A stretch of 64,000 nucleotides of DNA, from IMG/VR virus record IMGVR_UViG_3300005529_000001, positions 62,001 to 126,000 of that record; one strand, given 5' to 3'. The position numbers and the translations under genes are program-made. Under the pieces are notes generated by a model. That model had not been told where the DNA came from. It did not search any database and worked only from the letters and a program-made list of their open reading frames with translations. Of this stretch, positions 1 through 64,000 are shown one piece after another; the stretch's first letter is position 1; each line of letters starts with the position of its first letter.

Positions 1-37
1 CTGGCAACATGACAGTGTCGTCAGCCATGGCGAGATC

Positions 38-298
38 CTACTTCTCGTGACGACGCTTTTTCACAGGCGGGCCGAGGACCTCTCTCCGGCCTATCGCTGA
101 TGAATCACTGGTCCAGGGCTGCCACATCATGTGGACAACAGCGTTAACGAGACCGACGATGACACCGAACCTGGGCATAACACCGCTCGTCTCGGGGTAC
201 CAGATGACCAGGGTGCCCGGAGCGAGGGGACCTTCAAGGCTGATGTGGCGTCGGTCGGAAAACAACCCGTCGGACAACCGGTGGGTCGCGAAGTCCAT
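38..298 (-). CDS. hypothetical protein, SH3-like 'PG..V/FG.IVG/MW' type
   Basis: ORF; PGTLVIW...FGVIVGLV...HMMW pattern resembles the 56.6-59.3 kb family; start chosen at ATG 298. Confidence 0.5.
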   Translation of the reverse strand: MDFATHRLSDGLFSDRRHISLEGPLAPGTLVIWYPETSGVMPRFGVIVGLVNAVVHMMWQPWTSDSSAIGRREVLGPPVKKRRHEK

Positions 299-299
299 C

Positions 300-536
300 T
301 CAGTTGACCTGATAAAGATCGGCAGAGGGAACCCAACCAAACTGGGTACGGGACGTCAGCAACATCACGTAACCGTGGCTTGCAGCGACAACAAGGACCA
401 TGTCATTGGGCATGACCCTGCCACAACGAAAGGCGTCAGCATCCAGGCTGGAGAAAAGCTGCCGCGAGAACTTGTGGGTATAGACGGCCAAGTCCCCGGG
501 TTTCAGACCGGGTCCTGTTCCTGCTTGCGCATCCAT
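300..536 (-). CDS. SH3b-like paralog family protein
   Basis: KPGDLAV...CG...MVLVVAA...MLLT...FGWV family motif; start uncertain. Confidence 0.65.
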   Translation of the reverse strand: MDAQAGTGPGLKPGDLAVYTHKFSRQLFSSLDADAFRCGRVMPNDMVLVVAASHGYVMLLTSRTQFGWVPSADLYQVN

Positions 537-1147
537 TCAGCGATCTCGTGTTGGATGTCCCAGTAAGCTCGCGAAGCCTCACGGTAACGCTCCACCAGCG
601 ACGGAGGGAGCGGGACGGAGTGCTTGTAGAGCAAGGATGCCGACGAGCCCGCCGCCGCTTCGGGCGGCGGGCGCGGCACCGGGTCTTCGATCCCATAGAC
701 CGGGAACTGCTCCGACTCGCTGACGTAGTACCGTGGCAACCCGCTGCGGACCGCCCGTGCGCGCTCGCGGTTCACTGTCTCCCGACGTTCCAGGTTCTTG
801 GCGACGTTGCCGTTACGCTCGCGGCGGCCCTGCCGGACCCAGCCGACGGTCGCGTCAGAGGCACGGGCCATCGCCTCGTCTCGCTCGGCATCGGTGAGGT
901 AGCCGCCCGACGTCGAGAACTCCCCGACGTAGCAACGGGGCTTGACCAGCATGTGGTAGACGACGACCCGGCTGGGATGGATGCCTGTCGCGTGGAACCA
1001 CCGCTGGGTCATGTCATCGCAACCCGGTCCATCGCCGACGACGAAGCTGTAACCGCACTCAGCGGCCTGCACCAGCTTGGGAACGTAGTGCTCGGTGAAC
1101 TCCTCGGGGGTCAGGTCGAGGTGACCCGTCACCATCACTGTCTTCAT
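503..1147 (-). CDS. SLOG-superfamily (YspA/DprA-like) protein, putative
   Basis: TVMVTGH, FVVGDGPGCD, RDEAMARASD pattern; GGAG SD before ATG 1147. Confidence 0.5.
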   Translation of the reverse strand: MKTVMVTGHLDLTPEEFTEHYVPKLVQAAECGYSFVVGDGPGCDDMTQRWFHATGIHPSRVVVYHMLVKPRCYVGEFSTSGGYLTDAERDEAMARASDATVGWVRQGRRERNGNVAKNLERRETVNRERARAVRSGLPRYYVSESEQFPVYGIEDPVPRPPPEAAAGSSASLLYKHSVPLPPSLVERYREASRAYWDIQHEIAEWMRKQEQDPV

Positions 1148-1303
1148 GGCTCTCTCTCCTCCTTCTCCTTGTCTGGGTGGAAGCGGCAGAGGACGTTGTG
1201 GGTGCCGAAGCCCGCGGCGGCACCGCAGCACCGGCAGGTCCAGCAGTTGGCATAGACGCACCAGGCGTCCCAGGGCGGTTCGGGCACCCGGGTGTGGTCG
1301 TCG

Positions 1304-1690
1304 CTAGTAGTCCAGCTTGGTTGGCTCACTGGGAGCCCCCTCCTGTTGGTCGCCGTGGAGCAGCCAGCGACCCAAGCGCTGCAGCTGGGCCCAGGCGAAG
1401 GAAACGAGCACCCCGGCGAAGAACACCGGCGAGTAGGACACCGCCATCGCTCGCTTGCGCCAGCCCCAGCCCTTGGCACGCCGCCAGCCGACCCCGGGAT
1501 CGAGAGCGATGCCCGAGAAGGCATAGCTGATGAAACTGATGATGAAAGCGAAGACGCAGGGCATCACCCAGCTGGGACCACGGTGGAGCTGGGCCAGGCG
1601 GACCGCGACGAACAGCGGGGTGCCCAGGCACGCGAACGGGCCCGCGGCGACGCCGAACAGGAAGACGAAGCGTCTCCAGATGGGTTCCAT
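1304..1690 (-). CDS. membrane protein, paralog of 1690-2058
   Basis: three hydrophobic segments; shared RxF..LF..GP, S(Y/W)xP.FF and W..(H/T)GD motifs; start/stop overlap. Confidence 0.6.
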   Translation of the reverse strand: MEPIWRRFVFLFGVAAGPFACLGTPLFVAVRLAQLHRGPSWVMPCVFAFIISFISYAFSGIALDPGVGWRRAKGWGWRKRAMAVSYSPVFFAGVLVSFAWAQLQRLGRWLLHGDQQEGAPSEPTKLDY

Positions 1691-2058
1691 CACTCGACCC
1701 CCGGGTCGCCGGTGGCGATCCAGCAGACCAGCCGCCACAGCAGCTTGCCGGCACCGGCAACAGCTTGGACAACGAAGACGATGGGCGCCCAAGAAGCCAG
1801 CAGCCACCTCTGCCGGAGAGAGCGGCCCTCAGACTCGCTCCAGAGCCAGACGCGCTCGGTGGAGCCGAGGATGCCGACGATGAAAGAGAGGGCTGACCAG
1901 ACAAAGAAGCACGCCGCGTAGACGCCGGCGGGGGATTGGCGATGGTCCTGAGCGAACACCCACGAACCGACCAACAACAGGCCGGGACCGCAAAAGAGCG
2001 ACAGGACAAAGAACAACCGCTTGAGCGCGTTGTCACGAGCGATGACGGTGCCGCTCAT
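1690..2058 (-). CDS. membrane protein, paralog of 1304-1690
   Basis: three hydrophobic segments; ATGA overlap with the upstream gene. Confidence 0.6.
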   Translation of the reverse strand: MSGTVIARDNALKRLFFVLSLFCGPGLLLVGSWVFAQDHRQSPAGVYAACFFVWSALSFIVGILGSTERVWLWSESEGRSLRQRWLLASWAPIVFVVQAVAGAGKLLWRLVCWIATGDPGVE

Positions 2059-2273
2059 CGCACCACCAGGACGTCGATGCGCTTGCCGTTCTCGGGATCC
2101 GACATGTGCTGCTTGCCGTGGTACTCGCACAGGAACCGCCGGCGACCCTCGGTGAGCTCCTCAGCCTCGGCGAGGCGGACGTCAGCGAGGCGGTACGAGT
2201 GATCGGGCCCGGTGACGACGACCTCAGCGTCGGGGCACTGGAGGCACAGCTTGGCGAGGTCTTTCGCTCTCAT
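2055..2273 (-). CDS. hypothetical protein
   Basis: ORF with cassette promoter 6 nt upstream of ATG. Confidence 0.75.
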   Translation of the reverse strand: MRAKDLAKLCLQCPDAEVVVTGPDHSYRLADVRLAEAEELTEGRRRFLCEYHGKQHMSDPENGKRIDVLVVR

Positions 2274-2305
2274 GGGTACATCCTACCACAGGGCGCGCCA
2301 GACTT

Positions 2306-2638
2306 TCACCGGTAACGGGGCCCCAGCACGAACAGGGTCTCGAAGCCATCGTGAGAGACCTGTTCGAACGGAAACAGGCTGGGCACGTCGCCCCAACGGG
2401 TGCTGTCGTTGTGCCACAGCTGGACGCCACGCCTTGACTCGACCCACCAGTTGTGAGGAGAGGCACCCATCCAGCGATGGAGGGGTTGCCCTGCCCTGAG
2501 GGCCCTGAGGGCCCAGGGACCGACGTGGGCCCGGAGCTTCAGCAAGTCAAACTCGATGCCGGCGGGGGTCTGGCGCATCCGTGCCTCAGCACGGGCGAGG
2601 TCCTCCCGGAGGTGGCGGGCCCTACGTGCGGTTTCCAT
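2306..2638 (-). CDS. hypothetical protein
   Basis: ORF; TGA stop lies in the next -35 box. Confidence 0.65.
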   Translation of the reverse strand: METARRARHLREDLARAEARMRQTPAGIEFDLLKLRAHVGPWALRALRAGQPLHRWMGASPHNWWVESRRGVQLWHNDSTRWGDVPSLFPFEQVSHDGFETLFVLGPRYR

Positions 2639-2643
2639 GTGAC

Positions 2644-2808
2644 TCACCTGTGATAGCAGAGGAGGGCGATGAGCGTCGCGGCGATGAAGGCCAGGCCGAG
2701 CGGCCACGGCCGGGCACGGACGTAGAGGGAGCTGCGCCGCGGCGAGCTCAACATGCTGCGACGCCGCGCGGTCCCGTCAGGGAGGACCTGCTTGAAGGAG
2801 TGACCCAT
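2644..2808 (-). CDS. 54-aa membrane peptide
   Basis: not in ORF track; own promoter GTGAAA..TACAGT; C-terminal hydrophobic segment. Confidence 0.55.
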   Translation of the reverse strand: MGHSFKQVLPDGTARRRSMLSSPRRSSLYVRARPWPLGLAFIAATLIALLCYHR

Positions 2809-3068
2809 GGGAGCACTGTAACACGGGGGCGGCGCACCGTTTCACTGCCGGGGCTGACCGCGGTGTGGCGCATCACCAGGGGGACCAAATTCGAGCGTGA
2901 AATGTCCCGGGATTTTTGTGTGCGATCTAAGCGGGGGCCTCCCCGGCAATGGCCTGCAAAGGTTGCCAGGGGGCCGGGGGGCCATGGGGCCCGCTCGACC
3001 CCATCTTGGGGCCAGGCCCCTAGGCCTTCTGTGGGCCTTCTACGGGGCCCCCTGCCGCCCCGGCCCGT

Positions 3069-3296
3069 TCAACCGTGATCGCGGACAGCTCTGACGAACG
3101 CGCCCGGCACCAGGTCGACGTTGACCCAGTTGGCGCGCTGGCACGTCGGGCAGCGCCAGGTGATCGCGTCGCCGTCGCGGCAGTCGGGCTCGAGCCTGCA
3201 ATCGCTGGGCTCCAGCTCGACGACTGCCTCGCAGGTGCTGTCCTGGCACGTCTGCTGGATCGCTCCCGCTTGCTTCCCTGCCATGATGATCTTCAT
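3069..3296 (-). CDS. Zn-ribbon protein
   Basis: CxxxxC...CPTC; cassette promoter. Confidence 0.7.
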   Translation of the reverse strand: MKIIMAGKQAGAIQQTCQDSTCEAVVELEPSDCRLEPDCRDGDAITWRCPTCQRANWVNVDLVPGAFVRAVRDHG

Positions 3297-3329
3297 GAAA
3301 TTGACTCTACACCCGTTCTTCCATCGGGT

Positions 3330-3536
3330 TCACTCGCCAGCGACGAAGTACGTCGGTTGCCCGGCGAGCCAACGCAGCAGCGTCAGCCACAGCGACTCCC
3401 TGACGAACGTCCGCATGCATGGACGACACATCGCGAGGCTCGGGTGGATCCCCCAGGCGTGCGGTGGGAAGACAGTCTGCGACATCTGGAGCTCCGCGTC
3501 GCAGCAGGTGCAGGCGTACTTCGGGAGGGCGTCCAT
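3330..3536 (-). CDS. small Cys-motif protein
   Basis: CTCC...CRPC; TGATG coupling to 3536-3676. Confidence 0.6.
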   Translation of the reverse strand: MDALPKYACTCCDAELQMSQTVFPPHAWGIHPSLAMCRPCMRTFVRESLWLTLLRWLAGQPTYFVAGE

Positions 3537-3676
3537 CAGTGACAGCAACGCAGCGCGAGGAGGACCCCGACGCCGGCTGCGAGGTAGAAGTAACCCATCC
3601 CGACGAAGACCTCGACCGTCTTGGTCGACGGGACCCGCCGGATGTACGCGTCCCAGATGCTGTGCTGCTCGTCCAT
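3536..3676 (-). CDS. 46-aa membrane peptide
   Basis: not in ORF track; promoter ATGAAA..TAGGGT-N6-ATG. Confidence 0.55.
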   Translation of the reverse strand: MDEQHSIWDAYIRRVPSTKTVEVFVGMGYFYLAAGVGVLLALRCCH

Positions 3677-3688
3677 GAGCTGACCCTA

Positions 3689-4204
3689 TCAGGCGACGTC
3701 GGCCTCTTTCATCTGGTCCTTCCAGGCGTCCCAGTCGAAGTCGCTGTCGTCTCCCGCTGCCATGATGCGAGCCACGCTCGCCCAGCTCCCCGCAGGCGGC
3801 TGCGTCACGTCGTGGTCCTCGAACGCAGCCTTGCGAGCCTCCCGCACGTCCTCGTCAGCGTTGACCTGGGCGAGGCGCTCGGCTGACAGCGTGGTGACGG
3901 GCGCCGAGAACGCCTCTCGCTGCTTGCTGTTGGCGATGTCGCACAGCTGGCGGTGGTACTGCATCGCGATCGTCCGGGCGTTCTGGAGGTGGAAGCCCGT
4001 CAGCTGGCGGCCGCTCTTGACCCAGCGGGCGTAGTAGCTGCCCTTGCTGGCGTGGTTGCTGCGGAAGCCGACCGAGTTGTCGTGCCGCGTGTGGGAGGTC
4101 GCCTTCTCGTCGGCGGTCTGGCGCTCGTAGATCGCCACGATGGCACGCTCGACCGCGCGGGGATTCGTCTGGAGCATCTGCTGGATCCGCTCTTTGTTCC
4201 ACAT
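3689..4204 (-). CDS. conserved phage hypothetical protein (MWNKERIQQML...)
   Basis: true start set by TATACT-N6-ATG; the 417-aa track ORF is an upstream overrun. Confidence 0.8.
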   Translation of the reverse strand: MWNKERIQQMLQTNPRAVERAIVAIYERQTADEKATSHTRHDNSVGFRSNHASKGSYYARWVKSGRQLTGFHLQNARTIAMQYHRQLCDIANSKQREAFSAPVTTLSAERLAQVNADEDVREARKAAFEDHDVTQPPAGSWASVARIMAAGDDSDFDWDAWKDQMKEADVA

Positions 4205-4281
4205 GAGCCCAGTATAACACGCGTCGCCCGAGACCTTCACAGTCCCGAGCGATTCGTTGCTATTTTGTCCGGATGGGCCCG

Positions 4282-4545
4282 TTACCGCAGCATCGACGGG
4301 AAGACCCACGAGGAGACTTCCAGGGCGTACCCCAGGGCGTCGACCTCGTGGGGCTTGGAGGTGTCGTGGGGGCCCTTGAAGGCCACCCCGACGCGGATCA
4401 CCGAGTCTTTCCCGACCTCGACCGCAAGGACCTTGCACGGCTGGTGCTGGCGGGGGCGGTGGGCGTCCGCCGCGACGATGTCCTTGAGCTCGTAGACGCT
4501 GCCGACGACGAGCTCGCACTGGCCGAAGAGTTTGGACCTTGACAT
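4282..4545 (-). CDS. hypothetical protein
   Basis: cassette promoter + ORF. Confidence 0.75.
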   Translation of the reverse strand: MSRSKLFGQCELVVGSVYELKDIVAADAHRPRQHQPCKVLAVEVGKDSVIRVGVAFKGPHDTSKPHEVDALGYALEVSSWVFPSMLR

Positions 4546-4577
4546 GGGTCGACTCTACCAGGATCTGCGATCGTCTT

Positions 4578-4772
4578 TCACCCATTGTCCGGGAATGGAT
4601 GGTAGTTGGTGGGGACGCGTCCCCTGTCGTCGACGGCGTTGAGCGCCTCGACGAGGGCGGTGATGGCTGGGTTCGACATGCCGTCGGTGTTGATGCCGTC
4701 GTTGTCCTCGACCCGACGGATGAAGGTCTGTAGCTCCTGCAGCTGAGCGTGAGTGAAGGTGATGGTTGCCAT
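4578..4772 (-). CDS. hypothetical protein
   Basis: cassette promoter + ORF. Confidence 0.75.
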   Translation of the reverse strand: MATITFTHAQLQELQTFIRRVEDNDGINTDGMSNPAITALVEALNAVDDRGRVPTNYHPFPDNG

Positions 4773-4802
4773 GATGGCAACCTACCACTTTCGTCCGTGA
4801 CC

Positions 4803-5105
4803 TTACACCGGGAGGCGGTCGTTGTAGGTGATGCTGTCCGCCTCATGGAGCGTCCAGTAGAGGTCCCAGTCGGCGTCCTCCAGGTTACGCCAGTCCTGGA
4901 TCCCCGGGTCCCAGACCGCCCATGAGATGAAGCTGATCTCATAGCAGGAGGAGAGCAACCGCGTGCCGTCGGGGGAGAGCGAGAGGGTGTGGTAGCCTTC
5001 CTCGACCTTGTTCTGTTCCTCCGATTCCATGACGTCGTCCGTCAGGCAACCGGGGAAGAGCCGCGCTGCTTGGTCCGGGGTGAGGCGCTTGAGGGTGATG
5101 TCCAT
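4803..5105 (-). CDS. acidic hypothetical protein
   Basis: cassette promoter + ORF. Confidence 0.75.
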   Translation of the reverse strand: MDITLKRLTPDQAARLFPGCLTDDVMESEEQNKVEEGYHTLSLSPDGTRLLSSCYEISFISWAVWDPGIQDWRNLEDADWDLYWTLHEADSITYNDRLPV

Positions 5106-5164
5106 GACAGCATCCTAACACGCGCGTGCCCGACCTTTCACAGATCGGGCACGAGTTTTGTTGG

Positions 5165-5344
5165 TCAGTGGTTGTCGTTGGTCCGGACCCCGATGTACGG
5201 TCCCCAGTCGTCTTGGTACTCGGAACGTGGGATGAGTTCGATGTCAAACGCGACGGACGGGTCGGTGTCCATGGACAGTTCCTTGTCACCGTGACCCTCG
5301 GACACGAGGGCGTCAACCATCTCCTTCAGGTCGTTCAGTGTCAT
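5165..5344 (-). CDS. 59-aa acidic protein, GC-dinucleotide-depleted gene
   Basis: not in ORF track; MTLNDLKEMVDALVSEGHGD...; own promoter; only 2 GC dinucleotides, both Ala codons. Confidence 0.75.
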   Translation of the reverse strand: MTLNDLKEMVDALVSEGHGDKELSMDTDPSVAFDIELIPRSEYQDDWGPYIGVRTNDNH

Positions 5345-5618
5345 GAACCGAATCTACCACGAGTCGTTGCCTGTTTTCACCGAAAGACGCGCGGACCTGT
5401 CGCACCCAGTCCTGGGCATCGTAGAGACCGGCTTGCGCAGCGAGCCCATCGAGCTCATCAAGCTGGTCCTGGAGTGACTTCTGCGACTGCGGCTTGGTCC
5501 CCATCAGCTTCCTCCGGCGCTTTTCTCGACGGTCACCGAGCCGTTCGAGGGAGAGCCCTATCACGAAGATGGCAACGAACATGACGATAACGCCGTGGAA
5601 GAAGCACGTCTCGTCCAT
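5313..5618 (-). CDS. membrane-anchored hypothetical protein
   Basis: cassette promoter; N-terminal TM segment. Confidence 0.65.
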   Translation of the reverse strand: MDETCFFHGVIVMFVAIFVIGLSLERLGDRREKRRRKLMGTKPQSQKSLQDQLDELDGLAAQAGLYDAQDWVRQVRASFGENRQRLVVDSVHDTERPEGDG

Positions 5619-5650
5619 GTCCCGATCCTACCTCAGCTCATCAGCGACTT

Positions 5651-5842
5651 TCACCCGAGACGTGCTTCGACGACCTTGCTCTGGACGACAACGCAGCTGA
5701 CGCGGTCAGCGACGCTGTCTGCGGGCCAGCCGAGCATCGGCTCGCCGTCGACCGAGACGAGCCGGAAGATCATGTTCTTTGCTTCGGCGAGGTTCTGGGC
5801 GCCCTTCTTGCTGAGGCCGATGAAGTCGGCTGCGCCGCTCAT
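5651..5842 (-). CDS. hypothetical protein
   Basis: ATGA-coupled to 5839-6036; stop in next -35 box. Confidence 0.7.
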   Translation of the reverse strand: MSGAADFIGLSKKGAQNLAEAKNMIFRLVSVDGEPMLGWPADSVADRVSCVVVQSKVVEARLG

Positions 5843-6036
5843 CGCGGGCCCGCCCGGAGACCCGCGGCCTCCTGGATGTCGAGGCGCATCAGCCTGCACT
5901 CGTCTGCCGCAGTCACCAGCGCGTCTTGTTGGAGCTTGACCTGCGACGTCAGCTGCTCGATCTTGTCAGCTGCGTCGTTGTGGTTGAAGAGGCGGAGCTC
6001 TGCGATGAGCTGCTCGGTGGTCTTGCGCTTTGCCAT
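5839..6036 (-). CDS. hypothetical coiled-coil protein
   Basis: cassette promoter + ORF. Confidence 0.7.
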   Translation of the reverse strand: MAKRKTTEQLIAELRLFNHNDAADKIEQLTSQVKLQQDALVTAADECRLMRLDIQEAAGLRAGPR

Positions 6037-6119
6037 GGTCTCACTCTACCTGGATCTGCGGGTGATTTTCACCGAGCACCCGCGTCGGGGACACATCCAA
6101 CCCGTCTTGAGCCTGATCT

Positions 6120-6293
6120 TCATCGGTCGTCTCCACGCAGACGATACCCGTCCGCTCTGAGCGTTGCCTCGACGAGGCGTGAGCGCGGTGTCTCGAACGA
6201 GAACACGAAGCCCTGGGCTTCACGGACCTCCCGCTCGGCGATCGTCTCGAGCATCGTCTTCTTGTTGTCAACGGCGAGCGGGGAGCGCGGCAT
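6120..6293 (-). CDS. 57-aa hypothetical protein
   Basis: not in ORF track; TAGAGT-N6-ATG promoter. Confidence 0.6.
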   Translation of the reverse strand: MPRSPLAVDNKKTMLETIAEREVREAQGFVFSFETPRSRLVEATLRADGYRLRGDDR

Positions 6294-6308
6294 GTCCAGA
6301 CTCTACCC

Positions 6309-6545
6309 TCAGTAGCACGCCTGTTTCACCGAGGCCATGAAGCCCTGGGCGAAGAGCTGCTCCTCTTTCACGTCACGTGCTCCCGCTTCGGCCTTGAGCA
6401 TGAAAGCGGTGGGCGAGTCACCCGGGATGCCGAAGAACTCGGTGTCCAGGAAACGGTGCCGCAACGCGGCGATGCAACGCTCGGCGTTGCGCTTCGCCTC
6501 AGCCGGGCTGAACGGGTGGTCGATCATGATGATGTCCTGCACCAT
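6309..6545 (-). CDS. hypothetical protein
   Basis: cassette promoter + ORF. Confidence 0.7.
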   Translation of the reverse strand: MVQDIIMIDHPFSPAEAKRNAERCIAALRHRFLDTEFFGIPGDSPTAFMLKAEAGARDVKEEQLFAQGFMASVKQACY

Positions 6546-6577
6546 GATCGAATCCTACCTCGTTCTCGCCTGACCTT

Positions 6578-7006
6578 TCACTGCTTCAGGCCGAAGCCCT
6601 CGGTGACACCACGTGCTCGCCGGGCAGCTGCCGTCAGGTAGACGGTGTAGACGCGGCGCTCGTGGGCCTGGTAGGTGACGTACTGCAGGTCGTCGGCGAT
6701 GCTCCAGTAGACGTCGCTCTTCACCTTGTTCTCGTCCTCGACGAAGTCGGCCTCGCACTTCTGCCCATCGCCCGTCATCGCAGCGTGGGCCTGCACCTGC
6801 TTGAGGACCCGCTTCACCTGTTTCGGGTTCACCGCCTCGTCGTCGTAGGCGTATCCGGTCTCCGCTTCTGCCTCCTTGCGGTTCTCCGCGGTGATGCAGT
6901 ACTTGCCGTTGCAGCCGCAGGCGCAGCCGGGCTTGCCGCTGTACGCCTTGATGATGTCCGAGACGGTGAGGGAAGCGAGGTGTTGCTTGGCGGTGGTAGC
7001 GTCCAT
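6578..7006 (-). CDS. hypothetical protein with YSGKPGCACGC motif
   Basis: TATAGT-N6-ATG fixes the start. Confidence 0.75.
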   Translation of the reverse strand: MDATTAKQHLASLTVSDIIKAYSGKPGCACGCNGKYCITAENRKEAEAETGYAYDDEAVNPKQVKRVLKQVQAHAAMTGDGQKCEADFVEDENKVKSDVYWSIADDLQYVTYQAHERRVYTVYLTAAARRARGVTEGFGLKQ

Positions 7007-7038
7007 GACCAAACTATACCTCGCTTCCCCGTTGACTT

Positions 7039-7335
7039 TCACCGCCACTCGCAGGTGGCCGCGCGCCCGCCGGTGTACAGGTCCTGCATCTCTCCACACA
7101 CCCAGTGACGGGTGGTCTTGGCGACCGCGTGCTGGGGGACGCTGGCGACGATGGTGAACTCGTGGACCTGGATGACCTCGGGTGCCGCCGGGATGTCGAG
7201 GCTGGTGGGAGCCTCCAGCGCCGGGACGGGAACGCTCGGGTCGGCGTGGGAGCCGGTGCCCTGCGAAGCAAGGGCGATGCCAGTGCCGAGGAAGAGACCG
7301 ATGACCGCAGCGATGAAGAAGATGTGGAATTTCAT
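7039..7335 (-). CDS. secreted/membrane protein
   Basis: signal-peptide-like N-terminus; leadered promoter with AAAGGA SD. Confidence 0.7.
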   Translation of the reverse strand: MKFHIFFIAAVIGLFLGTGIALASQGTGSHADPSVPVPALEAPTSLDIPAAPEVIQVHEFTIVASVPQHAVAKTTRHWVCGEMQDLYTGGRAATCEWR

Positions 7336-7401
7336 GGGGTGGTGTCCTTTCCGTTGATGGACTGACTCTACCTCGATCTGCGCTGATCTTTCACAGGTTC
7401 A

Positions 7402-7528
7402 GCTCGTCGCTCCCAGTTGTCACTGGGCTCGCGCCGTGGGGCACCAGGCGTACTCGCTCCCGAGCAAGGAGCTTTCGGCCCAGCGGCTCTTCCCCGCCGG
7501 GAGCGACGAGCCGAGCCCGTGAGGGCTC
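7402..7528. ncRNA. candidate structured RNA
   Basis: perfect 13-bp closing stem 7402-7414/7499-7511 with internal hairpins, plus a GAGCCC-GTGA-GGGCTC hairpin; no credible ORF. Confidence 0.4.
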
Positions 7529-7534
7529 AGGCGT

Positions 7535-7729
7535 TCAGCTGTCGCCGAACATCTTGTCGTTGACGACGAATGACGTGGTCGCCGCGCACCACAGCAGGCA
7601 CAGCTGCTCATCCGTCATCGACGGGAAGGCGTTGCGGAGGTCATCGGTGCTCCCACCCGCGTTGTAGAGGATGGTGGCACGGGCGATGTCATCGCAGTTG
7701 GGGCGAGAATCGTAGCTTCCGATGTCCAT
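7535..7729 (-). CDS. hypothetical protein
   Basis: TACAGT-N6-ATG fixes the start. Confidence 0.7.
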   Translation of the reverse strand: MDIGSYDSRPNCDDIARATILYNAGGSTDDLRNAFPSMTDEQLCLLWCAATTSFVVNDKMFGDS

Positions 7730-7733
7730 GACC

Positions 7734-7829
7734 TTACTGTACCTCCTTTCCCTTCCGGCTTTCACTGATCTGCGTGAAGATGGAGACGACGCCGACACAG
7801 ATGAAGAAGAGCGCGATGCCAGGGTTCAT
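7734..7829 (-). CDS. 31-aa membrane micropeptide
   Basis: MNPGIALFFICVGVVSIFTQ...; own promoter. Confidence 0.6.
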   Translation of the reverse strand: MNPGIALFFICVGVVSIFTQISESRKGKEVQ

Positions 7830-7861
7830 GACCCCAGTCTATCCTGATCTGCGCTGACCTT

Positions 7862-8116
7862 TCACTCCGTGACGACGTTGCCGCGCTTGTCGTAGCGGAC
7901 GACGCTGTCAGCACCCGTCCCGTCCTGCGACGGCTCACCGACGACAGTGGTCTGGGTCACTTCAGACCAACCACCGGTCCCGTCGGGGACGTCAAGGCGC
8001 TGGGTGACCTGGACAGCGTTGCAGTTGTTGCAGACGTGGATGATGAGCCCGCCTCGAGAGCGAAGGGACTCGACCATGGCTGACCTGGGAAAGCGGTGCT
8101 TGGTGCAAGTGTCCAT
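7862..8116 (-). CDS. small Zn-binding protein
   Basis: CxxH...CNNC; cassette promoter. Confidence 0.75.
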   Translation of the reverse strand: MDTCTKHRFPRSAMVESLRSRGGLIIHVCNNCNAVQVTQRLDVPDGTGGWSEVTQTTVVGEPSQDGTGADSVVRYDKRGNVVTE

Positions 8117-8148
8117 GTCAGCATCCTACCATGATCTGCGTTGGTCTT

Positions 8149-8403
8149 TCACTCGTCGTCGTACTTCACGTACTCCGCCTTGATGGCGACGGTGTAGATG
8201 ATGTGCCCCTTCGGGGCGCCGGTGCCCTTCTGGTCGATGTCCTTGCGCATGGTGAACTCGCACGTGGTGGGCGTTCCGGGGGCGGTCAGGTCAACCACCG
8301 CGTTCGGGTGGGCGTCCAGCGAGTCAATGAACGGGTCCATCGGCGCCGCGAGCTCGCACGCGTCGATCATCGCCTGGGCGACCTGTATCAGGTTGGTGTC
8401 CAT
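8149..8403 (-). CDS. hypothetical protein
   Basis: cassette promoter + ORF. Confidence 0.75.
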   Translation of the reverse strand: MDTNLIQVAQAMIDACELAAPMDPFIDSLDAHPNAVVDLTAPGTPTTCEFTMRKDIDQKGTGAPKGHIIYTVAIKAEYVKYDDE

Positions 8404-8435
8404 GGTGTCAGTCTACCACGATCTGCGCGGCGCTT

Positions 8436-8690
8436 TCACCAAGTGCGGCGCTTCGTGTAAACAGCAAAGACGCCCTCCGTTGTGACGGACGCCCACACCC
8501 GCATCCAACCGTTGGCTTCCATGTCGGAGTCAGACTGTGACGACGTGCCGCTCGGGTAGGGCAACACCCGGGTGACGAAGGTGTCGCCACCGCGCTTTTG
8601 CGCAGCGCTAACGGGTGGGTCGATGTCGACCGAGCGTCCCGTTGTGCGGTCGAGAATGACGGTGTCTTCGGGAGAGAATCTGTTGTCCAT
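8436..8690 (-). CDS. hypothetical protein
   Basis: cassette promoter + ORF. Confidence 0.75.
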   Translation of the reverse strand: MDNRFSPEDTVILDRTTGRSVDIDPPVSAAQKRGGDTFVTRVLPYPSGTSSQSDSDMEANGWMRVWASVTTEGVFAVYTKRRTW

Positions 8691-8726
8691 GACAAGACTC
8701 TACCAGGATCTGCGCGATCCTTTCAC
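8691..8726 (-). promoter_or_regulatory. type example of the cassette promoter
   Basis: GTGAAA(8726-8721)-GGATCGCGCAGATCCTGG-TAGAGT(8702-8697)-CTTGTC-ATG; the TGA of the upstream gene lies within the -35 box. Confidence 0.9.
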
Positions 8727-8923
8727 CCGTCGACGTAGGCGGTGCCCTCGACCACGCGGGCGTTGATGCCCTTCTGCTTCAGGAAACGCTGGTACGCTTC
8801 GTCTTCCTGTTCGGCGTCGTAGCCGTCGGCGCCCGTGAAGATGCGGTCGTCCCGGGTCATCATCCCCAGCTCGGGGTGCCCGATGGTCGCATCGTCATAC
8901 TCGAGCTCGTACTTCTTGGTCAC
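8723..8923 (-). CDS. acidic hypothetical protein
   Basis: GTGA-coupled; stop in next -35 box. Confidence 0.7.
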   Translation of the reverse strand: MTKKYELEYDDATIGHPELGMMTRDDRIFTGADGYDAEQEDEAYQRFLKQKGINARVVEGTAYVDG

Positions 8924-9141
8924 GCTGGCACCGCCTTTCCGGGGATGAGGGTCCGCGTTGCGCGCTTCTGAGAGACGAGACCGCTGGCGAAGCCGTCAGC
9001 GAACTCGAACGAGGTGTTGCAGAGCCGGTAGTGCGCCTTCCGCAGCGCCAGCTTGAAACCGGGCTTGCGACAGGGGACCACCGCGACCCGCCCAGCGTGC
9101 GTGCCCTCGAGGACCTCGATCACGTTCCATGTTATGTCCAT
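8920..9141 (-). CDS. hypothetical protein
   Basis: cassette promoter + ORF. Confidence 0.7.
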   Translation of the reverse strand: MDITWNVIEVLEGTHAGRVAVVPCRKPGFKLALRKAHYRLCNTSFEFADGFASGLVSQKRATRTLIPGKAVPA

Positions 9142-9173
9142 GACTCCACTCTACTCCGATCTGTGCGGTGCTT

Positions 9174-9257
9174 TCACCGCGTGGAGAGGAAGCGCTTCCA
9201 AGCGACGATGCCGATGAACTCCAACAGCAACCAGCCTGTCAAGACGAGGTAGAGCAT
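9174..9257 (-). CDS. 27-aa membrane micropeptide
   Basis: MLYLVLTGWLLLEFIGIVAWKRFLSTR; own promoter; stop in next -35 box. Confidence 0.65.
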   Translation of the reverse strand: MLYLVLTGWLLLEFIGIVAWKRFLSTR

Positions 9258-9281
9258 GTAGCAACTCTACCTTGATCTGCG

Positions 9282-9617
9282 TCAGGCTTTCACCCTGACG
9301 TGGATGCTGAAGGAGTTCTCGTACGCCGTCTGCCCGTAGTACGAGCCGAGCAGCAGCTCGATGACGGTGCCATCGGGGAGCGTCTTGGTCAGGTCGGCAC
9401 CCCGCGACACGCGATCTCCCGTCGGGTCGGTGCCGACCGACGCGTGGCTGATGCTGAAGCCGTGGGCACGAGCATTGGCTGACACCCGAGCGAGCACCCG
9501 CGCGCCCGCGTGACCGTGGCGTTTCTCCCAGTCAGCCGACGTGGCAGTGACCCGGGTGCCAGCGCCGCCCGGGAACTTGATGTCCTTGAGTAGCTTCTTG
9601 AACTCTTTGGCGTCCAT
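9282..9617 (-). CDS. hypothetical protein
   Basis: cassette promoter + ORF. Confidence 0.75.
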   Translation of the reverse strand: MDAKEFKKLLKDIKFPGGAGTRVTATSADWEKRHGHAGARVLARVSANARAHGFSISHASVGTDPTGDRVSRGADLTKTLPDGTVIELLLGSYYGQTAYENSFSIHVRVKA

Positions 9618-9655
9618 GTCAGCAATCCTATCTTGATCTGCGGGCGGTTTTGCAC

Positions 9656-9850
9656 TCAGGGCGTGCCGAAGTCGGAGACGGCCTTCTCCATCACCGCCTT
9701 CCTGATCTGGACCTCCTTCAACGCCTTCTCCAGTGCATCCTCGAGCATCTGGAGCTGGTACAGCCCATCGTGGAGTGACCCAGCGATCGGGGACATGGTG
9801 TTGTTGATCGCTTCCTCGACCTCAGCAGTGAAACTCGGTCCGGGCATCAC
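9656..9850 (-). CDS. hypothetical coiled-coil protein
   Basis: promoter at 9862-9897 with GAGGTG SD. Confidence 0.65.
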   Translation of the reverse strand: MMPGPSFTAEVEEAINNTMSPIAGSLHDGLYQLQMLEDALEKALKEVQIRKAVMEKAVSDFGTP

Positions 9851-9893
9851 CTCACCTCCATGGTCATGTTATACCAGGATCTGCGCGATCCTT

Positions 9894-10199
9894 TCACACG
9901 TCGAGGCCGCAGTACTGCGTCACCAACACCTTGGTGCCGAAGACTTGGACCTTTGGCTCCTCCGAGAAGGAGCGACCTGGGCCACCGTAGTGACGGTCCC
10001 AGCCGGTGAGGACGTGTGCCAGGTCGTAGTCGTCGTCCTGTGCGCGGGGACCGATCGTGCGGAGCAGCTCCGCCTCGCACTCTGCCTTGTCCAGCACCAC
10101 GTACTTGGTGCACGAGGCCTCGCTGGGGTCACGGAAGGAGATGCCGCTGCGGAGGACGGTGAAGCCGGTGTCGATGGTGACGTGCTCGTTGGTTGCCAT
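9894..10199 (-). CDS. hypothetical protein
   Basis: cassette promoter + ORF. Confidence 0.75.
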   Translation of the reverse strand: MATNEHVTIDTGFTVLRSGISFRDPSEASCTKYVVLDKAECEAELLRTIGPRAQDDDYDLAHVLTGWDRHYGGPGRSFSEEPKVQVFGTKVLVTQYCGLDV

Positions 10200-10231
10200 G
10201 AGACCAGTCTACACTGATCTGCGCTTGGCTT

Positions 10232-10945
10232 TCACCGGTCCGAGCAGATTTCACAAGGAATGGGCATTCCCGTGGTGTCGGTGGGACAGAAGCCACCCGT
10301 GTTGGGGACCGACGACCCCGTCACCGAAACAACCCCGTTGGTGCACTTGACATCGAAGTAGCTGGAACAAGCGCTGCCCAGTCCCAAGCAGATGTTGACA
10401 TCGGAGCCGCTGGCAGCGAGACCCGTCGCGGTCGGGGTTGCGCTGCTGTAACGTTGGTAGTAGTCGATGCGGACCTCGCCCCCACAGGTGCCGTTGACGA
10501 CGAACTTGCCCGGGACGGTGTCGCCGAACGCGATGTCCATGCCCGGGATGTCGAAGGTGTACGAGTAAGTGTTGGGACCCGCCGCAGCTTCGGGCGCGGC
10601 GTCCGCGGCAACCACGACGTCAGCAGTCACCACGTCAGGGTCAGACCCAGCGTCGGGGTCACTGGGAGCGTCGGTCCCAGCGTCGACAGTGGAACCTGCC
10701 TCGACGTCCTGCTTGGTGAGCTTGGGGCTGTCGGTGAGCCCCGCGTCGGGGACGACCGCTGAGGCTTCGGGGACGGGCGTCGCGTCGGGAACGGGCGGGT
10801 CACCTGCGTCATCTCCAGCGAACCCAGCTTCACCCATCGGCTGGGCGATCGGCTTGTTGAGGGGCGGGACGTTCTCAGGGCCCGAGAAAGCGCTGCCGCC
10901 GCAGGCGACGAGGAAGAGAGCCGTGATGGCGACTGTGTGTCTCAT
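10232..10945 (-). CDS. lipoprotein with D-A-G low-complexity linker and Cys-rich C-terminal domain
   Basis: lipobox LVAC-GG; repeated DAG/DAA; cassette promoter. Confidence 0.75.
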   Translation of the reverse strand: MRHTVAITALFLVACGGSAFSGPENVPPLNKPIAQPMGEAGFAGDDAGDPPVPDATPVPEASAVVPDAGLTDSPKLTKQDVEAGSTVDAGTDAPSDPDAGSDPDVVTADVVVAADAAPEAAAGPNTYSYTFDIPGMDIAFGDTVPGKFVVNGTCGGEVRIDYYQRYSSATPTATGLAASGSDVNICLGLGSACSSYFDVKCTNGVVSVTGSSVPNTGGFCPTDTTGMPIPCEICSDR

Positions 10946-11009
10946 GTTACCAGTCTACCCCAACTCGGGTCGGACTTGCACAAGTCCCTCGCGAGCGGCC
11001 CGCGCGCTC

Positions 11010-11052
11010 GCGCAAACGCAACAAGCCCGGAGCCTTGTGAGCCCCGAGCCGG
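11010..11052 (-). terminator. intrinsic terminator
   Basis: GGCTCGGGGCT-loop-GGCTCCGGGCT followed by TGTTGCGTTT, downstream of 11069-11731. Confidence 0.5.
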
Positions 11053-11068
11053 TGCGGTTTGTTTTCGC

Positions 11069-11731
11069 TCAGCTCGCTGCAGCCGTCGCCGCAGCGGTGA
11101 CCGGCTCGACGTCCGAGGTGAAGAGGTAGACGGGCTTCTTGGAGCCCTCGACCTCGACGTAGCAGCGGATGCGCTGCGCCTTGGACACGGTGCCGACCTG
11201 GCCGATGAAGCGGGAGTCGCCGCCGACGATGCGGACCTGCTGTCCCGCCTCGATGCGCTGGGTCAGGGCGCGCTCGGTCGCCTTGACGCGGTTGAAGTGC
11301 TGGAGGTGTGCGGACAGCTTCGCCACCTGGGCTGCGGTGTAGTTGGCCGTGATCTCGCTGAAGAGCAGCTCGAGGGCCTCGTTGCCGAGGGGTCCGAGCT
11401 TCTCCGCGGCCTTCGCGACCTTGCGCATGTGAGCCGGCTGCTTGGAGGCGTCCTTCGCCGCCTTCTTCGCCTGCCGCGCTGCGTCCCGCTCGGCCTTCCG
11501 TGCGGTGCGAGCAGCCTGCTTCTCGGTCTCCCGGGCGGCCTTCTGCTCGTCGGTGAGGCGGGGACGCTTGGGAGCCGAGGGCTCCTTCTCGGCCTTCGGA
11601 GCCTTCGCGGGCTTCTCGGTCGCCGTCGTTCCCGTCGATGCCGCCCGGCGGTTCTTCGCCTTGGCCAGCGCCTTGTCAAGCTCCGTGACCGCTTCGTCGG
11701 TCATCGGGGCAGTTCCCTTCTTCTCGCTCAT
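11069..11731 (-). CDS. Lys/Ala-rich protein with C-terminal KOW motif
   Basis: basic AK-rich N-half; IEAGQQVRIVGGDSRFIGQVGTV fits KOW; AAGGAG SD. Confidence 0.75.
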   Translation of the reverse strand: MSEKKGTAPMTDEAVTELDKALAKAKNRRAASTGTTATEKPAKAPKAEKEPSAPKRPRLTDEQKAARETEKQAARTARKAERDAARQAKKAAKDASKQPAHMRKVAKAAEKLGPLGNEALELLFSEITANYTAAQVAKLSAHLQHFNRVKATERALTQRIEAGQQVRIVGGDSRFIGQVGTVSKAQRIRCYVEVEGSKKPVYLFTSDVEPVTAAATAAAS

Positions 11732-11951
11732 GATGTGATTCTCCTTTTCACCCCGGAGACACGGGAGCAGGAACAGCCCGGCTCGCGTATGCCCAGGGTG
11801 ACATTGTCTCTTTGGCACATCACCGTGCCATCTGAGTTGACTTTACTATGACAGCCTGTGCTGTTTCACTTTGAGTGAGTCAGTTTTGCACCACAACCGT
11901 TTCATAGGCGAAAAGTGCAAGTTGTGTGATGTTATGGTACATCTCGTGACC

Positions 11952-12347
11952 ATGGAACCCAAGACAACCGCGAGTCACAAGCCCCCGAAAAGGCTTTCTC
12001 AGAGTCCACCCAACCCAGAAAGGTGGGAAACACCGATCGTCCTAAGGACCGCTCGCTCTCGGATGCGAGAGCTGGTCAACGAGAACAACGCTCATATCCA
12101 GAAGATGCTCGCTGACCTGCTCGTCGAGGCTGGCTGGACCGAGAAGGACTTCCTCGACGCCCTCGTCCGGGACGTGGCTGCAAACGGCCGCGACCGGTGG
12201 ATGGTCCCGTCCCCCTCCCTCGCACCGGCCCTTCAGGGGCCACTGGAGGGTGAAAGGCAACCGACGAGGACCAAGTCTGGCACGCAGCCCAAGGTTCAGC
12301 CCTCCCATGGCGGCTACCGCTACGTCAGGGGCAAGAAGGTAGGTTGA
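11952..12347 (+). CDS. hypothetical protein
   Basis: divergent promoter GTGCAA..TACATC. Confidence 0.6.
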   Translation: MEPKTTASHKPPKRLSQSPPNPERWETPIVLRTARSRMRELVNENNAHIQKMLADLLVEAGWTEKDFLDALVRDVAANGRDRWMVPSPSLAPALQGPLEGERQPTRTKSGTQPKVQPSHGGYRYVRGKKVG

Positions 12348-12394
12348 GCTGGCTCTGGGTGCAAGTTCATACCCGAATTGGGTACCATGCAGCC

Positions 12395-12616
12395 ATGGGC
12401 CGACGAATCAGCGAAGCAACCCGGTACACCGTGTGCTACACCCTAGGCAAGGGAACGGAGCAACGCTTCGAGTGTACTGCCCGGGACCGAGGCGACGCCT
12501 TGGCCCAGCTCAAGCAACAACTGAAGGGACCGGATTGGAAAGGCGATCCGATCCCATCTCCCAACGTCTTACGCATCGTGCCCTGTTGGCTCGGCCGCGT
12601 AGGTCTGAAACCGTAG
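12395..12616 (+). CDS. hypothetical protein
   Basis: GTGCAA-N18-TACCAT-N6-ATG. Confidence 0.7.
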   Translation: MGRRISEATRYTVCYTLGKGTEQRFECTARDRGDALAQLKQQLKGPDWKGDPIPSPNVLRIVPCWLGRVGLKP

Positions 12617-12637
12617 CTCAGAAAGGACAAACGCAAC

Positions 12638-12922
12638 ATGATGCGTGCACAGGGCGCTCCGCGCAAGGTCTACACCCGCAACGGTGTCACCCACGTCTGC
12701 TTCCAGGGCATCTACTTCAGGGCCCCGAAAGCGAGCAGGATCGACCCCGAGCGCGAGGTCTCGAAGATCGAGGTCCTTGACAAGAGCGGGGGCAAGCACC
12801 GGGTCGGTGTCACCCAGCGTGTCGCGGGCAAGAACGTCACCGAGACGTGGCACGAGGGCTCTGTCCCGGTGCAGGGTCGCCGCAAGAAGCAAGGCAAGCG
12901 CCAGGCTTCCATTTCAGCCTAG
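12638..12922 (+). CDS. basic protein, paralog of 14837-15082
   Basis: APRKVYTRNGVTHVCF...VTQR...ETW; AAAGGA SD. Confidence 0.75.
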   Translation: MMRAQGAPRKVYTRNGVTHVCFQGIYFRAPKASRIDPEREVSKIEVLDKSGGKHRVGVTQRVAGKNVTETWHEGSVPVQGRRKKQGKRQASISA

Positions 12923-12929
12923 TGGCTCT

Positions 12930-13067
12930 TCACTTGATGAAGAGGCTGAGGACGAAGGAGACTCCCGACGAGATGGCGAGGCCGAGTGCTGCGCCGTGCG
13001 CGTCGTTGACGCAGAAGCCGATCGCAGTGCTAGTGACCCAGAGGTTGATCGCGGTGGGATTCATCAT
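12930..13067 (-). CDS. 45-aa membrane peptide
   Basis: not in ORF track; own promoter; two hydrophobic stretches. Confidence 0.6.
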   Translation of the reverse strand: MMNPTAINLWVTSTAIGFCVNDAHGAALGLAISSGVSFVLSLFIK

Positions 13068-13135
13068 GATCCTACCCTACCACGACGTGAGGATACGATT
13101 CACTATCCTCCACGTCGTGGCGATCGTCCGCTCGA

Positions 13136-13471
13136 TCAAATCGACCTGAACAAGACCTGGCAGTTCAGCTTCGCACAGAAGCCGGTCCTGAGGCCCTTCG
13201 GCTTCCGGTGCCAGCCTGCCCACTGTCCGCGACAGGAAGTGACGACCAGGGTCAGCTGGGGGACGCCATCCGGCCATCCCTTCCACGGGCCGACCATGAT
13301 GGGCTCGCCCCCGTCGTCACACCAACGACCCGCGGCTGCGTTCGCATCGTGGATCGCCTTGACATCCTCCGCCGTCCGACGGATCCAGACGTCGTGCTTG
13401 TTGCGCAGGAGGACGACTGTCTCACCACGCTTGACGTGTCGGTTGTAGACCCCGTTGGATTCCTTGCTCAT
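13136..13471 (-). CDS. hypothetical protein
   Basis: TATGAT-N7-ATG. Confidence 0.7.
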   Translation of the reverse strand: MSKESNGVYNRHVKRGETVVLLRNKHDVWIRRTAEDVKAIHDANAAAGRWCDDGGEPIMVGPWKGWPDGVPQLTLVVTSCRGQWAGWHRKPKGLRTGFCAKLNCQVLFRSI

Positions 13472-13561
13472 GAGTCGTATCATACTCCTGTTCTGCAGCG
13501 ACTTGCACTGGAAACGCGAATGGGCCGGATGTGAAATCCGACCCACCGCGGGTCTACAGCC

Positions 13562-13732
13562 TTAGACCGAGAAGCGTCCCATCCGGATGGCCCGGCGAGG
13601 CCAGGCGAAAGCGTGGCGGAGCGGGCGCCAGGCGATGCAGACGGAGATGACCACGTAGGCCATGAACTCCAGGGCAACCCAGGCGAGGATGCAGGTGATG
13701 ACGGGGTGGGTGGACCAGGTGGTGTTGAGCAT
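13562..13732 (-). CDS. 56-aa membrane peptide
   Basis: not in ORF track; own promoter; LAWVALEF resembles the 9174-9257 peptide. Confidence 0.6.
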   Translation of the reverse strand: MLNTTWSTHPVITCILAWVALEFMAYVVISVCIAWRPLRHAFAWPRRAIRMGRFSV

Positions 13733-13768
13733 GATCAGACTCTACCAGGAATGTCCCCGATCTTTCAC

Positions 13769-14269
13769 TCAGTCGGAAGAGTCGACCCGGCTCTCGCACC
13801 GGTAGACGTAGTAAGGCGTCTCGATCGGCTCGTAAGGCAAGCCGCTGTACGGGTTGATCGCCGCACCGGGGATGGGCTCCTGGGTGAAGCGATTGAACAT
13901 CTGACACTCGATCTTGTCGAGCCCAGATGGCTTGGTGTCCGTTGTTTTGGGTCCCGGTTTCCCGTAGTCAGCAAACTCCTCGGGGACCGGCGTCTCCATC
14001 CCGTTGATGACCTGGCAGGCCTTGAACTCTTGGCCATAGCCGAGGTATCCGATGTCGCGGAGCAACCACAGCTGCTTCAGCGACAGGGGCTTGAGCGAAG
14101 CCACCTCATAGTACGAGGCGTTATAGCAGTTGCCCAGCTGCCTGCCACCCTTGTTGACGATAGACAGCGCCGGACGCGGGTTGAGGTAGAGAAAGTCCAC
14201 ATCGTTCCGCGGGCGGGGTCGAGCGATCGGGTTGGTGTTGGTTGAGGGGAAGTTTGGTCGTCTTGCCAT
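13769..14269 (-). CDS. hypothetical protein
   Basis: cassette promoter + ORF. Confidence 0.75.
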   Translation of the reverse strand: MARRPNFPSTNTNPIARPRPRNDVDFLYLNPRPALSIVNKGGRQLGNCYNASYYEVASLKPLSLKQLWLLRDIGYLGYGQEFKACQVINGMETPVPEEFADYGKPGPKTTDTKPSGLDKIECQMFNRFTQEPIPGAAINPYSGLPYEPIETPYYVYRCESRVDSSD

Positions 14270-14307
14270 GACACTAACCTACCATTGATCTGCAGCGACT
14301 TGCATCG

Positions 14308-14481
14308 TCAGTTGAGGTCTTCGGGGCGCGGGGCGGGAGCGTTGGGCTTGTTGAAGATCCGTTCCCAGCCGTCGTTGTAGGCTTGGGTCGAGGTCCGGGA
14401 CCGAATGCCGTTGGACCCCTGCTCGTCCTTCGAGGTCACCGTCTCGATGACCGCCACGACCACGATGGTATCGTCTTTCAT
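14308..14481 (-). CDS. small hypothetical protein (AYNDGWERIF motif)
   Basis: GGAGG SD. Confidence 0.6.
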   Translation of the reverse strand: MKDDTIVVVAVIETVTSKDEQGSNGIRSRTSTQAYNDGWERIFNKPNAPAPRPEDLN

Positions 14482-14482
14482 C

Positions 14483-14737
14483 TCATCCTCCGAATTGGTT
14501 GAGGGGCACCCGGAACGTCCGGTCGTCGACCTGTGAGAAGAACTTGTTGTCGTTGAGCAACGCAAACGAGAATAGCGAGCTCAGCGTGTCGCTGTCCGTC
14601 TCCTCAGAGGAGCGGAACCTGACGAACACCGTCCCATCCCGCTTGGTGTCCGACAGCTCGTAGCACGAGCTCATCGTGACGTGGGTGCGGATGTACGCCT
14701 GCAGGTTCCGGGTCAGCTTGCGAGAGTTGGCGACCAT
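14483..14737 (-). CDS. hypothetical protein
   Basis: cassette promoter + ORF. Confidence 0.7.
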   Translation of the reverse strand: MVANSRKLTRNLQAYIRTHVTMSSCYELSDTKRDGTVFVRFRSSEETDSDTLSSLFSFALLNDNKFFSQVDDRTFRVPLNQFGG

Positions 14738-14836
14738 GATGGTAGTCTATCCAAAGTCACCGCGATCTTTCACTGAAACGAACATGGTCCCAGCCTTTGA
14801 CGACTGGGACCATGGTGACGCCATCGGCGTGCAGGT

Positions 14837-15082
14837 TCAGGCCCGAGCGTTGCAGGGCACCTTGACCTTGCCCCAGGTCTCGGAGACACCGGCCTTGCCC
14901 GGCTTGCGCTGGGTGACGGTGATGGTGCCGTCGCCGTTGCCGACGATCTTGACGAGGTTCGTCTCGCTGGCGATGATCTTGCTGTCGGCCTTGGTGCCGA
15001 AGTGCTCGCCGGCGAAGAGGACATGGAGGACGTTGTTGCGGCTGTAGACGCGGCGGGGGGCGTTGGCGGACTTCATCGACAT
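14837..15082 (-). CDS. basic protein, paralog of 12638-12922
   Basis: APRRVYSRNNVLHVLF...VTQR...ETW; leadered with GGAG SD. Confidence 0.75.
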   Translation of the reverse strand: MSMKSANAPRRVYSRNNVLHVLFAGEHFGTKADSKIIASETNLVKIVGNGDGTITVTQRKPGKAGVSETWGKVKVPCNARA

Positions 15083-15165
15083 GGCTTCTTCTCCGTTTTC
15101 GTTTTGTTGGGGTTGGTTGGGGTGACTTGACTGTTGTACCACTGAACTACGCAGTATTGCACAGT

Positions 15166-15504
15166 TCAGTCGTTGTAGATGATGATGGTGCAGCCGGGTT
15201 CGCAGTTGGGATCTGCCTGCTCGAAGCGCCATGAAGAGATTTCATGGTCATCGGTGGTCGAGACCTGTGACAGGGTAAACAGGCGACGTTCGCCCGTCCG
15301 GCCAGCGACGATGAAGCCGACGTCAGCAGCGTCTTTCCAGATGCGAGTGTTCAGCATGCTGGACAGCAAGCCGTTGTGCTGGTTGAACTGGCTGGCTTCG
15401 GCGGTGCCGTAGTACCAGTACCAAGTGCCAGCCTTCGCTCGTCGCTCCCACTGGAAGAAGTGGGTGCTGAGGACCGAGAGGTTGTCAGTGTCGGGTGCTC
15501 TCAT
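15166..15504 (-). CDS. hypothetical protein
   Basis: cassette promoter + ORF. Confidence 0.7.
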   Translation of the reverse strand: MRAPDTDNLSVLSTHFFQWERRAKAGTWYWYYGTAEASQFNQHNGLLSSMLNTRIWKDAADVGFIVAGRTGERRLFTLSQVSTTDDHEISSWRFEQADPNCEPGCTIIIYND

Positions 15505-15544
15505 GATCTGCAGTCTACCTTGATCTGAGGGGATGTTGCACAGT

Positions 15545-15892
15545 TCACCAGCGGTGGGTGCGTGCCTTCAGCTGGCTGACGAACCTGAGGGACACATCAA
15601 AGGACACGTAGTCCCTTCCCTGCATTCCCTGCTCGGTGTAGTCGACGTGCCCCTTCAGGCCCGCGGCCTTGAGAGCTGCCCTGAGCTCCCGGAGGAAGCG
15701 CGGGTCGGAGTAGATGAGCCCGTGCTTGGCGATGTCCCACGTGCCCTTGGTGAAGTAGACGCGGAGCTCAGCGCACTTGATGTCGGGCTGGTAGTACTCG
15801 TTCCTGCAGCTGATCCGGGTGACGCGGACCTCGCGGGCTTCGCGTGACCAAAAGCCCTTGCCATTGGTGTGAAGGGTGACTCCGAACCTCAT
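15545..15892 (-). CDS. conserved phage hypothetical protein (GLIYSD...YTEQGMQG)
   Basis: GGAGG SD; stop in next -35 region. Confidence 0.75.
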   Translation of the reverse strand: MRFGVTLHTNGKGFWSREAREVRVTRISCRNEYYQPDIKCAELRVYFTKGTWDIAKHGLIYSDPRFLRELRAALKAAGLKGHVDYTEQGMQGRDYVSFDVSLRFVSQLKARTHRW

Positions 15893-15893
15893 G

Positions 15894-16040
15894 TCAGTAT
15901 TCCTCCCTCTTCCAGCTCTTGCGAGCGTCCTTGGCGCGCCGGTCTCGCCGGTCACGCATCACCTGCTTCCGCTCCTGGAACGCGCCGAGCGGGTTGCGCT
16001 TCTGCTCCTTCGGGAGCTCGATGGTGAAGATCGTTGCCAT
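15894..16040 (-). CDS. 48-aa basic peptide
   Basis: not in ORF track; own promoter. Confidence 0.6.
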   Translation of the reverse strand: MATIFTIELPKEQKRNPLGAFQERKQVMRDRRDRRAKDARKSWKREEY

Positions 16041-16071
16041 GGTCCTAATCTACCACGACCAACGTGATCTT

Positions 16072-16305
16072 TCACTGCCACCGGCGCAATGACGGGACCC
16101 ACTCGTAGCTGAAGACAGTGCAATCCAGGTCCTCGATCGTCAGCTTGCCGTTACGGCTGGTGACGCAACAGGCGTTGAGAATGGCGTCACGCCGCGACCC
16201 GGTGAACTTCACCTCTTTCTTGAGGTACCGTGCGACCGCCTTGTGCTCGAACAGGCGATCGACCTGCTCATCCGTCAGCTCTGTGACGTCATGTGACATG
16301 TTCAT
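16072..16305 (-). CDS. hypothetical protein
   Basis: cassette promoter + ORF. Confidence 0.7.
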   Translation of the reverse strand: MNMSHDVTELTDEQVDRLFEHKAVARYLKKEVKFTGSRRDAILNACCVTSRNGKLTIEDLDCTVFSYEWVPSLRRWQ

Positions 16306-16336
16306 GGTAGCATCCTACCACAGTCACCATGATCTT

Positions 16337-16732
16337 TCACTGTGTCTCGCGAGCCCAAGCGAGAGCACCAGCGCACAGCTTGTTGCTGAGGCCGGTGGTG
16401 TTGGGGTACCAACGGAAGTTCTTGGTGGGCTTTCCGTACCGCTGGAAGAGGAACTTACTGTTGGCAATGGCGCTCTTGACAAGGGCCATCACGTCCTTGG
16501 CAGTGGGCTGCTGGCCAGTCGAGCGATCGAACTCAGCGCGGGGCTCGTAGGAATCGGAGCGTCCGGAGTCCATGCCTCCCACTGCGCCGGTGGTGAAGAC
16601 GCGGACCCGCACCGTGTCGTTGTTCGGGTCCCACTCCACCTTGAGGGAGTCGTTGTACCGGAAGTCTCCGGTGATGTGGGCGCTGAGAGAACCGATGACG
16701 ACGGGCGACTTCTTAGCGGGGGTGGTGTCCAT
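16337..16732 (-). CDS. hypothetical protein
   Basis: TACATT-N6-ATG fixes the start. Confidence 0.75.
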   Translation of the reverse strand: MDTTPAKKSPVVIGSLSAHITGDFRYNDSLKVEWDPNNDTVRVRVFTTGAVGGMDSGRSDSYEPRAEFDRSTGQQPTAKDVMALVKSAIANSKFLFQRYGKPTKNFRWYPNTTGLSNKLCAGALAWARETQ

Positions 16733-16745
16733 GTCTCGAATGTAC

Positions 16746-16779
16746 CACGGTCCCCGATGATCTTTCACCGGGGACCGTG
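16746..16779. repeat. 11-bp inverted repeat overlapping a cassette promoter
   Basis: CACGGTCCCCG / CGGGGACCGTG with a 12-nt loop containing the -35 box. Confidence 0.7.
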
Positions 16780-16788
16780 TGATGATCT

Positions 16789-17436
16789 TTACTTCAGGAA
16801 GATGTGGTTCTCCGAGATGAGTCGGTTGTACACCTCCAGACGGGACTCCTTGTACTGGTCGTCGAGTCTCGAGATCCTCCCGTAGTGGAGGAGACAATGA
16901 CACTCCGACTTCGGAACACCCATCCCGACGAGGACCTCGGTCTGGGTCTTCTCCCACTCCTTCTCCTCGTTCATCATCCGGAGGACGATCTTCCAGTTCG
17001 GGTCGTCGGTGTCCTTGTAGTCGGGGTGACGATCGAAGAGACCCTTGGACATCTCGTCGAACATCTTCTCGAGGGTCGACCGGAGGGTCCCCAACTTGAC
17101 GGGGTCGGTCTTCTTGTTCTGGGCGAGGTAGAGGACACCCGTCCAGTCCTTGATCTCCTCGTTGACGACACGAGGAGAATCTTCCTCCCCACACTCCCGG
17201 AGATGGGTCATCGAGTTGAGGACGCTCTCGGCGACCTCGGGGGTGACGTTGAAGATCTTCACCACCTGGTCCTTGACGACCTGACGGTTCTTCTCTTCGT
17301 CCTTCTTGTCCAGGTACGACCCCCACTCTGGGAGTTCGTATTCCACACTCCGGACTGTGACTTCGTCATCGTGTCGGTACGCTTCGTACACTGTCCAGAC
17401 GATGTCTTTGACGGCCGAGCGGGTGAGACGCTTCAT
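16789..17436 (-). CDS. 215-aa charged protein, GC-dinucleotide-depleted gene
   Basis: leadered promoter with GGAGG SD; 7 GC dinucleotides in 648 nt; 4 Ala. Confidence 0.85.
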   Translation of the reverse strand: MKRLTRSAVKDIVWTVYEAYRHDDEVTVRSVEYELPEWGSYLDKKDEEKNRQVVKDQVVKIFNVTPEVAESVLNSMTHLRECGEEDSPRVVNEEIKDWTGVLYLAQNKKTDPVKLGTLRSTLEKMFDEMSKGLFDRHPDYKDTDDPNWKIVLRMMNEEKEWEKTQTEVLVGMGVPKSECHCLLHYGRISRLDDQYKESRLEVYNRLISENHIFLK

Positions 17437-17479
17437 GTGTCCTCCAGTCAGACCAGTCTACCACGACTGGCGTGATCTT

Positions 17480-17794
17480 TCACCGTCTCTCGACGACTTC
17501 CAGCGTCAGCATGCGACCGAGCTGCGGATTGAAGGCGCGGAACGCGCCGCGCTTGCCGTCGCTGTCTCGCTCCTCGACCCACAGGGTGAGGACGGGCTCC
17601 TTCCACTTCTGGGTGAAGTAGATGCCCCTGAACTTTCCGGTGAAGTGGCGAGGGTTGATACCCTCGCTCACCGAACGAGCGGCTTCCTGCCGTGCCTGTG
17701 GGCCGGGACGCCTGCCCGCGAGGTAGGAGACGAAGACGGTGGAGTTGAGTGGGACGTCCTTCAACGCTGCGACCATCTGCTTGCCGTTGACCAT
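17480..17794 (-). CDS. hypothetical protein (possible SH3/WYL-like fold)
   Basis: cassette promoter; C-terminal FRAFN motif. Confidence 0.7.
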   Translation of the reverse strand: MVNGKQMVAALKDVPLNSTVFVSYLAGRRPGPQARQEAARSVSEGINPRHFTGKFRGIYFTQKWKEPVLTLWVEERDSDGKRGAFRAFNPQLGRMLTLEVVERR

Positions 17795-17833
17795 AGAAGC
17801 AGTGTACCACAGATCAGTAGTGAGTTACACTTA

Positions 17834-18022
17834 AACGCCGACGGGGACCGAAGTCCCCGCAGCGTACAGTTTGGGTATTCCCGACTAGGTCTGCGCGCTC
17901 CGCGCTGCCCGTTCCGTGTAGCCTCCGTCAAAGGATCGCATCGATGATCTTTCTCGTTGTGGGTGTCTCTACTCTCAGGTGGGTCGAGTTCCTCGTCAAC
18001 GCTGGTGATGCAAGTCCTAGAC
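17834..18022 (-). ncRNA. candidate structured RNA ending in a cUUCGg terminator-like hairpin
   Basis: ~190 nt without a credible ORF; CGGGGAC-TTCG-GTCCCCG hairpin then TTT; CTAGG...CCTAG outer pairing. Confidence 0.35.
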
Positions 18023-18052
18023 CATGGTGACCTCCGTGTTGCGTTCCACACC

Positions 18053-18553
18053 CTACATGGTGAACATGACCGCGTGGGCTCCCGGCTTCCCGGGATCGAC
18101 CTTCAGCAAGCGCTTGCACGCCTTGCCGATGCGTTCGATGTCACTCGCGTGCTTGGTGATGTCCTTGAGCGAGGCGAACTCGTCCTTGGTCGAGACCTTC
18201 AGCGACTCGAGGCAGACGTAGATGCCGCAGCCGTTGTAGAAGTCACCGATCACCTGGACGGAGCAATCCAGCGCCTCCTGGAGCGCCTCGATGATCCAGT
18301 CCTCGGGGCACCAGTTCTCGGGGTCGAAGCCGTCAGCGCACGGTCCCTCGTACGTCTTGCCGCAGATGACGACGTCGTATGACTCCTCTTCGTCGATCAC
18401 CACCTCGGGGATCTCGAACTTCTTGCCGGTCTTGGGGTCGAACCTGTCTTCCTTGTGCGACTTCTGCGGGTGACGCTGCAACAGCTTCTGGAAGAAGCTC
18501 TGTAGCGGGATGACATAACCGATGACGAGTTCTGCGCTGCGGTCGACGCTCAT
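18053..18553 (-). CDS. hypothetical protein
   Basis: leadered promoter, GGAG SD. Confidence 0.75.
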   Translation of the reverse strand: MSVDRSAELVIGYVIPLQSFFQKLLQRHPQKSHKEDRFDPKTGKKFEIPEVVIDEEESYDVVICGKTYEGPCADGFDPENWCPEDWIIEALQEALDCSVQVIGDFYNGCGIYVCLESLKVSTKDEFASLKDITKHASDIERIGKACKRLLKVDPGKPGAHAVMFTM

Positions 18554-18610
18554 GGTTTCTCTCCGGTGTAGACTGAATCTACCACGATCACCCGTGAGTT
18601 TTCACTCCCG

Positions 18611-18874
18611 TCAATCGATGTCCACGCGGATCATCGGGTTGTCAGCGTGTTTCTCGAGCCAATCCGCTGCTTTGCGCAGCTCCTTGGCAAACGCGGCAGG
18701 CGTGGATCGCCACTTCAGCTCGTGACTGGGACCGTCGTCAGCGAGATCCGCCTCGGAGTGTGGGTTTGTGCAGTCGGAGGCCCTACACTTGCAGAACCCG
18801 CCTTTCGGCGGCGGGGGTTCAGCACAGAAATACATCCCGTTGTGGGCATCGAACTCGAGCCGGCCGCGCTTCAC
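18611..18874 (-). CDS. hypothetical Cys-containing protein
   Basis: GTGA-coupled to 18871-19203. Confidence 0.6.
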   Translation of the reverse strand: MKRGRLEFDAHNGMYFCAEPPPPKGGFCKCRASDCTNPHSEADLADDGPSHELKWRSTPAAFAKELRKAADWLEKHADNPMIRVDID

Positions 18875-19203
18875 GATCCCACCGACCAGTAGTAGATCTT
18901 CTTGCGCATCCCTGTCACGTTGAAGCGCTTGCCCAGGTACTGGTCGAGGCGTTGGTAGCCCTCGACGACCGTCTCGGCGTTGCCTCGGTTCATGTCCTGT
19001 TCGAGGACGCGGATGTCTTCCTGGATGGACTCGACACTCCGGATGAGGCCGGCGACGACGTCCTTCGGACAAGCGACCTCTCGGAGGAGGTCCTTGATGT
19101 CACGCCTGGGGTCGCCGAAGCAGTTTCCGGGATTGGCAGCGTCACCGAGCATCTCTTCGAGCTCGTCGGCTTGGTTGATCGTCAGCGTGGTCTTCTTGGC
19201 CAT
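18871..19203 (-). CDS. hypothetical protein
   Basis: leadered promoter, AGGAGG SD. Confidence 0.75.
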   Translation of the reverse strand: MAKKTTLTINQADELEEMLGDAANPGNCFGDPRRDIKDLLREVACPKDVVAGLIRSVESIQEDIRVLEQDMNRGNAETVVEGYQRLDQYLGKRFNVTGMRKKIYYWSVGS

Positions 19204-19252
19204 GGGGTGGTGCCTCCTGATAGGGCGACTCTACCACAGTCGCCACGATCTT

Positions 19253-19576
19253 TCACAGCGACCAGGGAGGCGCCGCGGGCAGGCCCACGCGCGCACGCTC
19301 TGCGTCCAGCCTGGCTTTGTCCTCCCGCGCCGTCACCTCTTCGATGTCGCAGGGCACCGTGGTGAAGGTGTGATCGAACTCCGGCATGGGCGGGAAGTCC
19401 TCGTTGGCAAAGCCGAGGCGACAGATCGCCCGCTCGGTGAGGTCCATGAACCGGTCGTCCTTCGTCGTCATGGCGATGGTCATCTTGCCCTTCTGCCCAC
19501 GACGGTAGCGCTCGACAACGTCGAGCTGGACCTGGATGATCGCTGCGGCGACGAACTTGGCGATGATGTTGTCCAT
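19253..19576 (-). CDS. hypothetical protein
   Basis: cassette promoter + ORF. Confidence 0.7.
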   Translation of the reverse strand: MDNIIAKFVAAAIIQVQLDVVERYRRGQKGKMTIAMTTKDDRFMDLTERAICRLGFANEDFPPMPEFDHTFTTVPCDIEEVTAREDKARLDAERARVGLPAAPPWSL

Positions 19577-19611
19577 GAGCAGAATGTACCTCAGATCGTG
19601 ACCGAGTTACA

Positions 19612-19857
19612 CTAGATGCGGAACGAACGGACGCTCTTGACGCCGTTGCGGTCGCCGACCTTCGCCAACACCTGGATGGGTTTGGCAGCGACGGCGATGG
19701 CCTCGTACTGCCTGTAACCGTAGCCGAAAGCTGAGTGAGCGGCGTCTTCCCCGAACGTCTGCCGGAGGAAGGTGATGAGGGGCGTGTGGAACCTCGGCTC
19801 GGTGACGATGACGACAGCCATGAACCGCTTGTCGTGGAGGTCGGGTCGGGCGCTCAT
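19612..19857 (-). CDS. hypothetical protein
   Basis: ATGA-coupled to 19854-20075. Confidence 0.65.
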   Translation of the reverse strand: MSARPDLHDKRFMAVVIVTEPRFHTPLITFLRQTFGEDAAHSAFGYGYRQYEAIAVAAKPIQVLAKVGDRNGVKSVRSFRI

Positions 19858-20075
19858 GCGTAGCTGTAGGGCTTGGCGGTGACGACGATGGCCCAGCGAT
19901 CGCCCTTCTCCCAGTTGACGGTGATGCTGGTCCCGTTCGCGAGCTCGACGGTCACGTCGCCGCTCGTGGTGTCCACCTTGGTGATGGTGCCAATGTCCCC
20001 ACGTTTGCAATGGGGACAGAGCTGGAACATGATCCGTTTGCCTTCGAGCGACTTGGAGGGGAGCCTGTTTGCCAT
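19854..20075 (-). CDS. small beta-barrel protein (DUF4314-like)
   Basis: GDIGTITKVD...V.V...NG pattern; cassette promoter. Confidence 0.6.
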   Translation of the reverse strand: MANRLPSKSLEGKRIMFQLCPHCKRGDIGTITKVDTTSGDVTVELANGTSITVNWEKGDRWAIVVTAKPYSYA

Positions 20076-20107
20076 GGTCCCAGTCTACCACGCTCGCGCC
20101 GGTTCTG

Positions 20108-20359
20108 TCACTCCCAGTGGGAAGCGAGCAGCGCGTCAGTGTTGGGGAACAGGCCCTGCAACTCTTCCGGCACCTGCCCCTCGTCGCCACCACACACCAG
20201 CTCCTCGCACTCTTTCTCGGTCGGGTAGCGCTCCGCGATCTCATAGTCGAGCTGGAGCGCCTCGCTGATGTCAGCGGGCAGGATGTGGACGAGGCTGTCG
20301 CTGAACGCCCAGTGCCGGATCGACTCGGTCGCAGCGTTGATGGTCAGGGGTGTGTCCAT
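20108..20359 (-). CDS. acidic hypothetical protein
   Basis: cassette promoter + ORF. Confidence 0.75.
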   Translation of the reverse strand: MDTPLTINAATESIRHWAFSDSLVHILPADISEALQLDYEIAERYPTEKECEELVCGGDEGQVPEELQGLFPNTDALLASHWE

Positions 20360-20411
20360 GTTGCTACACTACCACGATCCCTCGCGAGCTTGCACCCGCG
20401 CCTGCGCTCTC

Positions 20412-20687
20412 TCAGAGCTCTTCGTACGTCAGTGAAGCCGGGCACGGCATCCAACCGTCGTCAATGTCGAAGAAGTACCCGGGCTGATCGGTGGGCTGAG
20501 TGTTGCCGTCGCGGACCAGGCGAGTGATGAGGCACGGCACCCAGCCGCCGGGGGTCTTCACCTCGCCCCACGGCTTGTCGGGGAACTGCATGCTGCCCAG
20601 GTCGATCTCGTCATCCATCGCCTGCGCCTCGTCGGGGTACCGCGCGGTGAACTCGCTCTCGGCCAGGCGCTTATACTTGACAGGCAT
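20412..20687 (-). CDS. hypothetical protein
   Basis: cassette promoter + ORF. Confidence 0.75.
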   Translation of the reverse strand: MPVKYKRLAESEFTARYPDEAQAMDDEIDLGSMQFPDKPWGEVKTPGGWVPCLITRLVRDGNTQPTDQPGYFFDIDDGWMPCPASLTYEEL

Positions 20688-20709
20688 GACCAGACCTTAC
20701 CACGGAACG

Positions 20710-20940
20710 CTAGCGAGTTTCACCGGGTGCCAGGCACAGGATCTCCTCGCGGTTGACACGCGCTTTCTCGCCATCGCTGACGAAGTAACCCAGGCACGCG
20801 CGGCCGATGCAGCTGGGGACGCAGCCGAAGCCGCCGGTGCACATGAAGGTGCGTTCCTCGTCAGTCCCCTTGTAGTAGCGGGGGTCGAGGATGACTTTCT
20901 TGTTGGTGAGGTCGACGCCGGGGACGCTGGTGTTCGCCAT
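20710..20940 (-). CDS. hypothetical protein (GGFGC motif)
   Basis: GGAGG SD. Confidence 0.7.
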   Translation of the reverse strand: MANTSVPGVDLTNKKVILDPRYYKGTDEERTFMCTGGFGCVPSCIGRACLGYFVSDGEKARVNREEILCLAPGETR

Positions 20941-20957
20941 CTTGGTTCCTCCAACGC

Positions 20958-20996
20958 GGAAAGCCCGGACCCCCGTCTCAAGGGATCCGGGCCCTC
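20958..20996 (-). terminator. terminator-like hairpin
   Basis: GGGCCCGGATCCC-loop-GGGGGTCCGGGC-TTT. Confidence 0.55.
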
Positions 20997-21010
20997 CGGG
21001 TGGGAAGCCG

Positions 21011-21394
21011 TCAGCGACCGATGCCGAGGAGCGAGGCGATGCGCCCGTCCTTGAGCGCCTCCAGCTCCTTGGCCAGGATGGTGTCCATCTTGGCGCGGTC
21101 CATGCCGAGGTCGAGGCCGTGGCGCTTGCACAGGCTGTCGAGGAGGCCGCCGAGCTCGTGAGCCGTCGACTCCGTCGGGGTCATCTCCCGGTACACCGGG
21201 TCGACGATGAAGTGACCGTGCTCGACGTCGGGGTTCGAGTCGAGGAAGGCCGCCAGGCGCCGGAAGCAGTCACCGCGGGGGACGGGCTTGGGCGCGACGC
21301 TGGTGGTGAAGTTGTTGCCGTTGGCATCGGTGTCGACGAAGTACTCGCCGATCTCATTGATGACGACGTAGCCGGTGATCTCGTTGGTCTTCAT
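21011..21394 (-). CDS. hypothetical protein (MKTNEITG...), nested in frame in 21011-21835
   Basis: own promoter GTGCAA-N18-TATACT and GGAGG SD. Confidence 0.7.
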   Translation of the reverse strand: MKTNEITGYVVINEIGEYFVDTDANGNNFTTSVAPKPVPRGDCFRRLAAFLDSNPDVEHGHFIVDPVYREMTPTESTAHELGGLLDSLCKRHGLDLGMDRAKMDTILAKELEALKDGRIASLLGIGR

Positions 21395-21835
21395 GGGGTG
21401 GTTGCCTCCAGTGGAACCAGTATAACCCGGTTCGCTCGTGTCTTGCACCCGCGCTTGCGCTTCCTGGTTCAGGACGCCCTTGAGGCTGCGCCAGACGCCG
21501 CTGTCGTCACCGAAGCAGGAGAACACCATCCAGCTGCCCTCGGCGGTCAGCAGGTAGGCGTAGTCAACAGGACCCGCACCGATGTCGTCTTCGTAGTCCT
21601 GGACGCAGTCGACGATCACGCTGGGATCAGCGCAACCAGCGAGGGGCTTGGGACTGTAGGGCGGCACCAGGCTGACACAGCGCATGTCCCCGAAGTCAGC
21701 GACCCTCGCCGCCTGCTCGGAACTCATGCAGAGGAGCAGCTTGCCGACAGAGCGGGGGAAACCGTCGCTGTGGCAGTACGAGTAGGTGACCATGCCGTTG
21801 GGCGCTTCGACACCGATGTAACAGTGGGTTGACAT
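21011..21835 (-). CDS. phage protein (MST..IG...YCH.DG motif) reading in frame into the next cassette
   Basis: cassette promoter; no stop before 21394. Confidence 0.6.
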   Translation of the reverse strand: MSTHCYIGVEAPNGMVTYSYCHSDGFPRSVGKLLLCMSSEQAARVADFGDMRCVSLVPPYSPKPLAGCADPSVIVDCVQDYEDDIGAGPVDYAYLLTAEGSWMVFSCFGDDSGVWRSLKGVLNQEAQARVQDTSEPGYTGSTGGNHPMKTNEITGYVVINEIGEYFVDTDANGNNFTTSVAPKPVPRGDCFRRLAAFLDSNPDVEHGHFIVDPVYREMTPTESTAHELGGLLDSLCKRHGLDLGMDRAKMDTILAKELEALKDGRIASLLGIGR

Positions 21836-21844
21836 GGTCCTAGT

Positions 21845-22132
21845 CTACCACGAACGTGGCAGTCCTTTCACTCTGGCGCGGCTGATCCTCGGGTGGTGCC
21901 AGGGCCTGTTGTGGTGGGGGACATCGTTCCGGTGCCAGAGCCCATCGGAGCCCTTGAAACAATACGTCTCCAGCAGGCCGAGGTAGCCCAGGTTGGTGCC
22001 CCAGTAGGCCCTGCACCGCATCGGCTCGCCCGGGTGGCTCATCTCCCACAGGGCACGCTGGATGTCGGTGTACCGCATCCCGCCACGGTCAGCGATCAGG
22101 TCGAGGACCCTGACGGACTTTGACTGCAGCAT
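21845..22132 (-). CDS. hypothetical protein (possible winged helix)
   Basis: cassette promoter + ORF. Confidence 0.65.
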   Translation of the reverse strand: MLQSKSVRVLDLIADRGGMRYTDIQRALWEMSHPGEPMRCRAYWGTNLGYLGLLETYCFKGSDGLWHRNDVPHHNRPWHHPRISRARVKGLPRSW

Positions 22133-22211
22133 GGTCCCAACCTACCACAAAAAGGATCGCGGGTGCACACCCGCGCCCGCGCCCACGCAATGGCTCATCG
22201 ATGAACCCACA

Positions 22212-22241
22212 GTGCAACCAAGAGTTCATCGATGGTACACT
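22212..22241 (+). promoter_or_regulatory. cassette promoter with no downstream ATG
   Basis: GTGCAA-N18-TACACT. Confidence 0.7.
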
Positions 22242-22247
22242 GGACCC

Positions 22248-22355
22248 AATCCGCTTGAAGCTGGCCTGGAGAGCGAGCCCTGGTCCGGGAGGACGGCGGG
22301 GAGCCACGCAGCCTGCCCAACGGTTGGGCTCCCCAGAAAGCGCTGCCCGTCCACA
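22248..22355 (+). ncRNA. candidate small RNA
   Basis: between two promoters; GGACGG/CCGTCC and GGGGAGCC/GGCTCCCC stems, alternative GCCCAA/TTGGGC hairpin. Confidence 0.45.
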
Positions 22356-22428
22356 CCGTCTGTGCAACCCCCGGTGCTTTCCTGGTAGACTGGGACCATC
22401 AACGCTCCACCACCCCGGAGGAAACACA

Positions 22429-23250
22429 ATGGCTGGCATGAACCTGAAGGTGGCCCGAGGCTTCGCCCTCGGCACCCGCCGATCGACCATCAAGGTCCCA
22501 CCCGAGCTCCGCGTCAAGCACTCGACCGGCATGGACTGGCTCGACGACGTGCTGGGCAGCGAGGGCGGTGTCACCGCCTCGTCTGTCATCATGCTGACGG
22601 GCGGTCCCGGCTGCGGCAAGAGCACCCTGATCCGGCAGCTGGCCAACTCGATGGCCCGCGACGGCTCGACGCTGCTCCCCATCTACAACTGCGGCGAGGA
22701 GAGCCTGTTCCAGGCTGAGCTCGCCAACGAGCGGCTGCAGGTCACCAACGACTTCATGGTCGGTGAGGAGACGGAGCTGCCCAAGCTGCTGACCTTCGCC
22801 GACAACGTGAGGAAGGCCAACCCGAAGAAGGTCGTCACCATCCTGCAAGACAGCCTCCAGACCCTGAACGACATGAAGTACAAGGACGGCGGCACCACGG
22901 GCAACACCCCGGTCCGCTGCGCCGAGGCGCTGGTCAGCTGGTCGCAGGAGAAGGTGGGCAACTTCGGCCACGTCTGGTTCGTCGGCCAGGTGACGAAGGG
23001 CGGCGAGTTCGCCGGCAAGAACGTCATCAAGCACGCGATTGACGTCCACATGCACCTGTTCTACGACGAGGACAAGAAGTCGGCGACCTACGGCATGCTG
23101 CTGGGCGAGGTCCAGAAGAACCGCTGGGGTTGCAACGGCAAGACCTACATCCTCGGCCTGACCAAGACGGGCATCGAGGAGCGCGGCTCCTTCACCAAGG
23201 GCCAGGACTTCGACGTCGACGGCAAGGAAGACGAGGGGGAGGCTGCCTGA
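22429..23250 (+). CDS. RadA/Sms-like RecA-family ATPase (ATPase domain only)
   Basis: Walker A GGPGCGKST, GEES, DSLQT, GQVTKGGEFAG, KNRWG; own promoter and GGAGG SD. Confidence 0.85.
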   Translation: MAGMNLKVARGFALGTRRSTIKVPPELRVKHSTGMDWLDDVLGSEGGVTASSVIMLTGGPGCGKSTLIRQLANSMARDGSTLLPIYNCGEESLFQAELANERLQVTNDFMVGEETELPKLLTFADNVRKANPKKVVTILQDSLQTLNDMKYKDGGTTGNTPVRCAEALVSWSQEKVGNFGHVWFVGQVTKGGEFAGKNVIKHAIDVHMHLFYDEDKKSATYGMLLGEVQKNRWGCNGKTYILGLTKTGIEERGSFTKGQDFDVDGKEDEGEAA

Positions 23251-23510
23251 TGATCAGCATCGTGCAAGTCCAAGCAGCGACTCCTCCCTACGAAGAGGTC
23301 CACGTGCGGATGTCCCGCGCCGAGGCCGTCGCCCTGTTCCACGACCTCAACCGGGTCATGGCGATCCTCGACGACGCTCGCGCGAACGAGGACGACGGCA
23401 TGGTCGGGGACATGGACGGCGCTGACCAAGCCGCCTACGATCACGCCAACGACTTCCTGGCTCTCATCCAGCGCGAGCTGCAGATCGACCCGGAAGATCC
23501 CAGGGACTGA
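23250..23510 (+). CDS. acidic hypothetical protein
   Basis: TGATG coupling to the ATPase gene. Confidence 0.7.
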   Translation: MISIVQVQAATPPYEEVHVRMSRAEAVALFHDLNRVMAILDDARANEDDGMVGDMDGADQAAYDHANDFLALIQRELQIDPEDPRD

Positions 23511-23523
23511 GCACAGACCACTG

Positions 23524-23595
23524 GGCGCATGCGTGGGGGGGCTGGACGAGCCAGGGGTGGTGATGACAGCCCCCCCACGCATGCGCCGCTTTTTT
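23524..23595 (+). terminator. intrinsic terminator with a 21-bp perfect stem
   Basis: GGCGCATGCGTGGGGGGGCTG / CAGCCCCCCCACGCATGCGCC then GCTTTTTT. Confidence 0.8.
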
Positions 23596-23645
23596 CGTCA
23601 CCCGGCTGTGAAAGTCGCTGGTGACTTGTGGTAATTTGGTGGCCC

Positions 23646-23891
23646 ATGGGGGGGACCGCAGCTGCTGGTCGACATGTCCGGCCAGACGGCAACGCCTTCC
23701 GGCTGATCGCGCGCGTACGTGAGCAGATCAGGGGAGAGGCAGCCAGGGCGCAGTTCGTCAGGCAGGCGCTGTACGGGTGCAAGACCTATGACGCGGTGCT
23801 GCGGCTGTGCCTCGAGCACGTGGAGGTGGTCGACCCGTCGGGCTACCTGGCGCAGCACCTGGAGCGGGCGGCGCGGGGCGACGAGCCCTGA
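23646..23891 (+). CDS. small phage protein (DGNAF motif)
   Basis: promoter GTGAAA-N18-TAATTT upstream. Confidence 0.6.
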   Translation: MGGTAAAGRHVRPDGNAFRLIARVREQIRGEAARAQFVRQALYGCKTYDAVLRLCLEHVEVVDPSGYLAQHLERAARGDEP

Positions 23892-24300
23892 ACCGCTGGG
23901 CGACCGCCATCGCGCGCCGGCGTTCTGTGCCGACAGGGCCCGCGCAGATCGTACGCCACCCGGGCCGCAGTGTTCACCCGGTGCGTTCTGTGCAGATCGC
24001 TGACCTGCATGTGACGCGGGAGGACCGGAGAGGCAGCCAGGGAGGGTGGCGGACCTGCAGCAGCCGGGCGGGCGAGCGGGGAGGCAGCGTCACCCGACCC
24101 GTGCCAGCGCGTGCGTGTTCTGTGGGGATCTATCGCGATCTGCGGGTCGCGGACCGGCGGGCGGCGCATGCTCCACCCCTCGTCCGTTCGCCTTCCCGCG
24201 CTCACGTGCCCCTTTTGCTCCCCTGGGCCCTGCGTCCGCGTGCACCCAGGATAGCCTATCCGATCTGTGGCTTGTGGGCCGCTGCGGGGCTTTTTACCCC

Positions 24301-24552
24301 CTAGGGAACCCGGGCGACGGGCACGCGTGCGCGCGAGACCAGCTCCAGCTCGTCACCCGTGTACCAAACGTACGAAGTCGTTGGGGTATTGCTGAAGTTC
24401 ACCGCATAGACACGCTCGTGTGGAGCAACTCCCTCGATGCGTTTGATGCAACCGATTGTCCCGTCCCCGCCTCGCAGGGTGACATAATCATCTACTTGGA
24501 AGACCGTGTGCAGCACTGCGGTAGGTGCAGAGTCTAGTTTTTCTTTCGTCAT
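24301..24552 (-). CDS. small SH3-like beta-barrel protein
   Basis: FQVDDYV...G.I...YAV.F...ELELV; ATGA-coupled. Confidence 0.6.
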   Translation of the reverse strand: MTKEKLDSAPTAVLHTVFQVDDYVTLRGGDGTIGCIKRIEGVAPHERVYAVNFSNTPTTSYVWYTGDELELVSRARVPVARVP

Positions 24553-24746
24553 CTGGGGATTGTAAGCTGTCTCCCGTCACTGGGTCGCGCGCACGCGTCC
24601 GCGCAAGGATCGTAGCCCTCGATCACGCACGTCCATAGCTTGGGTTCCGGAGTCAGGTAAACCAGCACCGTCTTCTTCTCATCCTCGGCATACACCGCGA
24701 TGACCAGGTCCTCGCCCACCATGTCCCCGGGTTTCACCATCGTCAT
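24549..24746 (-). CDS. SH3b-like paralog (short variant)
   Basis: KPGDMVG.DLVIAV. Confidence 0.6.
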   Translation of the reverse strand: MTMVKPGDMVGEDLVIAVYAEDEKKTVLVYLTPEPKLWTCVIEGYDPCADACARPSDGRQLTIPR

Positions 24747-25012
24747 CTCAAGAGACGGCCCTCGCCCTCGTCAGCTTGTTCGACCAGGAACGGGCTGCAC
24801 CAGCCCAGCTCCATCCGGTGGTTCAGCACCAAGATGCCCCGTTCCCTGCAGACAGCGATAACCAGGGCGACCTCGTCGGCGGTCAGGTCACCGCAGGCTG
24901 GGTTGTCATCGCTCTCGCCCGCACCGTGCCTGCGCCCGCGCCACAGGGTCGGCCTCCAGTACCCGGTCACCAGGTCGCCTGGGGAGATGGGTTGCGGTCT
25001 CCCGTCAGACAC
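24743..25012 (-). CDS. SH3b-like paralog
   Basis: PGDLV...ALVIAV...LGWC. Confidence 0.75.
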   Translation of the reverse strand: MSDGRPQPISPGDLVTGYWRPTLWRGRRHGAGESDDNPACGDLTADEVALVIAVCRERGILVLNHRMELGWCSPFLVEQADEGEGRLLR

Positions 25013-25232
25013 TGTCCACGAACTCGGTGAAGGCCCAGCCCAGCTCTGATCGCGAGTTGAGCAACAACGCCACGCCGATCGCCTGTTCGTTTGGCTCTGG
25101 GGGCACGACCGCGATGACCAGCATCACCTCTCCCGGTGAGAAGCTGCCGCACTGGTTCCTGACAGCGGGCGTCCGGTACAGGTGGCGCTTCACCATCCTC
25201 GCGTTGGTGGTGACCAGGTCCCCGGGCTTCAA
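25005..25232 (-). CDS. SH3b-like paralog
   Basis: family motif. Confidence 0.75.
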   Translation of the reverse strand: MKPGDLVTTNARMVKRHLYRTPAVRNQCGSFSPGEVMLVIAVVPPEPNEQAIGVALLLNSRSELGWAFTEFVDSV

Positions 25233-25582
25233 TAGTGACGCCTGTACCAGCCCGGCGGGGGACAGAACGGGATGAACCGGTGCAGCAACGTCGACACCGC
25301 TGCCTCGACCTCCTGGTTCTTGGCCAGCTCCCGTTTCATGTCCTGCGTCGCCCGGGTGCAGTCACAGAGCAGCTGTTCGTCGTTGAGGTCGACCCGGGTG
25401 TACTGGTGCTTGTTGTGGTCCCACGCCGAAGCTTGCGACGTCTCGACCCTCAGCAGCGCTGCCAGCTGTTCCAGCTGCTTCCTCAGCTTGGTCTTCTCCG
25501 GCGGGGGCTCGCCCGACTTCATGATGTCCTTGGCGAACGACATGCTGGTGAACGGGTCCCTGGTCGGGGTCTTGTCCTTCAT
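25229..25582 (-). CDS. hypothetical helical protein
   Basis: cassette promoter GTGCAA-N18-TATACT-N6-ATG. Confidence 0.7.
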   Translation of the reverse strand: MKDKTPTRDPFTSMSFAKDIMKSGEPPPEKTKLRKQLEQLAALLRVETSQASAWDHNKHQYTRVDLNDEQLLCDCTRATQDMKRELAKNQEVEAAVSTLLHRFIPFCPPPGWYRRHY

Positions 25583-25805
25583 GGCTCCAGTATACGGTCT
25601 CCCGCCCCGGGCTTGCACCCGCGCGCACGCGCAGCGAGTCGCTCCGGGATCTCAACGAATCGACGGATCCCTCGAGGCCGTCATCGCAGACCACGTCGTA
25701 GGTCCGCAGCCTGGGCCCAGGGGTGAGGCACGTCACCGTCGTCACTTCGCCCCTGGTCACCACGGCCACGACCAAGTCAGCGCCCATCATCTCTCCCGGT
25801 TTCAC
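25362..25805 (-). CDS. SH3b-like paralog (short variant), 3' end overlapping the next gene
   Basis: VKPGEMMGADLVVAV is similar to 24549-24746. Confidence 0.4.
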   Translation of the reverse strand: MKPGEMMGADLVVAVVTRGEVTTVTCLTPGPRLRTYDVVCDDGLEGSVDSLRSRSDSLRVRAGASPGRETVYWSHEGQDPDQGPVHQHVVRQGHHEVGRAPAGEDQAEEAAGTAGSAAEGRDVASFGVGPQQAPVHPGRPQRRTAAL

Positions 25806-26059
25806 GTGCCCGTCTCCCTGAGGTACCAGGCATAGCTCCAGCCGAGCTCGGACCGGGGCGACAGCAACAGGGCTCTCGTGTCGTCGTTTGGGTCTGTCTC
25901 GGGCACCGTCGCGATGACCAGGGCGACCTCTCCCTCCATCAGCCTCCCGCACCTGTGGAACTGAGCAGTGTCCATCGACCGGTACAACGGGATTGTCAGG
26001 ATGGGCTCGTTGTTGTGGCCCCCGTCGGGCCTGATCGTCACCAGGTCACCCGGCTTCAT
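25802..26059 (-). CDS. SH3b-like paralog
   Basis: family motif. Confidence 0.75.
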   Translation of the reverse strand: MKPGDLVTIRPDGGHNNEPILTIPLYRSMDTAQFHRCGRLMEGEVALVIATVPETDPNDDTRALLLSPRSELGWSYAWYLRETGT

Positions 26060-26291
26060 CGAAGAGCCCCTCCCTCTGCCAACCGAAGGTCGTCCCCACC
26101 AGGACCAGCAGCTGCTGCCCAAGCTCGTGGGGGATGTCCGCGGTGGCCAGCACGATCCCGAGGCTGCTGCTGTTGAGCCATAGCACCGACCGGCCCGCGC
26201 TCGAGCCGATCCGGTTGTCCCACAGGGGTGCGGTGCCTCCGTCCACGTCGGCGCGCCACTTGGCCAGTCTGACCAGGGTCCCGGGCTTCAT
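26046..26291 (-). CDS. SH3b-like paralog
   Basis: family motif. Confidence 0.75.
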   Translation of the reverse strand: MKPGTLVRLAKWRADVDGGTAPLWDNRIGSSAGRSVLWLNSSSLGIVLATADIPHELGQQLLVLVGTTFGWQREGLFDEAG

Positions 26292-26527
26292 GGGTTGCTG
26301 TCACCCGTCGAGACGGTGATCGTCTTTGTGAATGATTCGTAGATCCAGCCGAGCTCCGCCTTCGAGTTCAGGACTAACAACATGTTTGCTCCAACGCCGT
26401 CAACGGCAATGACAAGGGCAATGCCATCAGGTGTCAGCTCGCCGCAGTGTTGCCAGGGTGCATGGTTGGTCCTGAAGATGAGTCGCTTTTGCAGGTCGAA
26501 CGTAGTGATCAGGTCTCCGGGTCTCAT
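26288..26527 (-). CDS. SH3b-like paralog
   Basis: family motif. Confidence 0.75.
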   Translation of the reverse strand: MRPGDLITTFDLQKRLIFRTNHAPWQHCGELTPDGIALVIAVDGVGANMLLVLNSKAELGWIYESFTKTITVSTGDSNP

Positions 26528-26757
26528 GTGTCAAACCCGTCGATGAAGGAGATGTAGATCCATCCCAGTTGAGCCCTGTTCCCAATCACTAGAGCCTTGA
26601 TCTTGTCCGATGCCACGACCAACGCAACCTCCTTGGGACCCAGCTCACCGCACCTGTTGTCACCGCCCCGGAATGCGTCGAGATCGAGTTGCTTGTACAA
26701 CCCACGGGTCACGTTGAAGGAGACAGTGACCAGGTCTCCGGGCATGATCGGTCTCAC
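26524..26757 (-). CDS. SH3b-like paralog
   Basis: family motif. Confidence 0.75.
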   Translation of the reverse strand: MRPIMPGDLVTVSFNVTRGLYKQLDLDAFRGGDNRCGELGPKEVALVVASDKIKALVIGNRAQLGWIYISFIDGFDT

Positions 26758-27035
26758 TTGCGGTCTCCCGCTCGGTTCTTGAGCGTCCTGTTCAGCAGCC
26801 AGTCATCCTCGCCGACAGTGACGACGAACCCAGCATAGCACCAGCCCAGCTCACCACGTTCCGTCAGGACCAGCACTGTCACGTTCGGCCTGAAAGACGC
26901 GATGACCATGCCCAGCTCGCCCGGTTCCAGTGACCCGCATGATGCTGAGAAGCCGGTGTCCCGGTACAGGAACCTGGGCCCTCTTGGATGGTCACTCGTC
27001 ACCAGGTCGCCCGGCCGGGAGAACCTCCATTCCAC
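26754..27035 (-). CDS. SH3b-like paralog
   Basis: family motif; start uncertain. Confidence 0.7.
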   Translation of the reverse strand: MEWRFSRPGDLVTSDHPRGPRFLYRDTGFSASCGSLEPGELGMVIASFRPNVTVLVLTERGELGWCYAGFVVTVGEDDWLLNRTLKNRAGDRK

Positions 27036-27061
27036 GCTCGTGTTGCTCGTTGCCGCCGCGG

Positions 27062-27358
27062 TCACGGTGTCCCTCGCGCGCACGCGTGTGGCGACAGCTG
27101 TCGCACGTTCATGCAAAAAGTGATGTTGATCCAACCCAGCTCCATCCTGCCGTTTAGCAGCAACAACCACCGTGAATCACCGACCGTGGCGACGTTGTCA
27201 ACGGCGTTAGCGATGGAAATGAGCAGGGCAACATCGTCTTTGTCCAAAGAACCGCAACTGCCGCTCCCGAAACTGGCATCATTGTAGATGAGGTTGTGCG
27301 TGAACAGCCCGCTGTTGACGATGAGGTCGCCGGGCAGCATCGCGTCTTTTATCATCAC
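27062..27358 (-). CDS. SH3b-like paralog
   Basis: family motif. Confidence 0.75.
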   Translation of the reverse strand: MMIKDAMLPGDLIVNSGLFTHNLIYNDASFGSGSCGSLDKDDVALLISIANAVDNVATVGDSRWLLLLNGRMELGWINITFCMNVRQLSPHACARGTP

Positions 27359-27630
27359 ACATCACCCAGCAATTTGGTGACGAACCTGGCGACGATCCAT
27401 CCGAGCTGGGTCCGGTTGTTCAGCAACAGGAACCAGTTTTCTCGTCCGACTGCATCCCCGTCAGCTTGACCGAGACACTGGACCTCGTCAGCAGCGACGA
27501 GGAGAGCTATGTCACCAACCTTCATCTCTCCACACACGTTGTTGGAGAACTGGATCGCCGTCCTGTATAGGCACCTAATAACCAGGGTTGGGTCAAGCTC
27601 GACGAGGTCGCCTGGGACGGGACGGTTCAT
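27355..27630 (-). CDS. SH3b-like paralog
   Basis: family motif; ATGA overlap. Confidence 0.75.
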   Translation of the reverse strand: MNRPVPGDLVELDPTLVIRCLYRTAIQFSNNVCGEMKVGDIALLVAADEVQCLGQADGDAVGRENWFLLLNNRTQLGWIVARFVTKLLGDV

Positions 27631-27884
27631 CTCTTCCCCCGTGCACGCCTCTTGAGTCGTCGGGTGAACCCAGCATAGACCCAACCCAGTTCCATCCGCG
27701 GTGTCAGCAGCAGCTGGTCCAGCCCATTGGCGGACGTAGCGATGAGCAGGCCCACCTCGTTTGGCCACAGGGTCCCACACCTGTCACCAGCATATTCTCC
27801 CCTGGGTTCTTTGAACAGCCACCTGTCGGTGGTGTCATCGACAGTCTGGATGAGCTCTCCGGGGGCGGGGAAACCGTTCACCAT
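27627..27884 (-). CDS. SH3b-like paralog
   Basis: family motif. Confidence 0.75.
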   Translation of the reverse strand: MVNGFPAPGELIQTVDDTTDRWLFKEPRGEYAGDRCGTLWPNEVGLLIATSANGLDQLLLTPRMELGWVYAGFTRRLKRRARGKR

Positions 27885-28144
27885 GACGCGTGTCTCAGGA
27901 AGCCGCCAAAGATCCAACCCAACTCCATTCGTTGGTTCAACACCAGCACGACTTTCTTTTCAAGCACCGCAATGATCATCGCTAGTTCTTCTGGTTTGAG
28001 GCTGCCACAGTACGTTATTGAGTTGGGATCACGGTGTAACATCCGAGATTGTTTGGCACGGTCGATAAAGACCATGTCGCCAGGAGCGGGTGACCATTCT
28101 TGTTTCACTGACGTCTCGTGATCAAGCCAGTTCGATCCAGTCAT
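27878..28144 (-). CDS. SH3b-like paralog
   Basis: family motif. Confidence 0.7.
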   Translation of the reverse strand: MTGSNWLDHETSVKQEWSPAPGDMVFIDRAKQSRMLHRDPNSITYCGSLKPEELAMIIAVLEKKVVLVLNQRMELGWIFGGFLRHASW

Positions 28145-28334
28145 CCCAACACCAGCCCAATTGCATCCGGTGGTTCAACAGCAACGACTTTCCAGAACTC
28201 ATGGCCAAGACAAGCATCACGTCATCCCAGTCGCAGCCCCCTGTGACTTCACCTCCCGGGGACTCGAATGACCTAAACAGGGTCAGGTATGTCACCCCGT
28301 TGGGACAGACAAGGTCGCCAGGAACGATCATCAC
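28122..28334 (-). CDS. SH3b-like paralog
   Basis: family motif. Confidence 0.75.
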   Translation of the reverse strand: MMIVPGDLVCPNGVTYLTLFRSFESPGGEVTGGCDWDDVMLVLAMSSGKSLLLNHRMQLGWCWDDWIELA

Positions 28335-28570
28335 ACGCCCGACGGGGGAACTCGCCGCAACGCCTCTGCTAGCCTCGCTACCCGAGCTATCTCGTTGACG
28401 TTGAACGTCTGCTGCACCTCCATGTTGTTCACGTAGTACGTGAACACGATCACGTCCGAGTCGATCTGGACCTTGGCGGCTGTACCCTGGGCATCTTGCG
28501 GCCGCGCTCCTGGCATGGTGAGCTGCAACGAGAAGATCGCTTCAGTGACCGTGGTTGTCTTGCGCGGCAT
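28331..28570 (-). CDS. hypothetical protein
   Basis: ORF with GAGG SD. Confidence 0.65.
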   Translation of the reverse strand: MPRKTTTVTEAIFSLQLTMPGARPQDAQGTAAKVQIDSDVIVFTYYVNNMEVQQTFNVNEIARVARLAEALRRVPPSGV

Positions 28571-28841
28571 CGGTTTCCTCGTTCTCTCGTCTCAGGATGA
28601 CTTCGGGCGTGATGCAGTAACCCTTCAGGACGTTGATGACCTTCTCGGCGTTGTTGTCAGCCACCATCACCAACCGCATGACGGGCTCGCCGTTCTCGTC
28701 AGGGTGACACGGGTCCGTCCGCAAGTGACCGACCTTGCGTAGGATGTCAAGCTCGATGCGAGCGTACCTGCTCCAGCTCTCCTTCCACTTCCGGAACTGG
28801 ACCTCGAGTACGTGTTCTTTCCTGACAATCGTGACTTGCAT
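28542..28841 (-). CDS. hypothetical protein
   Basis: starts just after the 28843 stop; GGAG SD. Confidence 0.6.
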   Translation of the reverse strand: MQVTIVRKEHVLEVQFRKWKESWSRYARIELDILRKVGHLRTDPCHPDENGEPVMRLVMVADNNAEKVINVLKGYCITPEVILRRENEETDAAQDNHGH

Positions 28842-28842
28842 G

Positions 28843-30024
28843 TCATTCACTCCGTTGCTCGGGTGTGGTGACCTTGGGAGGTTGTGCTCCGTGCCGGTGA
28901 ACGACCCTGATGTAAGCTGTCTCTCCGCTCGTGAGCCGCACCTCAAAAGTTGTCTCAGAGTTGACGTGATTCCACCCCTTTGGGGGACGGATATCGACCT
29001 GAGCGACCAGGGCATGGCCCGTGTCCAACTGGTTCGCAAGGGCTGCCACCCAACCCCTGGCAGCGTTCTCGAGTCTCTCGTTGTAGGCTTTGGCTCTCGC
29101 AAGATTGAGCTTTGCCTCGAGCTCATGGCGCAGTTTGTCTGTCTCGTTCGCCAAGCGTTTGGTCTTCTCGAGCTCCTGCTCGAGCTGGGCAACCACATCA
29201 ACGGAGGCGGCGTTCGGGGGTGGCACTGCAACGCTCTTGTCGTGATGGTACACGTTCCAGCAACCACGGTGAGCGAACCGGTGACCAGAGCCATCGCCCG
29301 CACCGACTCGTGTTCCCTGGCCCAGCGGTTCACCGCAATAGCAGCAGTGATCAGGCGAGTCAGTGTACAACCCATGCGATTTGCACCACTCGTCTCGGCA
29401 GCCCTGGTGAGCTCGGTTGGAGACGTTCGACCAGATGTAGAAGTCAACAGTGGGAATGTCCTGTGCTACGCCCAACGCGTGGCCGCAGATACCACAGTTG
29501 TTCGCGTCATGGCGACCGCTGAACGATGGCGACACAAAGCGAGTTGTCTTGTTGTCCCGGAAGCACTGCCGGTGAGCGAAGTCAGAGTTCCCAACGGGTA
29601 CGTAAGCCTCCGAAGAGTCTTTCAACGGGTGCTTGCAGTAAACGCAGGGCGTATTGTCGCCCGCCAACGCTGCCGCTCCGCGATCCGCCTCAGCCGTCTT
29701 CCGTCCCGCCCGTGCTTCGAGACATGACCTGTGAATCATCCTGCCTGGGTCATCAGGGTCTTGGAGCGATATCTGCAGCTCCTTGAGGTCTTCATTGAAC
29801 AGCTCGAGCCCACACCAAGTGCAGCTCTTGTCGTCAGCATCGCCAAGCATCGGGTTCCCTTTCGGTGACTCGCCACGTTCTTTGCCCGTCATCCGGGCGG
29901 GTGGGTTGTAAGCTTTGTAACAAGCGGTGTGAGCGTACCGAGTCACCGTCTCTCCCGGTTTTACCACGAGCGTTTTCGGCCCGCGACCCAGCGCTCGGTA
30001 GCAGTAAACACAACTATCGTCCAT
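28843..30024 (-). CDS. protein with five tandem CxxC...HxxC Zn-finger repeats and a coiled coil
   Basis: CVYC..HTAC, CTWC..HRSC, CVYC..HRQC, CGIC..HQGC, CCYC..HRGC. Confidence 0.8.
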   Translation of the reverse strand: MDDSCVYCYRALGRGPKTLVVKPGETVTRYAHTACYKAYNPPARMTGKERGESPKGNPMLGDADDKSCTWCGLELFNEDLKELQISLQDPDDPGRMIHRSCLEARAGRKTAEADRGAAALAGDNTPCVYCKHPLKDSSEAYVPVGNSDFAHRQCFRDNKTTRFVSPSFSGRHDANNCGICGHALGVAQDIPTVDFYIWSNVSNRAHQGCRDEWCKSHGLYTDSPDHCCYCGEPLGQGTRVGAGDGSGHRFAHRGCWNVYHHDKSVAVPPPNAASVDVVAQLEQELEKTKRLANETDKLRHELEAKLNLARAKAYNERLENAARGWVAALANQLDTGHALVAQVDIRPPKGWNHVNSETTFEVRLTSGETAYIRVVHRHGAQPPKVTTPEQRSE

Positions 30025-30166
30025 GACGTCTCCTCCAGGACCAGAGCTGGCTCACCATGTCTTTGATCTCGAAAGCCGCAGCGATGATGACGAAAGCGAC
30101 GCCAAAAATCATGGCGATGATCCCTATCGACGTGGCGACGACTTCGACAAAACCAAAGAAGGTCAT
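30014..30166 (-). CDS. small membrane protein
   Basis: long hydrophobic segment; AGGAG SD. Confidence 0.55.
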   Translation of the reverse strand: MTFFGFVEVVATSIGIIAMIFGVAFVIIAAAFEIKDMVSQLWSWRRRHGR

Positions 30167-30237
30167 GTTTCCGCTCCTAACCTTACTACCAACACTGTCA
30201 CAGCTTTCACAAGCATGCAGCACCGATGAGGAATCGT

Positions 30238-30498
30238 TTAGAGCTCGACCAAACCCGCCGCTGAACACCATCCCAGTCGATTGTGGACGAGAACCAGCAC
30301 CTCGTCCCGGGTCGCACTCAATGATTCTTTGTCGGGGGTGGCAAGCACCAATGCCACGTCGCCCCGGGATATTCTGGTGACCTCTGGGTTGCGGTCGTTG
30401 GCCATCCCTGGCATGCAGGTCACCGATATCGACGGGCCGGAGACGCGAGGGGCCACCGTTGCGAGCTGTCCCGGCCTAAGCCTGTCACCCTTCCCCAC
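30238..30498 (-). CDS. SH3b-like paralog
   Basis: family motif, subtype with MPG...NP loop. Confidence 0.75.
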   Translation of the reverse strand: MGKGDRLRPGQLATVAPRVSGPSISVTCMPGMANDRNPEVTRISRGDVALVLATPDKESLSATRDEVLVLVHNRLGWCSAAGLVEL

Positions 30499-30766
30499 CT
30501 ACAGACTTATCTACGGGAACCAGCGAGCTAGCAAACGCCCAACCCAACAGCTCTCCCGACAGCACCAGGACCTCGGTCATTGACCCATTACCGTGTGTCG
30601 TGATCACGAGCCCGATGCATTTCCACTGCAACTTGCCCACATTCGGGTTGACGTTGTTCATCGACCCGTACATCGCTGTGATGCCGCTTGTTCCTCCGGG
30701 AGAGAGCGTGACCAGGTCGCCCGGTTTGAATGTCACACTTGTTCGAGCCATGACGTGCTCAACCAC
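30485..30766 (-). CDS. SH3b-like paralog
   Basis: family motif. Confidence 0.75.
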   Translation of the reverse strand: MVEHVMARTSVTFKPGDLVTLSPGGTSGITAMYGSMNNVNPNVGKLQWKCIGLVITTHGNGSMTEVLVLSGELLGWAFASSLVPVDKSVGGEG

Positions 30767-31023
30767 CCGTACCGTGAGCGGCAGACCAACAACACGTATG
30801 CATTGCCGTCATTGTCCACGTTTGCGACGACCAGTGCGACATCATTGCAATTGATCTTCCCGGTCACCACATCAGGCTCTCTTTGTGTGTCACCAACGCT
30901 GATGAACCCAGGCCTGCGATAGAGCCCGAACGACAGGCCCAACTGCCGGTACTCAGCGCTAAGACTGGCGAGGTCACCGGGAGCCAGCATCGTCTGCGTT
31001 GACACAAGTTTCGTTTTCTTCAT
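30733..31023 (-). CDS. SH3b-like paralog
   Basis: family motif. Confidence 0.75.
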   Translation of the reverse strand: MKKTKLVSTQTMLAPGDLASLSAEYRQLGLSFGLYRRPGFISVGDTQREPDVVTGKINCNDVALVVANVDNDGNAYVLLVCRSRYGWLSTSWLEQV

Positions 31024-31301
31024 GCGTGCTCATCATCGTTCTCCTCGTCTTCTATCCAGAGCGTATTCGCAACAATCCAACCAAGACGTTGACCAGCTAA
31101 TATCAGAGCCTCTTGTCGAGCACGCTCTGGGTGTTGCATCTTAACATCGACCACTGCGATAACAAGCGCTAGTTCATGCCACCTAAGCGAGCCGATGAAC
31201 GGGTTGTTATCGCTGCAGTTGCCTGGGTTAGCGGTCATCACCCCGACAACGTCACTGTTTGCAAGAGTGATCATGTTGCCCGGTCTAACGCTCATTAACA
31301 A
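31020..31301 (-). CDS. SH3b-like paralog
   Basis: family motif. Confidence 0.75.
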   Translation of the reverse strand: MLMSVRPGNMITLANSDVVGVMTANPGNCSDNNPFIGSLRWHELALVIAVVDVKMQHPERARQEALILAGQRLGWIVANTLWIEDEENDDEHA

Positions 31302-31587
31302 TCACCGATAACTCATTAGCGATAGCCCAACCCAAATGTCGCTTCGTCAAGAGGAGCGCTTCTCGGCGCGGGTTATGTTTAGAACCAAAAACTATCTTGT
31401 CGGTGATCGCAACAACAAGCGCTACCTCATCGATCTCCAAGCGCCCGGTTTCTACGTTATCGGGTGGCTTCGGGTCTCCAGGCATTTTCGTCAACATCAA
31501 CGATGGTTTATCGAGCAATCGCATCGCTGCCTCACGATCAAGACCGATGTAGCCAAGATCAATCTGAACGAGGTCGCCTGGTTGCAT
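31285..31587 (-). CDS. SH3b-like paralog
   Basis: family motif. Confidence 0.75.
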   Translation of the reverse strand: MQPGDLVQIDLGYIGLDREAAMRLLDKPSLMLTKMPGDPKPPDNVETGRLEIDEVALVVAITDKIVFGSKHNPRREALLLTKRHLGWAIANELSVIVNER

Positions 31588-31589
31588 GG

Positions 31590-31829
31590 TCACACCTTCA
31601 CTAGGTCTTCTTGATAAGCCCAGCCCAAGCATAATCCTGACAGCAACAACACCTCGTCAGTGTAATCATACTTGTCAGATGTTAACGCAATGACGATCGC
31701 AACGTGACCAGAACGGAGCTGGCCCACAAATGGGTTATCTCTGACGTGAAACCTGCCTGGTTGTGCAGTCATCCGTCCCTGGCCACGAGTGACAAGGCTG
31801 GTTGTGACGAGGTCACCGGGAAGCATCAC
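31590..31829 (-). CDS. SH3b-like paralog
   Basis: family motif. Confidence 0.75.
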   Translation of the reverse strand: MMLPGDLVTTSLVTRGQGRMTAQPGRFHVRDNPFVGQLRSGHVAIVIALTSDKYDYTDEVLLLSGLCLGWAYQEDLVKV

Positions 31830-32131
31830 TTGTCATCCTTGGTTCCCGTTGACGATTCGTACTGGCAATACTGCGTGGGCTCGCTCCCGATGCTGTGCCT
31901 AGCGTGGCGGTCTGGACGTGACACATGCAACGAACCCTCACCCACATCGGGTGCATTTTTCAATGAGTCAATGGTCGCCTGGAGCCGCGAGCACTCCCGC
32001 TTCCACCAGCACAATTCGTGACACCAGCCGTCGTCCATGATCGCCGTCTTGTTTTCGTCTGTACCGATCTCTTTGTGGCAGAACTGGCAACGAGGCCTCA
32101 GGGGTCCAACATCTCTCGTCGGCCACATCAC
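31826..32131 (-). CDS. single CxxC...HxxC Zn-finger protein
   Basis: CQFC...HELC, same unit as 28843-30024. Confidence 0.6.
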   Translation of the reverse strand: MMWPTRDVGPLRPRCQFCHKEIGTDENKTAIMDDGWCHELCWWKRECSRLQATIDSLKNAPDVGEGSLHVSRPDRHARHSIGSEPTQYCQYESSTGTKDDK

Positions 32132-32544
32132 ACAACCTCCAGCTCGTCATCGCCGAGCCACCCGAACTTCTCACCGACGAGGACAAACCACCACCGCTTG
32201 CTGCCCTCTTTCTTCAGGTGTGGGATGTCTTGCGGTCCGCCCAACACTAGGACCGGGCTACCTCCCTTGACCATGACGCCATCGCCTGGTATCTTGCCAT
32301 TCGAATCTTCAGGCATCGCGTCGTTCCACAGGACGGCAACTTCTTTGGTGATCCAACCTCCCGTGACTGCGTAACCCTTGACGATGCGGACAAAATCACC
32401 TGGAAGCAGGTTTTTGGTGGGAGGCTTTGTTATCTCGGCTGCACGGGCTTCGATAGCATCAGGGCACCTGTCAGCAAGGGTGTGCCCGCACGTGACCACC
32501 ATGTTGCCGTCATCGTAATACCCGGTGCACTTCACCCCGGCCAT
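32128..32544 (-). CDS. SH3b-like paralog with Cys/His N-terminal extension
   Basis: LLPGDFV...VLVLG...FGWL. Confidence 0.7.
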   Translation of the reverse strand: MAGVKCTGYYDDGNMVVTCGHTLADRCPDAIEARAAEITKPPTKNLLPGDFVRIVKGYAVTGGWITKEVAVLWNDAMPEDSNGKIPGDGVMVKGGSPVLVLGGPQDIPHLKKEGSKRWWFVLVGEKFGWLGDDELEVV

Positions 32545-32792
32545 CTTCGCGTCTCTTCTCGGTAACGGAGGATTTTGGGTCTCCGCTTGACATTGACGAT
32601 GTATTCAGCCATGACATAGAACCTGCCGGGCTGCGACTCGCTCTCAGCCAACAGTTCCACAACGGCTTTCTTGTTCCCATCACGATCATCATAATCGGAG
32701 ACCAACAACTTGACGGGCCGGGGGTTATCGACAGCCTTCCAGCTTGAATCACCCAACCTACGTGATAATTTGTCGTTCCACTCACGTCCCAT
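32532..32792 (-). CDS. hypothetical protein
   Basis: GGAGG SD. Confidence 0.55.
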   Translation of the reverse strand: MGREWNDKLSRRLGDSSWKAVDNPRPVKLLVSDYDDRDGNKKAVVELLAESESQPGRFYVMAEYIVNVKRRPKILRYREETRRWPG

Positions 32793-32991
32793 GGAGCCTC
32801 CCAATGATGTGAGCTGCAGCACACGCAGCAACCAACACGGTCATGATAATGTACATGACTCGCGTCACTTTCTTGTCCATCTCAGCTTCACGTTGGCTGA
32901 CCACACGTTTTTCCTCGTCGGTCAATGATGCCCACCACCGAGCTCGACGACGCCTTGCTTCTGAGTTCCGACGTGTCCAGCCAACCATCAC
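32782..32991 (-). CDS. small membrane protein
   Basis: C-terminal TM; GTGA coupling. Confidence 0.55.
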   Translation of the reverse strand: MMVGWTRRNSEARRRRARWWASLTDEEKRVVSQREAEMDKKVTRVMYIIMTVLVAACAAAHIIGRLHGT

Positions 32992-33359
32992 TTCTTCCCC
33001 TTGTTACCCGAGCCCTTTTCCCACCCGGGTTCGTTCTCGTCCCACTCAACAGTGACAGTGCCCGTGTAACGACGGCCCTTTTTCTCGAGACCAAAGTCAG
33101 CGGTGACACAATCGCTGGTGTCTGTGAAGTCATCGAGCGGTTCTGTTGATGAATCACGTCGGGTCAGCGGGTCATCTCCGTTTGATTGGTCCCACAAGGC
33201 ATTCATCTGCAAGCTGTCAGCCAACGATTCCACCGCTTGTTCGAGGGTGTCACCCTGGCTGACGATGTTGAACGTGGTCGTCCCCGCGACCCACGCAATC
33301 TCGGACCAAAACGCAACGTACTCAAGCGTCTTTGATCGCATCACCCGCTTGTGCGCCAT
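32988..33359 (-). CDS. HicB-like antitoxin-fold protein (orphan)
   Basis: IVSQGDTLEQAVESLADSL matches the HicB (T/S)QG.T.EEA...L..A motif; no hicA-like neighbour. Confidence 0.6.
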   Translation of the reverse strand: MAHKRVMRSKTLEYVAFWSEIAWVAGTTTFNIVSQGDTLEQAVESLADSLQMNALWDQSNGDDPLTRRDSSTEPLDDFTDTSDCVTADFGLEKKGRRYTGTVTVEWDENEPGWEKGSGNKGKK

Positions 33360-33633
33360 GCGGTGATTTTACGTGGTCCCGACCGTCTTGGATCTTTTTA
33401 AACCAATGAGCAGTGTTCCACCCAATCCTACCAGACACTAGCAACATCACGTGGTCGGTGTCAGTGCCGGGAATCCCCATCAAACTTGGGTAACGAGCTA
33501 GGACCAAGACGATGTCGTTGGTGTGAATGGCACCACGGTTTTCTGTTCCCTCTTCGGGGTCTTTCCAGAGCGTGAGCGGGACCTTGTTTCTATTCTTATC
33601 GATGTTTATCCTGACTAGGTCTCCCGGTCTCAT
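33322..33633 (-). CDS. SH3b-like paralog
   Basis: family motif. Confidence 0.75.
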   Translation of the reverse strand: MRPGDLVRINIDKNRNKVPLTLWKDPEEGTENRGAIHTNDIVLVLARYPSLMGIPGTDTDHVMLLVSGRIGWNTAHWFKKIQDGRDHVKSPHGAQAGDAIKDA

Positions 33634-33914
33634 CACAGCACCCTGAACTGGTCGGTCTCCCGCCAACCCAACAACGTCGCTCCTTCTGGCATCGGCACCA
33701 TGATCAGGCACTCTTCCCAAGCGACATCAGCTTTGGTGAGTTCCTCAACGTAGTTGATAACGGCGATGACCAAGCCAACAGACTCGGGTGTCATCCGCAC
33801 GACTTCCCTGACTTGGGTGCCGCCACCGACAGTGATGCCAACTGGACCAGGCTTCTCAAACAACGTAACAAAACCTTGCGACTGGCGGATCTGGACAGTG
33901 TCACCGGGCTTCAT
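33633..33914 (-). CDS. SH3b-like paralog
   Basis: family motif. Confidence 0.75.
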   Translation of the reverse strand: MKPGDTVQIRQSQGFVTLFEKPGPVGITVGGGTQVREVVRMTPESVGLVIAVINYVEELTKADVAWEECLIMVPMPEGATLLGWRETDQFRVL

Positions 33915-34134
33915 TGATGACCCTAAAGAGCTCTTGTTCACGCCAACCAAAGCAGACGTTCCCGTCGTTCGTGGGCACCATCACCATGGCTTGGTTACGG
34001 TACAATCCGATGACGATAACAGGCTGGTCCCACCGGAGGTTTATCACGGTGTTACTGTAAAACTCGTCTGGGTAATCGTTCAACTGTAGGAAGCCCCACC
34101 AGGCCTTGGTACAGACGAGGTCACCCGGTTTCAT
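33901..34134 (-). CDS. SH3b-like paralog
   Basis: family motif. Confidence 0.75.
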   Translation of the reverse strand: MKPGDLVCTKAWWGFLQLNDYPDEFYSNTVINLRWDQPVIVIGLYRNQAMVMVPTNDGNVCFGWREQELFRVINEAR

Positions 34135-34357
34135 TGTCAATGACCTTAAACTGACGTGCTGACCGCCAACCAATGCGTTGCTCACATAGAATTAGAAGTC
34201 TTATGTCATCGTCGCACCACCTAACTGCCGCAAGCACCAATGCGATGTGGGCAGGATACGCTATGTGAACGACAACATCATCGCTCCTTGCATCATAGTC
34301 CCACTTGCGAAAGATCCGCGTGGGATACGTTACCCTTATGAGGTCGCCTGGTTTCAC
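34121..34357 (-). CDS. SH3b-like paralog
   Basis: family motif. Confidence 0.75.
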   Translation of the reverse strand: MKPGDLIRVTYPTRIFRKWDYDARSDDVVVHIAYPAHIALVLAAVRWCDDDIRLLILCEQRIGWRSARQFKVIDNETG

Positions 34358-34596
34358 AGCAACGTCTCAAAGAACGATATGCTCTGCCAACCGAGCTTCA
34401 TCCCGCAGAGGATCAACGCTTGCTTTGATTTCCACATCACTGGTTCAGTGAGTGCTAGCACGATACAGTGATTGTTGGGTTTGACCCAACCGACAACTTT
34501 CGCTCCGCTGCCATCAAGCTGCCACTCACGGATGTTCCACAGCGCAACGGAAGCACCGCCAGTCGCTTTTATCTTGATCATGTCGCCAGGCTTCAT
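34354..34596 (-). CDS. SH3b-like paralog
   Basis: family motif. Confidence 0.75.
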   Translation of the reverse strand: MKPGDMIKIKATGGASVALWNIREWQLDGSGAKVVGWVKPNNHCIVLALTEPVMWKSKQALILCGMKLGWQSISFFETLL

Positions 34597-34838
34597 CGGA
34601 TCAGCTCAACATGTCGAAAACGGATCGCAGCCGCCCAACCTAGCTTTATGCCAAATAGGACTAGCACTTCCGGGAACCTATTGTCAGCCTCAGCATCACA
34701 AGCAAGCTCACGAGCGATGATAAGTCCTACTTCGGTGCACTTGGCGATACCCGCGGGTTCACGACGAACATCAATGGGTTGCTTTGACAACACGACGTGC
34801 GAAGCACCCTTTGTCATGACAAGGTCACCCGGACGCAT
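34593..34838 (-). CDS. SH3b-like paralog
   Basis: family motif. Confidence 0.75.
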   Translation of the reverse strand: MRPGDLVMTKGASHVVLSKQPIDVRREPAGIAKCTEVGLIIARELACDAEADNRFPEVLVLFGIKLGWAAAIRFRHVELIR

Positions 34839-35085
34839 GTGACCTCAAGACACTGTGATCAGTTATCCATCGGATTTGATCATCAACGATGATGCCATAC
34901 ATGTCATTGTTGTTCCAGAAATCATCTGGAGATTGGGATTTCACGCATGCAAAAACAAGGACCAGCTTGTTGCCACGAGCAAATGACCATGCTGGACCGT
35001 TCATGGTTGACGGGTTTGGGTTTGGTCCGTGCCACAATGTCGCCGTGTCCTGTATCTCAAGCATGTCACCGGGTTTTCTTCTCAT
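34825..35085 (-). CDS. SH3b-like paralog (divergent)
   Basis: KPGDML...LVFA...IRWI. Confidence 0.65.
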   Translation of the reverse strand: MRRKPGDMLEIQDTATLWHGPNPNPSTMNGPAWSFARGNKLVLVFACVKSQSPDDFWNNNDMYGIIVDDQIRWITDHSVLRSHASG

Positions 35086-35333
35086 GTTTCGAACGCCCTT
35101 AGCATGGTCCAACCAAAAGTTGTCCCGCACATGACCATGCACTCGTCACCGACCAAGGCAATGCAAAGAGCGACGTCTGTCCGTCTGACCTTACCAACGA
35201 TCCGATCATTGAGGTGCATGTCACCCGCAGAGTTTGCTTTAGAATTTTGCCATGGCATCAACCACAGGTCAACGCCATCTCGATCAACGACCGTGAGAAG
35301 GTCGCCGGGTTTCAAGTTATCCTCCTCAACCAA
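35082..35333 (-). CDS. SH3b-like paralog
   Basis: family motif. Confidence 0.75.
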   Translation of the reverse strand: MVEEDNLKPGDLLTVVDRDGVDLWLMPWQNSKANSAGDMHLNDRIVGKVRRTDVALCIALVGDECMVMCGTTFGWTMLRAFET

Positions 35334-35590
35334 CTACTGGGTATCCAACACAGGGTGGGTCCAATTGTCAATAGCAAACACCAAGTCCAATTGGATCCCT
35401 TCTTGGGTTGAAACTCTTGTGTTGTTGCAATGATCAGTGCTAACTGATCGTACTCCAACACAACAGTCCCATTAATGGTGTGGTTGGTGGAATCGAGCTG
35501 ACATTCAGAGGGATGGGTCCATGCGTACTTGTAAAGGGTCCTACACAAGTCACCAGGCCAATCTCCCCACATGTCAAGACGTGCTGTCAT
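35312..35590 (-). CDS. SH3b-like paralog (divergent)
   Basis: WPGDLC...ALIIA...LCWI. Confidence 0.65.
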   Translation of the reverse strand: MTARLDMWGDWPGDLCRTLYKYAWTHPSECQLDSTNHTINGTVVLEYDQLALIIATTQEFQPKKGSNWTWCLLLTIGPTLCWIPSSWLRRIT

Positions 35591-35871
35591 GCGTATTCCT
35601 GTTCGGGCTTCTCTACGCCCGCAGGCTGCCAGAACAGCCGGTGTGTCCAGCCCAACCTGCAGTTGGGACCCAACACCAGCATGACGCTGTCATCGCCAGC
35701 CGCGAAGCAGATCATCAAGCATGACATCTGGAACGGGACCTCACCGACGATGTCATTGGCGTTGTCAGCCTCACCCGCATCTTCGGTCTTGTAGAGCTTG
35801 ACGCCCGGGTGCAGCATGGGCCAGACAAGGTCGCCTGGCCTGATCTTTGCCCATACCAGCCGCGGGCACAT
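35587..35871 (-). CDS. SH3b-like paralog
   Basis: family motif. Confidence 0.7.
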   Translation of the reverse strand: MCPRLVWAKIRPGDLVWPMLHPGVKLYKTEDAGEADNANDIVGEVPFQMSCLMICFAAGDDSVMLVLGPNCRLGWTHRLFWQPAGVEKPEQEYA

Positions 35872-36110
35872 CAGCGTGCCCTCGGTTCTTCAAGCCGATC
35901 TACGTAAGTCCAACCCAGCATGTTGGGACCCAGGACCAGGCACTCTGTTTTCATGCTGTGGCCCACGATAGCACAGATGAGAACGATTGCATCTTCTGGG
36001 ACAATGCCTGCGTCGATCGTGTCAAGCGTCAGGTTCTCCGGCGTCGCATTGATCTTCGTCAACATGCGGGGCTTGCCGAGCTTGACCACGGCCAGGTCAC
36101 CAGGCTTCAT
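35871..36110 (-). CDS. SH3b-like paralog
   Basis: family motif. Confidence 0.75.
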   Translation of the reverse strand: MKPGDLAVVKLGKPRMLTKINATPENLTLDTIDAGIVPEDAIVLICAIVGHSMKTECLVLGPNMLGWTYVDRLEEPRAR

Positions 36111-36427
36111 TCGTCAAACTCCACATTGAAGACATCTTGACAGTTGTTGCATCGCCGCATCCAGCCCGTCGGACGGTTTTTCACGTCGAACATCCTGACT
36201 CGTTTGATATGCTTGCTACCACAGCATGGGCACGCTGACAACACGGGGACGTCCTTCTTGGTCCCTCGTTCCCGCCCACGGTGAGCCCACCAGAGCGCCC
36301 ACACGGTGATGGCCATGGCAACCGCAGCCCGCATGTCAGCATTCCCAGAGGAGCCAGTGCCAGGCTCGACCGACCAAACCTCGAGGCCAGTGACGGCGCT
36401 CGTAGTGACCGTTAAGTTCGTCTTCAA
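36107..36427 (-). CDS. membrane-anchored Zn-ribbon protein
   Basis: hydrophobic segment then CPCC...CNNC; start uncertain. Confidence 0.5.
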   Translation of the reverse strand: MKTNLTVTTSAVTGLEVWSVEPGTGSSGNADMRAAVAMAITVWALWWAHRGRERGTKKDVPVLSACPCCGSKHIKRVRMFDVKNRPTGWMRRCNNCQDVFNVEFDE

Positions 36428-36602
36428 GCTGCTGGACCTGGTTGCGCAGGCCCTCGATGATGTTGAGCCTGACAGAAGCCACGTGACGAAGCTGACACAC
36501 CTCGTGAGCCCAACCCTCTTTCAGGTTCCCGCCTGTCCGCACAGCGATGCTGGAGACTGTGTCGACCGGGTTACCGCAAAGGGTGCATGCTTCGTACTTC
36601 AT
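36336..36602 (-). CDS. single CxxC...HxxC Zn-finger protein with coiled coil
   Basis: CTLC...HEVC. Confidence 0.6.
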   Translation of the reverse strand: MKYEACTLCGNPVDTVSSIAVRTGGNLKEGWAHEVCQLRHVASVRLNIIEGLRNQVQQLEDELNGHYERRHWPRGLVGRAWHWLLWEC

Positions 36603-36609
36603 CGTTTGC

Positions 36610-37137
36610 TCACTCGTATACATCGCACAAGAAAGCAAAGAGAGATTGGGCATCTCTTGCTCTCAAGGCTGGAACCCAGATGTAGTTGCCCTTATTCTCA
36701 CCCACGTTTGGATTACGGGCTTCCTTGCCCGTTGTCCAACCCAGGAAGTAACAGGTCTGTGTTGCTTCGTCAGTGACCGTCTGGGTAGTGATGACGTTGT
36801 CTGGTGACTTCACCGAGACCTGGATACCAAGCTTGTTACAAGCATCGGCTGCGGTCCCGTACGATGGATCATTGACTTTATCCTTGTGATCGATACACAA
36901 GAAGTCAATGGACGCAAACCGATCGCGCATGGACCACATCCGTTCGACGCAATCACGAAACGCCTGGCCCCGAGCCTTGAAAACGTTGTCGTCGATCCAA
37001 CGAGCCATCGCCAGCTGCGCGCGGCCACCCGTCAACGCGTTACGCATCTCTTCGGGAGTACGTTGTCCCCTAAACGATTTTGCCCAGGCTTCGGCGTGGT
37101 GCTCATCGCTAGGGAGGTACCTGAACTGACAGACCAT
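36610..37137 (-). CDS. hypothetical protein
   Basis: cassette-type promoter GTGAAC..TAGTGT-N6-ATG. Confidence 0.7.
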   Translation of the reverse strand: MVCQFRYLPSDEHHAEAWAKSFRGQRTPEEMRNALTGGRAQLAMARWIDDNVFKARGQAFRDCVERMWSMRDRFASIDFLCIDHKDKVNDPSYGTAADACNKLGIQVSVKSPDNVITTQTVTDEATQTCYFLGWTTGKEARNPNVGENKGNYIWVPALRARDAQSLFAFLCDVYE

Positions 37138-37180
37138 GCCCTAACACTATTCCACGTCATGGGCTAGTTCACCTGAGTTT

Positions 37181-37507
37181 TCAGGAACGTGTGCCCCCAC
37201 GTCGCTCCATGACTCGGTTGTAAGCCATGAGCCCATGGATGTTGTTTCGGAACGCTATCGTGTTGACGATCAGGGTGAAGACGACCACCGGCACGAAGAT
37301 AAGGCCATACGCTAGGTGGTGTGCGAACCAGTTGACGATGCCGAGAAAGCAGAACAAGAAACTCATGCAGTTGACAGCGATCAACAGCTTGTATTGCTTG
37401 TCACGCGTCATGGCGGTGACCCCTGCCCCTGCCTTCAGAGAACCCATAGCTGAATCCTTTCCTAGTACCTTCGTTGTGGCCTCGCTCGTAGCCACGAGCG
37501 TAGGCAA
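37181..37507 (-). CDS. 2-TM membrane protein
   Basis: two hydrophobic segments; start probably at MTRDK. Confidence 0.55.
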   Translation of the reverse strand: MPTLVATSEATTKVLGKDSAMGSLKAGAGVTAMTRDKQYKLLIAVNCMSFLFCFLGIVNWFAHHLAYGLIFVPVVVFTLIVNTIAFRNNIHGLMAYNRVMERRGGTRS

Positions 37508-37571
37508 TGAGTCCCGTCACCGCGGAACACACGAATGCCGTCAGCAACAACACGATGTACGGGTGTCCCAT
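37401..37571 (-). CDS. small membrane protein
   Basis: TGATG coupling to the SET gene; N-terminal TM. Confidence 0.55.
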   Translation of the reverse strand: MGHPYIVLLLTAFVCSAVTGLIAYARGYERGHNEGTRKGFSYGFSEGRGRGHRHDA

Positions 37572-37933
37572 CAGCCGCCCCGAGCTTTGCGAGCTTTCTC
37601 GCCTTTCAGGAAATCTGGGTTGTCGCTGTAGCTGATGAACAGCTCGTCGCCAGACAGGACCAGCTGGTTGGTTGTGAACATGATGCACCGACGTTTCTTG
37701 TCAAGCCACCAGTCAACATTGGGGGTGTCGCTGTGGTTGAAGAACAACGAAACGCCGCTAGCGATAGCACAGTTCCGCTTGTCCCATTCGTAACAGTAGT
37801 GGCACATGATGCCCTTGATATCACGGTTAGGGATCACGATGACGTGAGCCCACTCCACCAGCGCGCCTGGACCGATAGTCCGGCCAGCGAAAACGCCTCG
37901 TCCCCTGCCTGGAGCTTTATCGATGTAGACCAT
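37571..37933 (-). CDS. SET-domain protein lysine methyltransferase
   Basis: GRGRGVFA, FFNHSDTPN and ELFISY SET signature motifs. Confidence 0.85.
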   Translation of the reverse strand: MVYIDKAPGRGRGVFAGRTIGPGALVEWAHVIVIPNRDIKGIMCHYCYEWDKRNCAIASGVSLFFNHSDTPNVDWWLDKKRRCIMFTTNQLVLSGDELFISYSDNPDFLKGEKARKARGG

Positions 37934-38214
37934 TAACGTCCCTTGTCTAGCTTCTCGTAGGCCGCCCAACCTGCCTTAAAACCAACCACGATGCCCTGCA
38001 CTTCTCGCATCTTTGCATCGTAGGACATTCTCGGCCCGGGCTGGAGCTCGCTGACGCAATCAGTGACGGCGTAGATCTTGACAGTGTCACCGACCATCTT
38101 CAGCTCGATCGAGACAAACGAGCCCTGCTTAGATCGGAGAGTATCGTAGAGTGCAAATGCGATGTCCCTGTCGCTGGAAACAGCCTCGACTAGCAGGATT
38201 TCCTTGTCACTCAT
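37933..38214 (-). CDS. hypothetical protein
   Basis: cassette-type promoter GTGCAA..TAAGGT-N6-ATG. Confidence 0.7.
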   Translation of the reverse strand: MSDKEILLVEAVSSDRDIAFALYDTLRSKQGSFVSIELKMVGDTVKIYAVTDCVSELQPGPRMSYDAKMREVQGIVVGFKAGWAAYEKLDKGR

Positions 38215-38250
38215 GTGTCCACCTTATCACCGGGACGGTACGGTTTGCAC

Positions 38251-38535
38251 ATGACATTGTTGCCAGGCGACCTGGTGATTCGTAGCGTGTCACCCAGGCT
38301 TGACACTCCGCCACGAGTTCACCTGGAGCCCGTGCCCGACAACATGACACGTAAACATGTCATCGAGTTCAAACGCGATGAACCCGCGCTGGTCATCGCG
38401 GTGAGCTGGGTCCAGCTAGCTGAACAATTCGGTGGTGAATATTCGTTGTTACTCTACAAGCACCGCATCGGCTGGTGCTTGAGTGGGGAGTGTGAGCTGC
38501 TCAGCGATGACCCTGCAACTCGTCGAGACGATTGA
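38251..38535 (+). CDS. SH3b-like paralog
   Basis: LLPGDLV...ALVIAV...IGWC. Confidence 0.7.
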   Translation: MTLLPGDLVIRSVSPRLDTPPRVHLEPVPDNMTRKHVIEFKRDEPALVIAVSWVQLAEQFGGEYSLLLYKHRIGWCLSGECELLSDDPATRRDD

Positions 38536-38758
38536 CAAGGGTGCGTTCTAACGCTTCGAGCGCAAGCACCTCATTGCGAGTCTTGTCAAGGAGTTGCTGC
38601 ACTTCACCGAGGCGGTGGCGGTAATGCTCAACATCAGCGTTCGCTCGCTTGGATTTCTTGGCTGGTTTCTTCAGGATCTCGGCACGTGCCTTGGGTTTCC
38701 GACCCAGGTCGGGTCCATCAGTGATGCGGATCGGGTGATTTTTCTTCTTGGTAGCCAT
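38501..38758 (-). CDS. basic coiled-coil protein
   Basis: ORF; Lys-rich N-terminus. Confidence 0.6.
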   Translation of the reverse strand: MATKKKNHPIRITDGPDLGRKPKARAEILKKPAKKSKRANADVEHYRHRLGEVQQLLDKTRNEVLALEALERTLVNRLDELQGHR

Positions 38759-38767
38759 CTCTGAACT

Positions 38768-39646
38768 CTACTTCTTCTTGGGTCGGTTGGGATTCTTGTA
38801 GTCGTACCCGGCGGCAAAGTACACGTTACGGGCACCCACGTTGCTTAGCGCTTTGCGGAGATTGACGAAGGTGAAACCAGTGTCAACGTTGTCATCAATG
38901 ACCAACACGTTCTTGCCACGAAGCGAACCAGCTTCGTCGGTAGTGTCATGGAGGTGAAGGAACTTGCGCCATGAGTGCGGCACGCCTTTCATCTCAGGCT
39001 CTACGTTTGGATTCTTTTTCCAGATAGCAAGCTGTTTGTCGAGAAGCTTTTGTGTCTTGATGACCTCAGCAGGATTCGTTTCAGCGACGTAAGCATCCCA
39101 TGCCTCTGGGTCGACCTCCATGTCTCCCGCGCTTCTCTTACGAGTCGCACCGAGCAGGACCTGTGCAAGCGGCTCGCCATGTTCGGCATGCAGGAGATCA
39201 GCAACATGTTCTGATAACTCCCACGCCATGGTGCTGTTCGACGAGACAGGGATGATAACATCGATGTCATCGTCATTGAAACGTCGAGCAATGCGGGCGG
39301 CGATCCTCCTGTACGCAATGGCCTGGTCTTGCGGCCTTGTCTTCAGGACAACGTCGCCTGCTTGGACAGACGTCTGCTTGAGCAGCTTCATCACGTCACG
39401 CGGAGTGAACTTGTGTTTCTGTGCCAGGTCGGCGAGAGAAGACTCGTAACCAGGACCCGACCCAAAAGCTTTCCTGGGCATGAAGGCAACGAAATAGTCA
39501 GTGCCCTTCACTTCCCTATTACTGCTTCCCTGGGGCAGCTCGCTGGGAGACACCATGCTCAAGGTCAATGCATCAGATGGCAACGTCAGAGAGCCATCGA
39601 ACGCCTCGAGCAGGATCAGTCGCAGGTCACCCAGAGTCAGCTGCAC
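38768..39646 (-). CDS. type I phosphoribosyltransferase-domain protein
   Basis: PRPP loop VLVIDDNVDTGFT; IIPVSS motif. Confidence 0.8.
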   Translation of the reverse strand: MQLTLGDLRLILLEAFDGSLTLPSDALTLSMVSPSELPQGSSNREVKGTDYFVAFMPRKAFGSGPGYESSLADLAQKHKFTPRDVMKLLKQTSVQAGDVVLKTRPQDQAIAYRRIAARIARRFNDDDIDVIIPVSSNSTMAWELSEHVADLLHAEHGEPLAQVLLGATRKRSAGDMEVDPEAWDAYVAETNPAEVIKTQKLLDKQLAIWKKNPNVEPEMKGVPHSWRKFLHLHDTTDEAGSLRGKNVLVIDDNVDTGFTFVNLRKALSNVGARNVYFAAGYDYKNPNRPKKK

Positions 39647-39671
39647 CAGTTAAATACCGCTCTTTTGTCTG

Positions 39672-40424
39672 TTACACGTACCCGAGCGCTGCATCACAGG
39701 CTCTGTAAAAATCGTCAGAGAACGATGTACGACGGAACTCATGCTTACGACTCTTTCCCTGGTGCACGACAAAGACCTCGTCGTAGTACCACCACTCTTC
39801 GTATGACCGCCCGACCAGCTTGGGCACGTTAACGTTGGGCAACGCCATCGACGACAAGCCATGCTCGTAAAGGAACAACGGGAAGTTCCAGCAGGTGTCC
39901 GTCAGCAGCTGGTAATCTGTGGGAAGGCCAAACGTGTCTGATTGTTCTGGGGAGGTGATGGTGAAGTTGTCAACGAGTTGCTTGTTCCCAACCGAGTACT
40001 GAGACCAGGGGATGCCTGGTTTCAAAGCTAGCCACTGGACGTTTGGCTTCCCCTTGTACGTCTGCAGCTTCTGTGACCGAGAGAAGCGACAGCCTATGTC
40101 TTGGTACGCTGTCCCAAAACAGTCAATCTCGTCAAGGATTCGAGACACCAGCTCGTCCCACCCCTGTTTGACGACAACCGTGTCTGAATCACAGATGACA
40201 TGCACTGCATCAGGACGGTGTTCAGTCGCTTTGAATGCCAGCTCGCACGCCAAACTGTGGCGTCTTGCAGCGTTAGCAGTGCCCTGGTAGAACGAGTCGG
40301 GCTGCACTCGCACCCGCTCAAATTCAAGCTGGTCGGGCTGGGATGCCAGCTTTGTCATCGCCGCCTGGGCGTAGTCAGCGTACCTGAACGTCGCTGGGTC
40401 CTGCATGATGTGAACGTAGATCAC
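39672..40424 (-). CDS. glycosyltransferase-like protein (GT-A)
   Basis: H...C...VICDSDT (DxD), DT.W pattern. Confidence 0.5.
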   Translation of the reverse strand: MIYVHIMQDPATFRYADYAQAAMTKLASQPDQLEFERVRVQPDSFYQGTANAARRHSLACELAFKATEHRPDAVHVICDSDTVVVKQGWDELVSRILDEIDCFGTAYQDIGCRFSRSQKLQTYKGKPNVQWLALKPGIPWSQYSVGNKQLVDNFTITSPEQSDTFGLPTDYQLLTDTCWNFPLFLYEHGLSSMALPNVNVPKLVGRSYEEWWYYDEVFVVHQGKSRKHEFRRTSFSDDFYRACDAALGYV

Positions 40425-40663
40425 GGCACCCTGCCCCTGAGCGTGATCATTACTCCACCCGCGCCGAGGTAGTCACCCTGGAGGGGTTCGATACAGACGA
40501 CCAGCTTCCCGTTGTCGTCCCAAGGCCAACAACAACGTGTCCCCTTGCATGACAGGGTGTGCCCGCCGACCTGGGATTGGACGACTGGGAAGCCGTCAAC
40601 TGCTGGGACAGCCGAGCACGCAACGACCAGCAACAACGCTAACGCTACGAACCACTTCCACAC
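40421..40663 (-). CDS. small lipoprotein
   Basis: lipobox LLVVAC. Confidence 0.65.
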   Translation of the reverse strand: MWKWFVALALLLVVACSAVPAVDGFPVVQSQVGGHTLSCKGTRCCWPWDDNGKLVVCIEPLQGDYLGAGGVMITLRGRVP

Positions 40664-40888
40664 TCATGTACGTATCATCACCTTGGTGTCGCCGTAGGCA
40701 AACGCGAGCCCGTGGTCACGTGTCTTGAGTGCCCACCTGTCACGTTTGGGGTCATAGACGTGGGGCTTGCCCGCGACGATGTGCCAGATCCCGATGTCGG
40801 GCCGCAGCGAGAACACGTCACCCCATTTCAACTCAGAGAATTTCACGATTGTTTCAACGAAAGGGCGGTCCTGTGCTTGAGCTGTCAT
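40664..40888 (-). CDS. hypothetical protein
   Basis: ORF at a divergent junction. Confidence 0.6.
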   Translation of the reverse strand: MTAQAQDRPFVETIVKFSELKWGDVFSLRPDIGIWHIVAGKPHVYDPKRDRWALKTRDHGLAFAYGDTKVMIRT

Positions 40889-41171
40889 TTGACGGGTATA
40901 TCATAGCCCGATTCGGTCGGGAACCAAATTTGCACCACGGTGACCCGAGGGCTTTTGTGACCCGGGTAAGGGGTGACACTGTCCCCGGTCGCCGGTCGCT
41001 TCGTGGGCCCACGTGGGGGCTTGGGTAACCGGTCACGGGCCGCAAGGACCGAGACAGTTTCGGGGACGTCAGACTGACACTGGTTGAGTTGATTCGATCT
41101 CGAAATAACCAAAGCGTTTGGCCTGGCGCGATGATGAACCTATCGCCGTCAGCATTTTATGGTGTCTTGAC

Positions 41172-41627
41172 ATGCTCAAGGTCGGGAAGCAATACAAGGC
41201 AGATCTTTCGTTGCCTGTGTTCAACAGCAACACGTCGGTACCGCCAAATACCGAGCTCACTGTCATTGCCAAAGACACAGTCATCGACAAGTCGGGAACG
41301 ACCTACTGTCTGCAAATGCTCCAGCTCAACAGACCTGAGTGGTTCATGACCGAAACCGGGGGTTTTAATCCACCACCCAGGATCATCCCCACTCTCGCTG
41401 AGCTCGTTTTCGAGTCCGTCCGTGCATATCCGGACCTGATGCGTGAGGAGTTGTACGACCGCATCATGGAGTGCAACCCTCGTGCCAAACGCTTTACCAT
41501 CGACACGATGTCAGGCATGCTCGCAGATGACACTCGCGTCGAGATGTTCAAAGACGGTGTCAAGGTCGACAAGATCGGGCACAACGCTCGTTACTGCACT
41601 TTCCGTCCCAAGGGTTGGCAACCGTAG
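41172..41627 (+). CDS. hypothetical protein (possible C-terminal winged helix)
   Basis: ORF; start uncertain. Confidence 0.6.
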   Translation: MLKVGKQYKADLSLPVFNSNTSVPPNTELTVIAKDTVIDKSGTTYCLQMLQLNRPEWFMTETGGFNPPPRIIPTLAELVFESVRAYPDLMREELYDRIMECNPRAKRFTIDTMSGMLADDTRVEMFKDGVKVDKIGHNARYCTFRPKGWQP

Positions 41628-41768
41628 AGGAAGTGACTATGAACACCAACGAAGCCAAGAAGGAACGTAGCAAGGAACGAGCGCAGCGCGAGAAGCGCAT
41701 CGACCACTACGTCAAGAATTACAGCGTCCGTACGCTGGCCGAGATGATCGTCTCGTTGGAGGACCAGC

Positions 41769-42203
41769 ATGGTGTCCCGTCGGCGATTGACTGAGCTGGG
41801 TCGAGCTCTCCGGAAGGAGATGAAGCCCTTCATCAAGAAGCACGAGTCAGACTTCTACGGCAACTTCGGTGGCGCTTGCGGCGTGATGTCTTACGCCATG
41901 TACCAGGTACTGAAACGTCTGGGCCTGAAGCCCGTGTTAGCACTGGCGGGTCCTCAGACCCAGACGTTTCAGCACTGCTGGGTAGAAGTGGACGGGTTGA
42001 TCGTGGACCTGACCGCGACCCAATTCGGCTACGACAAAACGGTCCAGGTCACTTCACGGCCCAGCGAATGGCACAAACCCCTGAAGTACAGGGGTCACCG
42101 TGTCATCAACGAGCTCAAGACTTGGCATGACGGGCAGAGCCCGATGAACAACCGCCGTGCAGTCAACGCCGCAGTGAACCGCGTACTGGAGAGCCATGGC
42201 TAG
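41769..42203 (+). CDS. transglutaminase/papain-like fold protein, putative
   Basis: GACGVMS...HCWVEVDGLIVDLTATQF gives a Cys-His-Asp arrangement. Confidence 0.55.
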   Translation: MVSRRRLTELGRALRKEMKPFIKKHESDFYGNFGGACGVMSYAMYQVLKRLGLKPVLALAGPQTQTFQHCWVEVDGLIVDLTATQFGYDKTVQVTSRPSEWHKPLKYRGHRVINELKTWHDGQSPMNNRRAVNAAVNRVLESHG

Positions 42204-42456
42204 GAAAGACCTGCGTCAGCGAGCGCTTGACACCAAAGACGGCATTAAACAAGCGAAAGCTGCGGCAACGGCTGCATTGAAAACCGTTGACGATTCTCAG
42301 GCACGAACATTGTTACGTCGTGTCATCGATGACCTGACCATTGCCGCGACGTGCATCGTTATCCCGCTTAAACCGAGAGCGCCCAAGAAGGAGCCCTATC
42401 GTGGTGGCGGCACCTGGCACCCGCCGGGCATGATGCCGGGCGGTCGGTATTGGTGA
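42196..42456 (+). CDS. hypothetical protein
   Basis: coupled ORF. Confidence 0.6.
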   Translation: MARKDLRQRALDTKDGIKQAKAAATAALKTVDDSQARTLLRRVIDDLTIAATCIVIPLKPRAPKKEPYRGGGTWHPPGMMPGGRYW

Positions 42457-42662
42457 TGAGACCCGGACCACCCAGGGATCCCAGTAACGCGAAACAGCCG
42501 CTGCCCAACACCTGCAAGATGATGGCGCAGCTAGTCAAGACGGCACGCGGCCGCGGGTGCAGCCTGGAGTACTTACAATCACTCCTGAAAGAGGAGTGGG
42601 ACAGAGCGGTGAAGCCTCGACCTATTCCCGTCGCGGTGGTCTCGAAGTCTGACGCTGGTTGA
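42450..42662 (+). CDS. hypothetical protein
   Basis: coupled ORF. Confidence 0.5.
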   Translation: MVMRPGPPRDPSNAKQPLPNTCKMMAQLVKTARGRGCSLEYLQSLLKEEWDRAVKPRPIPVAVVSKSDAG

Positions 42663-42996
42663 TGCCGCTGGGTGGTCTGCTGCTTGGCCTGACCAGTGAC
42701 CTGACGTCGGGATCGGGCACCATCAGCGGGATCGTACGGGTGCCAACCCGGTAACGGTGCTCGATGCCCATGACGTCGAGGTACACCACGAACCTAGCAG
42801 CATCGGAAACGTGTTCGAAGAACAGCCATGCGCTGCTGAACATCTCCAGCTCTGACCCGATCCAGTCGGGACCGAGGCCTATGTCTGTCTGAGCCGCGTC
42901 AAGCACGCTGCACAGCCACTCTGCTCTTGTAGTCTGCATGAGCAGCTTTCTAACATAGATTGCTGGGTCACGTACAGGATTTTGTGCCTGGGTCAC
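42622..42996 (-). CDS. hypothetical protein
   Basis: GTGA-coupled ORF. Confidence 0.55.
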   Translation of the reverse strand: MTQAQNPVRDPAIYVRKLLMQTTRAEWLCSVLDAAQTDIGLGPDWIGSELEMFSSAWLFFEHVSDAARFVVYLDVMGIEHRYRVGTRTIPLMVPDPDVRSLVRPSSRPPSGINQRQTSRPPRRE

Positions 42997-43274
42997 AGGA
43001 CGCTAAAGTGCCGGGCATCAGTCCAACCGAGACGGTTGCCAAAGAGAGTGCAGACCTCGAGGCTTTTCCCTGTCACCTTGAGACGGTGTCTCTCGTTTTT
43101 TACAAAAACGATGGCGATGATCAACCCGATCTCGTTCTCAACGAGCTGAGCGGTGAAGGGATTAGTGACAGAATTGTATCGACCCGGCATCGCTTTCAGG
43201 ACAATGTGGTTGGTCAGCTTGTGCGTCCCGTCCCAATCAACAGGATCAACCCTGACCAGGTCGCCTGGCTTCAC
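42993..43274 (-). CDS. SH3b-like paralog
   Basis: KPGDLV...MPG...NPF...GLIIA...LGWT. Confidence 0.75.
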   Translation of the reverse strand: MKPGDLVRVDPVDWDGTHKLTNHIVLKAMPGRYNSVTNPFTAQLVENEIGLIIAIVFVKNERHRLKVTGKSLEVCTLFGNRLGWTDARHFSVL

Positions 43275-43711
43275 GGGTCCCAGCCCTTAGCGTTTGCCCA
43301 CCAACCACCCGCTTCGTTGACGTGCTTGAGAGCTACCAACAACGGATTCTGGGCATCATCTTCATCGAACCAGATGACAAACAGGTGACTGCCACACCAC
43401 TCCTCGCCAGGTGGAGATGAGTACGAGTTGAGCCATGCCATCATGCAACGTGATGGCAAGCGCTGGAGCTTCTTCCCGCCATCGTACGTTGGCGGTCCGT
43501 CTTGGAGGACGGGTTGCACCACCAAGACAGGGCGGTGCATGCCCCACACGTGTTCGAGCCGCCGTGTGGCGTGAGCGAGCGATGACTTCACGTCTGGCAA
43601 GCCCTCCAGGCATCCCGCGTAAGTGTCCTGGATGTGATAAGAGTCGAGGAAGACATTCACGCCGTCGGCAGACTTTTCTTGGGGAGCTGGCATGTCACCA
43701 TTGTTTTCCAC
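43271..43711 (-). CDS. hypothetical protein (TYAGCLEGLP motif)
   Basis: ORF. Confidence 0.65.
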   Translation of the reverse strand: MENNGDMPAPQEKSADGVNVFLDSYHIQDTYAGCLEGLPDVKSSLAHATRRLEHVWGMHRPVLVVQPVLQDGPPTYDGGKKLQRLPSRCMMAWLNSYSSPPGEEWCGSHLFVIWFDEDDAQNPLLVALKHVNEAGGWWANAKGWDP

Positions 43712-43771
43712 GAGTTTCTCGTGTACTCACGTTGGTGAATTTTGCCCCTCTTTAGGGTTACCATGAGACCA

Positions 43772-44305
43772 ATGGAGCCAACCCAGCAAGCCGTGGATGA
43801 CTCGGTTCTCACCGGCGACGAGGGCCTCTCATACGAGGTCCGCATGGCCCGGTGGCAGGCGAAGCGTCCGCCCATTGACCACCTCAAGTCGGGAATCATG
43901 GTCGACCCGAGCAGCGGCGCCACGCTGCCGCTGTTTGATGTTGGCGACCGCATCGTTGTTGACTGCCGGACTGGCCTCCTCAAAGGCAGCCCCTGGTTGG
44001 AGACCTTGGTGGGCAAGGTCCGCAGCATCGACGATGACAGCGGCCTCGTCACCTTGTTCGATGAGGACTCGGATCCGCGGTGCCCGACCATCCGGTACGC
44101 CTCGTTCAAGAGGCCCCTGTTCACCTTCTGCCTCGCACCCGACAGGGGCGACCCGTTCGAGCCGCCTCCTCCTCCCAAGAAGGAGAAGCCCCAACGCTTG
44201 CCCGGCCAGAAAGGCCGTGGGCGGCCCAAGGGTTCGAAGAACCGTCCGAAGGACGTCATCAAGGCCGAGCGTGAGGCACGCAAAGCTGCCCGGAAAGAGA
44301 AGTAG
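43772..44305 (+). CDS. SH3-like barrel plus AT-hook DNA-binding protein
   Basis: FDVGDRIV barrel start; GRGRPKGSKNRPK AT-hook; promoter GTGAAT-N18-TACCAT. Confidence 0.7.
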   Translation: MEPTQQAVDDSVLTGDEGLSYEVRMARWQAKRPPIDHLKSGIMVDPSSGATLPLFDVGDRIVVDCRTGLLKGSPWLETLVGKVRSIDDDSGLVTLFDEDSDPRCPTIRYASFKRPLFTFCLAPDRGDPFEPPPPPKKEKPQRLPGQKGRGRPKGSKNRPKDVIKAEREARKAARKEK

Positions 44306-44307
44306 AA

Positions 44308-44589
44308 ATGGAACGCCCTCGCATCACCCATGTCGCGATCAGGTTCCGTGACAAAGTCCACTCCCTGCCGGAACCCAACCGACACGCAGACATCATCTAC
44401 ACGATGATCCGTGAGGACAAGGAGCTTGACTACATGGACATCGACCGCGACGGGGAGTTTGGCTTCCTGGATGCAACGGGTCGCTTCCTGACCCGCAAAC
44501 AAGCGACTGTCAGTGCAGACCTCAACGATCAGGTTAAGGACCGAACCAAGGTCCTCCTCGGCCAGCTCTACTCGGAGGCGCTGTGGTGA
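44308..44589 (+). CDS. conserved phage hypothetical protein
   Basis: RH.D...GFLD..GRFL.R..A...LYSE.LW. Confidence 0.75.
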   Translation: MERPRITHVAIRFRDKVHSLPEPNRHADIIYTMIREDKELDYMDIDRDGEFGFLDATGRFLTRKQATVSADLNDQVKDRTKVLLGQLYSEALW

Positions 44590-44798
44590 AAGACGAGAAA
44601 AAAGCAGAGAAGCACGCAACGAGCCGAGCCAAGCTCGCCGACGTCAGGTTCTCGATCGAGAACGAGGGCTTCGATTACGCCTTCCGCAACTACTCCGACT
44701 TCAAGGAAGTCGATGACCCGGAGTTCCACAAGCTCCGTCAGGACTACGTCAACGCCGCCAACGCGTTGGAGAAGTACGTTGGCACCGAAGAGGAATGA
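44583..44798 (+). CDS. conserved phage hypothetical protein
   Basis: EGFDYAF..YS.F.E..D.EFH.LR..Y. Confidence 0.7.
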   Translation: MVKDEKKAEKHATSRAKLADVRFSIENEGFDYAFRNYSDFKEVDDPEFHKLRQDYVNAANALEKYVGTEEE

Positions 44799-45004
44799 TG
44801 GCTGACAAGAGACGACTCCCACTCGAGAAGACGTGCCAGAAGTGTCACAAGCGCGTTGACTCGACCCATCGTCGGGAGATCTACACCAAGAACTACACGG
44901 GCCCGTGCGGCGATTCATTCTGTTTCGCTTCCTGCGATTCGTCATCGTGCCGGCCGATCTCCGTCACGGTGTGTGATGATTGCGCAAAGAAGATCTCCAA
45001 ATGA
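44795..45004 (+). CDS. Cys-rich Zn-binding protein
   Basis: multiple CxxC. Confidence 0.6.
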   Translation: MMADKRRLPLEKTCQKCHKRVDSTHRREIYTKNYTGPCGDSFCFASCDSSSCRPISVTVCDDCAKKISK

Positions 45005-45465
45005 GCTATAACATCGACACCATTGACGAGATCAAGTGCGCGGCGTGGATGGATGTCGATGACGTCACAGACATCCTGGAAAACCACGAGGACAAGCTGC
45101 CGGAAGACTGTTTCCTCTACGAGCTGCGTGACCGGGCTTACGAAACCAATAGTGTCAAGTTCACCTGCGACTGTGGACACAAGAACGTCAAGGGCAGCAA
45201 GTTCTGCAACGAGTGTGGCAGCAAGCTGCCCAAGTCGAAACCTGCCAATCGCATCCAGCTCGAGGACATCACATGGCAAGGCGAAGGCAGCGGCCGTGAC
45301 AGCTGGTATTTCTTCAAGTCTTATGTTGCGCCCAAGATCCGTGGCGAGGTGCAAGCAATCATCGTTTGGGCGTGTGGTGACACCATCAGTGGCCTCGCCA
45401 TCAAGGATGGCCGGGTCGAAGAGCCCGATGTCATCCAGTCGCTCAAGCTGCCGGAAGACTGGTGA
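45001..45465 (+). CDS. protein with inserted Zn ribbon
   Basis: CDCGH...FCNECG. Confidence 0.7.
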   Translation: MSYNIDTIDEIKCAAWMDVDDVTDILENHEDKLPEDCFLYELRDRAYETNSVKFTCDCGHKNVKGSKFCNECGSKLPKSKPANRIQLEDITWQGEGSGRDSWYFFKSYVAPKIRGEVQAIIVWACGDTISGLAIKDGRVEEPDVIQSLKLPEDW

Positions 45466-45469
45466 ACCC

Positions 45470-45766
45470 GTGGTCCCATTTGGTGTATTCCCTGCTGGTA
45501 CTGAGGAGAAGAAAGTGACCGCTCCCAAGGGCCCTTCCACCTGCTGCATCCGGAAATTCCCAGGCGTTGCTTACTGTGGGCGTGACATCGATGAGTCGTA
45601 CGACCAGGTGTTCAACGACGCAGCGTACGCTGTCGCTCACTACAAGAACTGCACCTTCCTTCGCGCCTGTCCTGACTGTGTCAAGAAGTGCGAAGACGCG
45701 GGTGTGGGACAAGTACAGTACCTGGCGCCGATGGCGACCAGGGATCTCAAGGAGAACAACCGATGA
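45470..45766 (+). CDS. Cys-containing hypothetical protein
   Basis: CI...YCG...ACPDC; start uncertain. Confidence 0.55.
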   Translation: MVPFGVFPAGTEEKKVTAPKGPSTCCIRKFPGVAYCGRDIDESYDQVFNDAAYAVAHYKNCTFLRACPDCVKKCEDAGVGQVQYLAPMATRDLKENNR

Positions 45767-45999
45767 GCATGTTTGACCAGATCGATCAGCCGTTTGATGT
45801 CGAGGCTGTCAGCCAGCCCATCTCATTCGTGCCACACGCGATGATCGTCAACACCCCGGTGGGTGACGAGGTCGTGCCGTTGGACGCTTTCGATGAGCCG
45901 ACGTCCGTCACCAACCCAGTGGAGCTCGCGGCGCTGCTTGCGGACGCGAGCCCCCACACCCACGCGACGGTGCCCAGCTTCCATGCAGTCGAACCGTGA
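45763..45999 (+). CDS. acidic hypothetical protein
   Basis: ATGA-coupled; AAGGAG SD. Confidence 0.6.
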   Translation: MSMFDQIDQPFDVEAVSQPISFVPHAMIVNTPVGDEVVPLDAFDEPTSVTNPVELAALLADASPHTHATVPSFHAVEP

Positions 46000-46240
46000 G
46001 TAAGATCACGTCACTGCGGTGGCACTTGGGAACGCTGTTCTGGGCGGTGTCTGGGGCTGCTTTCAGCCTTGCGATGATCGTTCCCGTCGCTGTCGCTCAT
46101 CCGTTCAGGACGTACCGAGACATCAAAGAAGCCTGGGACGAGTACGATGGAGACGATAGCGACTGACATCTTTTTCACGATGCCCGCTGCGATCTCGGTT
46201 CTTCTCTTCTTCGCAACAGTGAGCATGAGGACAGGTCGCC

Positions 46241-46579
46241 GTGGACGTTCGTGAATCTCTCCTGGTTGGAGCTTGCATCGGAGCGGTGCTGTCAGGCTTC
46301 GTCTTTGCCTATGTTGCACCCGCGATCTCTAGCCCAGACCCAGCACCGAAACAGCAGGCGCCCCTGTCCAGGGACCGCGTCAAGGTGATCCTTGAGGGCG
46401 AGTTCCAGCTCCACCACCAGGACTGCATCATCCTCAGCATCTGGACGTCACATGACGGGAATTGGACGGAATTCCTGAAGACCTACGAGTGTGGTCGCGG
46501 CACCATCCCCAGCAATCCAATCCCGCCTGATGGCGGTCCCAGCGTCAACTGGGAGTGGGAAGAGTACGGGATGAGATGA
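46241..46579 (+). CDS. membrane-anchored protein
   Basis: N-terminal TM. Confidence 0.6.
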   Translation: MDVRESLLVGACIGAVLSGFVFAYVAPAISSPDPAPKQQAPLSRDRVKVILEGEFQLHHQDCIILSIWTSHDGNWTEFLKTYECGRGTIPSNPIPPDGGPSVNWEWEEYGMR

Positions 46580-46839
46580 AGCTCGTCCCGGGTGCTCGCG
46601 TTGAGGTGATGCAGGGGATACCAGCGAACAATTTTCAAGTCGTTGTTCGTGATGCACGCTCGATAAAAGAACGTCGATTCGTCCCGCACGGTCACCAAGC
46701 GTTGGTCATCGGGGTGGAGAATCAAAACCCTAACGGATCACTTTCCGATTATTACGTCTGCTGTTTTTCGCCCGAGCATGGCTTTTGGCGCTGTGGCTCA
46801 GCGAAGCTACGAGTGATCTGGAGCCCGGAGAACACGTGA
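46576..46839 (+). CDS. SH3b-like paralog (divergent)
   Basis: VPGARV...ALVIG...GFW. Confidence 0.55.
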   Translation: MKLVPGARVEVMQGIPANNFQVVVRDARSIKERRFVPHGHQALVIGVENQNPNGSLSDYYVCCFSPEHGFWRCGSAKLRVIWSPENT

Positions 46840-47123
46840 AAGACGAACGCTGCGAAGCGATCCATGGGCCGTCGGGCGAGCGTTGCTTGCGAGGCCCACA
46901 CGTGGGAAAGCACGTTGGTCGTGGTCCCGTGGACTGGTTTACTGGTGGTGAAGACACGGTCCGTAGTGGCAAGAAATCGACCAAACAGAGCGATGGACCT
47001 GTCTACTTAGAATTTCGTTATGGGCCCAAGAGGGTCCCTCTCGGTTACTTCTGGGGTCCCGCCCGTGAGAAGGAGGGTCTGGCTGGAAAGCCTGCTCACT
47101 TCGGCCTCGATGAACCAGAGTGA
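46836..47123 (+). CDS. Cys/His hypothetical protein
   Basis: C...C...H...H; GTGA coupling. Confidence 0.5.
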   Translation: MKDERCEAIHGPSGERCLRGPHVGKHVGRGPVDWFTGGEDTVRSGKKSTKQSDGPVYLEFRYGPKRVPLGYFWGPAREKEGLAGKPAHFGLDEPE

Positions 47124-47155
47124 CTCGGGACCCGGAAGAGGGATAGGATGACGCC

Positions 47156-47455
47156 ATGGCTGGTCCGTGGGAGGGAACCGGGACACACGAAATGATGGCG
47201 GGTCACCTGCGACCCGGTGACTTGTTCTTCATCCTCGGATATGAGGACAAGGCATGGTACACCTGCCTCGGCGTCATTCATACCGAAGACAGGGATGGCT
47301 TTAAGCGATCACGAGGCTTGTTGTTGGCTGCTTCAGGCCGTCTTCACGCGTTTGATGTGGGGTCTGCCAAAGAGATCACGGTGCCCGACGGGTTCCAACG
47401 CTCATGGGAGGAGGCGAGATGGGACGTCGTGCCCTACGAACAGGCGACCTGGTGA
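47156..47455 (+). CDS. PGDL-family protein (divergent)
   Basis: LRPGDLF...CLGV...LLL. Confidence 0.5.
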   Translation: MAGPWEGTGTHEMMAGHLRPGDLFFILGYEDKAWYTCLGVIHTEDRDGFKRSRGLLLAASGRLHAFDVGSAKEITVPDGFQRSWEEARWDVVPYEQATW

Positions 47456-47691
47456 CACCGAGATTTCCCAAGTACCTTGGCGGTCCCAGCGATGCCGTGC
47501 CGCTATGGCGTGAGCCCGAGAAATGTCTCGACTCAAGCGATATCGTCGTAAACTGCCAGATGGGCCTGTTGTTGGGTACTATCAGCATAGAGTGGCGACC
47601 TGGTCATTACGTTACCAAGGCGATGGTCTTAGACAACGTGAGCGGGAAGTTTGGGTGGTGTGATCTTAAGTTCCTCAGACGGGTTGACTGA
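47404..47691 (+). CDS. SH3b-like paralog
   Basis: TGDLV...GLLLG...FGWC. Confidence 0.7.
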   Translation: MGGGEMGRRALRTGDLVTPRFPKYLGGPSDAVPLWREPEKCLDSSDIVVNCQMGLLLGTISIEWRPGHYVTKAMVLDNVSGKFGWCDLKFLRRVD

Positions 47692-47954
47692 TGCCGAGGC
47701 GAGACAGCAAACCCAAACCTGGTGAATTAGTGCTCTTGCGAGGCAAGACGCCTCGCGATGTTTGGGTAGTTCCCAATAGCCCGAACGTTACGCCTGAGAA
47801 GCTCCAGCGAGCTGGCGTGGTCATGCCTGGCTCTGTCGGTCTTGTCATCTCTTCGGCCCACCCAGACATGCACCGTTTCTACACCTACGTTTTGTGGTCA
47901 GTACCCTGTGTTTGTGGGTGGATTGAAGATGGCTTTGTGAGCAAAGTGACATGA
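47691..47954 (+). CDS. SH3b-like paralog
   Basis: KPGELV...GLVIS...VLWS...CGWI. Confidence 0.7.
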   Translation: MPRRDSKPKPGELVLLRGKTPRDVWVVPNSPNVTPEKLQRAGVVMPGSVGLVISSAHPDMHRFYTYVLWSVPCVCGWIEDGFVSKVT

Positions 47955-48187
47955 TCGCACCGGGCACGCTTTGTAGGCTTCACAACCCGATAAGCGTGGG
48001 CTTTGCTTTCTACACGAGCTTTGATGATGAACCCGAGCTGCTTGACAACGACAAACACCTGTTCCTGATCGTGATGGTTCCCATCAGGCATGCGGGCAGG
48101 AACGAGCACTTTGCGTGGGGTTTGCTCAACGACGGAAGATTCGGGTTTGTGAACTACAAGTGGCTCATTGAGGTTCGCGACGGTTGA
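47951..48187 (+). CDS. SH3b-like paralog (divergent)
   Basis: APGTLC...FGFV. Confidence 0.6.
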   Translation: MIAPGTLCRLHNPISVGFAFYTSFDDEPELLDNDKHLFLIVMVPIRHAGRNEHFAWGLLNDGRFGFVNYKWLIEVRDG

Positions 48188-48283
48188 ACATGACATCTCA
48201 ATGGGGTACCGTAAATCACGAATTCCATGACAGGAGTTGGGTCCGAACCCCTACCTGTCACCCTCTATTAGACGGAGAGGTGC

Positions 48284-51200
48284 ATGATCAAGTGCCAGAT
48301 GTGCCGCGGCTCTGGGTGGTACCAGTCGTCGCCAGGCAACAGGAGCCAGTGTCCGTATTGCAACGGACGTGGTAGCATCAACGAGAACTCGCCCAGCGAG
48401 CAACGTAGAGCTCGTGACTTCGAGTCTTTCTATGGCGATGACCTCAATCGAGCTGGTTATAGCACGAAAGAGATCAGCCGCATCTTGGAGGAGAAGTCGG
48501 GCCAGATCGTACAAGCGCTGAAGACGATGCCTGTGAAGGGCCCTATCGCTTCGTCTCAGGTCGGTCGCCCGCCCCAACTTCGTCCCACACGAGTGCCATA
48601 TAAGCTTGACTCTGACGAGAAAGAGCGGCTCAGGCAACTTCGTGATCCTTCGCAACAGACTTTGCCTCCGACGCAGGCAACATCAACTGATGTAAAGCGC
48701 CAACAAACAGAAGTAGTTTCCAGTCACACAACGGCGAAAGCCACAGAAAAGAGAGCAGACATCATGGGAGAAGACGACATTCGCGGCCGACGGGCGCAGG
48801 ACATGATCCTAGCCCCGAACGAGTACGCATACATCAGCGACGAGACCAAGGGCGAAGTCAACGTCTTCGTCGGCCCCAACAAGCAGTCGCTTGCGGGCAC
48901 TGACCAGATGGTCAAGTTCGACACCAAGACGAAGCGGTTCTCGCCGACGTCACGTGAACAGGGCAACCAGCTGTTCCAGACGGCTCCCGAGGGCTGGTAC
49001 GTCGTCCTGAAGAACCCGGCCGAGGGCGACAAGCACCCGGCTGGCAGCGGCAAGCTATCGACCCCCACCCTTCGGGTCGGTAAGAAGGTTAACATCTCCG
49101 GTCCCTGTTCCTTTGCTCTCTGGCCCGGTCAGATGGCCAAGGTCGTCCAGGGCCACTCGCTGAAGTCGAACGAGTACCTGCTGTGCCGGGTCTACGATGA
49201 AGAGGCTGCACGGGCCAACTGGTCCAAAGCAGTCATCAAGACGCAGGGCGAGGCAACGACGGGTGAGGGCGCAGATGCAACTCCGAAGAACCAGCGTCCC
49301 GCCAAGGTGGTGAAGGCTGGCAGCGAGATCCCGTCCGAGGGCGAGCTCACGATGGGCAAGCTCTTCGTGGTCCGTGGCACTGAGGTCTCCTTCTACATCC
49401 CGCCGACGGGCATCGAGGTCGTCGCTGATGGTGAGAAGTATGTCCGCGAGGCCGTCTCTCTGGAACGCCTCGAGTACTGCTTGCTCCTCGACCAGAACGG
49501 CAACAAGCGATACGTCATCGGTCCCGACGTCGTGTTCCCGCGACCGACCGAGAAGTTCGTCGAGGCGCCGATCAAGTCCAACCCGGACAAGGTCAAGGCC
49601 AAGAAGTTCCGTGCCCAGGAGCTGACTCCAACGAGCGGCATCCACATCCGCGTCATCTCGGATTACACCGAGAAAGACGGCACCAAGCGCACCGCGGGTG
49701 AAGAGCTCTTCATCACGGGCAACGAGCAGCCGGTGTACTTCCCCCGTGAGGAGCACGCCATCATCAAGTACGGCGAGCAGGATGTCCACTACGGAATCGC
49801 GATCCCGCCGGGCGAGGCTCGCTACGTGCTGAACAGGCTCACCGGCGAGGCGAGCCTGGTCGACGGTCCGAAGATCTTCCTTCCCGATCCCCGGACGCAA
49901 GTCATCCTCCAGCGCGCCATCCCGCTCGACATGTGCGCTCTCCTTTACCCCGGCAACGAGGAGGCTCTCGCGATCAACGCGGCTCGCCTCGGCGTCGAGG
50001 ACCAGGACTACATGGGTGCTGGTGGAGCAAACGCCGCGTTCCTCAACAGCACTTACGAGCGTAACGCTGGCGAGAACGAGGCCTATGCTGCGGTCGCTGC
50101 AGCGGCTCCGAATGACACCGCTCGCGGTCGCATCCTGATCAAGTCGGCGAGCAAGTCCCTTCCGGGCGACGCCTTCGATCGGAAGGCGAAGTTCACTGCG
50201 CCGCGCTCCGTCATCCTCAACACCAAGTACGACGGCGCCATCGGCATCAACCTCTGGACCGGCTACGCCATGCTGCTCGTCAGCAAGGGCGGCAAGCGCC
50301 GGGTAATCCAGGGACCGGGCACCTTCATGTTCGAGTACGACGAGAACCCGCAGCTCATCTCGCTGTCAACGGGCAAGCCGAAGTCGACCGACAAGCTCTG
50401 CAAGACGTACTACTTGCAGGTCACCAACAACATGGTCAGCGACATCGTCGAGGTCGAGACCAGGGACTTCTGCCGGCTCACTGTCAAGCTGAGCTACCGA
50501 GTCAACTTCGAAGGCAACTCCGAGAAGTGGTTCGCGGTTGACAACTACGTCAAGTTCCTCTGTGACGCGATGCGGTCACGCATCCGCTCCGCGGTGCAGA
50601 AGCTGGGCATCGAGGAGTTCTACGGCAACCACACGCCAATCCTGCGTGACATCATCCTGGGTGCCAAGCCCGCCGAGGGTGGCGAGCGCACAGGCACCAT
50701 GTTTGCCGAGAACGGCATGCGAATCTACGATGCTGAGGTCCTTGGCATCCAGATGCAAAACCAGGACGTCGAGAAGCTCCTGGTCGCTGCACAGCGGTCC
50801 GTCATCCAGAACACCCTCGTCCTTGCTGAAGAGCGGCGCAAGCTGGACTTCGTCAAGGAGACCGAGGAGCTCAAGCGGGAGACAGCTTCCGCTCAGGCCG
50901 AGACGACCCGGGCAACCCTCGAGTTGCAGCGAGTCAACGCCCAGCGCAAGCTGGAGCTTGACCTGGCCCTGATCGCCAACAGCGCCAAGCAGCAGAGCGA
51001 GCAGCTTGCTGTCGAAGCAGCAACGACGGCAGCCCGAGCCACTCTCAACCTGGCCAACGAGAAGGCCGCGGCGGAAGTTGCGGCAGTCGAGCTGGAGACC
51101 GCTGAAGCCCGTCAGGCTTCGGAACGAACGCACCAGGCCGCCCTACAGGCCCTCGAGCTCGCCAAGCTCACGGCCCAGACAGAAGCGACCAAGGAGAAGG

Positions 51201-51436
51201 CAACCGCCATCAGCCCGCAGCTAGTCGCGGCGCTAGAAGCGGCGGGCAACAAGGAAGTGGCGATGAAGCTCGCTGAGTCCTTCAACGTGCTGGGCATCAT
51301 CGGCGGCGGCAAGAAGAGCGTCGCCGAGATCTTCAGTGAGCTGCTCAAGGGCACCGTGCTGGGCCCCCAGCTCGCCGCGGTGGTCAAGGGTGAGAAGAGC
51401 GAGTCGAACGGTTCGAGCAAGACGGCTCGAGCCTGA
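48284..51436 (+). CDS. major vault protein (MVP) homolog with N-terminal Zn-finger extension
   Basis: MVP-type repeats (LAPNEYAYISD..GEV..FVGP; RYVIGP; GIHIRVISDY..KDGTKRTAGEELFITG; YVLNRLTGE..LVDGP); shoulder domain LSTGKPK...SDIVEVETRDF..L.VKLSY..NF...F.V.NYV..LC.A..SRIR.AV...F.ENG; long Ala/Glu-rich cap helix; second possible start at 48764. Confidence 0.85.
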   Translation: MIKCQMCRGSGWYQSSPGNRSQCPYCNGRGSINENSPSEQRRARDFESFYGDDLNRAGYSTKEISRILEEKSGQIVQALKTMPVKGPIASSQVGRPPQLRPTRVPYKLDSDEKERLRQLRDPSQQTLPPTQATSTDVKRQQTEVVSSHTTAKATEKRADIMGEDDIRGRRAQDMILAPNEYAYISDETKGEVNVFVGPNKQSLAGTDQMVKFDTKTKRFSPTSREQGNQLFQTAPEGWYVVLKNPAEGDKHPAGSGKLSTPTLRVGKKVNISGPCSFALWPGQMAKVVQGHSLKSNEYLLCRVYDEEAARANWSKAVIKTQGEATTGEGADATPKNQRPAKVVKAGSEIPSEGELTMGKLFVVRGTEVSFYIPPTGIEVVADGEKYVREAVSLERLEYCLLLDQNGNKRYVIGPDVVFPRPTEKFVEAPIKSNPDKVKAKKFRAQELTPTSGIHIRVISDYTEKDGTKRTAGEELFITGNEQPVYFPREEHAIIKYGEQDVHYGIAIPPGEARYVLNRLTGEASLVDGPKIFLPDPRTQVILQRAIPLDMCALLYPGNEEALAINAARLGVEDQDYMGAGGANAAFLNSTYERNAGENEAYAAVAAAAPNDTARGRILIKSASKSLPGDAFDRKAKFTAPRSVILNTKYDGAIGINLWTGYAMLLVSKGGKRRVIQGPGTFMFEYDENPQLISLSTGKPKSTDKLCKTYYLQVTNNMVSDIVEVETRDFCRLTVKLSYRVNFEGNSEKWFAVDNYVKFLCDAMRSRIRSAVQKLGIEEFYGNHTPILRDIILGAKPAEGGERTGTMFAENGMRIYDAEVLGIQMQNQDVEKLLVAAQRSVIQNTLVLAEERRKLDFVKETEELKRETASAQAETTRATLELQRVNAQRKLELDLALIANSAKQQSEQLAVEAATTAARATLNLANEKAAAEVAAVELETAEARQASERTHQAALQALELAKLTAQTEATKEKATAISPQLVAALEAAGNKEVAMKLAESFNVLGIIGGGKKSVAEIFSELLKGTVLGPQLAAVVKGEKSESNGSSKTARA

Positions 51437-51452
51437 TCTAACCACAACAATG

Positions 51453-51486
51453 GAAGCCGCGGTCTCACGACAGGGACCGCGGCTTT
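51453..51486 (+). terminator. hairpin between the MVP and flotillin genes
   Basis: GAAGCCGCGGTCTC-ACGACA-GGGACCGCGGCTTT; short U tract, may be leaky. Confidence 0.65.
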
Positions 51487-51518
51487 CGCACATCTGAAAA
51501 AAGAAAGAGAGATCAACA

Positions 51519-53435
51519 ATGGATGTTTTCAGCTCACACCTCGGCCTCATCATTGGGGGCGTGGTCTTCCTGTTCGCGGTGTTGCTCCATCGCATGGTGC
51601 TACGCCTTTTCGGGATGGTCGTCATCCCCGAAGACGGCATCGGCATCGTCACAAAGAAGTTCGTGCTCTTCGGAACCAACAAGGTCCTGCCTGACGGAGC
51701 CGTCGTCGCTCTCCAGGGCGAAGCTGGCGTCCAGGCTGACACCCTCGCGCCGGGCGTTCACTTCGGTCTCTGGCCTTGGCAGTTCGACATCGCAGTCCAG
51801 AAGTTCGTCACCATCGCCCGAGGCAACCTGGGTGTTGTCGTCGCTCGGGACGGCAAGGCGATCAGCGGAGGTCGCATCTTGGGCCGCACCGTCGAGTGCG
51901 ACTCCTTCCAGAACGCCAGGCAGTTCCTGCAGTCAGGCGGCGAGCGCGGACCCCAGCTAGCGATCATCCCGCCCGGGACCTACCGCATCAACACCGGGCT
52001 CTTCACCATCCAGATGACTGACGTCACCGAGGTCCATGACAACATGGTCGGCGTCGTCACCACCAAGGAGGGCCAGGCTCTCGACACGGGTGCCATCGCG
52101 GGACCCGAGGTCCCCGATCACAACATGTACCAGGACCCGCAGAAGTTCCTGAACGGCGGTGGCCGCAAGGGTCTCCAGGAGCAGGTGATCCTGGCGGGAC
52201 GTTACTACATCAACCCGCTCTTCGCCACTGTCGAAGAGGTCGCGATGACAGAGGTCCCCATCGCCCAGGCAGGCGTCGTCATCGCCTTCGTCGGCAAGGA
52301 AGGCGTCGATGTCACAGGTGACTCGTTCAAGCACGGCAACCTGGTCAGCAAGGGCCAGCGTGGTGTCTGGGCCGACCCGCTCGATCCCGGTCGCTACCCG
52401 ATCAACCCCTACACCCACCGGGTCGAGAACGTGCCGACAGCAAACATCGTCCTGAACTGGGCGACGGGCAAGTCGGAAGCTCACAACCTCGACAAGAACC
52501 TCAGCACCATCACGGTGCGGTCCAACGACGGGTTCACGTTCAACCTGGATGTCTCGCAGATCATCCACATTCCCAGGGCCAGCGCCTCGAAGGTCATCGC
52601 CCGGTTCGGCAACGTCGCCAACCTGGTCACCCAGGTCCTGGAACCGACGATCGGCAACTACTTCCGCAACGCGGCACAGGGTTCCGACGTCATCAAGTTC
52701 CTCGGTGCCCGCCAGGAACGCCAGAACGATGCCAAGAAGTCGATCGGTGACGCGCTCAATGACTACGACGTTGTCGCGGTTGACACCCTGATCGGAGACA
52801 TCACTCCGCCGAAGGAGCTGATGAAGACCCTGACTGACCGCAAGATCGCTCAGGAAGAACAGGCAACGTTCCAGACCCAGCGCCAGGCGGAAGAGCAGCG
52901 CAAGGACCTCGAGCAGGCCCGAGCGACCGCAGCCACCCAGGCCAAGGTCGTCGATGCCGAGCGGAAGGTCGCCATCGCTGAGTTCGAGGCCCAACAGGCG
53001 GTGAAGAAGGCCGAAGGTGACTCTCGGTCGATGGTCATCAATGCCAGGGCCAGCGCCGAGATGGACGTCGTCAAGGCCGAGGCGGCAGCGAAGGTCAAGA
53101 CGGCGATCGCCGAAGCGGAAGCCAAGGCAACCGTCCTCAACGGTGATGCCCAAGGCAAGTCGATCGCCGCGGTTGGTACCGCAGAAGCCGCGGTCATCAA
53201 GGCCAAGGCGGACGCGGTCGACCAGACCAACTACGCTACGATCGAGGTCGCTCGGGCTCTCGCCAATGGCAAGCACCCGCTCGTTCCCCAGATCGTCGCA
53301 GGCGGCGGTGGCGAGGGCGGGGGCATGAACAACCTGACCAGCGTCCTGATGGCCAACCTCATCGACAGGGAGAGCCACCAGCCAAAGGTGAACGGCACTG
53401 CAACTCGCAAGCCCTCCGAGAAGTCGTCAGACTGA
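51519..53435 (+). CDS. SPFH/flotillin-family membrane protein
   Basis: N-terminal TM; repeated GVV...G.Q...L.PG.Y.IN units; SPFH core (ITVRSNDGF.F.LDVSQI...VLEP.IGNYFRN); AEA-rich coiled coil; LVP.I..GG tail. Confidence 0.9.
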   Translation: MDVFSSHLGLIIGGVVFLFAVLLHRMVLRLFGMVVIPEDGIGIVTKKFVLFGTNKVLPDGAVVALQGEAGVQADTLAPGVHFGLWPWQFDIAVQKFVTIARGNLGVVVARDGKAISGGRILGRTVECDSFQNARQFLQSGGERGPQLAIIPPGTYRINTGLFTIQMTDVTEVHDNMVGVVTTKEGQALDTGAIAGPEVPDHNMYQDPQKFLNGGGRKGLQEQVILAGRYYINPLFATVEEVAMTEVPIAQAGVVIAFVGKEGVDVTGDSFKHGNLVSKGQRGVWADPLDPGRYPINPYTHRVENVPTANIVLNWATGKSEAHNLDKNLSTITVRSNDGFTFNLDVSQIIHIPRASASKVIARFGNVANLVTQVLEPTIGNYFRNAAQGSDVIKFLGARQERQNDAKKSIGDALNDYDVVAVDTLIGDITPPKELMKTLTDRKIAQEEQATFQTQRQAEEQRKDLEQARATAATQAKVVDAERKVAIAEFEAQQAVKKAEGDSRSMVINARASAEMDVVKAEAAAKVKTAIAEAEAKATVLNGDAQGKSIAAVGTAEAAVIKAKADAVDQTNYATIEVARALANGKHPLVPQIVAGGGGEGGGMNNLTSVLMANLIDRESHQPKVNGTATRKPSEKSSD

Positions 53436-53452
53436 CCGTAGGCAACTTCATC

Positions 53453-53484
53453 CAGGCCGCTCTTGGTTATCCAGGGGCGGCCTG
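53453..53484 (+). terminator. hairpin after the flotillin gene
   Basis: CAGGCCGCTCTTGG-TTAT-CCAGGGGCGGCCTG. Confidence 0.55.
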
Positions 53485-53505
53485 AGGGCGTTAAATGGAG
53501 CCAAG

Positions 53506-53907
53506 ATGGGCAAGCAACCAGACGAACGAGCGGTCCCCGACATCAAGCACCTGTGGCTGAAAGACGTGGTCGATCATGACTATGATGCCGCCTTCAGCTT
53601 CCTCTTCATCAGGGTCGGCAAGAAACGTGCGATAACGCTGGTTGACAAGCTTCACAAGGAAGCTGACGTCACCTGGATGCGAGCTAACGACATCCTACGT
53701 GCTTGCAACCTGCCCGCCCTGGGCATCAATGACCCAGGCACCCACCACAACATGGTGAAGACGATCCGGGGCAAGTCGCTAAGCCCGGTGCTGGTGGTTA
53801 CATTGAAGGACGGGACCAGCACCATCGCTGATGGTTACCACCGGGTCTCCTGGGCTTACCAGATCTCACCCTGGGTCATGGTCCCCGGGCGCTTGGTCAC
53901 CGAGTGA
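53506..53907 (+). CDS. ParB/Srx N-terminal-domain-like protein
   Basis: LSPVLVV...IADGYHRV motif. Confidence 0.65.
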   Translation: MGKQPDERAVPDIKHLWLKDVVDHDYDAAFSFLFIRVGKKRAITLVDKLHKEADVTWMRANDILRACNLPALGINDPGTHHNMVKTIRGKSLSPVLVVTLKDGTSTIADGYHRVSWAYQISPWVMVPGRLVTE

Positions 53908-53911
53908 CGGG

Positions 53912-54193
53912 ATGTCACGCGCTGCTGGCACCCGGTGTGGGGGACCCTGGACCGCCAACGTCAATGATGAACACCTCCAGTGGTATGATGAGTGGGTCGA
54001 GCCGGGACAGCTCAGGCGACAGCCCAAGCAAGACTCGATCGCGTTGGTCATCGGTCCCATGGATGACCAAGACAGGCACCAGCACGACAGGACGGTGCGG
54101 TGGTTGCTCCTGATGGACGACAGGCTCATCGCCAAGTCTTTGCAAGAAATCGGTGACTGGTGGCTGGTGCATCCCACCCCCTTTGAGGTTTAG
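53912..54193 (+). CDS. PG-family barrel protein (divergent)
   Basis: EPGQL...ALVIG...WLLL; start uncertain. Confidence 0.5.
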   Translation: MSRAAGTRCGGPWTANVNDEHLQWYDEWVEPGQLRRQPKQDSIALVIGPMDDQDRHQHDRTVRWLLLMDDRLIAKSLQEIGDWWLVHPTPFEV

Positions 54194-54202
54194 GATTTTC
54201 TC

Positions 54203-54451
54203 ATGTCAATATCGGGCGAAGAGTTCTTGTGGATTTACTTCACGATGTGGCCCGTCCTCTTCCTCATCGACGGGCTGTGGCACCGCTTCACTCACAGGAA
54301 GATGAGTGACGGAGACATCCTGATCCACTCGCTCTACATCTTCATCTGGCCCTTCGGCTTGCCCATGCTCGTGGTACTCAAGTGCTGGTGGGTGGGGCTT
54401 GACATGCTCGGGAACGGGTTAATCCGAGCCTGGCGTTGGATCGTCGGATGA
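54203..54451 (+). CDS. small membrane protein
   Basis: two hydrophobic segments with WP motif. Confidence 0.6.
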   Translation: MSISGEEFLWIYFTMWPVLFLIDGLWHRFTHRKMSDGDILIHSLYIFIWPFGLPMLVVLKCWWVGLDMLGNGLIRAWRWIVG

Positions 54452-54759
54452 CAGACCCGACGTGGTGGCGTTTCAACCAGGAGCCTGACGGAAAGGTAGA
54501 TCCGGAGGCTTTCCACTGGACCCACGTCAAGCCCGGTGATGTCGTCCAATCACGTGGGACAAACGCATTCCGCCAGCGTGATTTCGTCGGGCGGACGATG
54601 GACACAAAGGTTCTCACCCTTGCTCGCAGCCCCGTCCTAGTCCTGTCCAGACACGAGGGCATCCCGGGCGAAGAGTCTCCCGGTGATACAGTCACTTTCA
54701 CTTGCTTGTCACGCCATGGGATCATCATCGTTCTCCAATCGGTGAAGAGAAAAACGTGA
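54448..54759 (+). CDS. PG-family barrel protein (divergent)
   Basis: KPGDVV...VLVLS. Confidence 0.55.
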   Translation: MTDPTWWRFNQEPDGKVDPEAFHWTHVKPGDVVQSRGTNAFRQRDFVGRTMDTKVLTLARSPVLVLSRHEGIPGEESPGDTVTFTCLSRHGIIIVLQSVKRKT

Positions 54760-55010
54760 CACGCACCAAACGGAAAAGGCTCTTTTTAGAGAAAGACCCA
54801 CCCAAGCCAGGTGACCTGGTCTTGCTGAAGCGTGGCCATGCTTTCCGGACCCTCCCTCAAGGCAAGGGAGGACTTGTCAGGTACAGCCGCGAAGATGAAG
54901 TTGCGTTGCTCATCGGGTTTGATCATTTCCTAGAAGATGCGTTGTTGCTGTCGTTGGGTAGCTACACAATGGGCTGGTATGACGTTAGAGAGTACACGAT
55001 CGTTCCTTGA
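54756..55010 (+). CDS. SH3b-like paralog
   Basis: KPGDLV...ALLIG...MGWY. Confidence 0.65.
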   Translation: MTRTKRKRLFLEKDPPKPGDLVLLKRGHAFRTLPQGKGGLVRYSREDEVALLIGFDHFLEDALLLSLGSYTMGWYDVREYTIVP

Positions 55011-55759
55011 AAGGTGATCGAAAACTACGCGTGGTGGCGAAGTATATTGAGAGGGTGACGCCTAAATTTCTCGTCTACACCATGTATTGTGGTGAGTTTG
55101 ACTTCAATCACTGCGTGAGAGCCATTGCCTCACAACGTGACGTGGAGGTCAAGCACGAGGTCGTCAGCTACCTTCCAGAAATGGAAGCACACAACGTCGT
55201 CTACCAGGCGTTCAACGCCGCGGGACCCGAGTGGTACCGTGCTAAGATCGACGCTGACGTAGAGCTGCTTGATGATCGCGTCCTGCAACGGGCGGCTCAA
55301 CGGTTCAGGGAGTTGCCCCTCGCCCACGGGATCAGCCCGTTGGTTCACGATTATCTCTCTGATAGCGAGATCCATGCAGGCGTGAATTTCTACACTCACC
55401 ATGTTGGGTTTGATGTCCAAAAAGACAACTTGCGATGCGATCGTGGCATGGTCTTTAGGGAGTCTGAGCACTGGCTTGGCGGTGACATGCCCGTTGTTGG
55501 CAAGCACATGCATCATTGCAACGAGCTGGCAGCATTCAGGTACGGGTTCCATCGTGGTATGAAGGGGCAGATCTCGATCCGCGACAAGGTTAAGGTTGCT
55601 TCAGAGAAACACGTAGCTGACACACGTAATCACCTTCGTGCTTTAGCATTGAAGGGATTTGATGTGGGACTTTCAGCAAATCGCAACATCGGTCACAACT
55701 ACGGTGACAGTGACCTCATGGACGCATTCAAACGAGCAACCGCACAAGGATCTCAATGA
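55007..55759 (+). CDS. glycosyltransferase-like protein (GT-A)
   Basis: C...IASQ, AKIDADV (DxD); start uncertain. Confidence 0.5.
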   Translation: MKGDRKLRVVAKYIERVTPKFLVYTMYCGEFDFNHCVRAIASQRDVEVKHEVVSYLPEMEAHNVVYQAFNAAGPEWYRAKIDADVELLDDRVLQRAAQRFRELPLAHGISPLVHDYLSDSEIHAGVNFYTHHVGFDVQKDNLRCDRGMVFRESEHWLGGDMPVVGKHMHHCNELAAFRYGFHRGMKGQISIRDKVKVASEKHVADTRNHLRALALKGFDVGLSANRNIGHNYGDSDLMDAFKRATAQGSQ

Positions 55760-56622
55760 GATACGTTGACATTATCAAGATGCGTGCCGCTTGCAAGTCA
55801 GCCGCTGAGACGTTGCAATACGTGGGTGGGTTGGTCAGGCCAGGCATCACCACTGCGGAGATCGACAGGCTTGTTCACAATGATACCGTCAGACGTGGTG
55901 GCAAGCCCGCGCCCTTGAACTACAGGGGATTCCCCAAATCATGCTGCACGTCGATAAACGACGTCGTCTGCCACGGCATCCCAGACAAGACGGTGCTAAA
56001 AGAAGGTGACATCGTCAACATTGACGTGACGACGATCCTCGATGGACACTTCGGTGACACCAACGCCACGTTCTACGTGGGACAGGTGAAGCCCGAAGTC
56101 GAGCGGTTCGTGTCACGTGCAGCGATGGCGATGTGGGCAGGCATCCACGTCGTCCGCCCGGGCATCAAACTAGGAATGGTGGGCCAAGCGATCGAGGCTT
56201 ATGCCAAGAGTGAAGGGTACAGTGTGGTCAGGGATTTCGGCGGTCACGGCATTGGCCGGATCTTCCACGCCAAGCCACATGTCCATCACTTTGCCAATGA
56301 TGAGGGTCCGGTCCTCAAGGTCGGCGACACCTTCACCATCGAACCCATGATCAACATGGGTGGGCCCGACGTGGTCATCGACAAAGCTGACAGCTGGACA
56401 GCGCGGACTGCTGATGGCTCGCTCAGTGCGCAGTTCGAAAACACCGTCCTTGTAACAGATGATGGTGTTGAAGTGTTGACAATGGCAGAGAGCCCAGACG
56501 TCCAGTGTCACGTTTGTGGCACTTGGAGCTGGCTCGAGGGCAGCGATCCCGTCAAGTGGGGCTGGACAGAGAAAGAGGGTAGGTGGACGTGCAAGCAGTG
56601 CAGAACCAATGAGTCACCTTGA
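55756..56622 (+). CDS. map: methionine aminopeptidase type I with C-terminal Zn-ribbon tail
   Basis: FPKSCCTSINDVVCHGIP, DIVNIDVT, GDT, GHGIG..FH, TIEPMI, SAQFE; tail CHVC...CKQC. Confidence 0.92.
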   Translation: MRYVDIIKMRAACKSAAETLQYVGGLVRPGITTAEIDRLVHNDTVRRGGKPAPLNYRGFPKSCCTSINDVVCHGIPDKTVLKEGDIVNIDVTTILDGHFGDTNATFYVGQVKPEVERFVSRAAMAMWAGIHVVRPGIKLGMVGQAIEAYAKSEGYSVVRDFGGHGIGRIFHAKPHVHHFANDEGPVLKVGDTFTIEPMINMGGPDVVIDKADSWTARTADGSLSAQFENTVLVTDDGVEVLTMAESPDVQCHVCGTWSWLEGSDPVKWGWTEKEGRWTCKQCRTNESP

Positions 56623-56848
56623 TGACTACCCGCTCATTGAGCTTGATCGGGTCGAGGGCGGTCCCATTGACGACGCTAAGCCCGGTGATTTCGTGAGGTA
56701 CAGCAACGAACCTGCTACCACGTTTGGGATGCTGATCGCCCGGGTTGACAGGGGATCGTTTCACGGTGACGTGGTGATGGTGCTGTGGTCACAAGCACCC
56801 GTCGCCCGCCTCAGCTCCAGCCGCGTCAACAGGTGGGAGGATCTGTGA
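56609..56848 (+). CDS. SH3-like 'VLWS' family protein
   Basis: KPGDFV...FGMLIA...VLWS..P. Confidence 0.7.
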   Translation: MSHLDDYPLIELDRVEGGPIDDAKPGDFVRYSNEPATTFGMLIARVDRGSFHGDVVMVLWSQAPVARLSSSRVNRWEDL

Positions 56849-57303
56849 GCCAGCTCGAGCGAGTGACGACTCGAGACGTGTGGTGCCCGTCTGAGGAGTA
56901 CCCGTCGCCCGGCGTCTTTGTCAAGCACATCGCGGACGACAAGTCCTTGGGCATGATCGTTGGTCGCGAGGGAACTGACCTTCTAGTCCTGTGGTCAAAG
57001 CAACCGTTTCACATCAAGATTGAGACACGAGACATCAAGCCAACGTCGCGGAAGCTTCGCATCAAGTTCAGTGTTGTTCCTGACGTCATGTCGCCAGAGT
57101 TCCAACAACTAGCGCAGCACGAGGTGCATGAGGATTTCGCCCCGGGTGAGCTGACGCCGAGCGGGATCAACTGGTACCAACGTCACGGTGGACGGGTAAC
57201 ACTTCACCAGGACGGACACGCTGAGGTTGACCGAACCGTGAGTGACCTCGGAGAGTACGATCTTAAAAGAGCTCAAGTGGAATATGAAACTCGACGTCGT
57301 TGA
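56845..57303 (+). CDS. SH3-like 'VLWS' protein fused to a gp23-like capsid fragment (middle region)
   Basis: SPGVFV...LGMIVG...VLWS..P then IKIETRDIKPTSRKLRIKFS. Confidence 0.65.
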   Translation: MSQLERVTTRDVWCPSEEYPSPGVFVKHIADDKSLGMIVGREGTDLLVLWSKQPFHIKIETRDIKPTSRKLRIKFSVVPDVMSPEFQQLAQHEVHEDFAPGELTPSGINWYQRHGGRVTLHQDGHAEVDRTVSDLGEYDLKRAQVEYETRRR

Positions 57304-57658
57304 CAAGAAAGAAGTCGAACACGAGCTCAAGCCTGGTCAGCTGTGGCAATGGGTTTTTGATGTCGAAATGCCAAACGTTCCCAAAGGTTGGTGGATGGCG
57401 CAGAGGGTGACTGAAGAGGGTCGGCGCTTAGGCATCGCCGCAAACCACCCATTCATCATGAGTTATGGGATGACATTCGTCATCATTCACCCTGATGATA
57501 CGGGCCCTTACCAATACAACCTCACTCACGTTGATGAGAACGGGCTCGTACAGTCTGACCCACCCCTACGTTATCACGTCGTCCTCATCGGAGACACACT
57601 TGTCTGGTTCCAACATGATTGGTTAAAATCATGCACATTGCTGACTGACGTGGAGTAG
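57284..57658 (+). CDS. PG-family barrel protein (divergent)
   Basis: LKPGQLW...VVLIG..LVW. Confidence 0.55.
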   Translation: MKLDVVDKKEVEHELKPGQLWQWVFDVEMPNVPKGWWMAQRVTEEGRRLGIAANHPFIMSYGMTFVIIHPDDTGPYQYNLTHVDENGLVQSDPPLRYHVVLIGDTLVWFQHDWLKSCTLLTDVE

Positions 57659-57678
57659 GATAACGATGCCATGCGTTA

Positions 57679-57978
57679 GTGATGCTTACAACAATTCGCA
57701 ACGACATGCAATCACGGCGGCAGGTCCAACGACGCTTTCCGCCGGGCTCGTTCATCATCAATCACCCCGGCGATCGGATCGCGCTCGTCGTGGGTTGGGG
57801 ACCGACGGAGTCCACACTTCGGCAGTCGATCACCGAACCCAGCCGGATGTTAGGACGGCCTCGTTCATGGGTCGCTTACATCATCGAGGACAACAGGATC
57901 AAGACCGTCATGTGGGAGGTCGTCCGGGATGGATACACGATGGAAGAGTGGGAGGCTCTCCGTGAAGCTGGTCCGTGA
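57679..57978 (+). CDS. PG-family barrel protein (divergent)
   Basis: PPGSFI...ALVVG. Confidence 0.55.
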   Translation: MMLTTIRNDMQSRRQVQRRFPPGSFIINHPGDRIALVVGWGPTESTLRQSITEPSRMLGRPRSWVAYIIEDNRIKTVMWEVVRDGYTMEEWEALREAGP

Positions 57979-58318
57979 AAAAGACGTCAACAGGGGTCAC
58001 CTGGTCAGGACTATCTGTGCGGGTGATCCCAACACTCCCCTGTTGCCGGGCGACATGGTCAGGCACTGGCAAGACTCCCAGAGCTCGGGCACCGTCATCT
58101 CAGTCTCAGACGATGGACGGGTGAATGGCGACCTTGAAGCGATGGTGCTCTGGACGAAGCTGCCCTTCAACGGACAATACCCTCCCTCGCCAGTGATGCC
58201 CACGGACACCAACCCGTGTGCAGAAGTCACGTTGATGACCGACATGTTCACAGCTGGCATCATCAGCAAGAAGACGATGTACGAACACCTCGGACTGGAT
58301 CCAGATGAGCAACCTTAA
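57962..58318 (+). CDS. SH3-like 'VLW' protein with an RNR-like TNPCAE motif in its tail
   Basis: LPGDMV...GTVIS...VLWT..P then TNPCAEVTL. Confidence 0.6.
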   Translation: MKLVREKDVNRGHLVRTICAGDPNTPLLPGDMVRHWQDSQSSGTVISVSDDGRVNGDLEAMVLWTKLPFNGQYPPSPVMPTDTNPCAEVTLMTDMFTAGIISKKTMYEHLGLDPDEQP

Positions 58319-58712
58319 AACGTATGAAGGCCAGCTAGCGCGTGATATCGTGAGCATTGACGCTCGATCCTTTCAAGTCAGCGAACACACATTAGCAATC
58401 TGTCTTTCTCCGGGCGATTGGGTCAAGCACCGCTTTTACGAACGAGCTCCGGGTTTAGGCATGTTGGTTGCTGTCGGCAAGAAACGTGATTCCTTGATGA
58501 AAGAGATCGATTTTATCACGGTCCTGTGGTCAGTTGAACCCACAAACCCGTTCAATGCGTTGTCACCCAGCCTCGTGTACGCTCCATACATCCCGCTTGT
58601 AATAACGCCAACAGTGATTGAAACCGAGTCACCCGTCGCCGCTTATCAATACCATCGTAAGTTGGTAAACAAGTCATATTTTAGCAGCATCAAAGTCAAG
58701 GACATCAAGTGA
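58305..58712 (+). CDS. SH3-like 'VLWS' protein fused to a gp23-like capsid C-terminal fragment
   Basis: SPGDWV...LGMLVA...VLWS..P then VYAPYIPL..TP...KLVNKSYFSSIKVKDI. Confidence 0.75.
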   Translation: MSNLKTYEGQLARDIVSIDARSFQVSEHTLAICLSPGDWVKHRFYERAPGLGMLVAVGKKRDSLMKEIDFITVLWSVEPTNPFNALSPSLVYAPYIPLVITPTVIETESPVAAYQYHRKLVNKSYFSSIKVKDIK

Positions 58713-59317
58713 GCGCTCTCAAAACATACGGTCGCTTGTTCAATGACGAGGATGGGAAATATTACCCCTGGGACTTCCGGCTCACCAACGGGTGTGGCAA
58801 TCCCAACTGTGATGTGTTAGCTCCTGGCGAGTGGGTAGAACACAGATCCTGGGGTGGCTTCGGGATGATCATCGCCATTGATGATCAGCAAATCACCATC
58901 CTGTGGAGCGAAGAGCCCCACACCCCAACATTCCCCAGCATTGCGGGCCTGACTCACCGCGTCAACATGCAACAGGTGGCTCAAGCTCTGATTGCAGTCC
59001 AGCCGATGTCACTGCCCGCAGGTGCCATCTTCTACATGGACTACACGTATGGAGGTTACAAGCTCGACCCCAGGTGCAACGAGGGTCCCCTGTGGCGTAG
59101 GATGTTCTGGCGAGCATGCCTGTACACGTCTACACGGATCCAGTCGTGGTGGTCGTCTTTCTCATCCTGGTCACGCTCCTTGTTGTCCAAGCCTACCATA
59201 CCAATCGAGCCCGATCAGTTCGAAAAGGAACTGAAGAACATCATCACAAGATGCGGGAGACGGACGACGGCCAGCAAGCCAAAGGCCCTGCCCACAAAGA
59301 CGCCTGAGGGAGGTTGA
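58709..59317 (+). CDS. SH3-like 'ILWS' protein fused to a gp23-like capsid fragment (Gol region)
   Basis: APGEWV...FGMIIA...ILWS..P then LIAVQPMSLPAGAIFYMDYTYG. Confidence 0.75.
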   Translation: MSALKTYGRLFNDEDGKYYPWDFRLTNGCGNPNCDVLAPGEWVEHRSWGGFGMIIAIDDQQITILWSEEPHTPTFPSIAGLTHRVNMQQVAQALIAVQPMSLPAGAIFYMDYTYGGYKLDPRCNEGPLWRRMFWRACLYTSTRIQSWWSSFSSWSRSLLSKPTIPIEPDQFEKELKNIITRCGRRTTASKPKALPTKTPEGG

Positions 59318-59320
59318 CCA

Positions 59321-59611
59321 GTGCCCCCGGTCCGCCCCCAAGAAAACCCGTACAAGCCCGGTGATTGGGTCACCATGGCACAGGGAAACGGTGCTGGTGA
59401 GGGAATCCTGTGGCGGGTCAACAAAGTTGATGGCAGCTGGATCAAGATCGAACCCGCGTGGGCGGTGACAGGGCGCAGCGTGCTCCGACCGAAGCGGGTG
59501 CAATACTTCCAAGTAGATGCAGCCGATATCGTCCAGCTTGGTTCCGCCTTCCAGCAACTCTCAAACATCATCCGCGACATTGCTATCTCGCGAGGCATGG
59601 ACCGTGAGTGA
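59321..59611 (+). CDS. barrel + helix protein, paralog of 59604-59930
   Basis: KPGDWV...I.PAW...DIV.LG..F...IRD.A..GMD. Confidence 0.65.
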   Translation: MPPVRPQENPYKPGDWVTMAQGNGAGEGILWRVNKVDGSWIKIEPAWAVTGRSVLRPKRVQYFQVDAADIVQLGSAFQQLSNIIRDIAISRGMDRE

Positions 59612-59930
59612 GGGTGACCTGGTTATGTGGCACGGCAAGCAGACTGAGCACACATCGCTCAAGAACAGGGTCGTTTACCAGGTGATGCAGGTCGAGGAGA
59701 GGGACAGCGACCTGATCGGGACGATGGTCACCTTCAAGCTCCGACCCGCGTTTGACATCGGCCAACCGATGGGCGTTGCTGTTCACACCATCTCATGGTC
59801 GAGCAGCGAGCTACGCAAGGTGACGCTGGTTGACCTCGGCGTCATCAGGCTCTCATTTGACAATTTCATCCGTGAGTATGCCCGAATGTTGGGCATGGAA
59901 ACGACGGACAATGAACTTCCCGGAACGTGA
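59604..59930 (+). CDS. barrel + helix protein, paralog of 59321-59611
   Basis: EGDLV...L.PAF...TLV.LG....FIRE.A..GME. Confidence 0.65.
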   Translation: MSEGDLVMWHGKQTEHTSLKNRVVYQVMQVEERDSDLIGTMVTFKLRPAFDIGQPMGVAVHTISWSSSELRKVTLVDLGVIRLSFDNFIREYARMLGMETTDNELPGT

Positions 59931-60273
59931 GCGACGTCATCACAGCGACATCTTTGCTGGGATGATGTTCTGTTTTGTCGAGGGTCCCGACAAGGAGAAG
60001 CCGACGTTCGTGACATTGGATGATGGTGGCGTTGACAGGACCAAGCCACAGATGGTCATCGGCAAAGAGTACGTCCAAAAATTCTCAGGTGGGTGGTGGA
60101 GGTACCTGTTGTTGGGACCCGGCCCTGACGGGCTGCCTCACCTGGCTTGGTTCGAGGGCAACCTCCATTGGATCAAGCGCATCGCTGACCCGGTGTGGGA
60201 AGAGCGAGAGCGTGATGAGCTTCAGAAGCAACGCAAAGCTATGTACGAACGCGGAGAAGTAGTGCGAGCCTGA
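59911..60273 (+). CDS. hypothetical protein (possible divergent barrel family member)
   Basis: MVIG...YLLLG...LAW. Confidence 0.55.
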   Translation: MNFPERERRHHSDIFAGMMFCFVEGPDKEKPTFVTLDDGGVDRTKPQMVIGKEYVQKFSGGWWRYLLLGPGPDGLPHLAWFEGNLHWIKRIADPVWEERERDELQKQRKAMYERGEVVRA

Positions 60274-60274
60274 T

Positions 60275-60619
60275 TCAGGCTCGCGTTGGCCCACGCTTGA
60301 TGCTTCCCGTCGGGTTGGGCGAGGTGTCCCGTGCGAACGGGTCCTGCCCGACGTACGGAGGCTCAGCATCAGGGGGCACGGGACCGTAGCAGTCTTCTGG
60401 GCTCACGGTGGGATCGAGCAAGTGATCGGGCAGCCCGTCTGGGTCAGCAATGGTGTCGATTGGGTCACCCGCTAGGCTGCCCAGCTGCTCTCGCTTGTTG
60501 ACGTCAGGCGACAGCACGTTGCGCCCGTACGGTTGCCCAGGGTACGAGTTGTTCGCACCAACTTCCAGGATGACAGCCTCCCGGATGAATCGTTTCAACG
60601 TTCCTAGCCTGACCCTCAC
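60275..60619 (-). CDS. Pro/Asp-rich protein with N-terminal L..LK.FI.E motif
   Basis: GTG start preceded by TACTTA. Confidence 0.65.
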   Translation of the reverse strand: MRVRLGTLKRFIREAVILEVGANNSYPGQPYGRNVLSPDVNKREQLGSLAGDPIDTIADPDGLPDHLLDPTVSPEDCYGPVPPDAEPPYVGQDPFARDTSPNPTGSIKRGPTRA

Positions 60620-60633
60620 ATCAGGTAAGTAGG

Positions 60634-61413
60634 TCAGTCAAACCGCAGGCCACGCCTGTAAGCAGCTCCGCCGCCATCAACCACGAGGCTCTTGGCGTTT
60701 CCTGGTGATGGGTTATGGGGCGTGAAGGGAGGCTGCTTGTCTGGGCTGGGATACGGGCTGTCTTTCTTGAACTCCTGCCTCAGGCGTTCGAGAGTTTCAG
60801 CATCGAGCGGCGAGTGGATGTTGACGGTCTTGTTCTCGTCCTGGGTCCACCCCAACACTTTCAGCAGCACATCAACTGCTTTGATCCCATTCGCTTGGGC
60901 AAACTGTAAGATCGTCATGTGTTCCGAGGGTTCAAGCACCGGGCGTGAACCGTCAAGGATGACATCATCGTCAGCGGGACCGAGCGGCGCCAGCGAGGGA
61001 GGTGGGCCCGGTCTTTCTGGGACAGGGACCGCTGCATCAAGCTGTGGGATCGGGTCAGTGGGCTCTCGCTTCTTCACCCATGCTTTGGGCGCAGCTTTTT
61101 CCTTGCGCGGTCGGGTGACATCGGGCTTCGGGATCGTCGTGATGGCCCGGGGCATCTCACCCAACCTCGTCAGCAGGTGATTGGCCTCCATGAGCCAAGC
61201 GTCCTTGGCGATGCTCTTCTTCAGGTACTGGAGCTGGTTGGTTGCAACGGCGCTGTTCGGAGAAGCGTTGATGATGCCGTGCTCGGGATGTAATGTCAGG
61301 ACGAGCCCGACATGCTTCTTCAGCTCAGCAACGTGCTTCTTCGCCCAACGGTTGACCCAGTGGTTGTCCAGGACATCAGTAACCTTGTTCTTTTTCGATT
61401 TCTTTGCCATCAC
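60634..61413 (-). CDS. protein containing an IF2 N-terminal (IF2_N)-like domain
   Basis: MTILQFAQANGIKAVDVLLKVLGW...VNIHSPLDAETLERLRQEF at ~60765-60918; no GTPase domain. Confidence 0.65.
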   Translation of the reverse strand: MMAKKSKKNKVTDVLDNHWVNRWAKKHVAELKKHVGLVLTLHPEHGIINASPNSAVATNQLQYLKKSIAKDAWLMEANHLLTRLGEMPRAITTIPKPDVTRPRKEKAAPKAWVKKREPTDPIPQLDAAVPVPERPGPPPSLAPLGPADDDVILDGSRPVLEPSEHMTILQFAQANGIKAVDVLLKVLGWTQDENKTVNIHSPLDAETLERLRQEFKKDSPYPSPDKQPPFTPHNPSPGNAKSLVVDGGGAAYRRGLRFD

Positions 61414-61418
61414 GTCCC

Positions 61419-61679
61419 TCAGCTCACGATGTCTTCGTCATTGACCTTCATGACCCCGAGCTCGAGTGGCTCGCCGTCATCGGGCTCCTGTTCCCAACCG
61501 TGCGGGTCAAGCAGCTCAGCCCACCGTGATTTCATGTCAGCGATGTGGCGCCTCAGCTTCCTGTTCTCGTTAAGCAGCACAGTGCACCTGTTCTGCGTTG
61601 CGACAAGGTTAGCGTCCAGAGCAGCATTCTCTTCGAGGAGAGCTCGGTCCCGCTGGCGGAGCTCATCGAGTTCAGACAT
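61419..61679 (-). CDS. coiled-coil protein
   Basis: promoter CTGAAC..TACAGT-N6-ATG. Confidence 0.7.
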   Translation of the reverse strand: MSELDELRQRDRALLEENAALDANLVATQNRCTVLLNENRKLRRHIADMKSRWAELLDPHGWEQEPDDGEPLELGVMKVNDEDIVS

Positions 61680-61711
61680 GAGCTAACTGTAACGCGTGAT
61701 CGCTCGGCTGT

Positions 61712-61960
61712 TCAGGGCGCGGGCGTCACAGGAGTGATGATGACTTTGGAACAACCACCGTCAGCTTGCAATGTCCCACCAGCTTGTTCGCAGTGTTCAC
61801 GCTTGAGAGCATGTTCCTCGGCGCCGCAGCTGCCCATGCAGATGCCACCCAAGAATGTTGCAAACATTCCTATCACACACATGACGATGATTTGCCTATA
61901 GTCGTTGCGAATCTGCTCTTCACGAAACAGCTGTTCGAGCCTCGTGGGTTTGGTCTCCAT
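61712..61960 (-). CDS. small membrane protein
   Basis: single TM; GGAG SD. Confidence 0.6.
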   Translation of the reverse strand: METKPTRLEQLFREEQIRNDYRQIIVMCVIGMFATFLGGICMGSCGAEEHALKREHCEQAGGTLQADGGCSKVIITPVTPAP

Positions 61961-62291
61961 CGTCAGTCTCCGTAGTTGCGATCATTGCGTTCCACTCTTC
62001 GTCCTTGCCTTCTACGATGCGGATGGCTTCTTCGTGTCGCCGTCGTCGTTCTTCGCGTGCGTCTCTCCGACGTTGCAAGATGCCCTTTCGCCATTTGGAG
62101 AAATTCTCTTGGACCCAAATGATCGGAAGCACGATAGCTGCAACAACCATAAAGAGAGGCCAGGCTATCGCGATCAACGGGTAAGGAAGTCGATCGCTGT
62201 CATTTGTGTCGTCAAAGAACGCTGCCACAGCGCAGGCAGGATAGCCTAGCACGTAGACAATCAGGAACAACCACCAATACCAGTGCATCAC
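61920..62291 (-). CDS. membrane protein
   Basis: two TM segments with WP motif; charged tail. Confidence 0.65.
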   Translation of the reverse strand: MMHWYWWLFLIVYVLGYPACAVAAFFDDTNDSDRLPYPLIAIAWPLFMVVAAIVLPIIWVQENFSKWRKGILQRRRDAREERRRRHEEAIRIVEGKDEEWNAMIATTETDDGDQTHEARTAVS

Positions 62292-62534
62292 CTACTCCTG
62301 TTGTGTTCTTGAGATGTCAACCGACTGAGCATAAAACGACTTAGCGTTTCGTAGTTTTGCCACCACCAAATCATGACGGATGACTGGGATAGCACACCTG
62401 AAAAATGACTCACGCCATGCCGCAGCCTCCTCAAAGAAAGCTCGCCAGTCGCCTCGCTCGATCGCGAGGCTCATTGACCCCGAGTAACGGGAAGCGTTCT
62501 CAAGCTCTTCGAGCATCCGTTCACTTGTATGCAT
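62292..62534 (-). CDS. hypothetical protein
   Basis: fills the gap on the coding strand; start uncertain. Confidence 0.4.
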   Translation of the reverse strand: MHTSERMLEELENASRYSGSMSLAIERGDWRAFFEEAAAWRESFFRCAIPVIRHDLVVAKLRNAKSFYAQSVDISRTQQE

Positions 62535-62829
62535 CGGGGTCAGCACGCATGTCTTGTTTGCACGACTCACACGGGTAACCGCCGGGCGTCGGGGTGCCGC
62601 ACCCGTACCCGCCACCCTTGCACGGCTTGAGAGGTAGCTTGGCACGTCGTTCCCGCTCCTCAGCTTCTCGGATGGGTCGCAAACGCTGGTTCTCAAGGTC
62701 CTGCATGCGGTACCGTACGAGTTGAAGTTCCTTTGGGTTATCGGTTAGGAACTTGACAACTTCTTGGGGAAGACCACGTGCCATGCAAGCAGTGTACCCT
62801 TTTACGTGAGTAGCGTACACTGTGGTCAC
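62521..62829 (-). CDS. Zn-finger-tail hypothetical protein
   Basis: C.....C...PCESC. Confidence 0.55.
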   Translation of the reverse strand: MTTVYATHVKGYTACMARGLPQEVVKFLTDNPKELQLVRYRMQDLENQRLRPIREAEERERRAKLPLKPCKGGGYGCGTPTPGGYPCESCKQDMRADPDAYK

Positions 62830-62840
62830 GGGGTCCTGGA

Positions 62841-63152
62841 ATGAAAAAGTGGTTCGACCGTGTCCAAATCTGGCTGTACCTTGCGGGCCTTCCCACGATC
62901 GCTTCGTGGGTTGGACGTTTTGGGTCTCCTCCCGTGCTCATCGAGCATGATGATGTTCATGAGCGTATCACGCTCCCAGAGATTGGCATTCCCACGGGCC
63001 GTGAGCACCTAGAGGGTGTTGGCTGGCGTTTGGACGAGTTCCCGCCCGAGCCTTTGCGAATTATTGACTTTGACAACACGTTCAACGACAACAGGCTCAT
63101 TGACATGGGCCGGGACGTTGCGCTGCCTCACTCGAAGCTCGACGTCAACTGA
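62841..63152 (+). CDS. hypothetical protein
   Basis: ORF only. Confidence 0.45.
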   Translation: MKKWFDRVQIWLYLAGLPTIASWVGRFGSPPVLIEHDDVHERITLPEIGIPTGREHLEGVGWRLDEFPPEPLRIIDFDNTFNDNRLIDMGRDVALPHSKLDVN

Positions 63153-63185
63153 ACTACGGACAGCGCGTGGGTTACAATACCCACC

Positions 63186-63959
63186 ATGAGTCGTCTGATT
63201 GTCATTGGTGATTTGCACGGGTGTCTGGCAGAAGCAGAGGAGCTGCTCCAGAAGTGTGACGCCCGTCCCGAGGACCACGTCCTCTTTTTGGGTGACCTCG
63301 TTGACCGTGGGCCCGACAGCGCTGGTTGCGTTGACCTCGCCATGCGCATCGAAGCGCGGCAAAACAAGCGTGCATGCATCCTCGGCAATCACGAAGAAAA
63401 ACACCTTTTCTATGACGACATCGAGCTACGCAAGGGCCACGTGCGTGTTGATGTCGAGACACATATCGAGACCCGCAAGCAGCTGAAGCGTCACCATTAC
63501 GACTACTTCAGGGCGATCCCGAAGTTCTTGCGTTTCCCAGAACACAACCTCGTCGCGGTCCATGCTGGTGTCTACCCTGGTCGCCCGATCGAGAAACAGA
63601 CCGATAGGCACCTGCTCCACATCCAGAGCATCAGGCCGCCCGAGGAGAAATCGATGTGGCCCAGCCGCATCCCACCCAACGAGACGGACTGGCGGTTCTG
63701 GCACCGCTACTGGGACGGGCCCGAACGCATCATCTTCGGTCACAGCGTCCTCAACAAGCCGCTGGTCACCGACAAGGTCATCGGCATCGATGGCGGCGCT
63801 TGTTTCGGCTTGGAGCTGTGGGCGTACGTTTTCCCTGATAATCAGCTCGTCAGCGTCAAGGGCCGTGGCTCACACGATCACAAGGACCTTGACAGGCGCG
63901 GCAACTCAAACAAGAAGCTCTACATCATTGATGAGGACCACGGCGTGGGCACGTACTGA
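63186..63959 (+). CDS. calcineurin-like metallophosphoesterase (ApaH/PrpE/Ser-Thr phosphatase family)
   Basis: GDLHG, GDLVDRG, GNHE, VHAG, FGH, GID.G motifs; promoter TACAAT-N7-ATG. Confidence 0.9.
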   Translation: MSRLIVIGDLHGCLAEAEELLQKCDARPEDHVLFLGDLVDRGPDSAGCVDLAMRIEARQNKRACILGNHEEKHLFYDDIELRKGHVRVDVETHIETRKQLKRHHYDYFRAIPKFLRFPEHNLVAVHAGVYPGRPIEKQTDRHLLHIQSIRPPEEKSMWPSRIPPNETDWRFWHRYWDGPERIIFGHSVLNKPLVTDKVIGIDGGACFGLELWAYVFPDNQLVSVKGRGSHDHKDLDRRGNSNKKLYIIDEDHGVGTY

Positions 63960-64000
63960 TGAGCCAGTCCGACCGTGCCAAGAAGAAGGCGAAGGCGACG

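What the first reader, a model, noticed from the sequence alone, without database searches (positions are those of the whole stretch)
48284..53435. Phage-encoded vault: full-length major vault protein gene directly followed by a flotillin/SPFH gene
Seen in sequence: a 1050-aa ORF with MVP-type repeats, a shoulder domain and a long cap helix in the canonical order, then 82 nt later a 638-aa membrane SPFH/flotillin protein. These are the two longest genes in the window and are strongly C/G-biased at third positions, suggesting high expression. Established knowledge: MVP self-assembles into vault particles, its shoulder is an SPFH-like domain, and SPFH proteins form membrane-bound cages; MVP homologs occur sporadically in bacteria. 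Inference: the phage may build a soluble cage and a membrane cage that cooperate to shield RNA, DNA or proteins from defences, or to organise membrane microdomains. I cannot verify from here whether such phage pairs have been characterised.
Basis: partly seen in the sequence, partly recalled or inferred. Interest (0 to 1): 0.88.

Follow-up and report, generated by a model that had tools for sequence, protein, structure and literature searches.

The report
Huge-phage vault protein plus flotillin gene pair
A 369-kb soil phage carries a complete homologue of the eukaryotic vault-shell protein next to a membrane flotillin; the two genes are real, but phage vault genes and phage flotillins are each already known and only a small subgroup of phages has them side by side.

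Summary
ORF 48284-51436 (1050 aa) is a full-length major vault protein (MVP) homologue. It has beta-repeats, an MVP_shoulder domain (Pfam 6.8e-29), a ~146-residue cap helix and a conserved C-terminus. Its predicted fold matches solved vault structures over most of their length (Foldseek 1e-23 to 1e-29). ORF 51519-53435 (638 aa), 82 nt downstream, is a membrane-anchored SPFH/YqiK-type flotillin.

The window is part of a 369,475-bp IMG/VR viral contig. MVP homologues are common in large phages: at least 239 IMG/VR stretches, three >460-kb megaphage records, and a well-supported metagenomic/phage clade separate from bacterial copies. Two gut-phage MVPs were described in silico in a 2023 preprint, and SPFH proteins are known to be abundant in huge phages (2026 preprint).

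The tandem MVP-flotillin arrangement is new but narrow. It occurs in about 8 related genomes. It is absent from sister phages, from distant megaphages and from all 80 bacterial MVP loci examined.

Features specific to this lineage are a conserved N-terminal zinc-ribbon extension on MVP, a conserved intergenic hairpin, and three ~72-aa repeats in the flotillin.

Cage assembly is plausible but untested. Cooperation between the two proteins is not supported by their distribution. Function remains inferred.

The parts
48274..48280 (+). Shine-Dalgarno-like GGAGAGG, 3 nt before the ATG at 48284
   Evidence: Read directly from the sequence. Supports use of the upstream start, that is, the 1050-aa form.
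48284..51436 (+). Major vault protein (MVP) homologue, long form, 1050 aa
   Evidence: ORF. Pfam MVP_shoulder and Vault_3. PDB profile hits are MVPs only. Fold matches full-length vault chains. More than 2291 homologues found.
48284..48763 (+). Lineage-specific N-terminal extension (aa 1-160). A DnaJ-type double CxxCxGxG zinc ribbon at aa 3-35 (48290-48388) is followed by a ~120-aa polar linker with net charge +6.
   Evidence: Weak Pfam hits to DnaJ_CXXCXGXG and Anti-TRAP. The Cys/Gly motif and open frame are conserved in P0002-P0006 and P0014, although the extension is only ~39% identical between the window and L003. No relatives elsewhere: 2 weak hits among 1.84 billion representatives. Linker composition.
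48764..48766 (+). Invariant internal Met161. This is the start of the short (890-aa) form used by most relatives and by the public gene call.
   Evidence: M161 is invariant in alignment A1. P0001 is 890 aa at 100% identity. An AAGAGAG-like purine tract lies upstream, similar to the one before the flotillin start.
48764..50425 (+). MVP beta-repeat body (aa 161-714). Includes a conserved segment at aa 573-647 (50000-50224) that is predicted with low confidence and is absent from eukaryotic MVP.
   Evidence: Strands in the model. Foldseek hit to murine MVP R1-R7, 1.6e-8. Weak colinear HMM stretches to human repeats. Vault_3 at aa 670-705. Conservation by region.
50372..50383 (+). G697-K698-P699-K700 loop. 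It aligns with the basic 'keyhole loop' G503-R504-P505-K506 of the human MVP NAD+/ADP-ribose pocket.
   Evidence: HMM alignment to human MVP, mapped. G, P and K700 are invariant in 41 sequences; K698 is present in 34 of 41. The other pocket residues (R507, H509, R511, D521, W545, P565, K573) are not conserved. Pocket residues are taken from PMC12280208.
50426..50755 (+). MVP shoulder (SPFH-like) domain, aa 715-824
   Evidence: Pfam PF11978, 6.8e-29, profile positions 2-116 of 118. pLDDT 80-92.
50762..51199 (+). Cap helix, a single ~146-residue helix (aa 827-972)
   Evidence: DSSP helix 667-812 of the 890-aa model. Aligns with the human MVP cap helix.
51200..51433 (+). Conserved C-terminal region (candidate cap-ring), aa 973-1050
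   Evidence: Invariant P, A, G and T columns in A4. Low model confidence.
51452..51487 (+). 15-bp G+C-rich hairpin in the 82-nt spacer, followed by TTTCGCACATCTG and the flotillin ribosome-binding region
   Evidence: dG -35.3 kcal/mol, z = -7.0, with 0 of 200 shuffles as stable. A hairpin sits at the same place with a different stem sequence in L003, L004 and L096, and three of the four loci share the flanking GCTTTCGCACATCT. It is not a canonical terminator by the consensus scan.
51519..53435 (+). Membrane-anchored SPFH / YqiK-type flotillin, 638 aa
   Evidence: Band_7 3.1e-24. PHROG_200 1.7e-20. 51-65% identical to bacterial SPFH proteins named YqiK or SPFH. Flotillin-2 profile hit 2.4e-4.
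51519..51629 (+). N-terminal hydrophobic membrane anchor (aa 1-37)
   Evidence: Kyte-Doolittle 19-aa windows above 1.6 start at aa 1-19; apart from a single borderline window at aa 241 (1.67), the MVP has none. Helices 2-30 in the model.
51819..52454 (+). Three tandem ~72-aa beta-rich repeats (aa 101-312) between the anchor and the SPFH core
   Evidence: Self-alignment: repeat B vs C z = 19.3, B vs D z = 8.4, C vs D z = 4.7. This is the most confident part of the model (pLDDT ~70-80). Foldseek places the whole model nearest full-length MVPs (1.2e-5) and MVP R1-R7 (8e-3), but the model is of low overall quality.
52347..52892 (+). SPFH/Band_7 domain (aa 277-458)
   Evidence: Pfam PF01145.
52812..53267 (+). 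Long C-terminal helices / coiled coil (aa 432-583)
   Evidence: Model helices 432-499, 503-566 and 569-583. TolA- and DivIVA-like low-complexity hits.

Best explanation
This is an accessory gene pair of a huge (about 369 kb) soil phage.

Gene 1 is a true, full-length major vault protein homologue. It belongs to a well-supported metagenomic clade, represented by IMG/VR viral contigs, that is separate from the bacterial copies. Because it keeps every architectural element of the vault shell subunit (repeats, shoulder, ~146-residue cap helix, conserved C-terminus), it most likely self-assembles into vault-like homo-oligomeric cages in the cytoplasm of the infected cell and is made in large amounts.

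In this sub-lineage it has gained an N-terminal zinc ribbon on a flexible basic linker. By analogy with eukaryotic vaults, where the N-termini meet at the waist and face the lumen, this extension would sit inside the particle and could hold a cargo. Long and short forms may both be made, from the ATG at 48284 and from the invariant Met161.

Gene 2 is a YqiK-type flotillin that entered this phage lineage once. It most likely forms an SPFH dome on the inner face of the cytoplasmic membrane, made taller by three extra beta-repeats, and helps maintain the membrane during a long infection.

The two genes are probably co-transcribed. The conserved hairpin between them probably lowers flotillin output relative to MVP, or stabilises the MVP message.

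Shown: the identity of both proteins, their architecture, the viral context and the phyletic distribution. Inferred: assembly, location, expression level, hairpin role and biological purpose. The flotillin looks like an optional add-on rather than an obligate partner.
For: Identity:
- Pfam, PDB-profile and fold evidence.

Viral context:
- 100% match to a 369,475-bp IMG/VR contig.
- PHROG hits and a gp23-propeptide-like protein in the window.
- Homologues in 462-735 kb megaphage records.
- At least 239 IMG/VR stretches encode MVP relatives.

Phylogeny and selection:
- The metagenomic/phage MVPs form a 99%-supported clade apart from 39 of the 40 bacterial genome copies in the tree.
- Strong purifying selection on the repeats and shoulder: 56 of 222 and 29 of 122 columns are invariant across 41 sequences.

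Expression:
- GC3 of MVP lies above the local interquartile range in the window and in five related phage loci with GC of 43-62%.

N-terminal extension:
- Conserved Cys motif, open frame and a good Shine-Dalgarno sequence.

The pair:
- Same order and an ~80-95 nt (~140 nt in L096) spacer in the window, L003, L004/L005, the P0007 contig and L096.
- Four more genomes are inferred from equal contig lengths in the two hit lists.
- All MVP-linked flotillins fall in one 100%-supported clade.
- The hairpin is conserved with differing stems.
Against: - No assembly, localisation or expression data exist for any bacterial or phage MVP. The PDB holds only eukaryotic vaults.
- The monomer model is mediocre: mean pLDDT 64, with the first ~190 modelled residues (aa 161-350 of the ORF) and aa 573-647 of the ORF below 50.
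- No vault partners were found. There is no Rfam hit, including vault RNA, no TROVE or PARP domain among the ORFs scanned, and no PADLOC hit.
- The flotillin is absent beside MVP in most relatives, so coupling is weak.
- The hairpin lacks a U-tract.
- High GC3 could also reflect composition, since the first 26 kb of the window has equally high GC3.
- No hallmark capsid or terminase gene lies in the window.
Confidence: 0.6

Rival explanations
1. Two unrelated cargo genes. MVP and flotillin act independently: MVP in an unknown cytoplasmic role, flotillin in membrane stress management. They are neighbours only because the flotillin was inserted once into a variable slot just downstream of MVP. 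Adjacency is historical, not functional.
For: - The slot after MVP is variable. It holds the flotillin in about 8 genomes, a ~240-aa orphan in up to 8 sister phage loci, and other small ORFs elsewhere.
- The flotillin occurs without MVP in megaphage LR756502.
- SPFH proteins are abundant in huge phages in other contexts, for example near PspA (bioRxiv 10.64898/2026.10.24.761521).
- 0 of 80 bacterial MVP loci have a flotillin within 8 kb.
- Bacterial MVPs have no universal neighbour.
Against: - Order, spacing and the intergenic hairpin are kept across genomes whose MVPs have diverged to 65-80% identity, while flanking genes turn over.
- Both genes have the highest GC3 in their neighbourhood.
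Confidence: 0.45
2. A cooperating two-cage system. The soluble MVP cage docks on, or co-assembles with, the membrane-anchored flotillin dome. The flotillin is itself a short 'membrane half-vault' (anchor, beta-repeats, SPFH, long helix). Together they form a phage-built compartment.
For: - Conserved tandem arrangement with a shared regulatory spacer.
- The flotillin has three beta-repeats.
- Its model is closest to full-length MVP and to MVP R1-R7 in the PDB.
- A weak alignment joins the MVP 'STGKPK' loop and the flotillin 'ATGKSE' loop.
Against: - The profile-profile comparison is not significant (probability 3.8%).
- The flotillin model is poor (pLDDT 58).
- Most MVP-bearing phages and all the bacterial loci examined lack the partner.
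- No interaction data exist.
Confidence: 0.15
3. A nucleotide sponge or anti-defence role. The abundant MVP cage binds NAD+, ADP-ribose or a related nucleotide in a shoulder pocket. It would buffer or sequester the molecule against NAD-depleting or nucleotide-signalling host defences.
For: - Human MVP binds NAD+, ADP and ADP-ribose at the shoulder (PMC12280208; bioRxiv 10.64898/2026.05.01.722283).
- The G-K-P-K loop that aligns with the human keyhole loop is invariant or nearly so in the phage and bacterial family.
- High codon bias is consistent with stoichiometric action.
Against: - Nine of thirteen (R504 aligns to Lys in 34/41) human pocket residues are not conserved.
- There is no PADLOC or anti-defence family hit.
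- No biochemical data exist.
Confidence: 0.1
4. Not a phage. The contig is a host chromosome fragment, megaplasmid or other giant element misclassified as viral, and the pair is ordinary bacterial cargo.
For: - No capsid, portal or terminase gene was found in the 64-kb window.
- MVP homologues are widespread in bacterial chromosomes: 388 loci, some on contigs longer than 1 Mb.
- Vault-like proteins also occur in Borgs (PMC12660748).
- GC content steps from about 0.64 to about 0.55 near 26 kb.
Against: - The IMG/VR entry is 369 kb.
- About 109 mostly 80-300-aa orphan ORFs were picked in 64 kb, and no tRNA or housekeeping genes were found.
- PHROG-only families and a gp23-propeptide-like protein are present.
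- The window's MVP nests in a clade made of metagenomic contigs with the same dense small-ORF layout, three of them in IMG/VR.
Confidence: 0.07

Closest known systems
Eukaryotic major vault protein (human, rat and rabbit vault shell; PDB 4V60, 9BW5, 9R86, 9Z4W)
   Same: - Same domain order and similar size: beta-repeats, SPFH-like shoulder, ~150-residue cap helix, C-terminal region.
- Only MVPs are hit in the PDB by sequence profile (9e-33).
- The fold matches over ~800-950 aligned columns.
- The basic G-[KR]-P-K loop is conserved.
   Different: - Only ~16-18% identity.
- An extra conserved ~75-aa segment lies before the last repeat.
- This lineage adds a 160-aa zinc-ribbon extension.
- Most of the NAD+ pocket is not conserved.
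- No TEP1, PARP4 or vault RNA was detected.
- Assembly is untested.
Bacterial MVP-like proteins (Myxococcota, Cytophagales, Sericytochromatia and others; bioRxiv 10.1101/872010)
   Same: Full-length homologues, 46-50% identical, of the same length, and solitary genes.
   Different: They form a separate clade from the phage proteins. None has a flotillin neighbour or the N-terminal extension.
Phage MVPs of gut Caudoviricetes ctOa11 and ct2Ri15 (bioRxiv 10.1101/2023.11.10.566534)
   Same: Phage-encoded full-length MVP homologues, located outside the structural module. Function unknown and known only in silico.
   Different: Those are smaller gut phages of Bacillota-type hosts, with ~811-aa proteins. 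That paper reports no conserved neighbour. Here the gene is in a ~369-kb soil phage and belongs to a large clade of such phages. It carries a zinc-ribbon extension and has a flotillin downstream. Direct sequence comparison with those two proteins was not done.
Bacterial YqiK-type flotillins and other SPFH cages (HflK/C, QmcA, flotillin-1/2, prohibitin)
   Same: N-terminal membrane anchor, Band_7 domain and long C-terminal helices. 51-65% identical to chromosomal SPFH proteins of Terracidiphilus, Steroidobacteraceae and Ralstonia.
   Different: Phage-borne, in a single clade. Three ~72-aa repeats precede the SPFH core, a feature apparently shared with the bacterial subfamily, judging by near-full-length alignments. 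No NfeD-type partner is seen in the window or in the two bacterial loci inspected.
SPFH-domain proteins of huge phages (bioRxiv 10.64898/2026.10.24.761521)
   Same: Huge-phage-encoded SPFH proteins, 420 of them in 7,187 genomes, proposed to manage the host membrane.
   Different: That survey links SPFH to PspA and transporters and does not mention vault or MVP. Here the neighbour is MVP.

Membership tests
Major vault protein (MVP) | MVP shoulder domain (PF11978) | tested here: met
   6.8e-29, 100.7 bits against a cut-off of 25; profile positions 2-116 of 118.
Major vault protein (MVP) | Array of MVP beta-repeat domains N-terminal to the shoulder | tested here: met
   Vault_3 is above its cut-off (31.6 vs 28.8), while Vault is below (20.5 vs 27). 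Relatives carry PF01505 and PF17795. The model shows beta-repeats, and Foldseek hits murine R1-R7 at 1.6e-8. The first ~190 residues of the 890-aa model (ORF aa 161-350) are poorly modelled.
Major vault protein (MVP) | Long cap-helix coiled coil after the shoulder, then a C-terminal cap region | tested here: met
   A continuous helix of 146 residues aligns with the human cap helix. The C-terminus is conserved but of low confidence.
Major vault protein (MVP) | Self-assembly into 39-fold half-vaults or closed 78-mer barrels | not testable with these tools
   Only monomer prediction is available. No solved prokaryotic or phage MVP is in the PDB copy.
Major vault protein (MVP) | Association with minor vault components (TEP1/TROVE, PARP4, vault RNA) | tested here: not met
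   No Rfam family matches in the window. No TROVE or PARP domain is present in the 20 larger ORFs scanned. Small ORFs were not all scanned. These partners are not universal even in eukaryotes.
Major vault protein (MVP) | NAD+/ADP-ribose pocket at the shoulder (human MVP) | tested here: inconclusive
   The G-K-P-K loop is conserved, but the other nine listed pocket residues are not.
SPFH / flotillin (YqiK-type) | Band_7/SPFH domain | tested here: met
   PF01145, 3.1e-24, 86.4 bits against a cut-off of 23.6.
SPFH / flotillin (YqiK-type) | N-terminal membrane anchor | tested here: met
   Hydrophobic segment at aa 1-37. Helices 2-30.
SPFH / flotillin (YqiK-type) | C-terminal coiled-coil 'flotillin' region | tested here: met
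   Helices 432-583. The family profile matches Flotillin-2 residues 205-402 at 2.4e-4. Sources name close homologues YqiK or SPFH.
SPFH / flotillin (YqiK-type) | Oligomeric dome on the membrane | not testable with these tools
   Would need multimer modelling or an experiment.
Tailed huge phage (over 200 kb) | Viral hallmark genes and genome size | tested here: inconclusive
   The window matches an IMG/VR viral contig of 369,475 bp. It contains PHROG families and a gp23-like segment. No capsid, portal or terminase gene lies in the 64 kb available.
Known anti-phage defence or anti-defence systems | Match to a PADLOC model | tested here: not met
   No PADLOC hit for MVP, the flotillin or the downstream ORF.

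The most novel reading that the evidence does not exclude
A lineage of soil huge phages builds its own vault organelles inside bacteria. In this sub-lineage a soluble MVP cage, carrying lumen-facing zinc-ribbon adaptors, works together with a membrane-anchored 'half-vault' flotillin that has MVP-like beta-repeats. Together they would be a two-part, phage-made compartment that sequesters host or phage molecules. That would be a new kind of phage-induced organelle, and a tractable prokaryotic window on the unsolved function of vaults.
Probability: 0.13. Interest if true: 0.88.

Novelty: new variant of a known kind. Interest (0 to 1): 0.55.

Why it matters
The function of vaults has been unclear for about 40 years (as stated in the 2025-2026 papers read).

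This work shows that a full-length MVP is maintained under strong purifying selection in a large clade of huge phages. At least 239 IMG/VR stretches carry one. The gene also shows signs of high expression.

This means the vault shell has a selectable role in a very simple setting: one virus, one bacterial cell, and no TEP1, PARP4 or vault RNA detected.

Three features give concrete, testable handles that eukaryotic systems lack. These are the zinc-ribbon extension (a possible built-in cargo adaptor), the conserved G-K-P-K loop and the optional flotillin partner.

The value is limited in three ways. Phage MVPs and huge-phage SPFH proteins have already been reported separately. The hosts are uncultivated. 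Nothing here shows what the particle does.

Tried and rejected
- Megablast of 40000-64000 against GenBank phages gave no match.
- tRNA scan found none. Rfam at gathering thresholds on the whole window gave none, so there is no vault RNA or Y RNA-like family.
- PADLOC gave nothing for either protein. NCBIfam gave only low-complexity TolA and DivIVA hits for the flotillin coiled coil.
- Consensus promoter and terminator scan found nothing in the spacer and no enrichment.
- Profile-profile comparison of the flotillin and MVP families gave probability 3.8%. It is not evidence of specific homology beyond the shared SPFH superfamily.
- Searching the 160-aa N-terminal extension against 1.84 billion representatives gave two weak motif-level hits only. 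A stand-alone DnaJ-type zinc-finger ORF near MVP in L089 matches only at motif level.
- I looked for a conserved partner of bacterial MVPs. None is universal; the best neighbour family is in 11 of 80 loci and is lineage-specific.
- The 425-aa AAA gene that follows the flotillin in L003 and L004 is absent from the window.
- I checked two bacterial flotillin loci, which showed no NfeD-type partner.
- The DUF2828 protein had no PDB relative and no informative literature.
It was rerun without those rows.
- Recent horizontal transfer as the reason for high GC3 was considered and judged less likely, because the excess recurs in diverged phages of different GC.

Full report
OBSERVATION

ORF 1 is 48284..51436 (+), 1050 aa. 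ORF 2 is 51519..53435 (+), 638 aa. They are separated by 82 nt. They are the two longest ORFs in the window; the next is 417 aa.

ORF 1 matches Pfam MVP_shoulder (6.8e-29, aa 715-824) and Vault_3 (1.8e-7, above its cut-off). The Vault repeat model scores below its cut-off. The first 35 residues give weak hits to DnaJ-type CXXCXGXG zinc fingers.

ORF 2 matches Band_7/SPFH (3.1e-24, aa 277-458) and PHROG_200.

GC3 is 0.80 and 0.83, against a local median of 0.64.

IS ORF 1 REALLY AN MVP?

A profile built from 41 family members finds only major vault proteins among 177,635 PDB sequences (best 9e-33). The alignment is colinear: weak over the repeats and strong from the last repeat through the shoulder and cap helix.

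The AlphaFold2 model of residues 161-1050 has mean pLDDT 64. In the 890-residue model numbering (add 160 for ORF positions), residues 190-410 and 490-800 score mostly 70-92. It shows beta-repeats, an alpha/beta shoulder and one 146-residue helix. Its twelve best PDB matches are full-length human, rabbit and rat vault chains (E 7e-29 to 2.5e-23, about 800-950 aligned columns). Next come murine MVP R1-R7 (1.6e-8), and only then flotillin, prohibitin, HflK/C and stomatin.

The protein therefore meets every architectural criterion of MVP that can be tested in silico. Assembly cannot be tested here.

THE START CODON

The public gene call for this exact sequence is 890 aa, starting at Met161 (P0001). 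Most relatives start there too.

Six relatives at 64-80% identity keep an open N-terminal extension. In these the two CxxCxGxG motifs are conserved, although the extension itself has diverged to about 39% identity between the window and L003.

A GGAGAGG Shine-Dalgarno sequence lies 3 nt before ATG 48284. Met161 is invariant. It is preceded by an AAGAGAG-like tract similar to the one before the flotillin start.

I conclude that the long form is real in this sub-lineage. A short form from Met161 may be made as well; this is inference.

The extension has no detectable relatives elsewhere. From established vault structures (my own knowledge), MVP N-termini meet at the particle waist and point into the lumen. 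The zinc ribbon and its basic linker (net charge +6) would therefore be lumenal. This is inference.

CONTEXT

The window is 100% identical to IMGVR_UViG_3300005529_000001, a viral contig of 369,475 bp. My crude ORF picker selected about 109 mostly small (80-300 aa) ORFs in the window; nearly all of the ~20 that were scanned lack Pfam families. It has no tRNA, a few PHROG-only families, a methionine-aminopeptidase-like M24 protein, a PRTase, a Metallophos protein, and a 202-aa protein carrying a segment like the propeptide of the T4 major capsid protein gp23. No capsid or terminase gene lies in the 64 kb, so the viral assignment rests on the IMG/VR entry and on relatives.

By tblastn, the only GenBank phage records with an MVP homologue are three 462-735 kb 'uncultured phage' genomes (40-43% identity), two of which (both 735,411 bp with identical hit coordinates) may be duplicate deposits. 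PMC9723777 calls LR756501-LR756504 megaphages.

HOW COMMON IS IT?

The protein search returned more than 2291 homologues, and the best 120 are at least 49% identical. GTDB representative genomes hold 388 loci at 50% identity or less across many phyla, some on contigs longer than 1 Mb. IMG/VR holds at least 239 stretches, found with only two peptide patterns, many on contigs of 100-480 kb.

In a FastTree phylogeny, the metagenomic relatives (three of them confirmed to be in IMG/VR) form a 99%-supported clade. It is separate from 39 of the 40 bacterial genome copies in the tree. The one exception is a Lentisphaeria MAG contig that may be a mis-binned phage. The AT-rich megaphage copies sit on a long branch on the bacterial side.

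Phage MVPs are not new to the literature. A 2023 preprint described two in gut Caudoviricetes, purely in silico. Vault-like proteins have also been noted in Borgs.

THE FLOTILLIN

ORF 2 is a full-length member of a large bacterial SPFH family that sources name YqiK or SPFH. It is 51-65% identical to proteins of Ralstonia, Steroidobacteraceae and Terracidiphilus.

It has an N-terminal hydrophobic anchor and long C-terminal helices. Between the anchor and the SPFH core are three tandem ~72-aa beta-rich repeats (self-alignment z = 19.3, 8.4 and 4.7).

Its model is of low quality (pLDDT 58). Even so, its nearest PDB matches are full-length MVPs (1.2e-5) and MVP R1-R7 (8e-3), ahead of prohibitin and flotillin. 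A profile-profile comparison of the two families is not significant (probability 3.8%). I treat 'membrane-anchored mini-vault subunit' as a lead, not a finding.

SPFH proteins are already known to be abundant in huge phages: 420 in 7,187 genomes.

IS THE PAIR A UNIT?

The same order, with a spacer of about 80-95 nt (about 140 nt in L096), is found in four other genomes besides the window:
- L003/L006, a 72-kb contig (MVP 78% identical)
- L004/L005, a 345.6-kb forest-soil contig (66%)
- the P0007 contig (69%)
- L096 (73%)

Equal contig lengths in the two hit lists imply four more genomes (53,977; 32,984; 18,626; 17,736 bp). This last step is inference.

All MVP-linked flotillins fall in one 100%-supported clade of 25 sequences, which is consistent with a single capture.

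The spacer carries a strong hairpin (15 bp, -35.3 kcal/mol, z = -7.0). It recurs at the same place with different stem sequences in L003, L004 and L096, and three of the four loci share the following GCTTTCGCACATCT motif. The likeliest role is an attenuator or an mRNA-stabilising 3' structure that sets the MVP-to-flotillin ratio. This is inference, and there is no U-tract.

Against obligate coupling:
- Within the same MVP clade, the flotillin is absent within 6-10 kb in L008 (309 kb), L089 (163 kb), L090 (313 kb) and eight of eleven close IMG/VR loci.
- In up to eight of these sister loci a ~240-aa orphan occupies the slot after MVP (tblastn re-detected it directly after MVP in four).
- The flotillin is also absent beside MVP in the megaphages and in 80 of 80 bacterial loci.
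- Megaphage LR756502 has the flotillin (58% identity) but no MVP hit.
- On the MVP tree, flotillin-bearing and flotillin-free phages are interleaved. This implies repeated loss, or less likely repeated gain.

EXPRESSION

In the window and five related phage loci with genomic GC of 43-62%, the MVP gene's GC3 lies above the interquartile range of its neighbours, by 0.13-0.21 over the median. The same holds for the flotillin where it is present. A recently imported gene would not show this in every lineage, so codon selection for high expression is the better reading. This is inference. The pattern is absent in the two very AT-rich megaphages.

POSSIBLE LIGAND SITE

Human MVP binds NAD+, ADP and ADP-ribose between shoulder domains through a basic 'keyhole loop' (PMC12280208; bioRxiv 10.64898/2026.05.01.722283).

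In the HMM alignment, human G503-R504-P505-K506 aligns with window G697-K698-P699-K700. G, P and K700 are invariant in 41 sequences, and K698 is present in 34 of 41. R507, P508, H509, R511, L517, D521, F522, W545, P565 and K573 are not conserved.

A conserved basic lumenal loop is therefore present. The human pocket as a whole is not.

MOST LIKELY MECHANISM

The phage makes large amounts of an MVP that self-assembles into vault-like cages in the cytoplasm. In this sub-lineage some or all subunits carry a lumenal zinc-ribbon tether.

The flotillin, captured once, forms membrane-attached SPFH domes and probably supports membrane integrity during a long infection. This is the role proposed for huge-phage SPFH and PspA proteins.

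The two genes are co-transcribed, but the flotillin is an optional add-on.

I am about 95% confident in the identities, about 90% in the viral context, about 60% in cage assembly as described, and about 15% in physical cooperation. What the cage is for remains unknown. From approximate vault and capsid dimensions (my knowledge, not computed here), a vault lumen would be too small to hold a 369-kb genome, so a genome-shielding role is unlikely.

NOVELTY AND VERDICT

Phage MVPs and huge-phage SPFH proteins are each already reported, and JGI already labels several of these proteins 'major vault protein'. The following appear to be new:
- the scale of a distinct huge-phage MVP clade
- the conserved MVP-hairpin-flotillin arrangement in a sub-lineage
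- the zinc-ribbon N-terminal fusion
- the repeat-extended architecture of the flotillin

I rate this a new variant of a known kind, of moderate interest.

Noticed in passing
L122, L125, L126, L128, L129, L136, L138, L139, L143, L150, L151, L156, L163, L165, L167, L170 (IMG/VR loci; for example L122:105-1439, 8164-9039, 9679-10569): In a distant phage MVP clade (~40% identity), MVP has three conserved neighbours. A 445-511-aa DUF2828+DUF7788 protein lies ~1.3 kb upstream (Pfam 8e-17 and 6e-38). A weak RlaP-like nucleotidyltransferase (0.006) lies ~1.4 kb downstream, and a Metallophos phosphoesterase ~2.9 kb downstream. This could be an RNA-repair or RNP-like neighbourhood. It is absent from the window's clade.
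   Followed up: partly
window 58709-59317 (+), and weaker at 56905-57054 and 58311-58544: A 202-aa protein carries a ~40-residue segment matching the N-terminal (propeptide) part of the T4 major capsid protein gp23 (Pfam 1.6e-6; PHROG_138 2.6e-7). Similar small proteins lie a few kb downstream of MVP in L004/L005 and on the P0007 contig. They may be prohead-targeted or processed proteins.
   Followed up: partly
window 1-26000 versus 26000-64000: GC falls from about 0.62-0.67 (0.59-0.60 at 14-18 kb) to about 0.52-0.58 near 26-30 kb. ORFs in the first part reach GC3 of 0.84-0.94. The phage genome is compositionally heterogeneous.
   Followed up: no
L090:8716-9480 and homologues in L093-L095, L097-L100: In sister phages that lack the flotillin, a conserved ~240-aa orphan with no Pfam match sits directly after MVP, about 55 nt downstream by median. 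The slot after MVP is variable but occupied.
   Followed up: partly
L003:15603-16883, L004:14805-16082: A 425-aa protein, AAA ATPase by Pfam in L004, follows the flotillin in two relatives (61% identical to each other). It has no counterpart in the window, where 53506-55759 holds small ORFs instead.
   Followed up: yes
LR756502.1 343856-345340: A 642-kb megaphage encodes a flotillin 58% identical to the window's (aa 19-512) but gave no MVP hit. The two genes therefore travel independently among huge phages.
   Followed up: partly
L012 (Lentisphaeria MAG contig JBAZJM010000003.1, 69 kb): This is the only 'bacterial genome' MVP that falls inside the phage clade on the tree. The contig may be a mis-binned phage.
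   Followed up: no
window 55756-56622 (+); 63186-63959 (+); 38768-39646 (-): An M24 metallopeptidase (methionine-aminopeptidase-like, 5.6e-48; 75% identical to the one in L003), a calcineurin-like phosphoesterase (9e-18; also found near MVP in L089) and a phosphoribosyltransferase-domain protein. These are accessory enzymes conserved among the related phages.
   Followed up: partly
L171 (Ralstonia solanacearum contig, flotillin homologue P0203): The 51%-identical Ralstonia homologue of the flotillin sits among small orphan ORFs next to a CagX-like (type IV secretion) gene and an amidase. That suggests a mobile element rather than the core chromosome.
   Followed up: no
window 50000-50224 (MVP aa 573-647): A segment absent from eukaryotic MVP is conserved in the family (for example the invariant F, R, P, R, L and G columns around KFTAPRS-LNTKYDG) but is modelled with pLDDT 26-39. 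It may become ordered only in the oligomer or on binding a partner.
   Followed up: partly

Follow-up and report, generated by a model that had tools for sequence, protein, structure and literature searches.

The window analysed here, a 64,000-nucleotide stretch of DNA, is part of the genome of a 369-kb T4-like huge phage. On its plus strand, between positions 56609 and 59317, lies a run of five coupled open reading frames (members A, B, E, F and G; Table 1), which encode proteins of 79–202 aa with a common N-terminal β-barrel of about 70 residues. Their sequences part ways directly after the carrier motif, at one junction, so that a preliminary description of the DNA, which had claimed a shared N-terminal module with tails switching at a single point, is borne out. 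Two conserved small genes, C and D, are interleaved within the run and are unrelated to the carrier family; gene D gives no match with the carrier profile. None of A–G matches known anti-phage defence proteins or named bacterial families in the PADLOC and NCBIfam models. An MVP-like (vault-like) gene adjoins the array, and this synteny is kept.

The phage has an intact major capsid protein (MCP) of 640 aa, encoded by a separate gene, and an intact portal protein, both located at least 148 kb from the array and on the opposite strand. A six-frame search of the window with an MCP HMM finds no full MCP. The presence of the intact MCP and portal elsewhere in the same genome excludes a split or decayed capsid gene, as the preliminary description had held.

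Table 1. Genes and head-protein-like segments of the array, with positions counted from the first nucleotide of the window.
Feature	Position	Strand	Remarks
Member A	56609-56848	+	carrier motif 56681-56800, plus 15-aa tail
Member B	56845-57303	+	GTG start overlaps A stop codon; carrier motif 56908-57006
B, MCP-mid-like segment	57013-57072	+	corresponds to own MCP 385-404, T4 gp23 ~252-271
Gene C	57284-57658	+	small interleaved gene, outside carrier family; kept in L003, L132
Gene D	57679-57978	+	small interleaved gene with RRQVQRRF.PGSF motif; kept in L003, L125, L129, L134
Member E	57959 (or 57929)-58318	+	carrier motif 58046-58165
Member F	58305-58712	+	carrier motif 58410-58541; tail 58560-58706
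Member G	58709-59317	+	GTG start overlaps F stop; carrier motif 58823-58918
G, MCP-like segment	58949-59062	+	corresponds to own MCP 88-122, within T4 gp23 87-135

The barrel is made up of a leader strand (MS.L.TY) and a PG...VLWS..P core, with the consensus PG..V.H...G.G.VIA...VLWS..P common to the five members. An alignment of the motif from 17 family members has P, G, G and W in every sequence and L, S and P in nearly all. Two AlphaFold models predict a confident β-barrel over residues 1–70/80 followed by a tail of low confidence; in member F the barrel has pLDDT values of 85–96 and the tail is a coil with values of 50–64. Foldseek searches with the barrel (twice against the PDB, once against BFVD) give best matches with E >0.03, none of them significant, and a profile search of the PDB found nothing. 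In Pfam the barrel yields sub-threshold hints of SH3 and Tudor domains (MSSS SH3, E 0.19; Tudor_1_RapA, E 0.096; SH3-B_UBE2O, E 0.17). Thus, the 'SH3-like carrier' proposed earlier stands as a small β-barrel with its SH3 affinity unconfirmed, and it is without detectable relative by sequence or fold search. An intein or split-intein origin of the carrier is rejected: Pfam finds no intein or Hint match in any member, and the junction reads LW(S/T)..P, without the HN motif. Inteins in the portals of related phages lie at about 82, 97, 141, 300-316, 352-398 and 468, and none of these coincides with a displayed segment.

The tail of G contains an N-proximal segment of the MCP. It scores 28.2 bits against Pfam Gp23 (PF07068; gathering cut-off 24.4, E 1.6e-6, profile positions 6-45 of 376), E 2.6e-7 against the major head protein family PHROG 138 and, in the six-frame search of the window, E 2.6e-11 against a custom MCP HMM, and it is 57% identical to the phage's own MCP over 35 aa. 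Aligned via the phage's own MCP, it corresponds to T4 gp23 residues 87-135, the region equivalent to the Gol peptide, the limits of which we take to be residues 93-122. Beyond this segment there is a conserved Cys-x2-GP(L/W)W motif and then a basic helix rich in W, R and S (approximately 59090-59185). In 32 G-type proteins the QPM, F and D residues of this segment do not vary. G tails begin at position 67-77 of the MCP HMM, -3 to +5 aa from the end of the carrier. On a tree the G tails group together, and the AU test is compatible with a single clade (p 0.97), so that a single origin fits the data for G, the sole type examined by tree.

The tail of F is a copy of the C-terminus of the MCP (own MCP 585-637, T4 gp23 ~444-521), and the end of the F reading frame coincides with the end of the MCP. 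It matches the custom MCP HMM at positions 486-535 with E 2.5e-6 and a huge-phage MCP with E 2e-7 by BLASTP, and has 30% identity to the phage's own MCP over 53 aa. The tail of B is weaker. Its alignment with the MCP of the phage falls where expected (55% identity over 20 aa, E 0.08), but on its own the tail is not significant against MCP profiles, Pfam Gp23 included. It is accepted as a mid-MCP segment because the orthologue of B in L125 scores 31.1 bits against Pfam Gp23 and because a profile of B-type tails, window copy included, matches the MCP profile with E 4.4e-6 (portal control 0.68). C-terminal of the MCP-like segment is a conserved part common to B orthologues. The carrier subtype of B (DVWCPSEEYPSPGVFV) is joined to a portal-A tail in L132 and P0145, and B therefore looks recombinant. 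The earlier assignment of three tails to three gp23 segments thus holds at significance for G and F, and for B by way of orthologues and the tail profile; the T4 gp23 strings cited in support of it are present in the T4 record.

For the 15-aa tail of A no match was found. At the position orthologous to A, however, L129 and L132 carry a portal fragment; the L129 tail scores 23.6 bits against Pfam Portal_T4 (PF07230; cut-off 22.9), over profile positions 269-306 of 433 only. Profiles of X- and A-type tails match the portal profile with E 3.7e-10 and 8.6e-9, respectively, and none of the window members A–G has a significant portal match. The motifs NPCAEVTL and ISKKTMYEHLGLDP in the tail of E are kept in L129, P0136, P0137, P0169 and P0269. 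An origin of this tail as a fragment of the portal crown was considered and rejected: many portals are matched at 431-456, yet with E 1.5-6 (hhalign E 0.24), and the NPC.EV motif is not found in the head proteins at hand. Searches of Pfam and PHROGs, and BLAST against the head module and T4 structural proteins, find no source protein for the unclassified tails.

The same architecture with other tails, which the preliminary description suggested looking for, occurs in relatives. At E<=1e-3, 366 representative proteins match the carrier profile, and in about 105 of the 150 listed the tail is one of four MCP or two portal segments; the spine helix (type S), as a fourth MCP segment, and the portal fragments are contributed by relatives. 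These segments are among the most conserved of the phage's own head proteins. Four come from the MCP, namely the N-proximal strand equivalent to Gol, the strand that precedes the spine helix, this helix itself and the C-terminal strands, and two from the portal, namely one in the clip and one in the channel loop and stem helix. The MCP HMM is matched by 76 of the 150 listed, at positions that fall into three classes only, and matches to the Gp23 profile are limited to positions 6-45, 136-175 or ~328-356 of 376. This partial coverage, the lengths of 79–202 aa and the separate 640-aa MCP indicate that the proteins carry MCP-derived fragments and are not capsid proteins. Short metagenome proteins annotated 'Major capsid protein Gp23' are not capsid proteins. 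Genes of the family stand in tandem with translational coupling, on contigs of huge phages that have T4-type head genes. No carrier relatives were found in bacterial or archaeal genomes with the patterns used; among GenBank phages the sole match is the MCP of a 484-kb huge phage, and no carrier was found there. We found no description of such a family in the literature.

Among representatives clustered at 50% identity, conservation of the MCP-like segments equals that of the carrier and exceeds that of the flanks (in G, 0.48 for the segment, 0.44 for the carrier and 0.26-0.32 for the flanks). In the MCP-like segment pN is far below pS, with dN/dS of about 0.10-0.31 in pairs with unsaturated dS. 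Judged by these substitution rates, purifying selection acts on the MCP-like segments. Reading frames are intact in the loci read and in the 150 representatives, and fusion junctions are fixed in dozens of lineages. The frameshifts and lack of constraint expected of neutral debris are thus not seen.

The order of the array genes is kept across the loci read, with portal fragments before MCP fragments. The fragments had been described as out of capsid order, which is correct for G, which is displaced; B, S (present in relatives only) and F follow the capsid order. Carriers and tails have been re-assorted among tandem paralogues since their origin. The T4 late-promoter motif is absent from both the window and the head module, and scans for sigma-70 promoters and terminators give results at chance level. 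Near the array there is no copy of the promoter-like motif that abounds at 4.5-10.2 kb, and the promoter searches gave no sign of early expression.

A barrel joined to a copy of a head-protein segment and kept in hundreds of relatives looks like an undescribed mimicry device, directed at the binding partners of such segments. A Gol-type peptide is defined by binding to domains II–III of EF-Tu and by enabling Lit cleavage. Gol itself is a 29-residue peptide from the first quarter of gp23, its most conserved part, which binds EF-Tu and triggers Lit (PMC3014915), and activation of CapRel, Avs and SpbK repeatedly goes back to the MCP and portal (PMC13728456). It is attractive to assume, and we do so tentatively, that the function of the array is host-directed peptide mimicry by means of conserved head-protein segments. 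The barrel would act as a soluble carrier and its head-protein peptide would compete as a ligand. The likeliest putative targets would be host proteins that recognise these segments, which have little freedom to mutate: immune sensors that respond to the MCP or portal, or co-factors, for example EF-Tu. A fusion bound at the recognition site would deliver less than the complete activating signal, and capsid- or portal-triggered defence would be blunted once the real MCP and portal appear. It is conceivable, if somewhat doubtful, that by displaying the phage's own epitopes the array neutralises several capsid- or portal-sensing receptors or co-factors (EF-Tu), as a general counter-measure against virion-protein pattern recognition. 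Several points count against host-directed mimicry. A sensor that fires on simple binding would be triggered by a mimic rather than blocked, EF-Tu is too abundant for titration, and the B and F tails of the window have drifted far from the phage's own MCP, which is odd for a faithful decoy. Avs-type receptors reportedly recognise folds rather than short peptides (PMC13728456). The lack of promoter signals for early expression points the same way. Moreover, the displayed segments are also subunit-interface or core elements, which a role in assembly fits equally well (PMC9546572; PMC4493910).

Indeed, a close rival, possible on the same doubtful footing as a general counter-measure, is that the mimicry is directed at assembly, the tails binding MCP or portal subunits, before these are assembled, at the surfaces complementary to them. 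As capping peptides they might slow or guide the phage in building its own heads; alternatively, they might be dominant-negative poisons against related phages that co-infect the cell. The MCP segments are I-domain-linker and P-domain strands, the spine helix and the C-terminal strands, which in T4 make intra- and inter-capsomer contacts (PMC9546572). Those from the portal map to the channel loop, the stem helix and the clip, the last of which forms a sheet between subunits and binds terminase (PMC4493910); in addition, prediction gives disorder for the tails in isolation, as would suit strands that fold by augmentation. However, the tails are as close to the phage's own MCP as to any other MCP, so that a poison would hit the phage itself too, and the core of the G tail is nearly identical to its own MCP, for which a self-mimic is a better fit than a poison against other phages. 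The distance from the head module (at least 148 kb, opposite strand) also speaks against a role in assembly, and no precedent is known for such phage-encoded regulators.

The tails might instead serve one another. The MCP pieces (the G strand, the B strand with the start of the helix, the S helix and the F strands) would re-associate as they do inside the MCP P-domain and zip the barrel proteins into a hetero-complex, in which the barrels or the extra C-terminal parts do the real job, possibly with a link to the vault-like neighbour. Taken together, the four segments correspond to a single structural unit, with its strands and helix, and G and B flank the inserted I-domain in the MCP and must therefore sit side by side there (PMC9546572). 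Several phages combine B, S, F and G in one unvarying order, G and B have extra conserved C-terminal parts, and the array is syntenic with the MVP-like gene. Such an exaptation is nevertheless unlikely, as one or more types are missing from many arrays and the portal-derived tails do not fit it. Less likely still is that the tails are functionless, neutral or selfish remnants of a duplicated portal-MCP module that a carrier gene fragmented as it spread. This would account for the position of portal fragments before MCP fragments and the capsid order of B, S and F, for the longer contiguous B+S piece retained in P0203 and P0207, for the eroded A, B and F tails of the window and for the very short tails of many family members. 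Remnants would hardly match the carrier in conservation, keep dN/dS well below 1 and invariant motif residues in 32 G-type proteins, or preserve intact frames and fixed junctions across dozens of lineages.

Bacterial immunity keys on conserved virion proteins that phages cannot easily mutate. If host-directed mimicry is true, copying invariant virion segments onto a carrier would be a new type of counter-strategy; if assembly is the target, the array would represent a new kind of assembly control or an inter-phage weapon. The family offers a map of candidate segments that may be biologically 'seen', four from the MCP and two from the portal, and may help in asking why the Gol region is so conserved. 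The tails are near enough to T4 proteins for testing in E. coli and T4.

Virion-gene fragments that persist as separate small reading frames, as here, are annotated in the T4 record as alt.-1 and alt.-2. These are, however, simple local duplicates, with no common carrier, no family and no evidence of conserved design. In the targeting sequence of T4 internal proteins and in encapsulin cargo peptides, an appended peptide sets the shell protein that is bound by the cargo; these peptides are not copies of shell proteins and the cargo is an enzyme or effector, whereas in the array a small barrel of some 70 aa takes the place of the 'cargo' and the peptide itself copies the MCP or portal. Sid of P4 and CpmB of SaPI are small satellite proteins that bind the MCP and alter assembly, and are not derived from it. 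They are the nearest analogue of the assembly-directed alternative, but unlike the array they are not the phage's own genes and do not form a multi-segment family. Phage mimics of DNA and antitoxins resemble what is proposed here in that a recognised molecule is mimicked to occupy a host protein; the known anti-defence mimics copy DNA, nucleotides or antitoxins, with one dedicated fold each (PMC13728456). In the literature we found no mimic family that displays fragments of its own virion proteins on a common carrier. The closest parallel to the tail of G is Gol, likewise a short linear piece of the most conserved region of a T4-type MCP, which is active alone as a ligand of a host protein but lies inside the capsid gene and triggers defence (PMC3014915). 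In the array, by contrast, the segment is a dedicated and conserved fusion to a barrel, and other head-protein segments are displayed in the same way.

The array encodes members of a conserved modular family in which an N-terminal beta-barrel, the carrier, is fused to peptides derived from the phage's own major capsid protein (MCP) and portal. The family is under constraint and stands apart from the real head genes. The preliminary description held that five coupled ORFs share one N-terminal module and switch tails after a proline, and ORF reading and motif comparison bear this out: the module is common to genes A, B, E, F and G, which diverge directly past its final proline. Start codons overlap upstream stops (GTGA at the A/B and F/G joins), and between the carrier ORFs lie two further conserved small genes, C and D.

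Features of the array, its tail classes, the head module (locus L130) and neighbouring genes; coordinates without a prefix are those of the window
Feature	Coordinates	Own MCP, whole class	Own MCP, window copy	T4 gp23	Of 150 listed representatives
Gene A	56609-56848				
Gene B	56845-57303				
Gene E	57959-58318				
Gene F	58305-58712				
Gene G	58709-59317				
G tails		77-125	88-122	87-135	45
B tails		381-424	385-404	248-291	23 (11 by motif only)
F tails		585-638	585-637	444-521	19
S tails					6 (by motif)
X tails					7 (2 by motif)
A tails					2 (1 by motif)
E tails					at least 3 (by motif)
Unclassified (many tails <20 residues)					45 (including three repeat-protein false positives)
Terminase	L130				
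Portal_T4 protein, 713 aa	L130				
Prohead protease, Peptidase_S77	L130				
MCP, Gp23-family, 640 aa	257,951-259,873, forward strand of ENA contig				
Peptide deformylase	L130:5886-6380				
Major-vault-protein (MVP)-like, 1050 aa	48284-51436				
SPFH/Band-7 protein, 638 aa	51519-53435				
Methionine aminopeptidase, M24	55756-56622				
PGD.V-type small proteins	54702-55010, 59321-59611, 59517-59930; L125:1879-2289; L134:3537-3992				
eIF-1a/IF1-like (PF01176)	L125:12553-12819, L139:14758-15027				

Three tails had been proposed to match gp23; those of G and F do so, whilst that of B is weak when taken alone. Tail G scores 28.2 bits against Pfam Gp23 (gathering threshold 24.4), also matches PHROG 138, and is the best window match of an HMM built from 79 IMG/VR MCPs (E 2.6e-11). 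Tail F is the second (E 2.5e-6), aligned to the extreme MCP C-terminus. The window's tail B shows 55% identity to the phage's own MCP over 20 residues (E 0.08). However, its orthologue in the related contig locus L125 reaches 31.1 bits to Pfam Gp23, above threshold, and a profile built from B-type tails, the window's among them, matches that of the MCP with E 4.4e-6, while a portal control gives 0.68.

In a search of 1.84 billion representative proteins, a carrier profile of 40 positions gave 366 matches at E<=1e-3. The 150 listed comprise three repeat-protein false positives and 147 proteins that are 63-243 residues long and have the carrier close to the N-terminus; 76 of the 150 match the MCP HMM, at only three classes of position (~67-123, 282-333 and 477-535). 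Orthologous arrays occur in other huge-phage contigs (L003, L125-128, L129, L132, L134, L137-140), and the same architecture with other tails, for which a search had been proposed, is present in related phages. A spine-helix tail (S) matches the MCP profile by its own profile (E 2.5e-6). The portal tail X maps to residues 288-304 of the phage's own portal (T4 gp20 323-339, clip domain) and the portal tail A to 310-347 (gp20 345-382: clip end, channel loop and stem helix alpha7), with gp20 domain limits taken from PMC4493910. No source proteins for the tails were found beyond MCP and portal. No such family is described in the literature searched, and none of the libraries searched, Pfam and PHROG included, names it; in one source a member goes under the misleading label 'Major capsid protein Gp23'.

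The window matches about positions 62,001-126,000 of IMGVR_UViG_3300005529_000001 (369,475 bp), with densely packed small genes and a GC content of 52-67%. A six-frame search with the MCP HMM found no complete MCP in it. A T4-type head module lies on an ENA contig of the same genome (369,506 bp), whose reverse strand bears gene G at around 37 kb; from the positions of G and MCP, at least 148 kb separate the array from the head genes, even on a circular genome. The module also contains a peptide deformylase, an N-terminal processing enzyme. Among related portals, 28 of 120 (in P0301-P0387) contain inteins, in most cases with an HNH endonuclease; these portals are 940-1232 aa long, with breaks at ~82, 97, 141, 300-316, 352-398 and 468 on the phage's own intein-free portal.

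Directly upstream of the array is another N-terminal processing enzyme, a methionine aminopeptidase with a Cys-rich C-terminal extension, as is also the case in L139. Further upstream come an MVP-like gene, with vault repeats and an MVP_shoulder match (E 6.8e-29), and after it one for an SPFH/Band-7 protein; in L003, L125, L132, L134 and L139 an MVP-like gene likewise lies shortly before the array, and such conservation of a vault-like protein among these contigs of huge phages is itself unusual. The array is flanked by additional families of small proteins that have a PGD.V-type barrel motif, one with a conserved C-terminal L..Y..LG..IRD.A..G helix, and this stretch resembles a nursery for small barrel proteins. 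A small eIF-1a/IF1-like gene belongs to the conserved neighbourhood in relatives. Elsewhere (4553-10235, minus strand), GTGAAAG-N6-GCAGATC-N2-GGTAGAG occurs in 11 copies (0 expected by chance), directly 5' of the ATG of consecutive small genes, three of the copies being spaced by exactly 287 bp. It is a putative phage-specific regulatory or promoter-like motif, with no copy close to the array.

For G and F, AlphaFold2 confidently models residues 1-70/80 as a beta-barrel (pLDDT 85-96), to which the conserved N-terminal strand belongs. The carrier had been called SH3-like; a barrel is indeed predicted, but structure and sequence searches gave no significant relative, so the term is a loose label only. 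The MCP-like tails are modelled with low confidence (pLDDT about 50-64), that of F as plain coil. G has in addition a long basic helix (pLDDT about 80), possibly binding membrane or nucleic acid. Past the MCP-like segment (window 59090-59185, G residues 128-159), G-type proteins have a near-invariant Cys and a GP(L/W)W motif, followed by this W/R/S-rich helix.

The tails have definite boundaries. In G-type proteins MCP homology starts at HMM position 67-77, -3 to +5 residues from the carrier end, and B-type junctions are fixed likewise. On a segment tree, 40 G tails cluster (2 label changes, where shuffles give 34), on longer branches than real MCPs have; the AU test does not reject a single clade (p 0.97), and a single origin would fit. 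Genes, where present, run X/A, B, C/D, S or E, F, G, except in L125, where X lies between F and G. One carrier subtype bears a tail of the MCP-mid class in the window, of the portal-A class in L132 and P0145, and of the E type in P0136 and P0183; swapping of tails has thus taken place, recombination between tandem paralogues being the simplest route. Hints of how tail types arose come from P0128, which departs from the one-tail design with a B-like piece, then carrier, then F tail within one protein, and from P0203 and P0207, with an apparently longer unbroken B+S stretch of MCP.

That the tails are neutral remnants is very unlikely. Among representatives clustered at 50% identity, the MCP-like segment is conserved on a par with the carrier, at 0.48 to 0.44 (G), 0.48 to 0.40 (F) and 0.41 to 0.46 (B); leaders and downstream parts reach just 0.21-0.32. 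A caveat to these values is that the tail types were defined by a match that is still detectable. The dN/dS analysis proposed earlier shows the G segment to be constrained: pN is well under pS in orthologue pairs, and the four pairs with unsaturated dS give a dN/dS of about 0.10-0.31, dS being near saturation throughout. Across 32 G-type proteins, the motif QPM..P.G..FY.DY.YG never varies at its Q, P, M, F and D.

The tails would act as mimic ligands. In T4 gp23 an inserted I-domain is held by two long linkers, equivalent to the HK97 E-loop, which contact within and between capsomers (PMC9546572). The G and B segments flank this insertion, S extends B into the spine helix, and F comprises the C-terminal MCP strands; together, G, B, S and F would make up the conserved core of P-domain, linker and spine helix, minus the A and I domains. 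It is improbable that the MCP pieces re-associate like a zipper to build a hetero-complex. Assembly-directed mimicry, in which tails cap the phage's own subunits or poison related competitors, is conceivable and only slightly less likely than host-directed mimicry.

We lean tentatively towards host-directed mimicry, in which the tails may be decoys or antagonists of capsid or portal sensors, or of their co-factors. MCP and portal are recurrent triggers of known sensors, and the window's G tail is, in its core, almost identical to the phage's own MCP. This tail covers the Gol region, which we take to be residues 93-122 of gp23. Gol, which comprises 29 residues in gp23's first quarter and is that protein's most conserved part, binds EF-Tu and switches on the Lit protease (PMC3014915). 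It provides a precedent in which a short linear MCP peptide suffices to engage a host protein.

Follow-up and report, generated by a model that had tools for sequence, protein, structure and literature searches.

A tandem array in a 369-kb phage genome encodes small predicted beta-barrel proteins carrying copies of conserved capsid-protein segments

The tandem array and its genomic setting

Five co-directional ORFs (A, B, E, F and G), located between 56.6 and 59.3 kb of the analyzed DNA, share an N-terminal domain of approx. 70 residues, whose signature is PG.WV.H ... G.G..IA ... LWS..P (Table 1). This DNA (referred to below as the window) is a stretch of 64,000 nucleotides corresponding to bases 62001-126000 of the virus record IMGVR_UViG_3300005529_000001 (369,475 bp), which has direct terminal repeats and is rated complete. 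A search of the phage genome with a profile of the shared domain retrieved ORF G with an E value of 2.1e-22. The GTG start codon of ORF G overlaps the stop codon of ORF F (GTGA, 58709-58712), and the same arrangement is found between ORFs A and B (GTGA, 56845-56848); such overlaps suggest that translation within the array may be coupled. ORF G has seven orthologues (34-58% identity), and its start could be fixed because the N-terminus (MS.LKTY) is conserved.

Table 1. Genes of the array region and parts of ORF G (window coordinates)
Feature	Position	Strand	Description
MVP-like gene	48284-51436	+	1050 aa; homologous to the major vault protein of eukaryotes (Pfam MVP_shoulder 6.8e-29, Vault_3 1.8e-7)
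SPFH/Band_7 gene	51519-53435	+	638 aa; follows the MVP-like gene, upstream of the array
Methionine aminopeptidase (MetAP)	55756-56622	+	Peptidase_M24, 5.6e-48; Cys-rich C-terminal extension
ORF A	56609-56848	+	~79 aa; barrel with very short tail; barrel profile E 9e-14
ORF B	56845-57303	+	~152 aa from GTG 56845; barrel, copy of MCP 385-422, acidic/basic C-terminal module
ORFs C and D	57242-57978	+	Conserved array members without recognizable barrel signature; orthologues in L005, L009 and L010
ORF E	57929-58318	+	At most 129 aa; barrel and tail; barrel profile match
ORF F	58305-58712	+	135 aa; barrel and copy of the MCP C-terminus (aa 86-134 = MCP 585-637)
ORF G	58709-59317	+	202 aa; N-terminal beta-barrel, copy of MCP N-segment, basic Trp/Ser-rich C-terminal region
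ORF G, N-terminal domain	58709-58918	+	aa 1-70; predicted five-stranded beta-barrel, PG.WV.H ... G.G..IA ... LWS..P
ORF G, MCP-derived peptide	58931-59053	+	aa 75-115; corresponds to own MCP 81-122 and T4 gp23 92-132
ORF G, C-terminal region	59054-59314	+	aa 116-202; 16 K+R, 7 D+E, 5 Trp; helices predicted
ORFs H, I and J	59321-60273	+	Conserved downstream array members

The record originates from a soil metagenome, and near-identical pieces are present in mine metagenomes. Its GC content falls from approx. 0.62-0.67 (window positions 1-26 kb) to approx. 0.52-0.59 (30-64 kb), which suggests two compositional domains within one phage genome. The phage's major capsid protein (MCP), a 640-aa member of the Gp23 family, is encoded at approx. 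267.7-269.7 kb of the record and has its closest relatives (34-50% identity) in uncultured huge phages and in Microcystis and Flavobacterium myophages. A gp20-type portal protein (Pfam Portal_T4, 1e-75) and a T4-type large terminase are also encoded, and the structural module is therefore of the T4 type. Near the MCP gene lies a GIY-YIG homing-endonuclease-like gene (L012:18775-19536, approx. 273.8 kb of the record); in T4, gene 23 is adjoined by segD. The array lies approx. 146 kb from the MCP gene, amid small non-structural genes. As clues to the timing of its expression we sought the T4-type late promoter TATAAATA, which does not occur anywhere in the phage genome, and sigma-70 promoters, for which the scan gave chance-level matches only.

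The gene order B, C, D, E, F, G, H/I, J is conserved in seven independent loci (six metagenome contig sets and a 340-kb, 99%-complete virus record), whose array orthologues are 30-60% identical, and in all examined related loci for which upstream sequence was available the array is preceded by the MVP-like gene. The number of array copies and the type of tail following the shared domain are highly variable between relatives. MetAP gives no clue to the host, since its closest cellular relatives (48-58% identity) are spread across many phyla. ORFs H and I (59321-59930), together with relatives in two other contigs (L005 and L010), form a second sub-family of small proteins, with the C-terminal helix motif L..(E/K)Y..LG.FIRD.A...G; no source of this motif was found in the phage proteome.

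The surroundings of the array differ in detail among the relatives. In a 345-kb forest-soil contig an AAA ATPase gene (PF00004; L015:8354-9631) is placed between the SPFH gene and the array, i.e. at the position of MetAP in the window. Two relatives carry after the array a gene for a metzincin-type zinc protease (HExxHxxGxxH; Peptidase_M10 / Reprolysin; L109:9141-9761 and L016:11710-12261), which the window phage lacks, and relatives have a small eIF-1a-like ORF (PF01176; L005:12553-12819 and L016:17198-17464) downstream of the array, at a distance of a few kb.

The shared domain was modelled with AF2 from an alignment of 31 sequences as a five-stranded small beta-barrel (pLDDT 83.5, pTM 0.69). 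Comparison of this fold with the PDB and the AFDB clusters (Foldseek) yielded nothing significant (best E 0.3-0.6), the best Z score in a wide VIA search was 4.2 (unrelated models typically reach Z 7-8), and matches to Pfam were sporadic and below threshold. The Atlas lead for the domain was DUF4926, with a score of 0.88, the reliability threshold of the tool being 0.9. Two independent aligners placed SlyD/SlpA insert-in-flap, SH3, Tudor, PilZ and translation-factor domain II structures among the top weak neighbours, and phage neck and capsid accessory proteins were also present there; however, scores against SlyD/SlpA and the other small barrels are within the noise, and the similarity serves as a lead only. 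An NfeD-like SPFH partner, considered as a possible identity of the barrel, was missing from the fold-search hits.

The capsid-derived segment of ORF G and the Gol peptide of T4

Residues 76-115 of ORF G match positions 6-45 of the 376-position Pfam model Gp23 (PF07068) with an E value of 1.6e-6 and 28.2 bits, above the gathering cut-off of 24.4 bits, and the protein also matches PHROG 138 ("major head protein", E 2.6e-7). Alignment of aa 75-115 with residues 81-122 of the phage's own MCP gave a Smith-Waterman score of 108, compared with 33.9 +/- 5.3 for shuffled sequences (n=300; Gumbel p ~8e-9). BLASTP of the segment against this MCP revealed 57% identity over 35 aa, and a profile of the ORF G orthologues matched MCP residues 77-124 with an E value of 2.9e-20. 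At the level of sequence, these comparisons confirm aa 75-115 as a genuine copy of the conserved N-terminal segment of the MCP, and they bear out the captured capsid fragment that the earlier note on this DNA had placed here. The fragment is not isolated, ORF G being one of five putative barrel paralogues.

With 40 of the 376 Gp23 positions represented, the rest of ORF G being the barrel and the basic tail, and with copies of 20-55 residues only in the family as a whole, a role of ORF G as a capsid subunit can be ruled out. The A domain, P domain and spine helix of the HK97 fold are not covered by ORF G, and the genuine MCP is encoded elsewhere in the genome. The basic C-terminal region is kept in "long" G-type members and missing from "short" ones. 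We considered an amphipathic membrane helix in this region and rejected it, as the hydrophobic moment was not above that of shuffled sequences. The AF2 model of full-length ORF G (pLDDT 43) was unusable.

The Gol peptide of T4 targets domains II/III of EF-Tu in its GDP form. It comprises residues 94-122 of gp23 and is the activator of Lit-mediated EF-Tu cleavage (PMC3014915); according to a review, mutagenesis identified 13 residues of a 20-residue core as important for activity (PMC3014915), and EF-Tu is the only partner outside the capsid that is known for this MCP segment from experiment (PMC3014915). Using the gp23 sequence from NC_000866, together with HMMER searches against the gp23 chains in the PDB, we found that residue n of ORF G corresponds to gp23 residue n+17, and that aa 77-105 therefore align with gp23 94-122 in exact register. 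The T4 sequence on which the earlier note had based the correspondence with Gol proved to be exact.

The T4 29-mer is matched by ORF G at 9 of 29 residues and by the phage's own MCP at 10 of 29, and the pattern QPM..P.G..F.....YG is invariant in T4 gp23, the own MCP and four ORF G orthologues. Relative to the own MCP, ORF G retains 7 of 10 residues in the core and 5 of 19 in the upstream half, in agreement with the kept core and diverged upstream half that had been described earlier. From this pattern the earlier note had drawn the idea of a peptide that binds but does not activate. That step is not supported, since the divergence is peculiar to the ORF G copy: in 40 other Gol-equivalent tails the mean number of upstream identities to the window MCP is 8.6 of 19, 82% of them exceed ORF G, and the family-wide consensus of such tails (PLVRRV...L.A..LVSVQPM..P.G.IFY.D..YG) shows that most relatives keep the upstream half.

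The ORF G segment and the Gol peptide thus share an exact register and the QPM..P.G core because each goes back to the N-terminal stretch that is most strongly conserved in Gp23-type MCPs (PMC3014915). This resemblance is a by-product of homology and is not evidence for Lit or EF-Tu as a target. The two differ in context, in that Gol is part of a complete capsid protein, whereas the ORF G segment belongs to a separate small gene and is fused to a beta-barrel. No Lit-type peptidase (Peptidase_U49, PF10463) is encoded in the 369-kb phage genome, and the sister genes of ORF G carry unrelated virion segments.

A wider family with capsid- and portal-derived tails

The tail of ORF F copies the C-terminus of the own MCP (p ~8e-8; profile E 1.6e-10), and that of ORF B copies MCP residues 385-422, at the junction of I-linker 2 and the spine helix (E-loop-equivalent). 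In the case of ORF B the match within the window phage is weaker (p 0.009; profile E 1.4e-3), and the orthologue from a related contig matches Pfam Gp23 positions 136-175 with an E value of 2e-7. An extra array member present in one relative carries a portal-derived tail, identical at 13 of 17 positions to residues 290-306 of the window-phage portal. Outside the window, at approx. 317435-317668 of the record (L003:1435-1668, + strand), we found a stand-alone 77-aa ORF that is a copy of MCP residues 397-446 (Pfam Gp23 positions 148-196, E 4.7e-8) and lacks the barrel domain. Its neighbours are methyltransferase-like and glycosyltransferase-like genes.

When the barrel profile was searched against 1.84 billion cluster representatives (clusters at 50% identity), 466 protein clusters, that of ORF G included, were matched at E<=1e-3 and 69 at E<=1e-10. 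The domain almost always occupies residues 1 to approx. 70 of proteins of 63-243 aa. We compared 160 tails with the MCP and portal of the window phage, and approx. 117 could be assigned to one of five MCP or portal segments: 48 to the MCP N-terminal (Gol-equivalent) segment, 35 to the middle segment of the MCP, 26 to its C-terminus and approx. 8 to two portal motifs (portal 288-307 and 324-350, both of which occur in one protein); 41 of the 160 remained without assignment. Pfam Gp23 matches 51 of 150 family members and no other Pfam family recurs. The QPM motif follows the barrel at a fixed spacing of 19-30 residues, mostly 23-30. An alignment of 42 T4-type MCPs, taken from loci retrieved by a pattern inside the first conservation peak, has four such peaks, three of which hold the copied segments.

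As far as sequence comparison reaches, the architecture is shown to consist of a barrel of approx. 70 residues fused, essentially without a linker, to a copy of 20-55 residues of a conserved virion-protein segment. We found no homologues of the family among 50,697 GenBank phage records, no match to PADLOC models or to known anti-defence families, and, apart from the PHROG 138 match of ORF G, nothing informative for the array members in PHROGs; a literature search on capsid-fragment decoys or mimics retrieved nothing comparable. The barrel proteins, known from uncultured phage and metagenome sequences, thus apparently form an undescribed and widespread family.

The third-codon identity between the fragments and the MCP gene is only 0.33-0.45, which indicates that the copies are ancient and contradicts recent gene conversion from the MCP gene. 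The same value bears on the possibility that the tails are non-functional debris, i.e. pieces of the MCP gene scattered by recombination or by a homing endonuclease and read through by chance. The GIY-YIG homing endonuclease genes near the MCP gene and the stand-alone 77-aa fragment elsewhere in the genome would agree with such an origin. However, the same intact architecture recurs in the 466 clusters, gene order is kept across phages whose orthologues are so divergent, and the core motif has been retained even though synonymous sites are saturated. The conservation data thus effectively refute this explanation, to which we assign a negligible probability, and the retained motif shows a core that is held by selection while its flanks drift. 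The tracking of cognate pairs (each fragment against the MCP of its own phage) ranked the cognate 3rd and 9th of 50, and was uninformative because the MCP segments are almost invariant.

Possible partners of the displayed peptides

When mapped on the published T4 structure (PMC9546572), the ORF G segment runs from the last part of the N-terminal arm through the first strand of the P-domain into the beginning of I-domain linker 1 (the E-loop-equivalent linker), the segments of ORF B and the 77-aa ORF cover I-domain linker 2 and the spine helix, and that of ORF F covers the C-terminal strands. In the HK97 fold the segments of ORFs G, B and F presumably come together in the P-domain. A complex prediction for ORFs G, B, F and the 77-aa ORF, set up as the reassembly of a P-domain-like sheet, gave pLDDT <50 and ipSAE 0.00, and is no evidence either way. 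In T4, the N-terminal region of gp23 becomes ordered through contacts with neighbours after expansion (PMC9546572), and the I-domain linkers make contacts both within and between capsomers (PMC9546572).

The reading that we prefer, with a probability of about 0.4, is that the tails mimic virion segments and that their partners are folding or assembly intermediates of the capsid and portal. It is favoured because such intermediates are the only single class of partners that covers all five tail types. Each tail would display a peptide able to compete for, or attach to, the surface normally bound by the segment concerned; the partners would be MCP and portal intermediates of the phage itself or of a co-infecting relative, and the barrel could cap them in the manner of a chaperone, modulate assembly or anchor an accessory domain. 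Put more generally and with low confidence, the tails may engage whatever binds these segments; intermediates of capsid or portal assembly are the most likely candidates, and host factors, EF-Tu among them, are possible ones.

Several known proteins provide partial parallels. T4 gp24, PICI Ccm, P4 Sid and SaPI CpmB are encoded by phages or satellites, and their effect on the capsid lattice relies on likeness to the MCP or affinity for it; they are, however, whole HK97-fold proteins or dedicated scaffolds, whereas the members of the present family copy 20-55 residues. Lambda gpD, the Dec arm of P74-26 and PapD-type donor-strand complementation resemble it in combining a compact beta domain with a strand that completes or caps the sheet of a partner; they have no sequence or significant fold relationship with the barrel, and, unlike them, the family carries strands that copy the sequence of the putative partner itself.

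Several considerations weigh against the assembly-intermediate reading: (i) the tails evolve much faster than the MCP segment, (ii) the array is located in a non-structural region, far from the MCP gene, (iii) inhibition by a phage of its own assembly requires an extra assumption on timing or target, and (iv) EF-Tu is the one non-capsid partner known for the segment whose copies form the commonest type of tail. In the case of (i), the MCP segment is 98% identical between the window phage and the 340-kb relative, whereas the G-type tails of the two phages match it at only 38-43% identity; such fast divergence is more in keeping with a short linear motif than with a strand that has to slot into a fold.

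Decoration proteins such as lambda gpD and P74-26 Dec (through its arms) anchor by beta-strand augmentation. By analogy, the family could comprise minor virion or decoration proteins whose barrel sits on the surface of the capsid or portal and is anchored by strand pairing with the E-loop-equivalent linkers of the MCP. Points in favour are the compact, confidently modelled barrel, the presence of phage neck and capsid accessory proteins among its weak fold matches, and the correspondence of the tails to strands that pair mutually or with neighbours in the HK97 fold (PMC9546572). These fold matches are insignificant, however (best Z 4.2, E at least 0.3), the genes are distant from the structural module, and the strands copied by the tails are occupied already in the folded MCP. 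We consider a virion location quite improbable.

The variable copy number and tail type, and the position of the array amid accessory-type small genes, would also suit a general immune decoy or sensor blocker, which shows the least mutable MCP and portal motifs early and thereby jams sensors of the host, or triggers based on chaperones, that recognize such motifs in nascent virion proteins. Both proteins contribute to the tails their most conserved segments, i.e. those on which a host sensor could rely, and Gol/Lit is a precedent for the sensing of a linear peptide. It speaks against such a role that Avs-type sensors recognize the folded HK97 shape, through large interfaces, and not short peptides (PMC13581612), and a peptide of 20-55 residues cannot imitate this shape. 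Moreover, a peptide identical to the trigger should activate a sensor rather than block it, and none of the PADLOC models or known anti-defence families was matched. A decoy function of this kind therefore seems unlikely.

A more specific alternative is that the tail of ORF G is a Gol-like binder of EF-Tu that does not license a Lit-type protease, and that it either protects the phage from a Lit-like abortive system or modulates EF-Tu during the synthesis of capsid protein. The exact register with the T4 29-mer and the frequency of the Gol-equivalent tail, the most numerous class (48/160), speak for it, as does the finding that no fewer than two defence systems, Lit and Avs7, read assemblies of MCP and EF-Tu (PMC13581612). 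Against it, T4 Gol is matched at so few residues, the phage lacks a Lit homologue, and the diverged upstream half is a peculiarity of one copy. Stoichiometric masking is implausible, since EF-Tu makes up 6-10% of cell protein (PMC13581612). The proposal also leaves the MCP C-terminal, MCP middle and portal tails of the sister proteins unexplained. We know of no link between these other motifs and EF-Tu or Lit. Although improbable, the EF-Tu reading is kept as a live minority hypothesis, because EF-Tu is the only known non-capsid partner and its assemblies with the MCP are read by Lit and Avs7.

The finding is larger and stranger than the single Gol-like fragment from which it started. If the tails do act by mimicry, the family would represent a natural library of interaction peptides derived from capsid and portal proteins, and would point to the viral or host surfaces that bind T4-type virion proteins at their most constrained parts. 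It would also make testable the old question of why the Gol region is so strongly conserved, and that of the generality of the contact between MCP and EF-Tu.

Tentatively, and with some doubt, the array proteins may be seen as a widespread and so far undescribed class of huge-phage proteins in which a common beta-barrel presents "self" peptides copied from those regions of the capsid and portal proteins that are least mutable, either as assembly chaperones or inhibitors of the donor-strand type or as the first natural decoys against linear-motif surveillance; in that case the target of the Gol-equivalent members would be the MCP/EF-Tu axis that Lit and Avs7 use. This may amount to a new principle of capsid assembly control or counter-defence in huge phages, and the phage module of vault-protein and SPFH genes, so far unexplained, would become tied to virion proteins.
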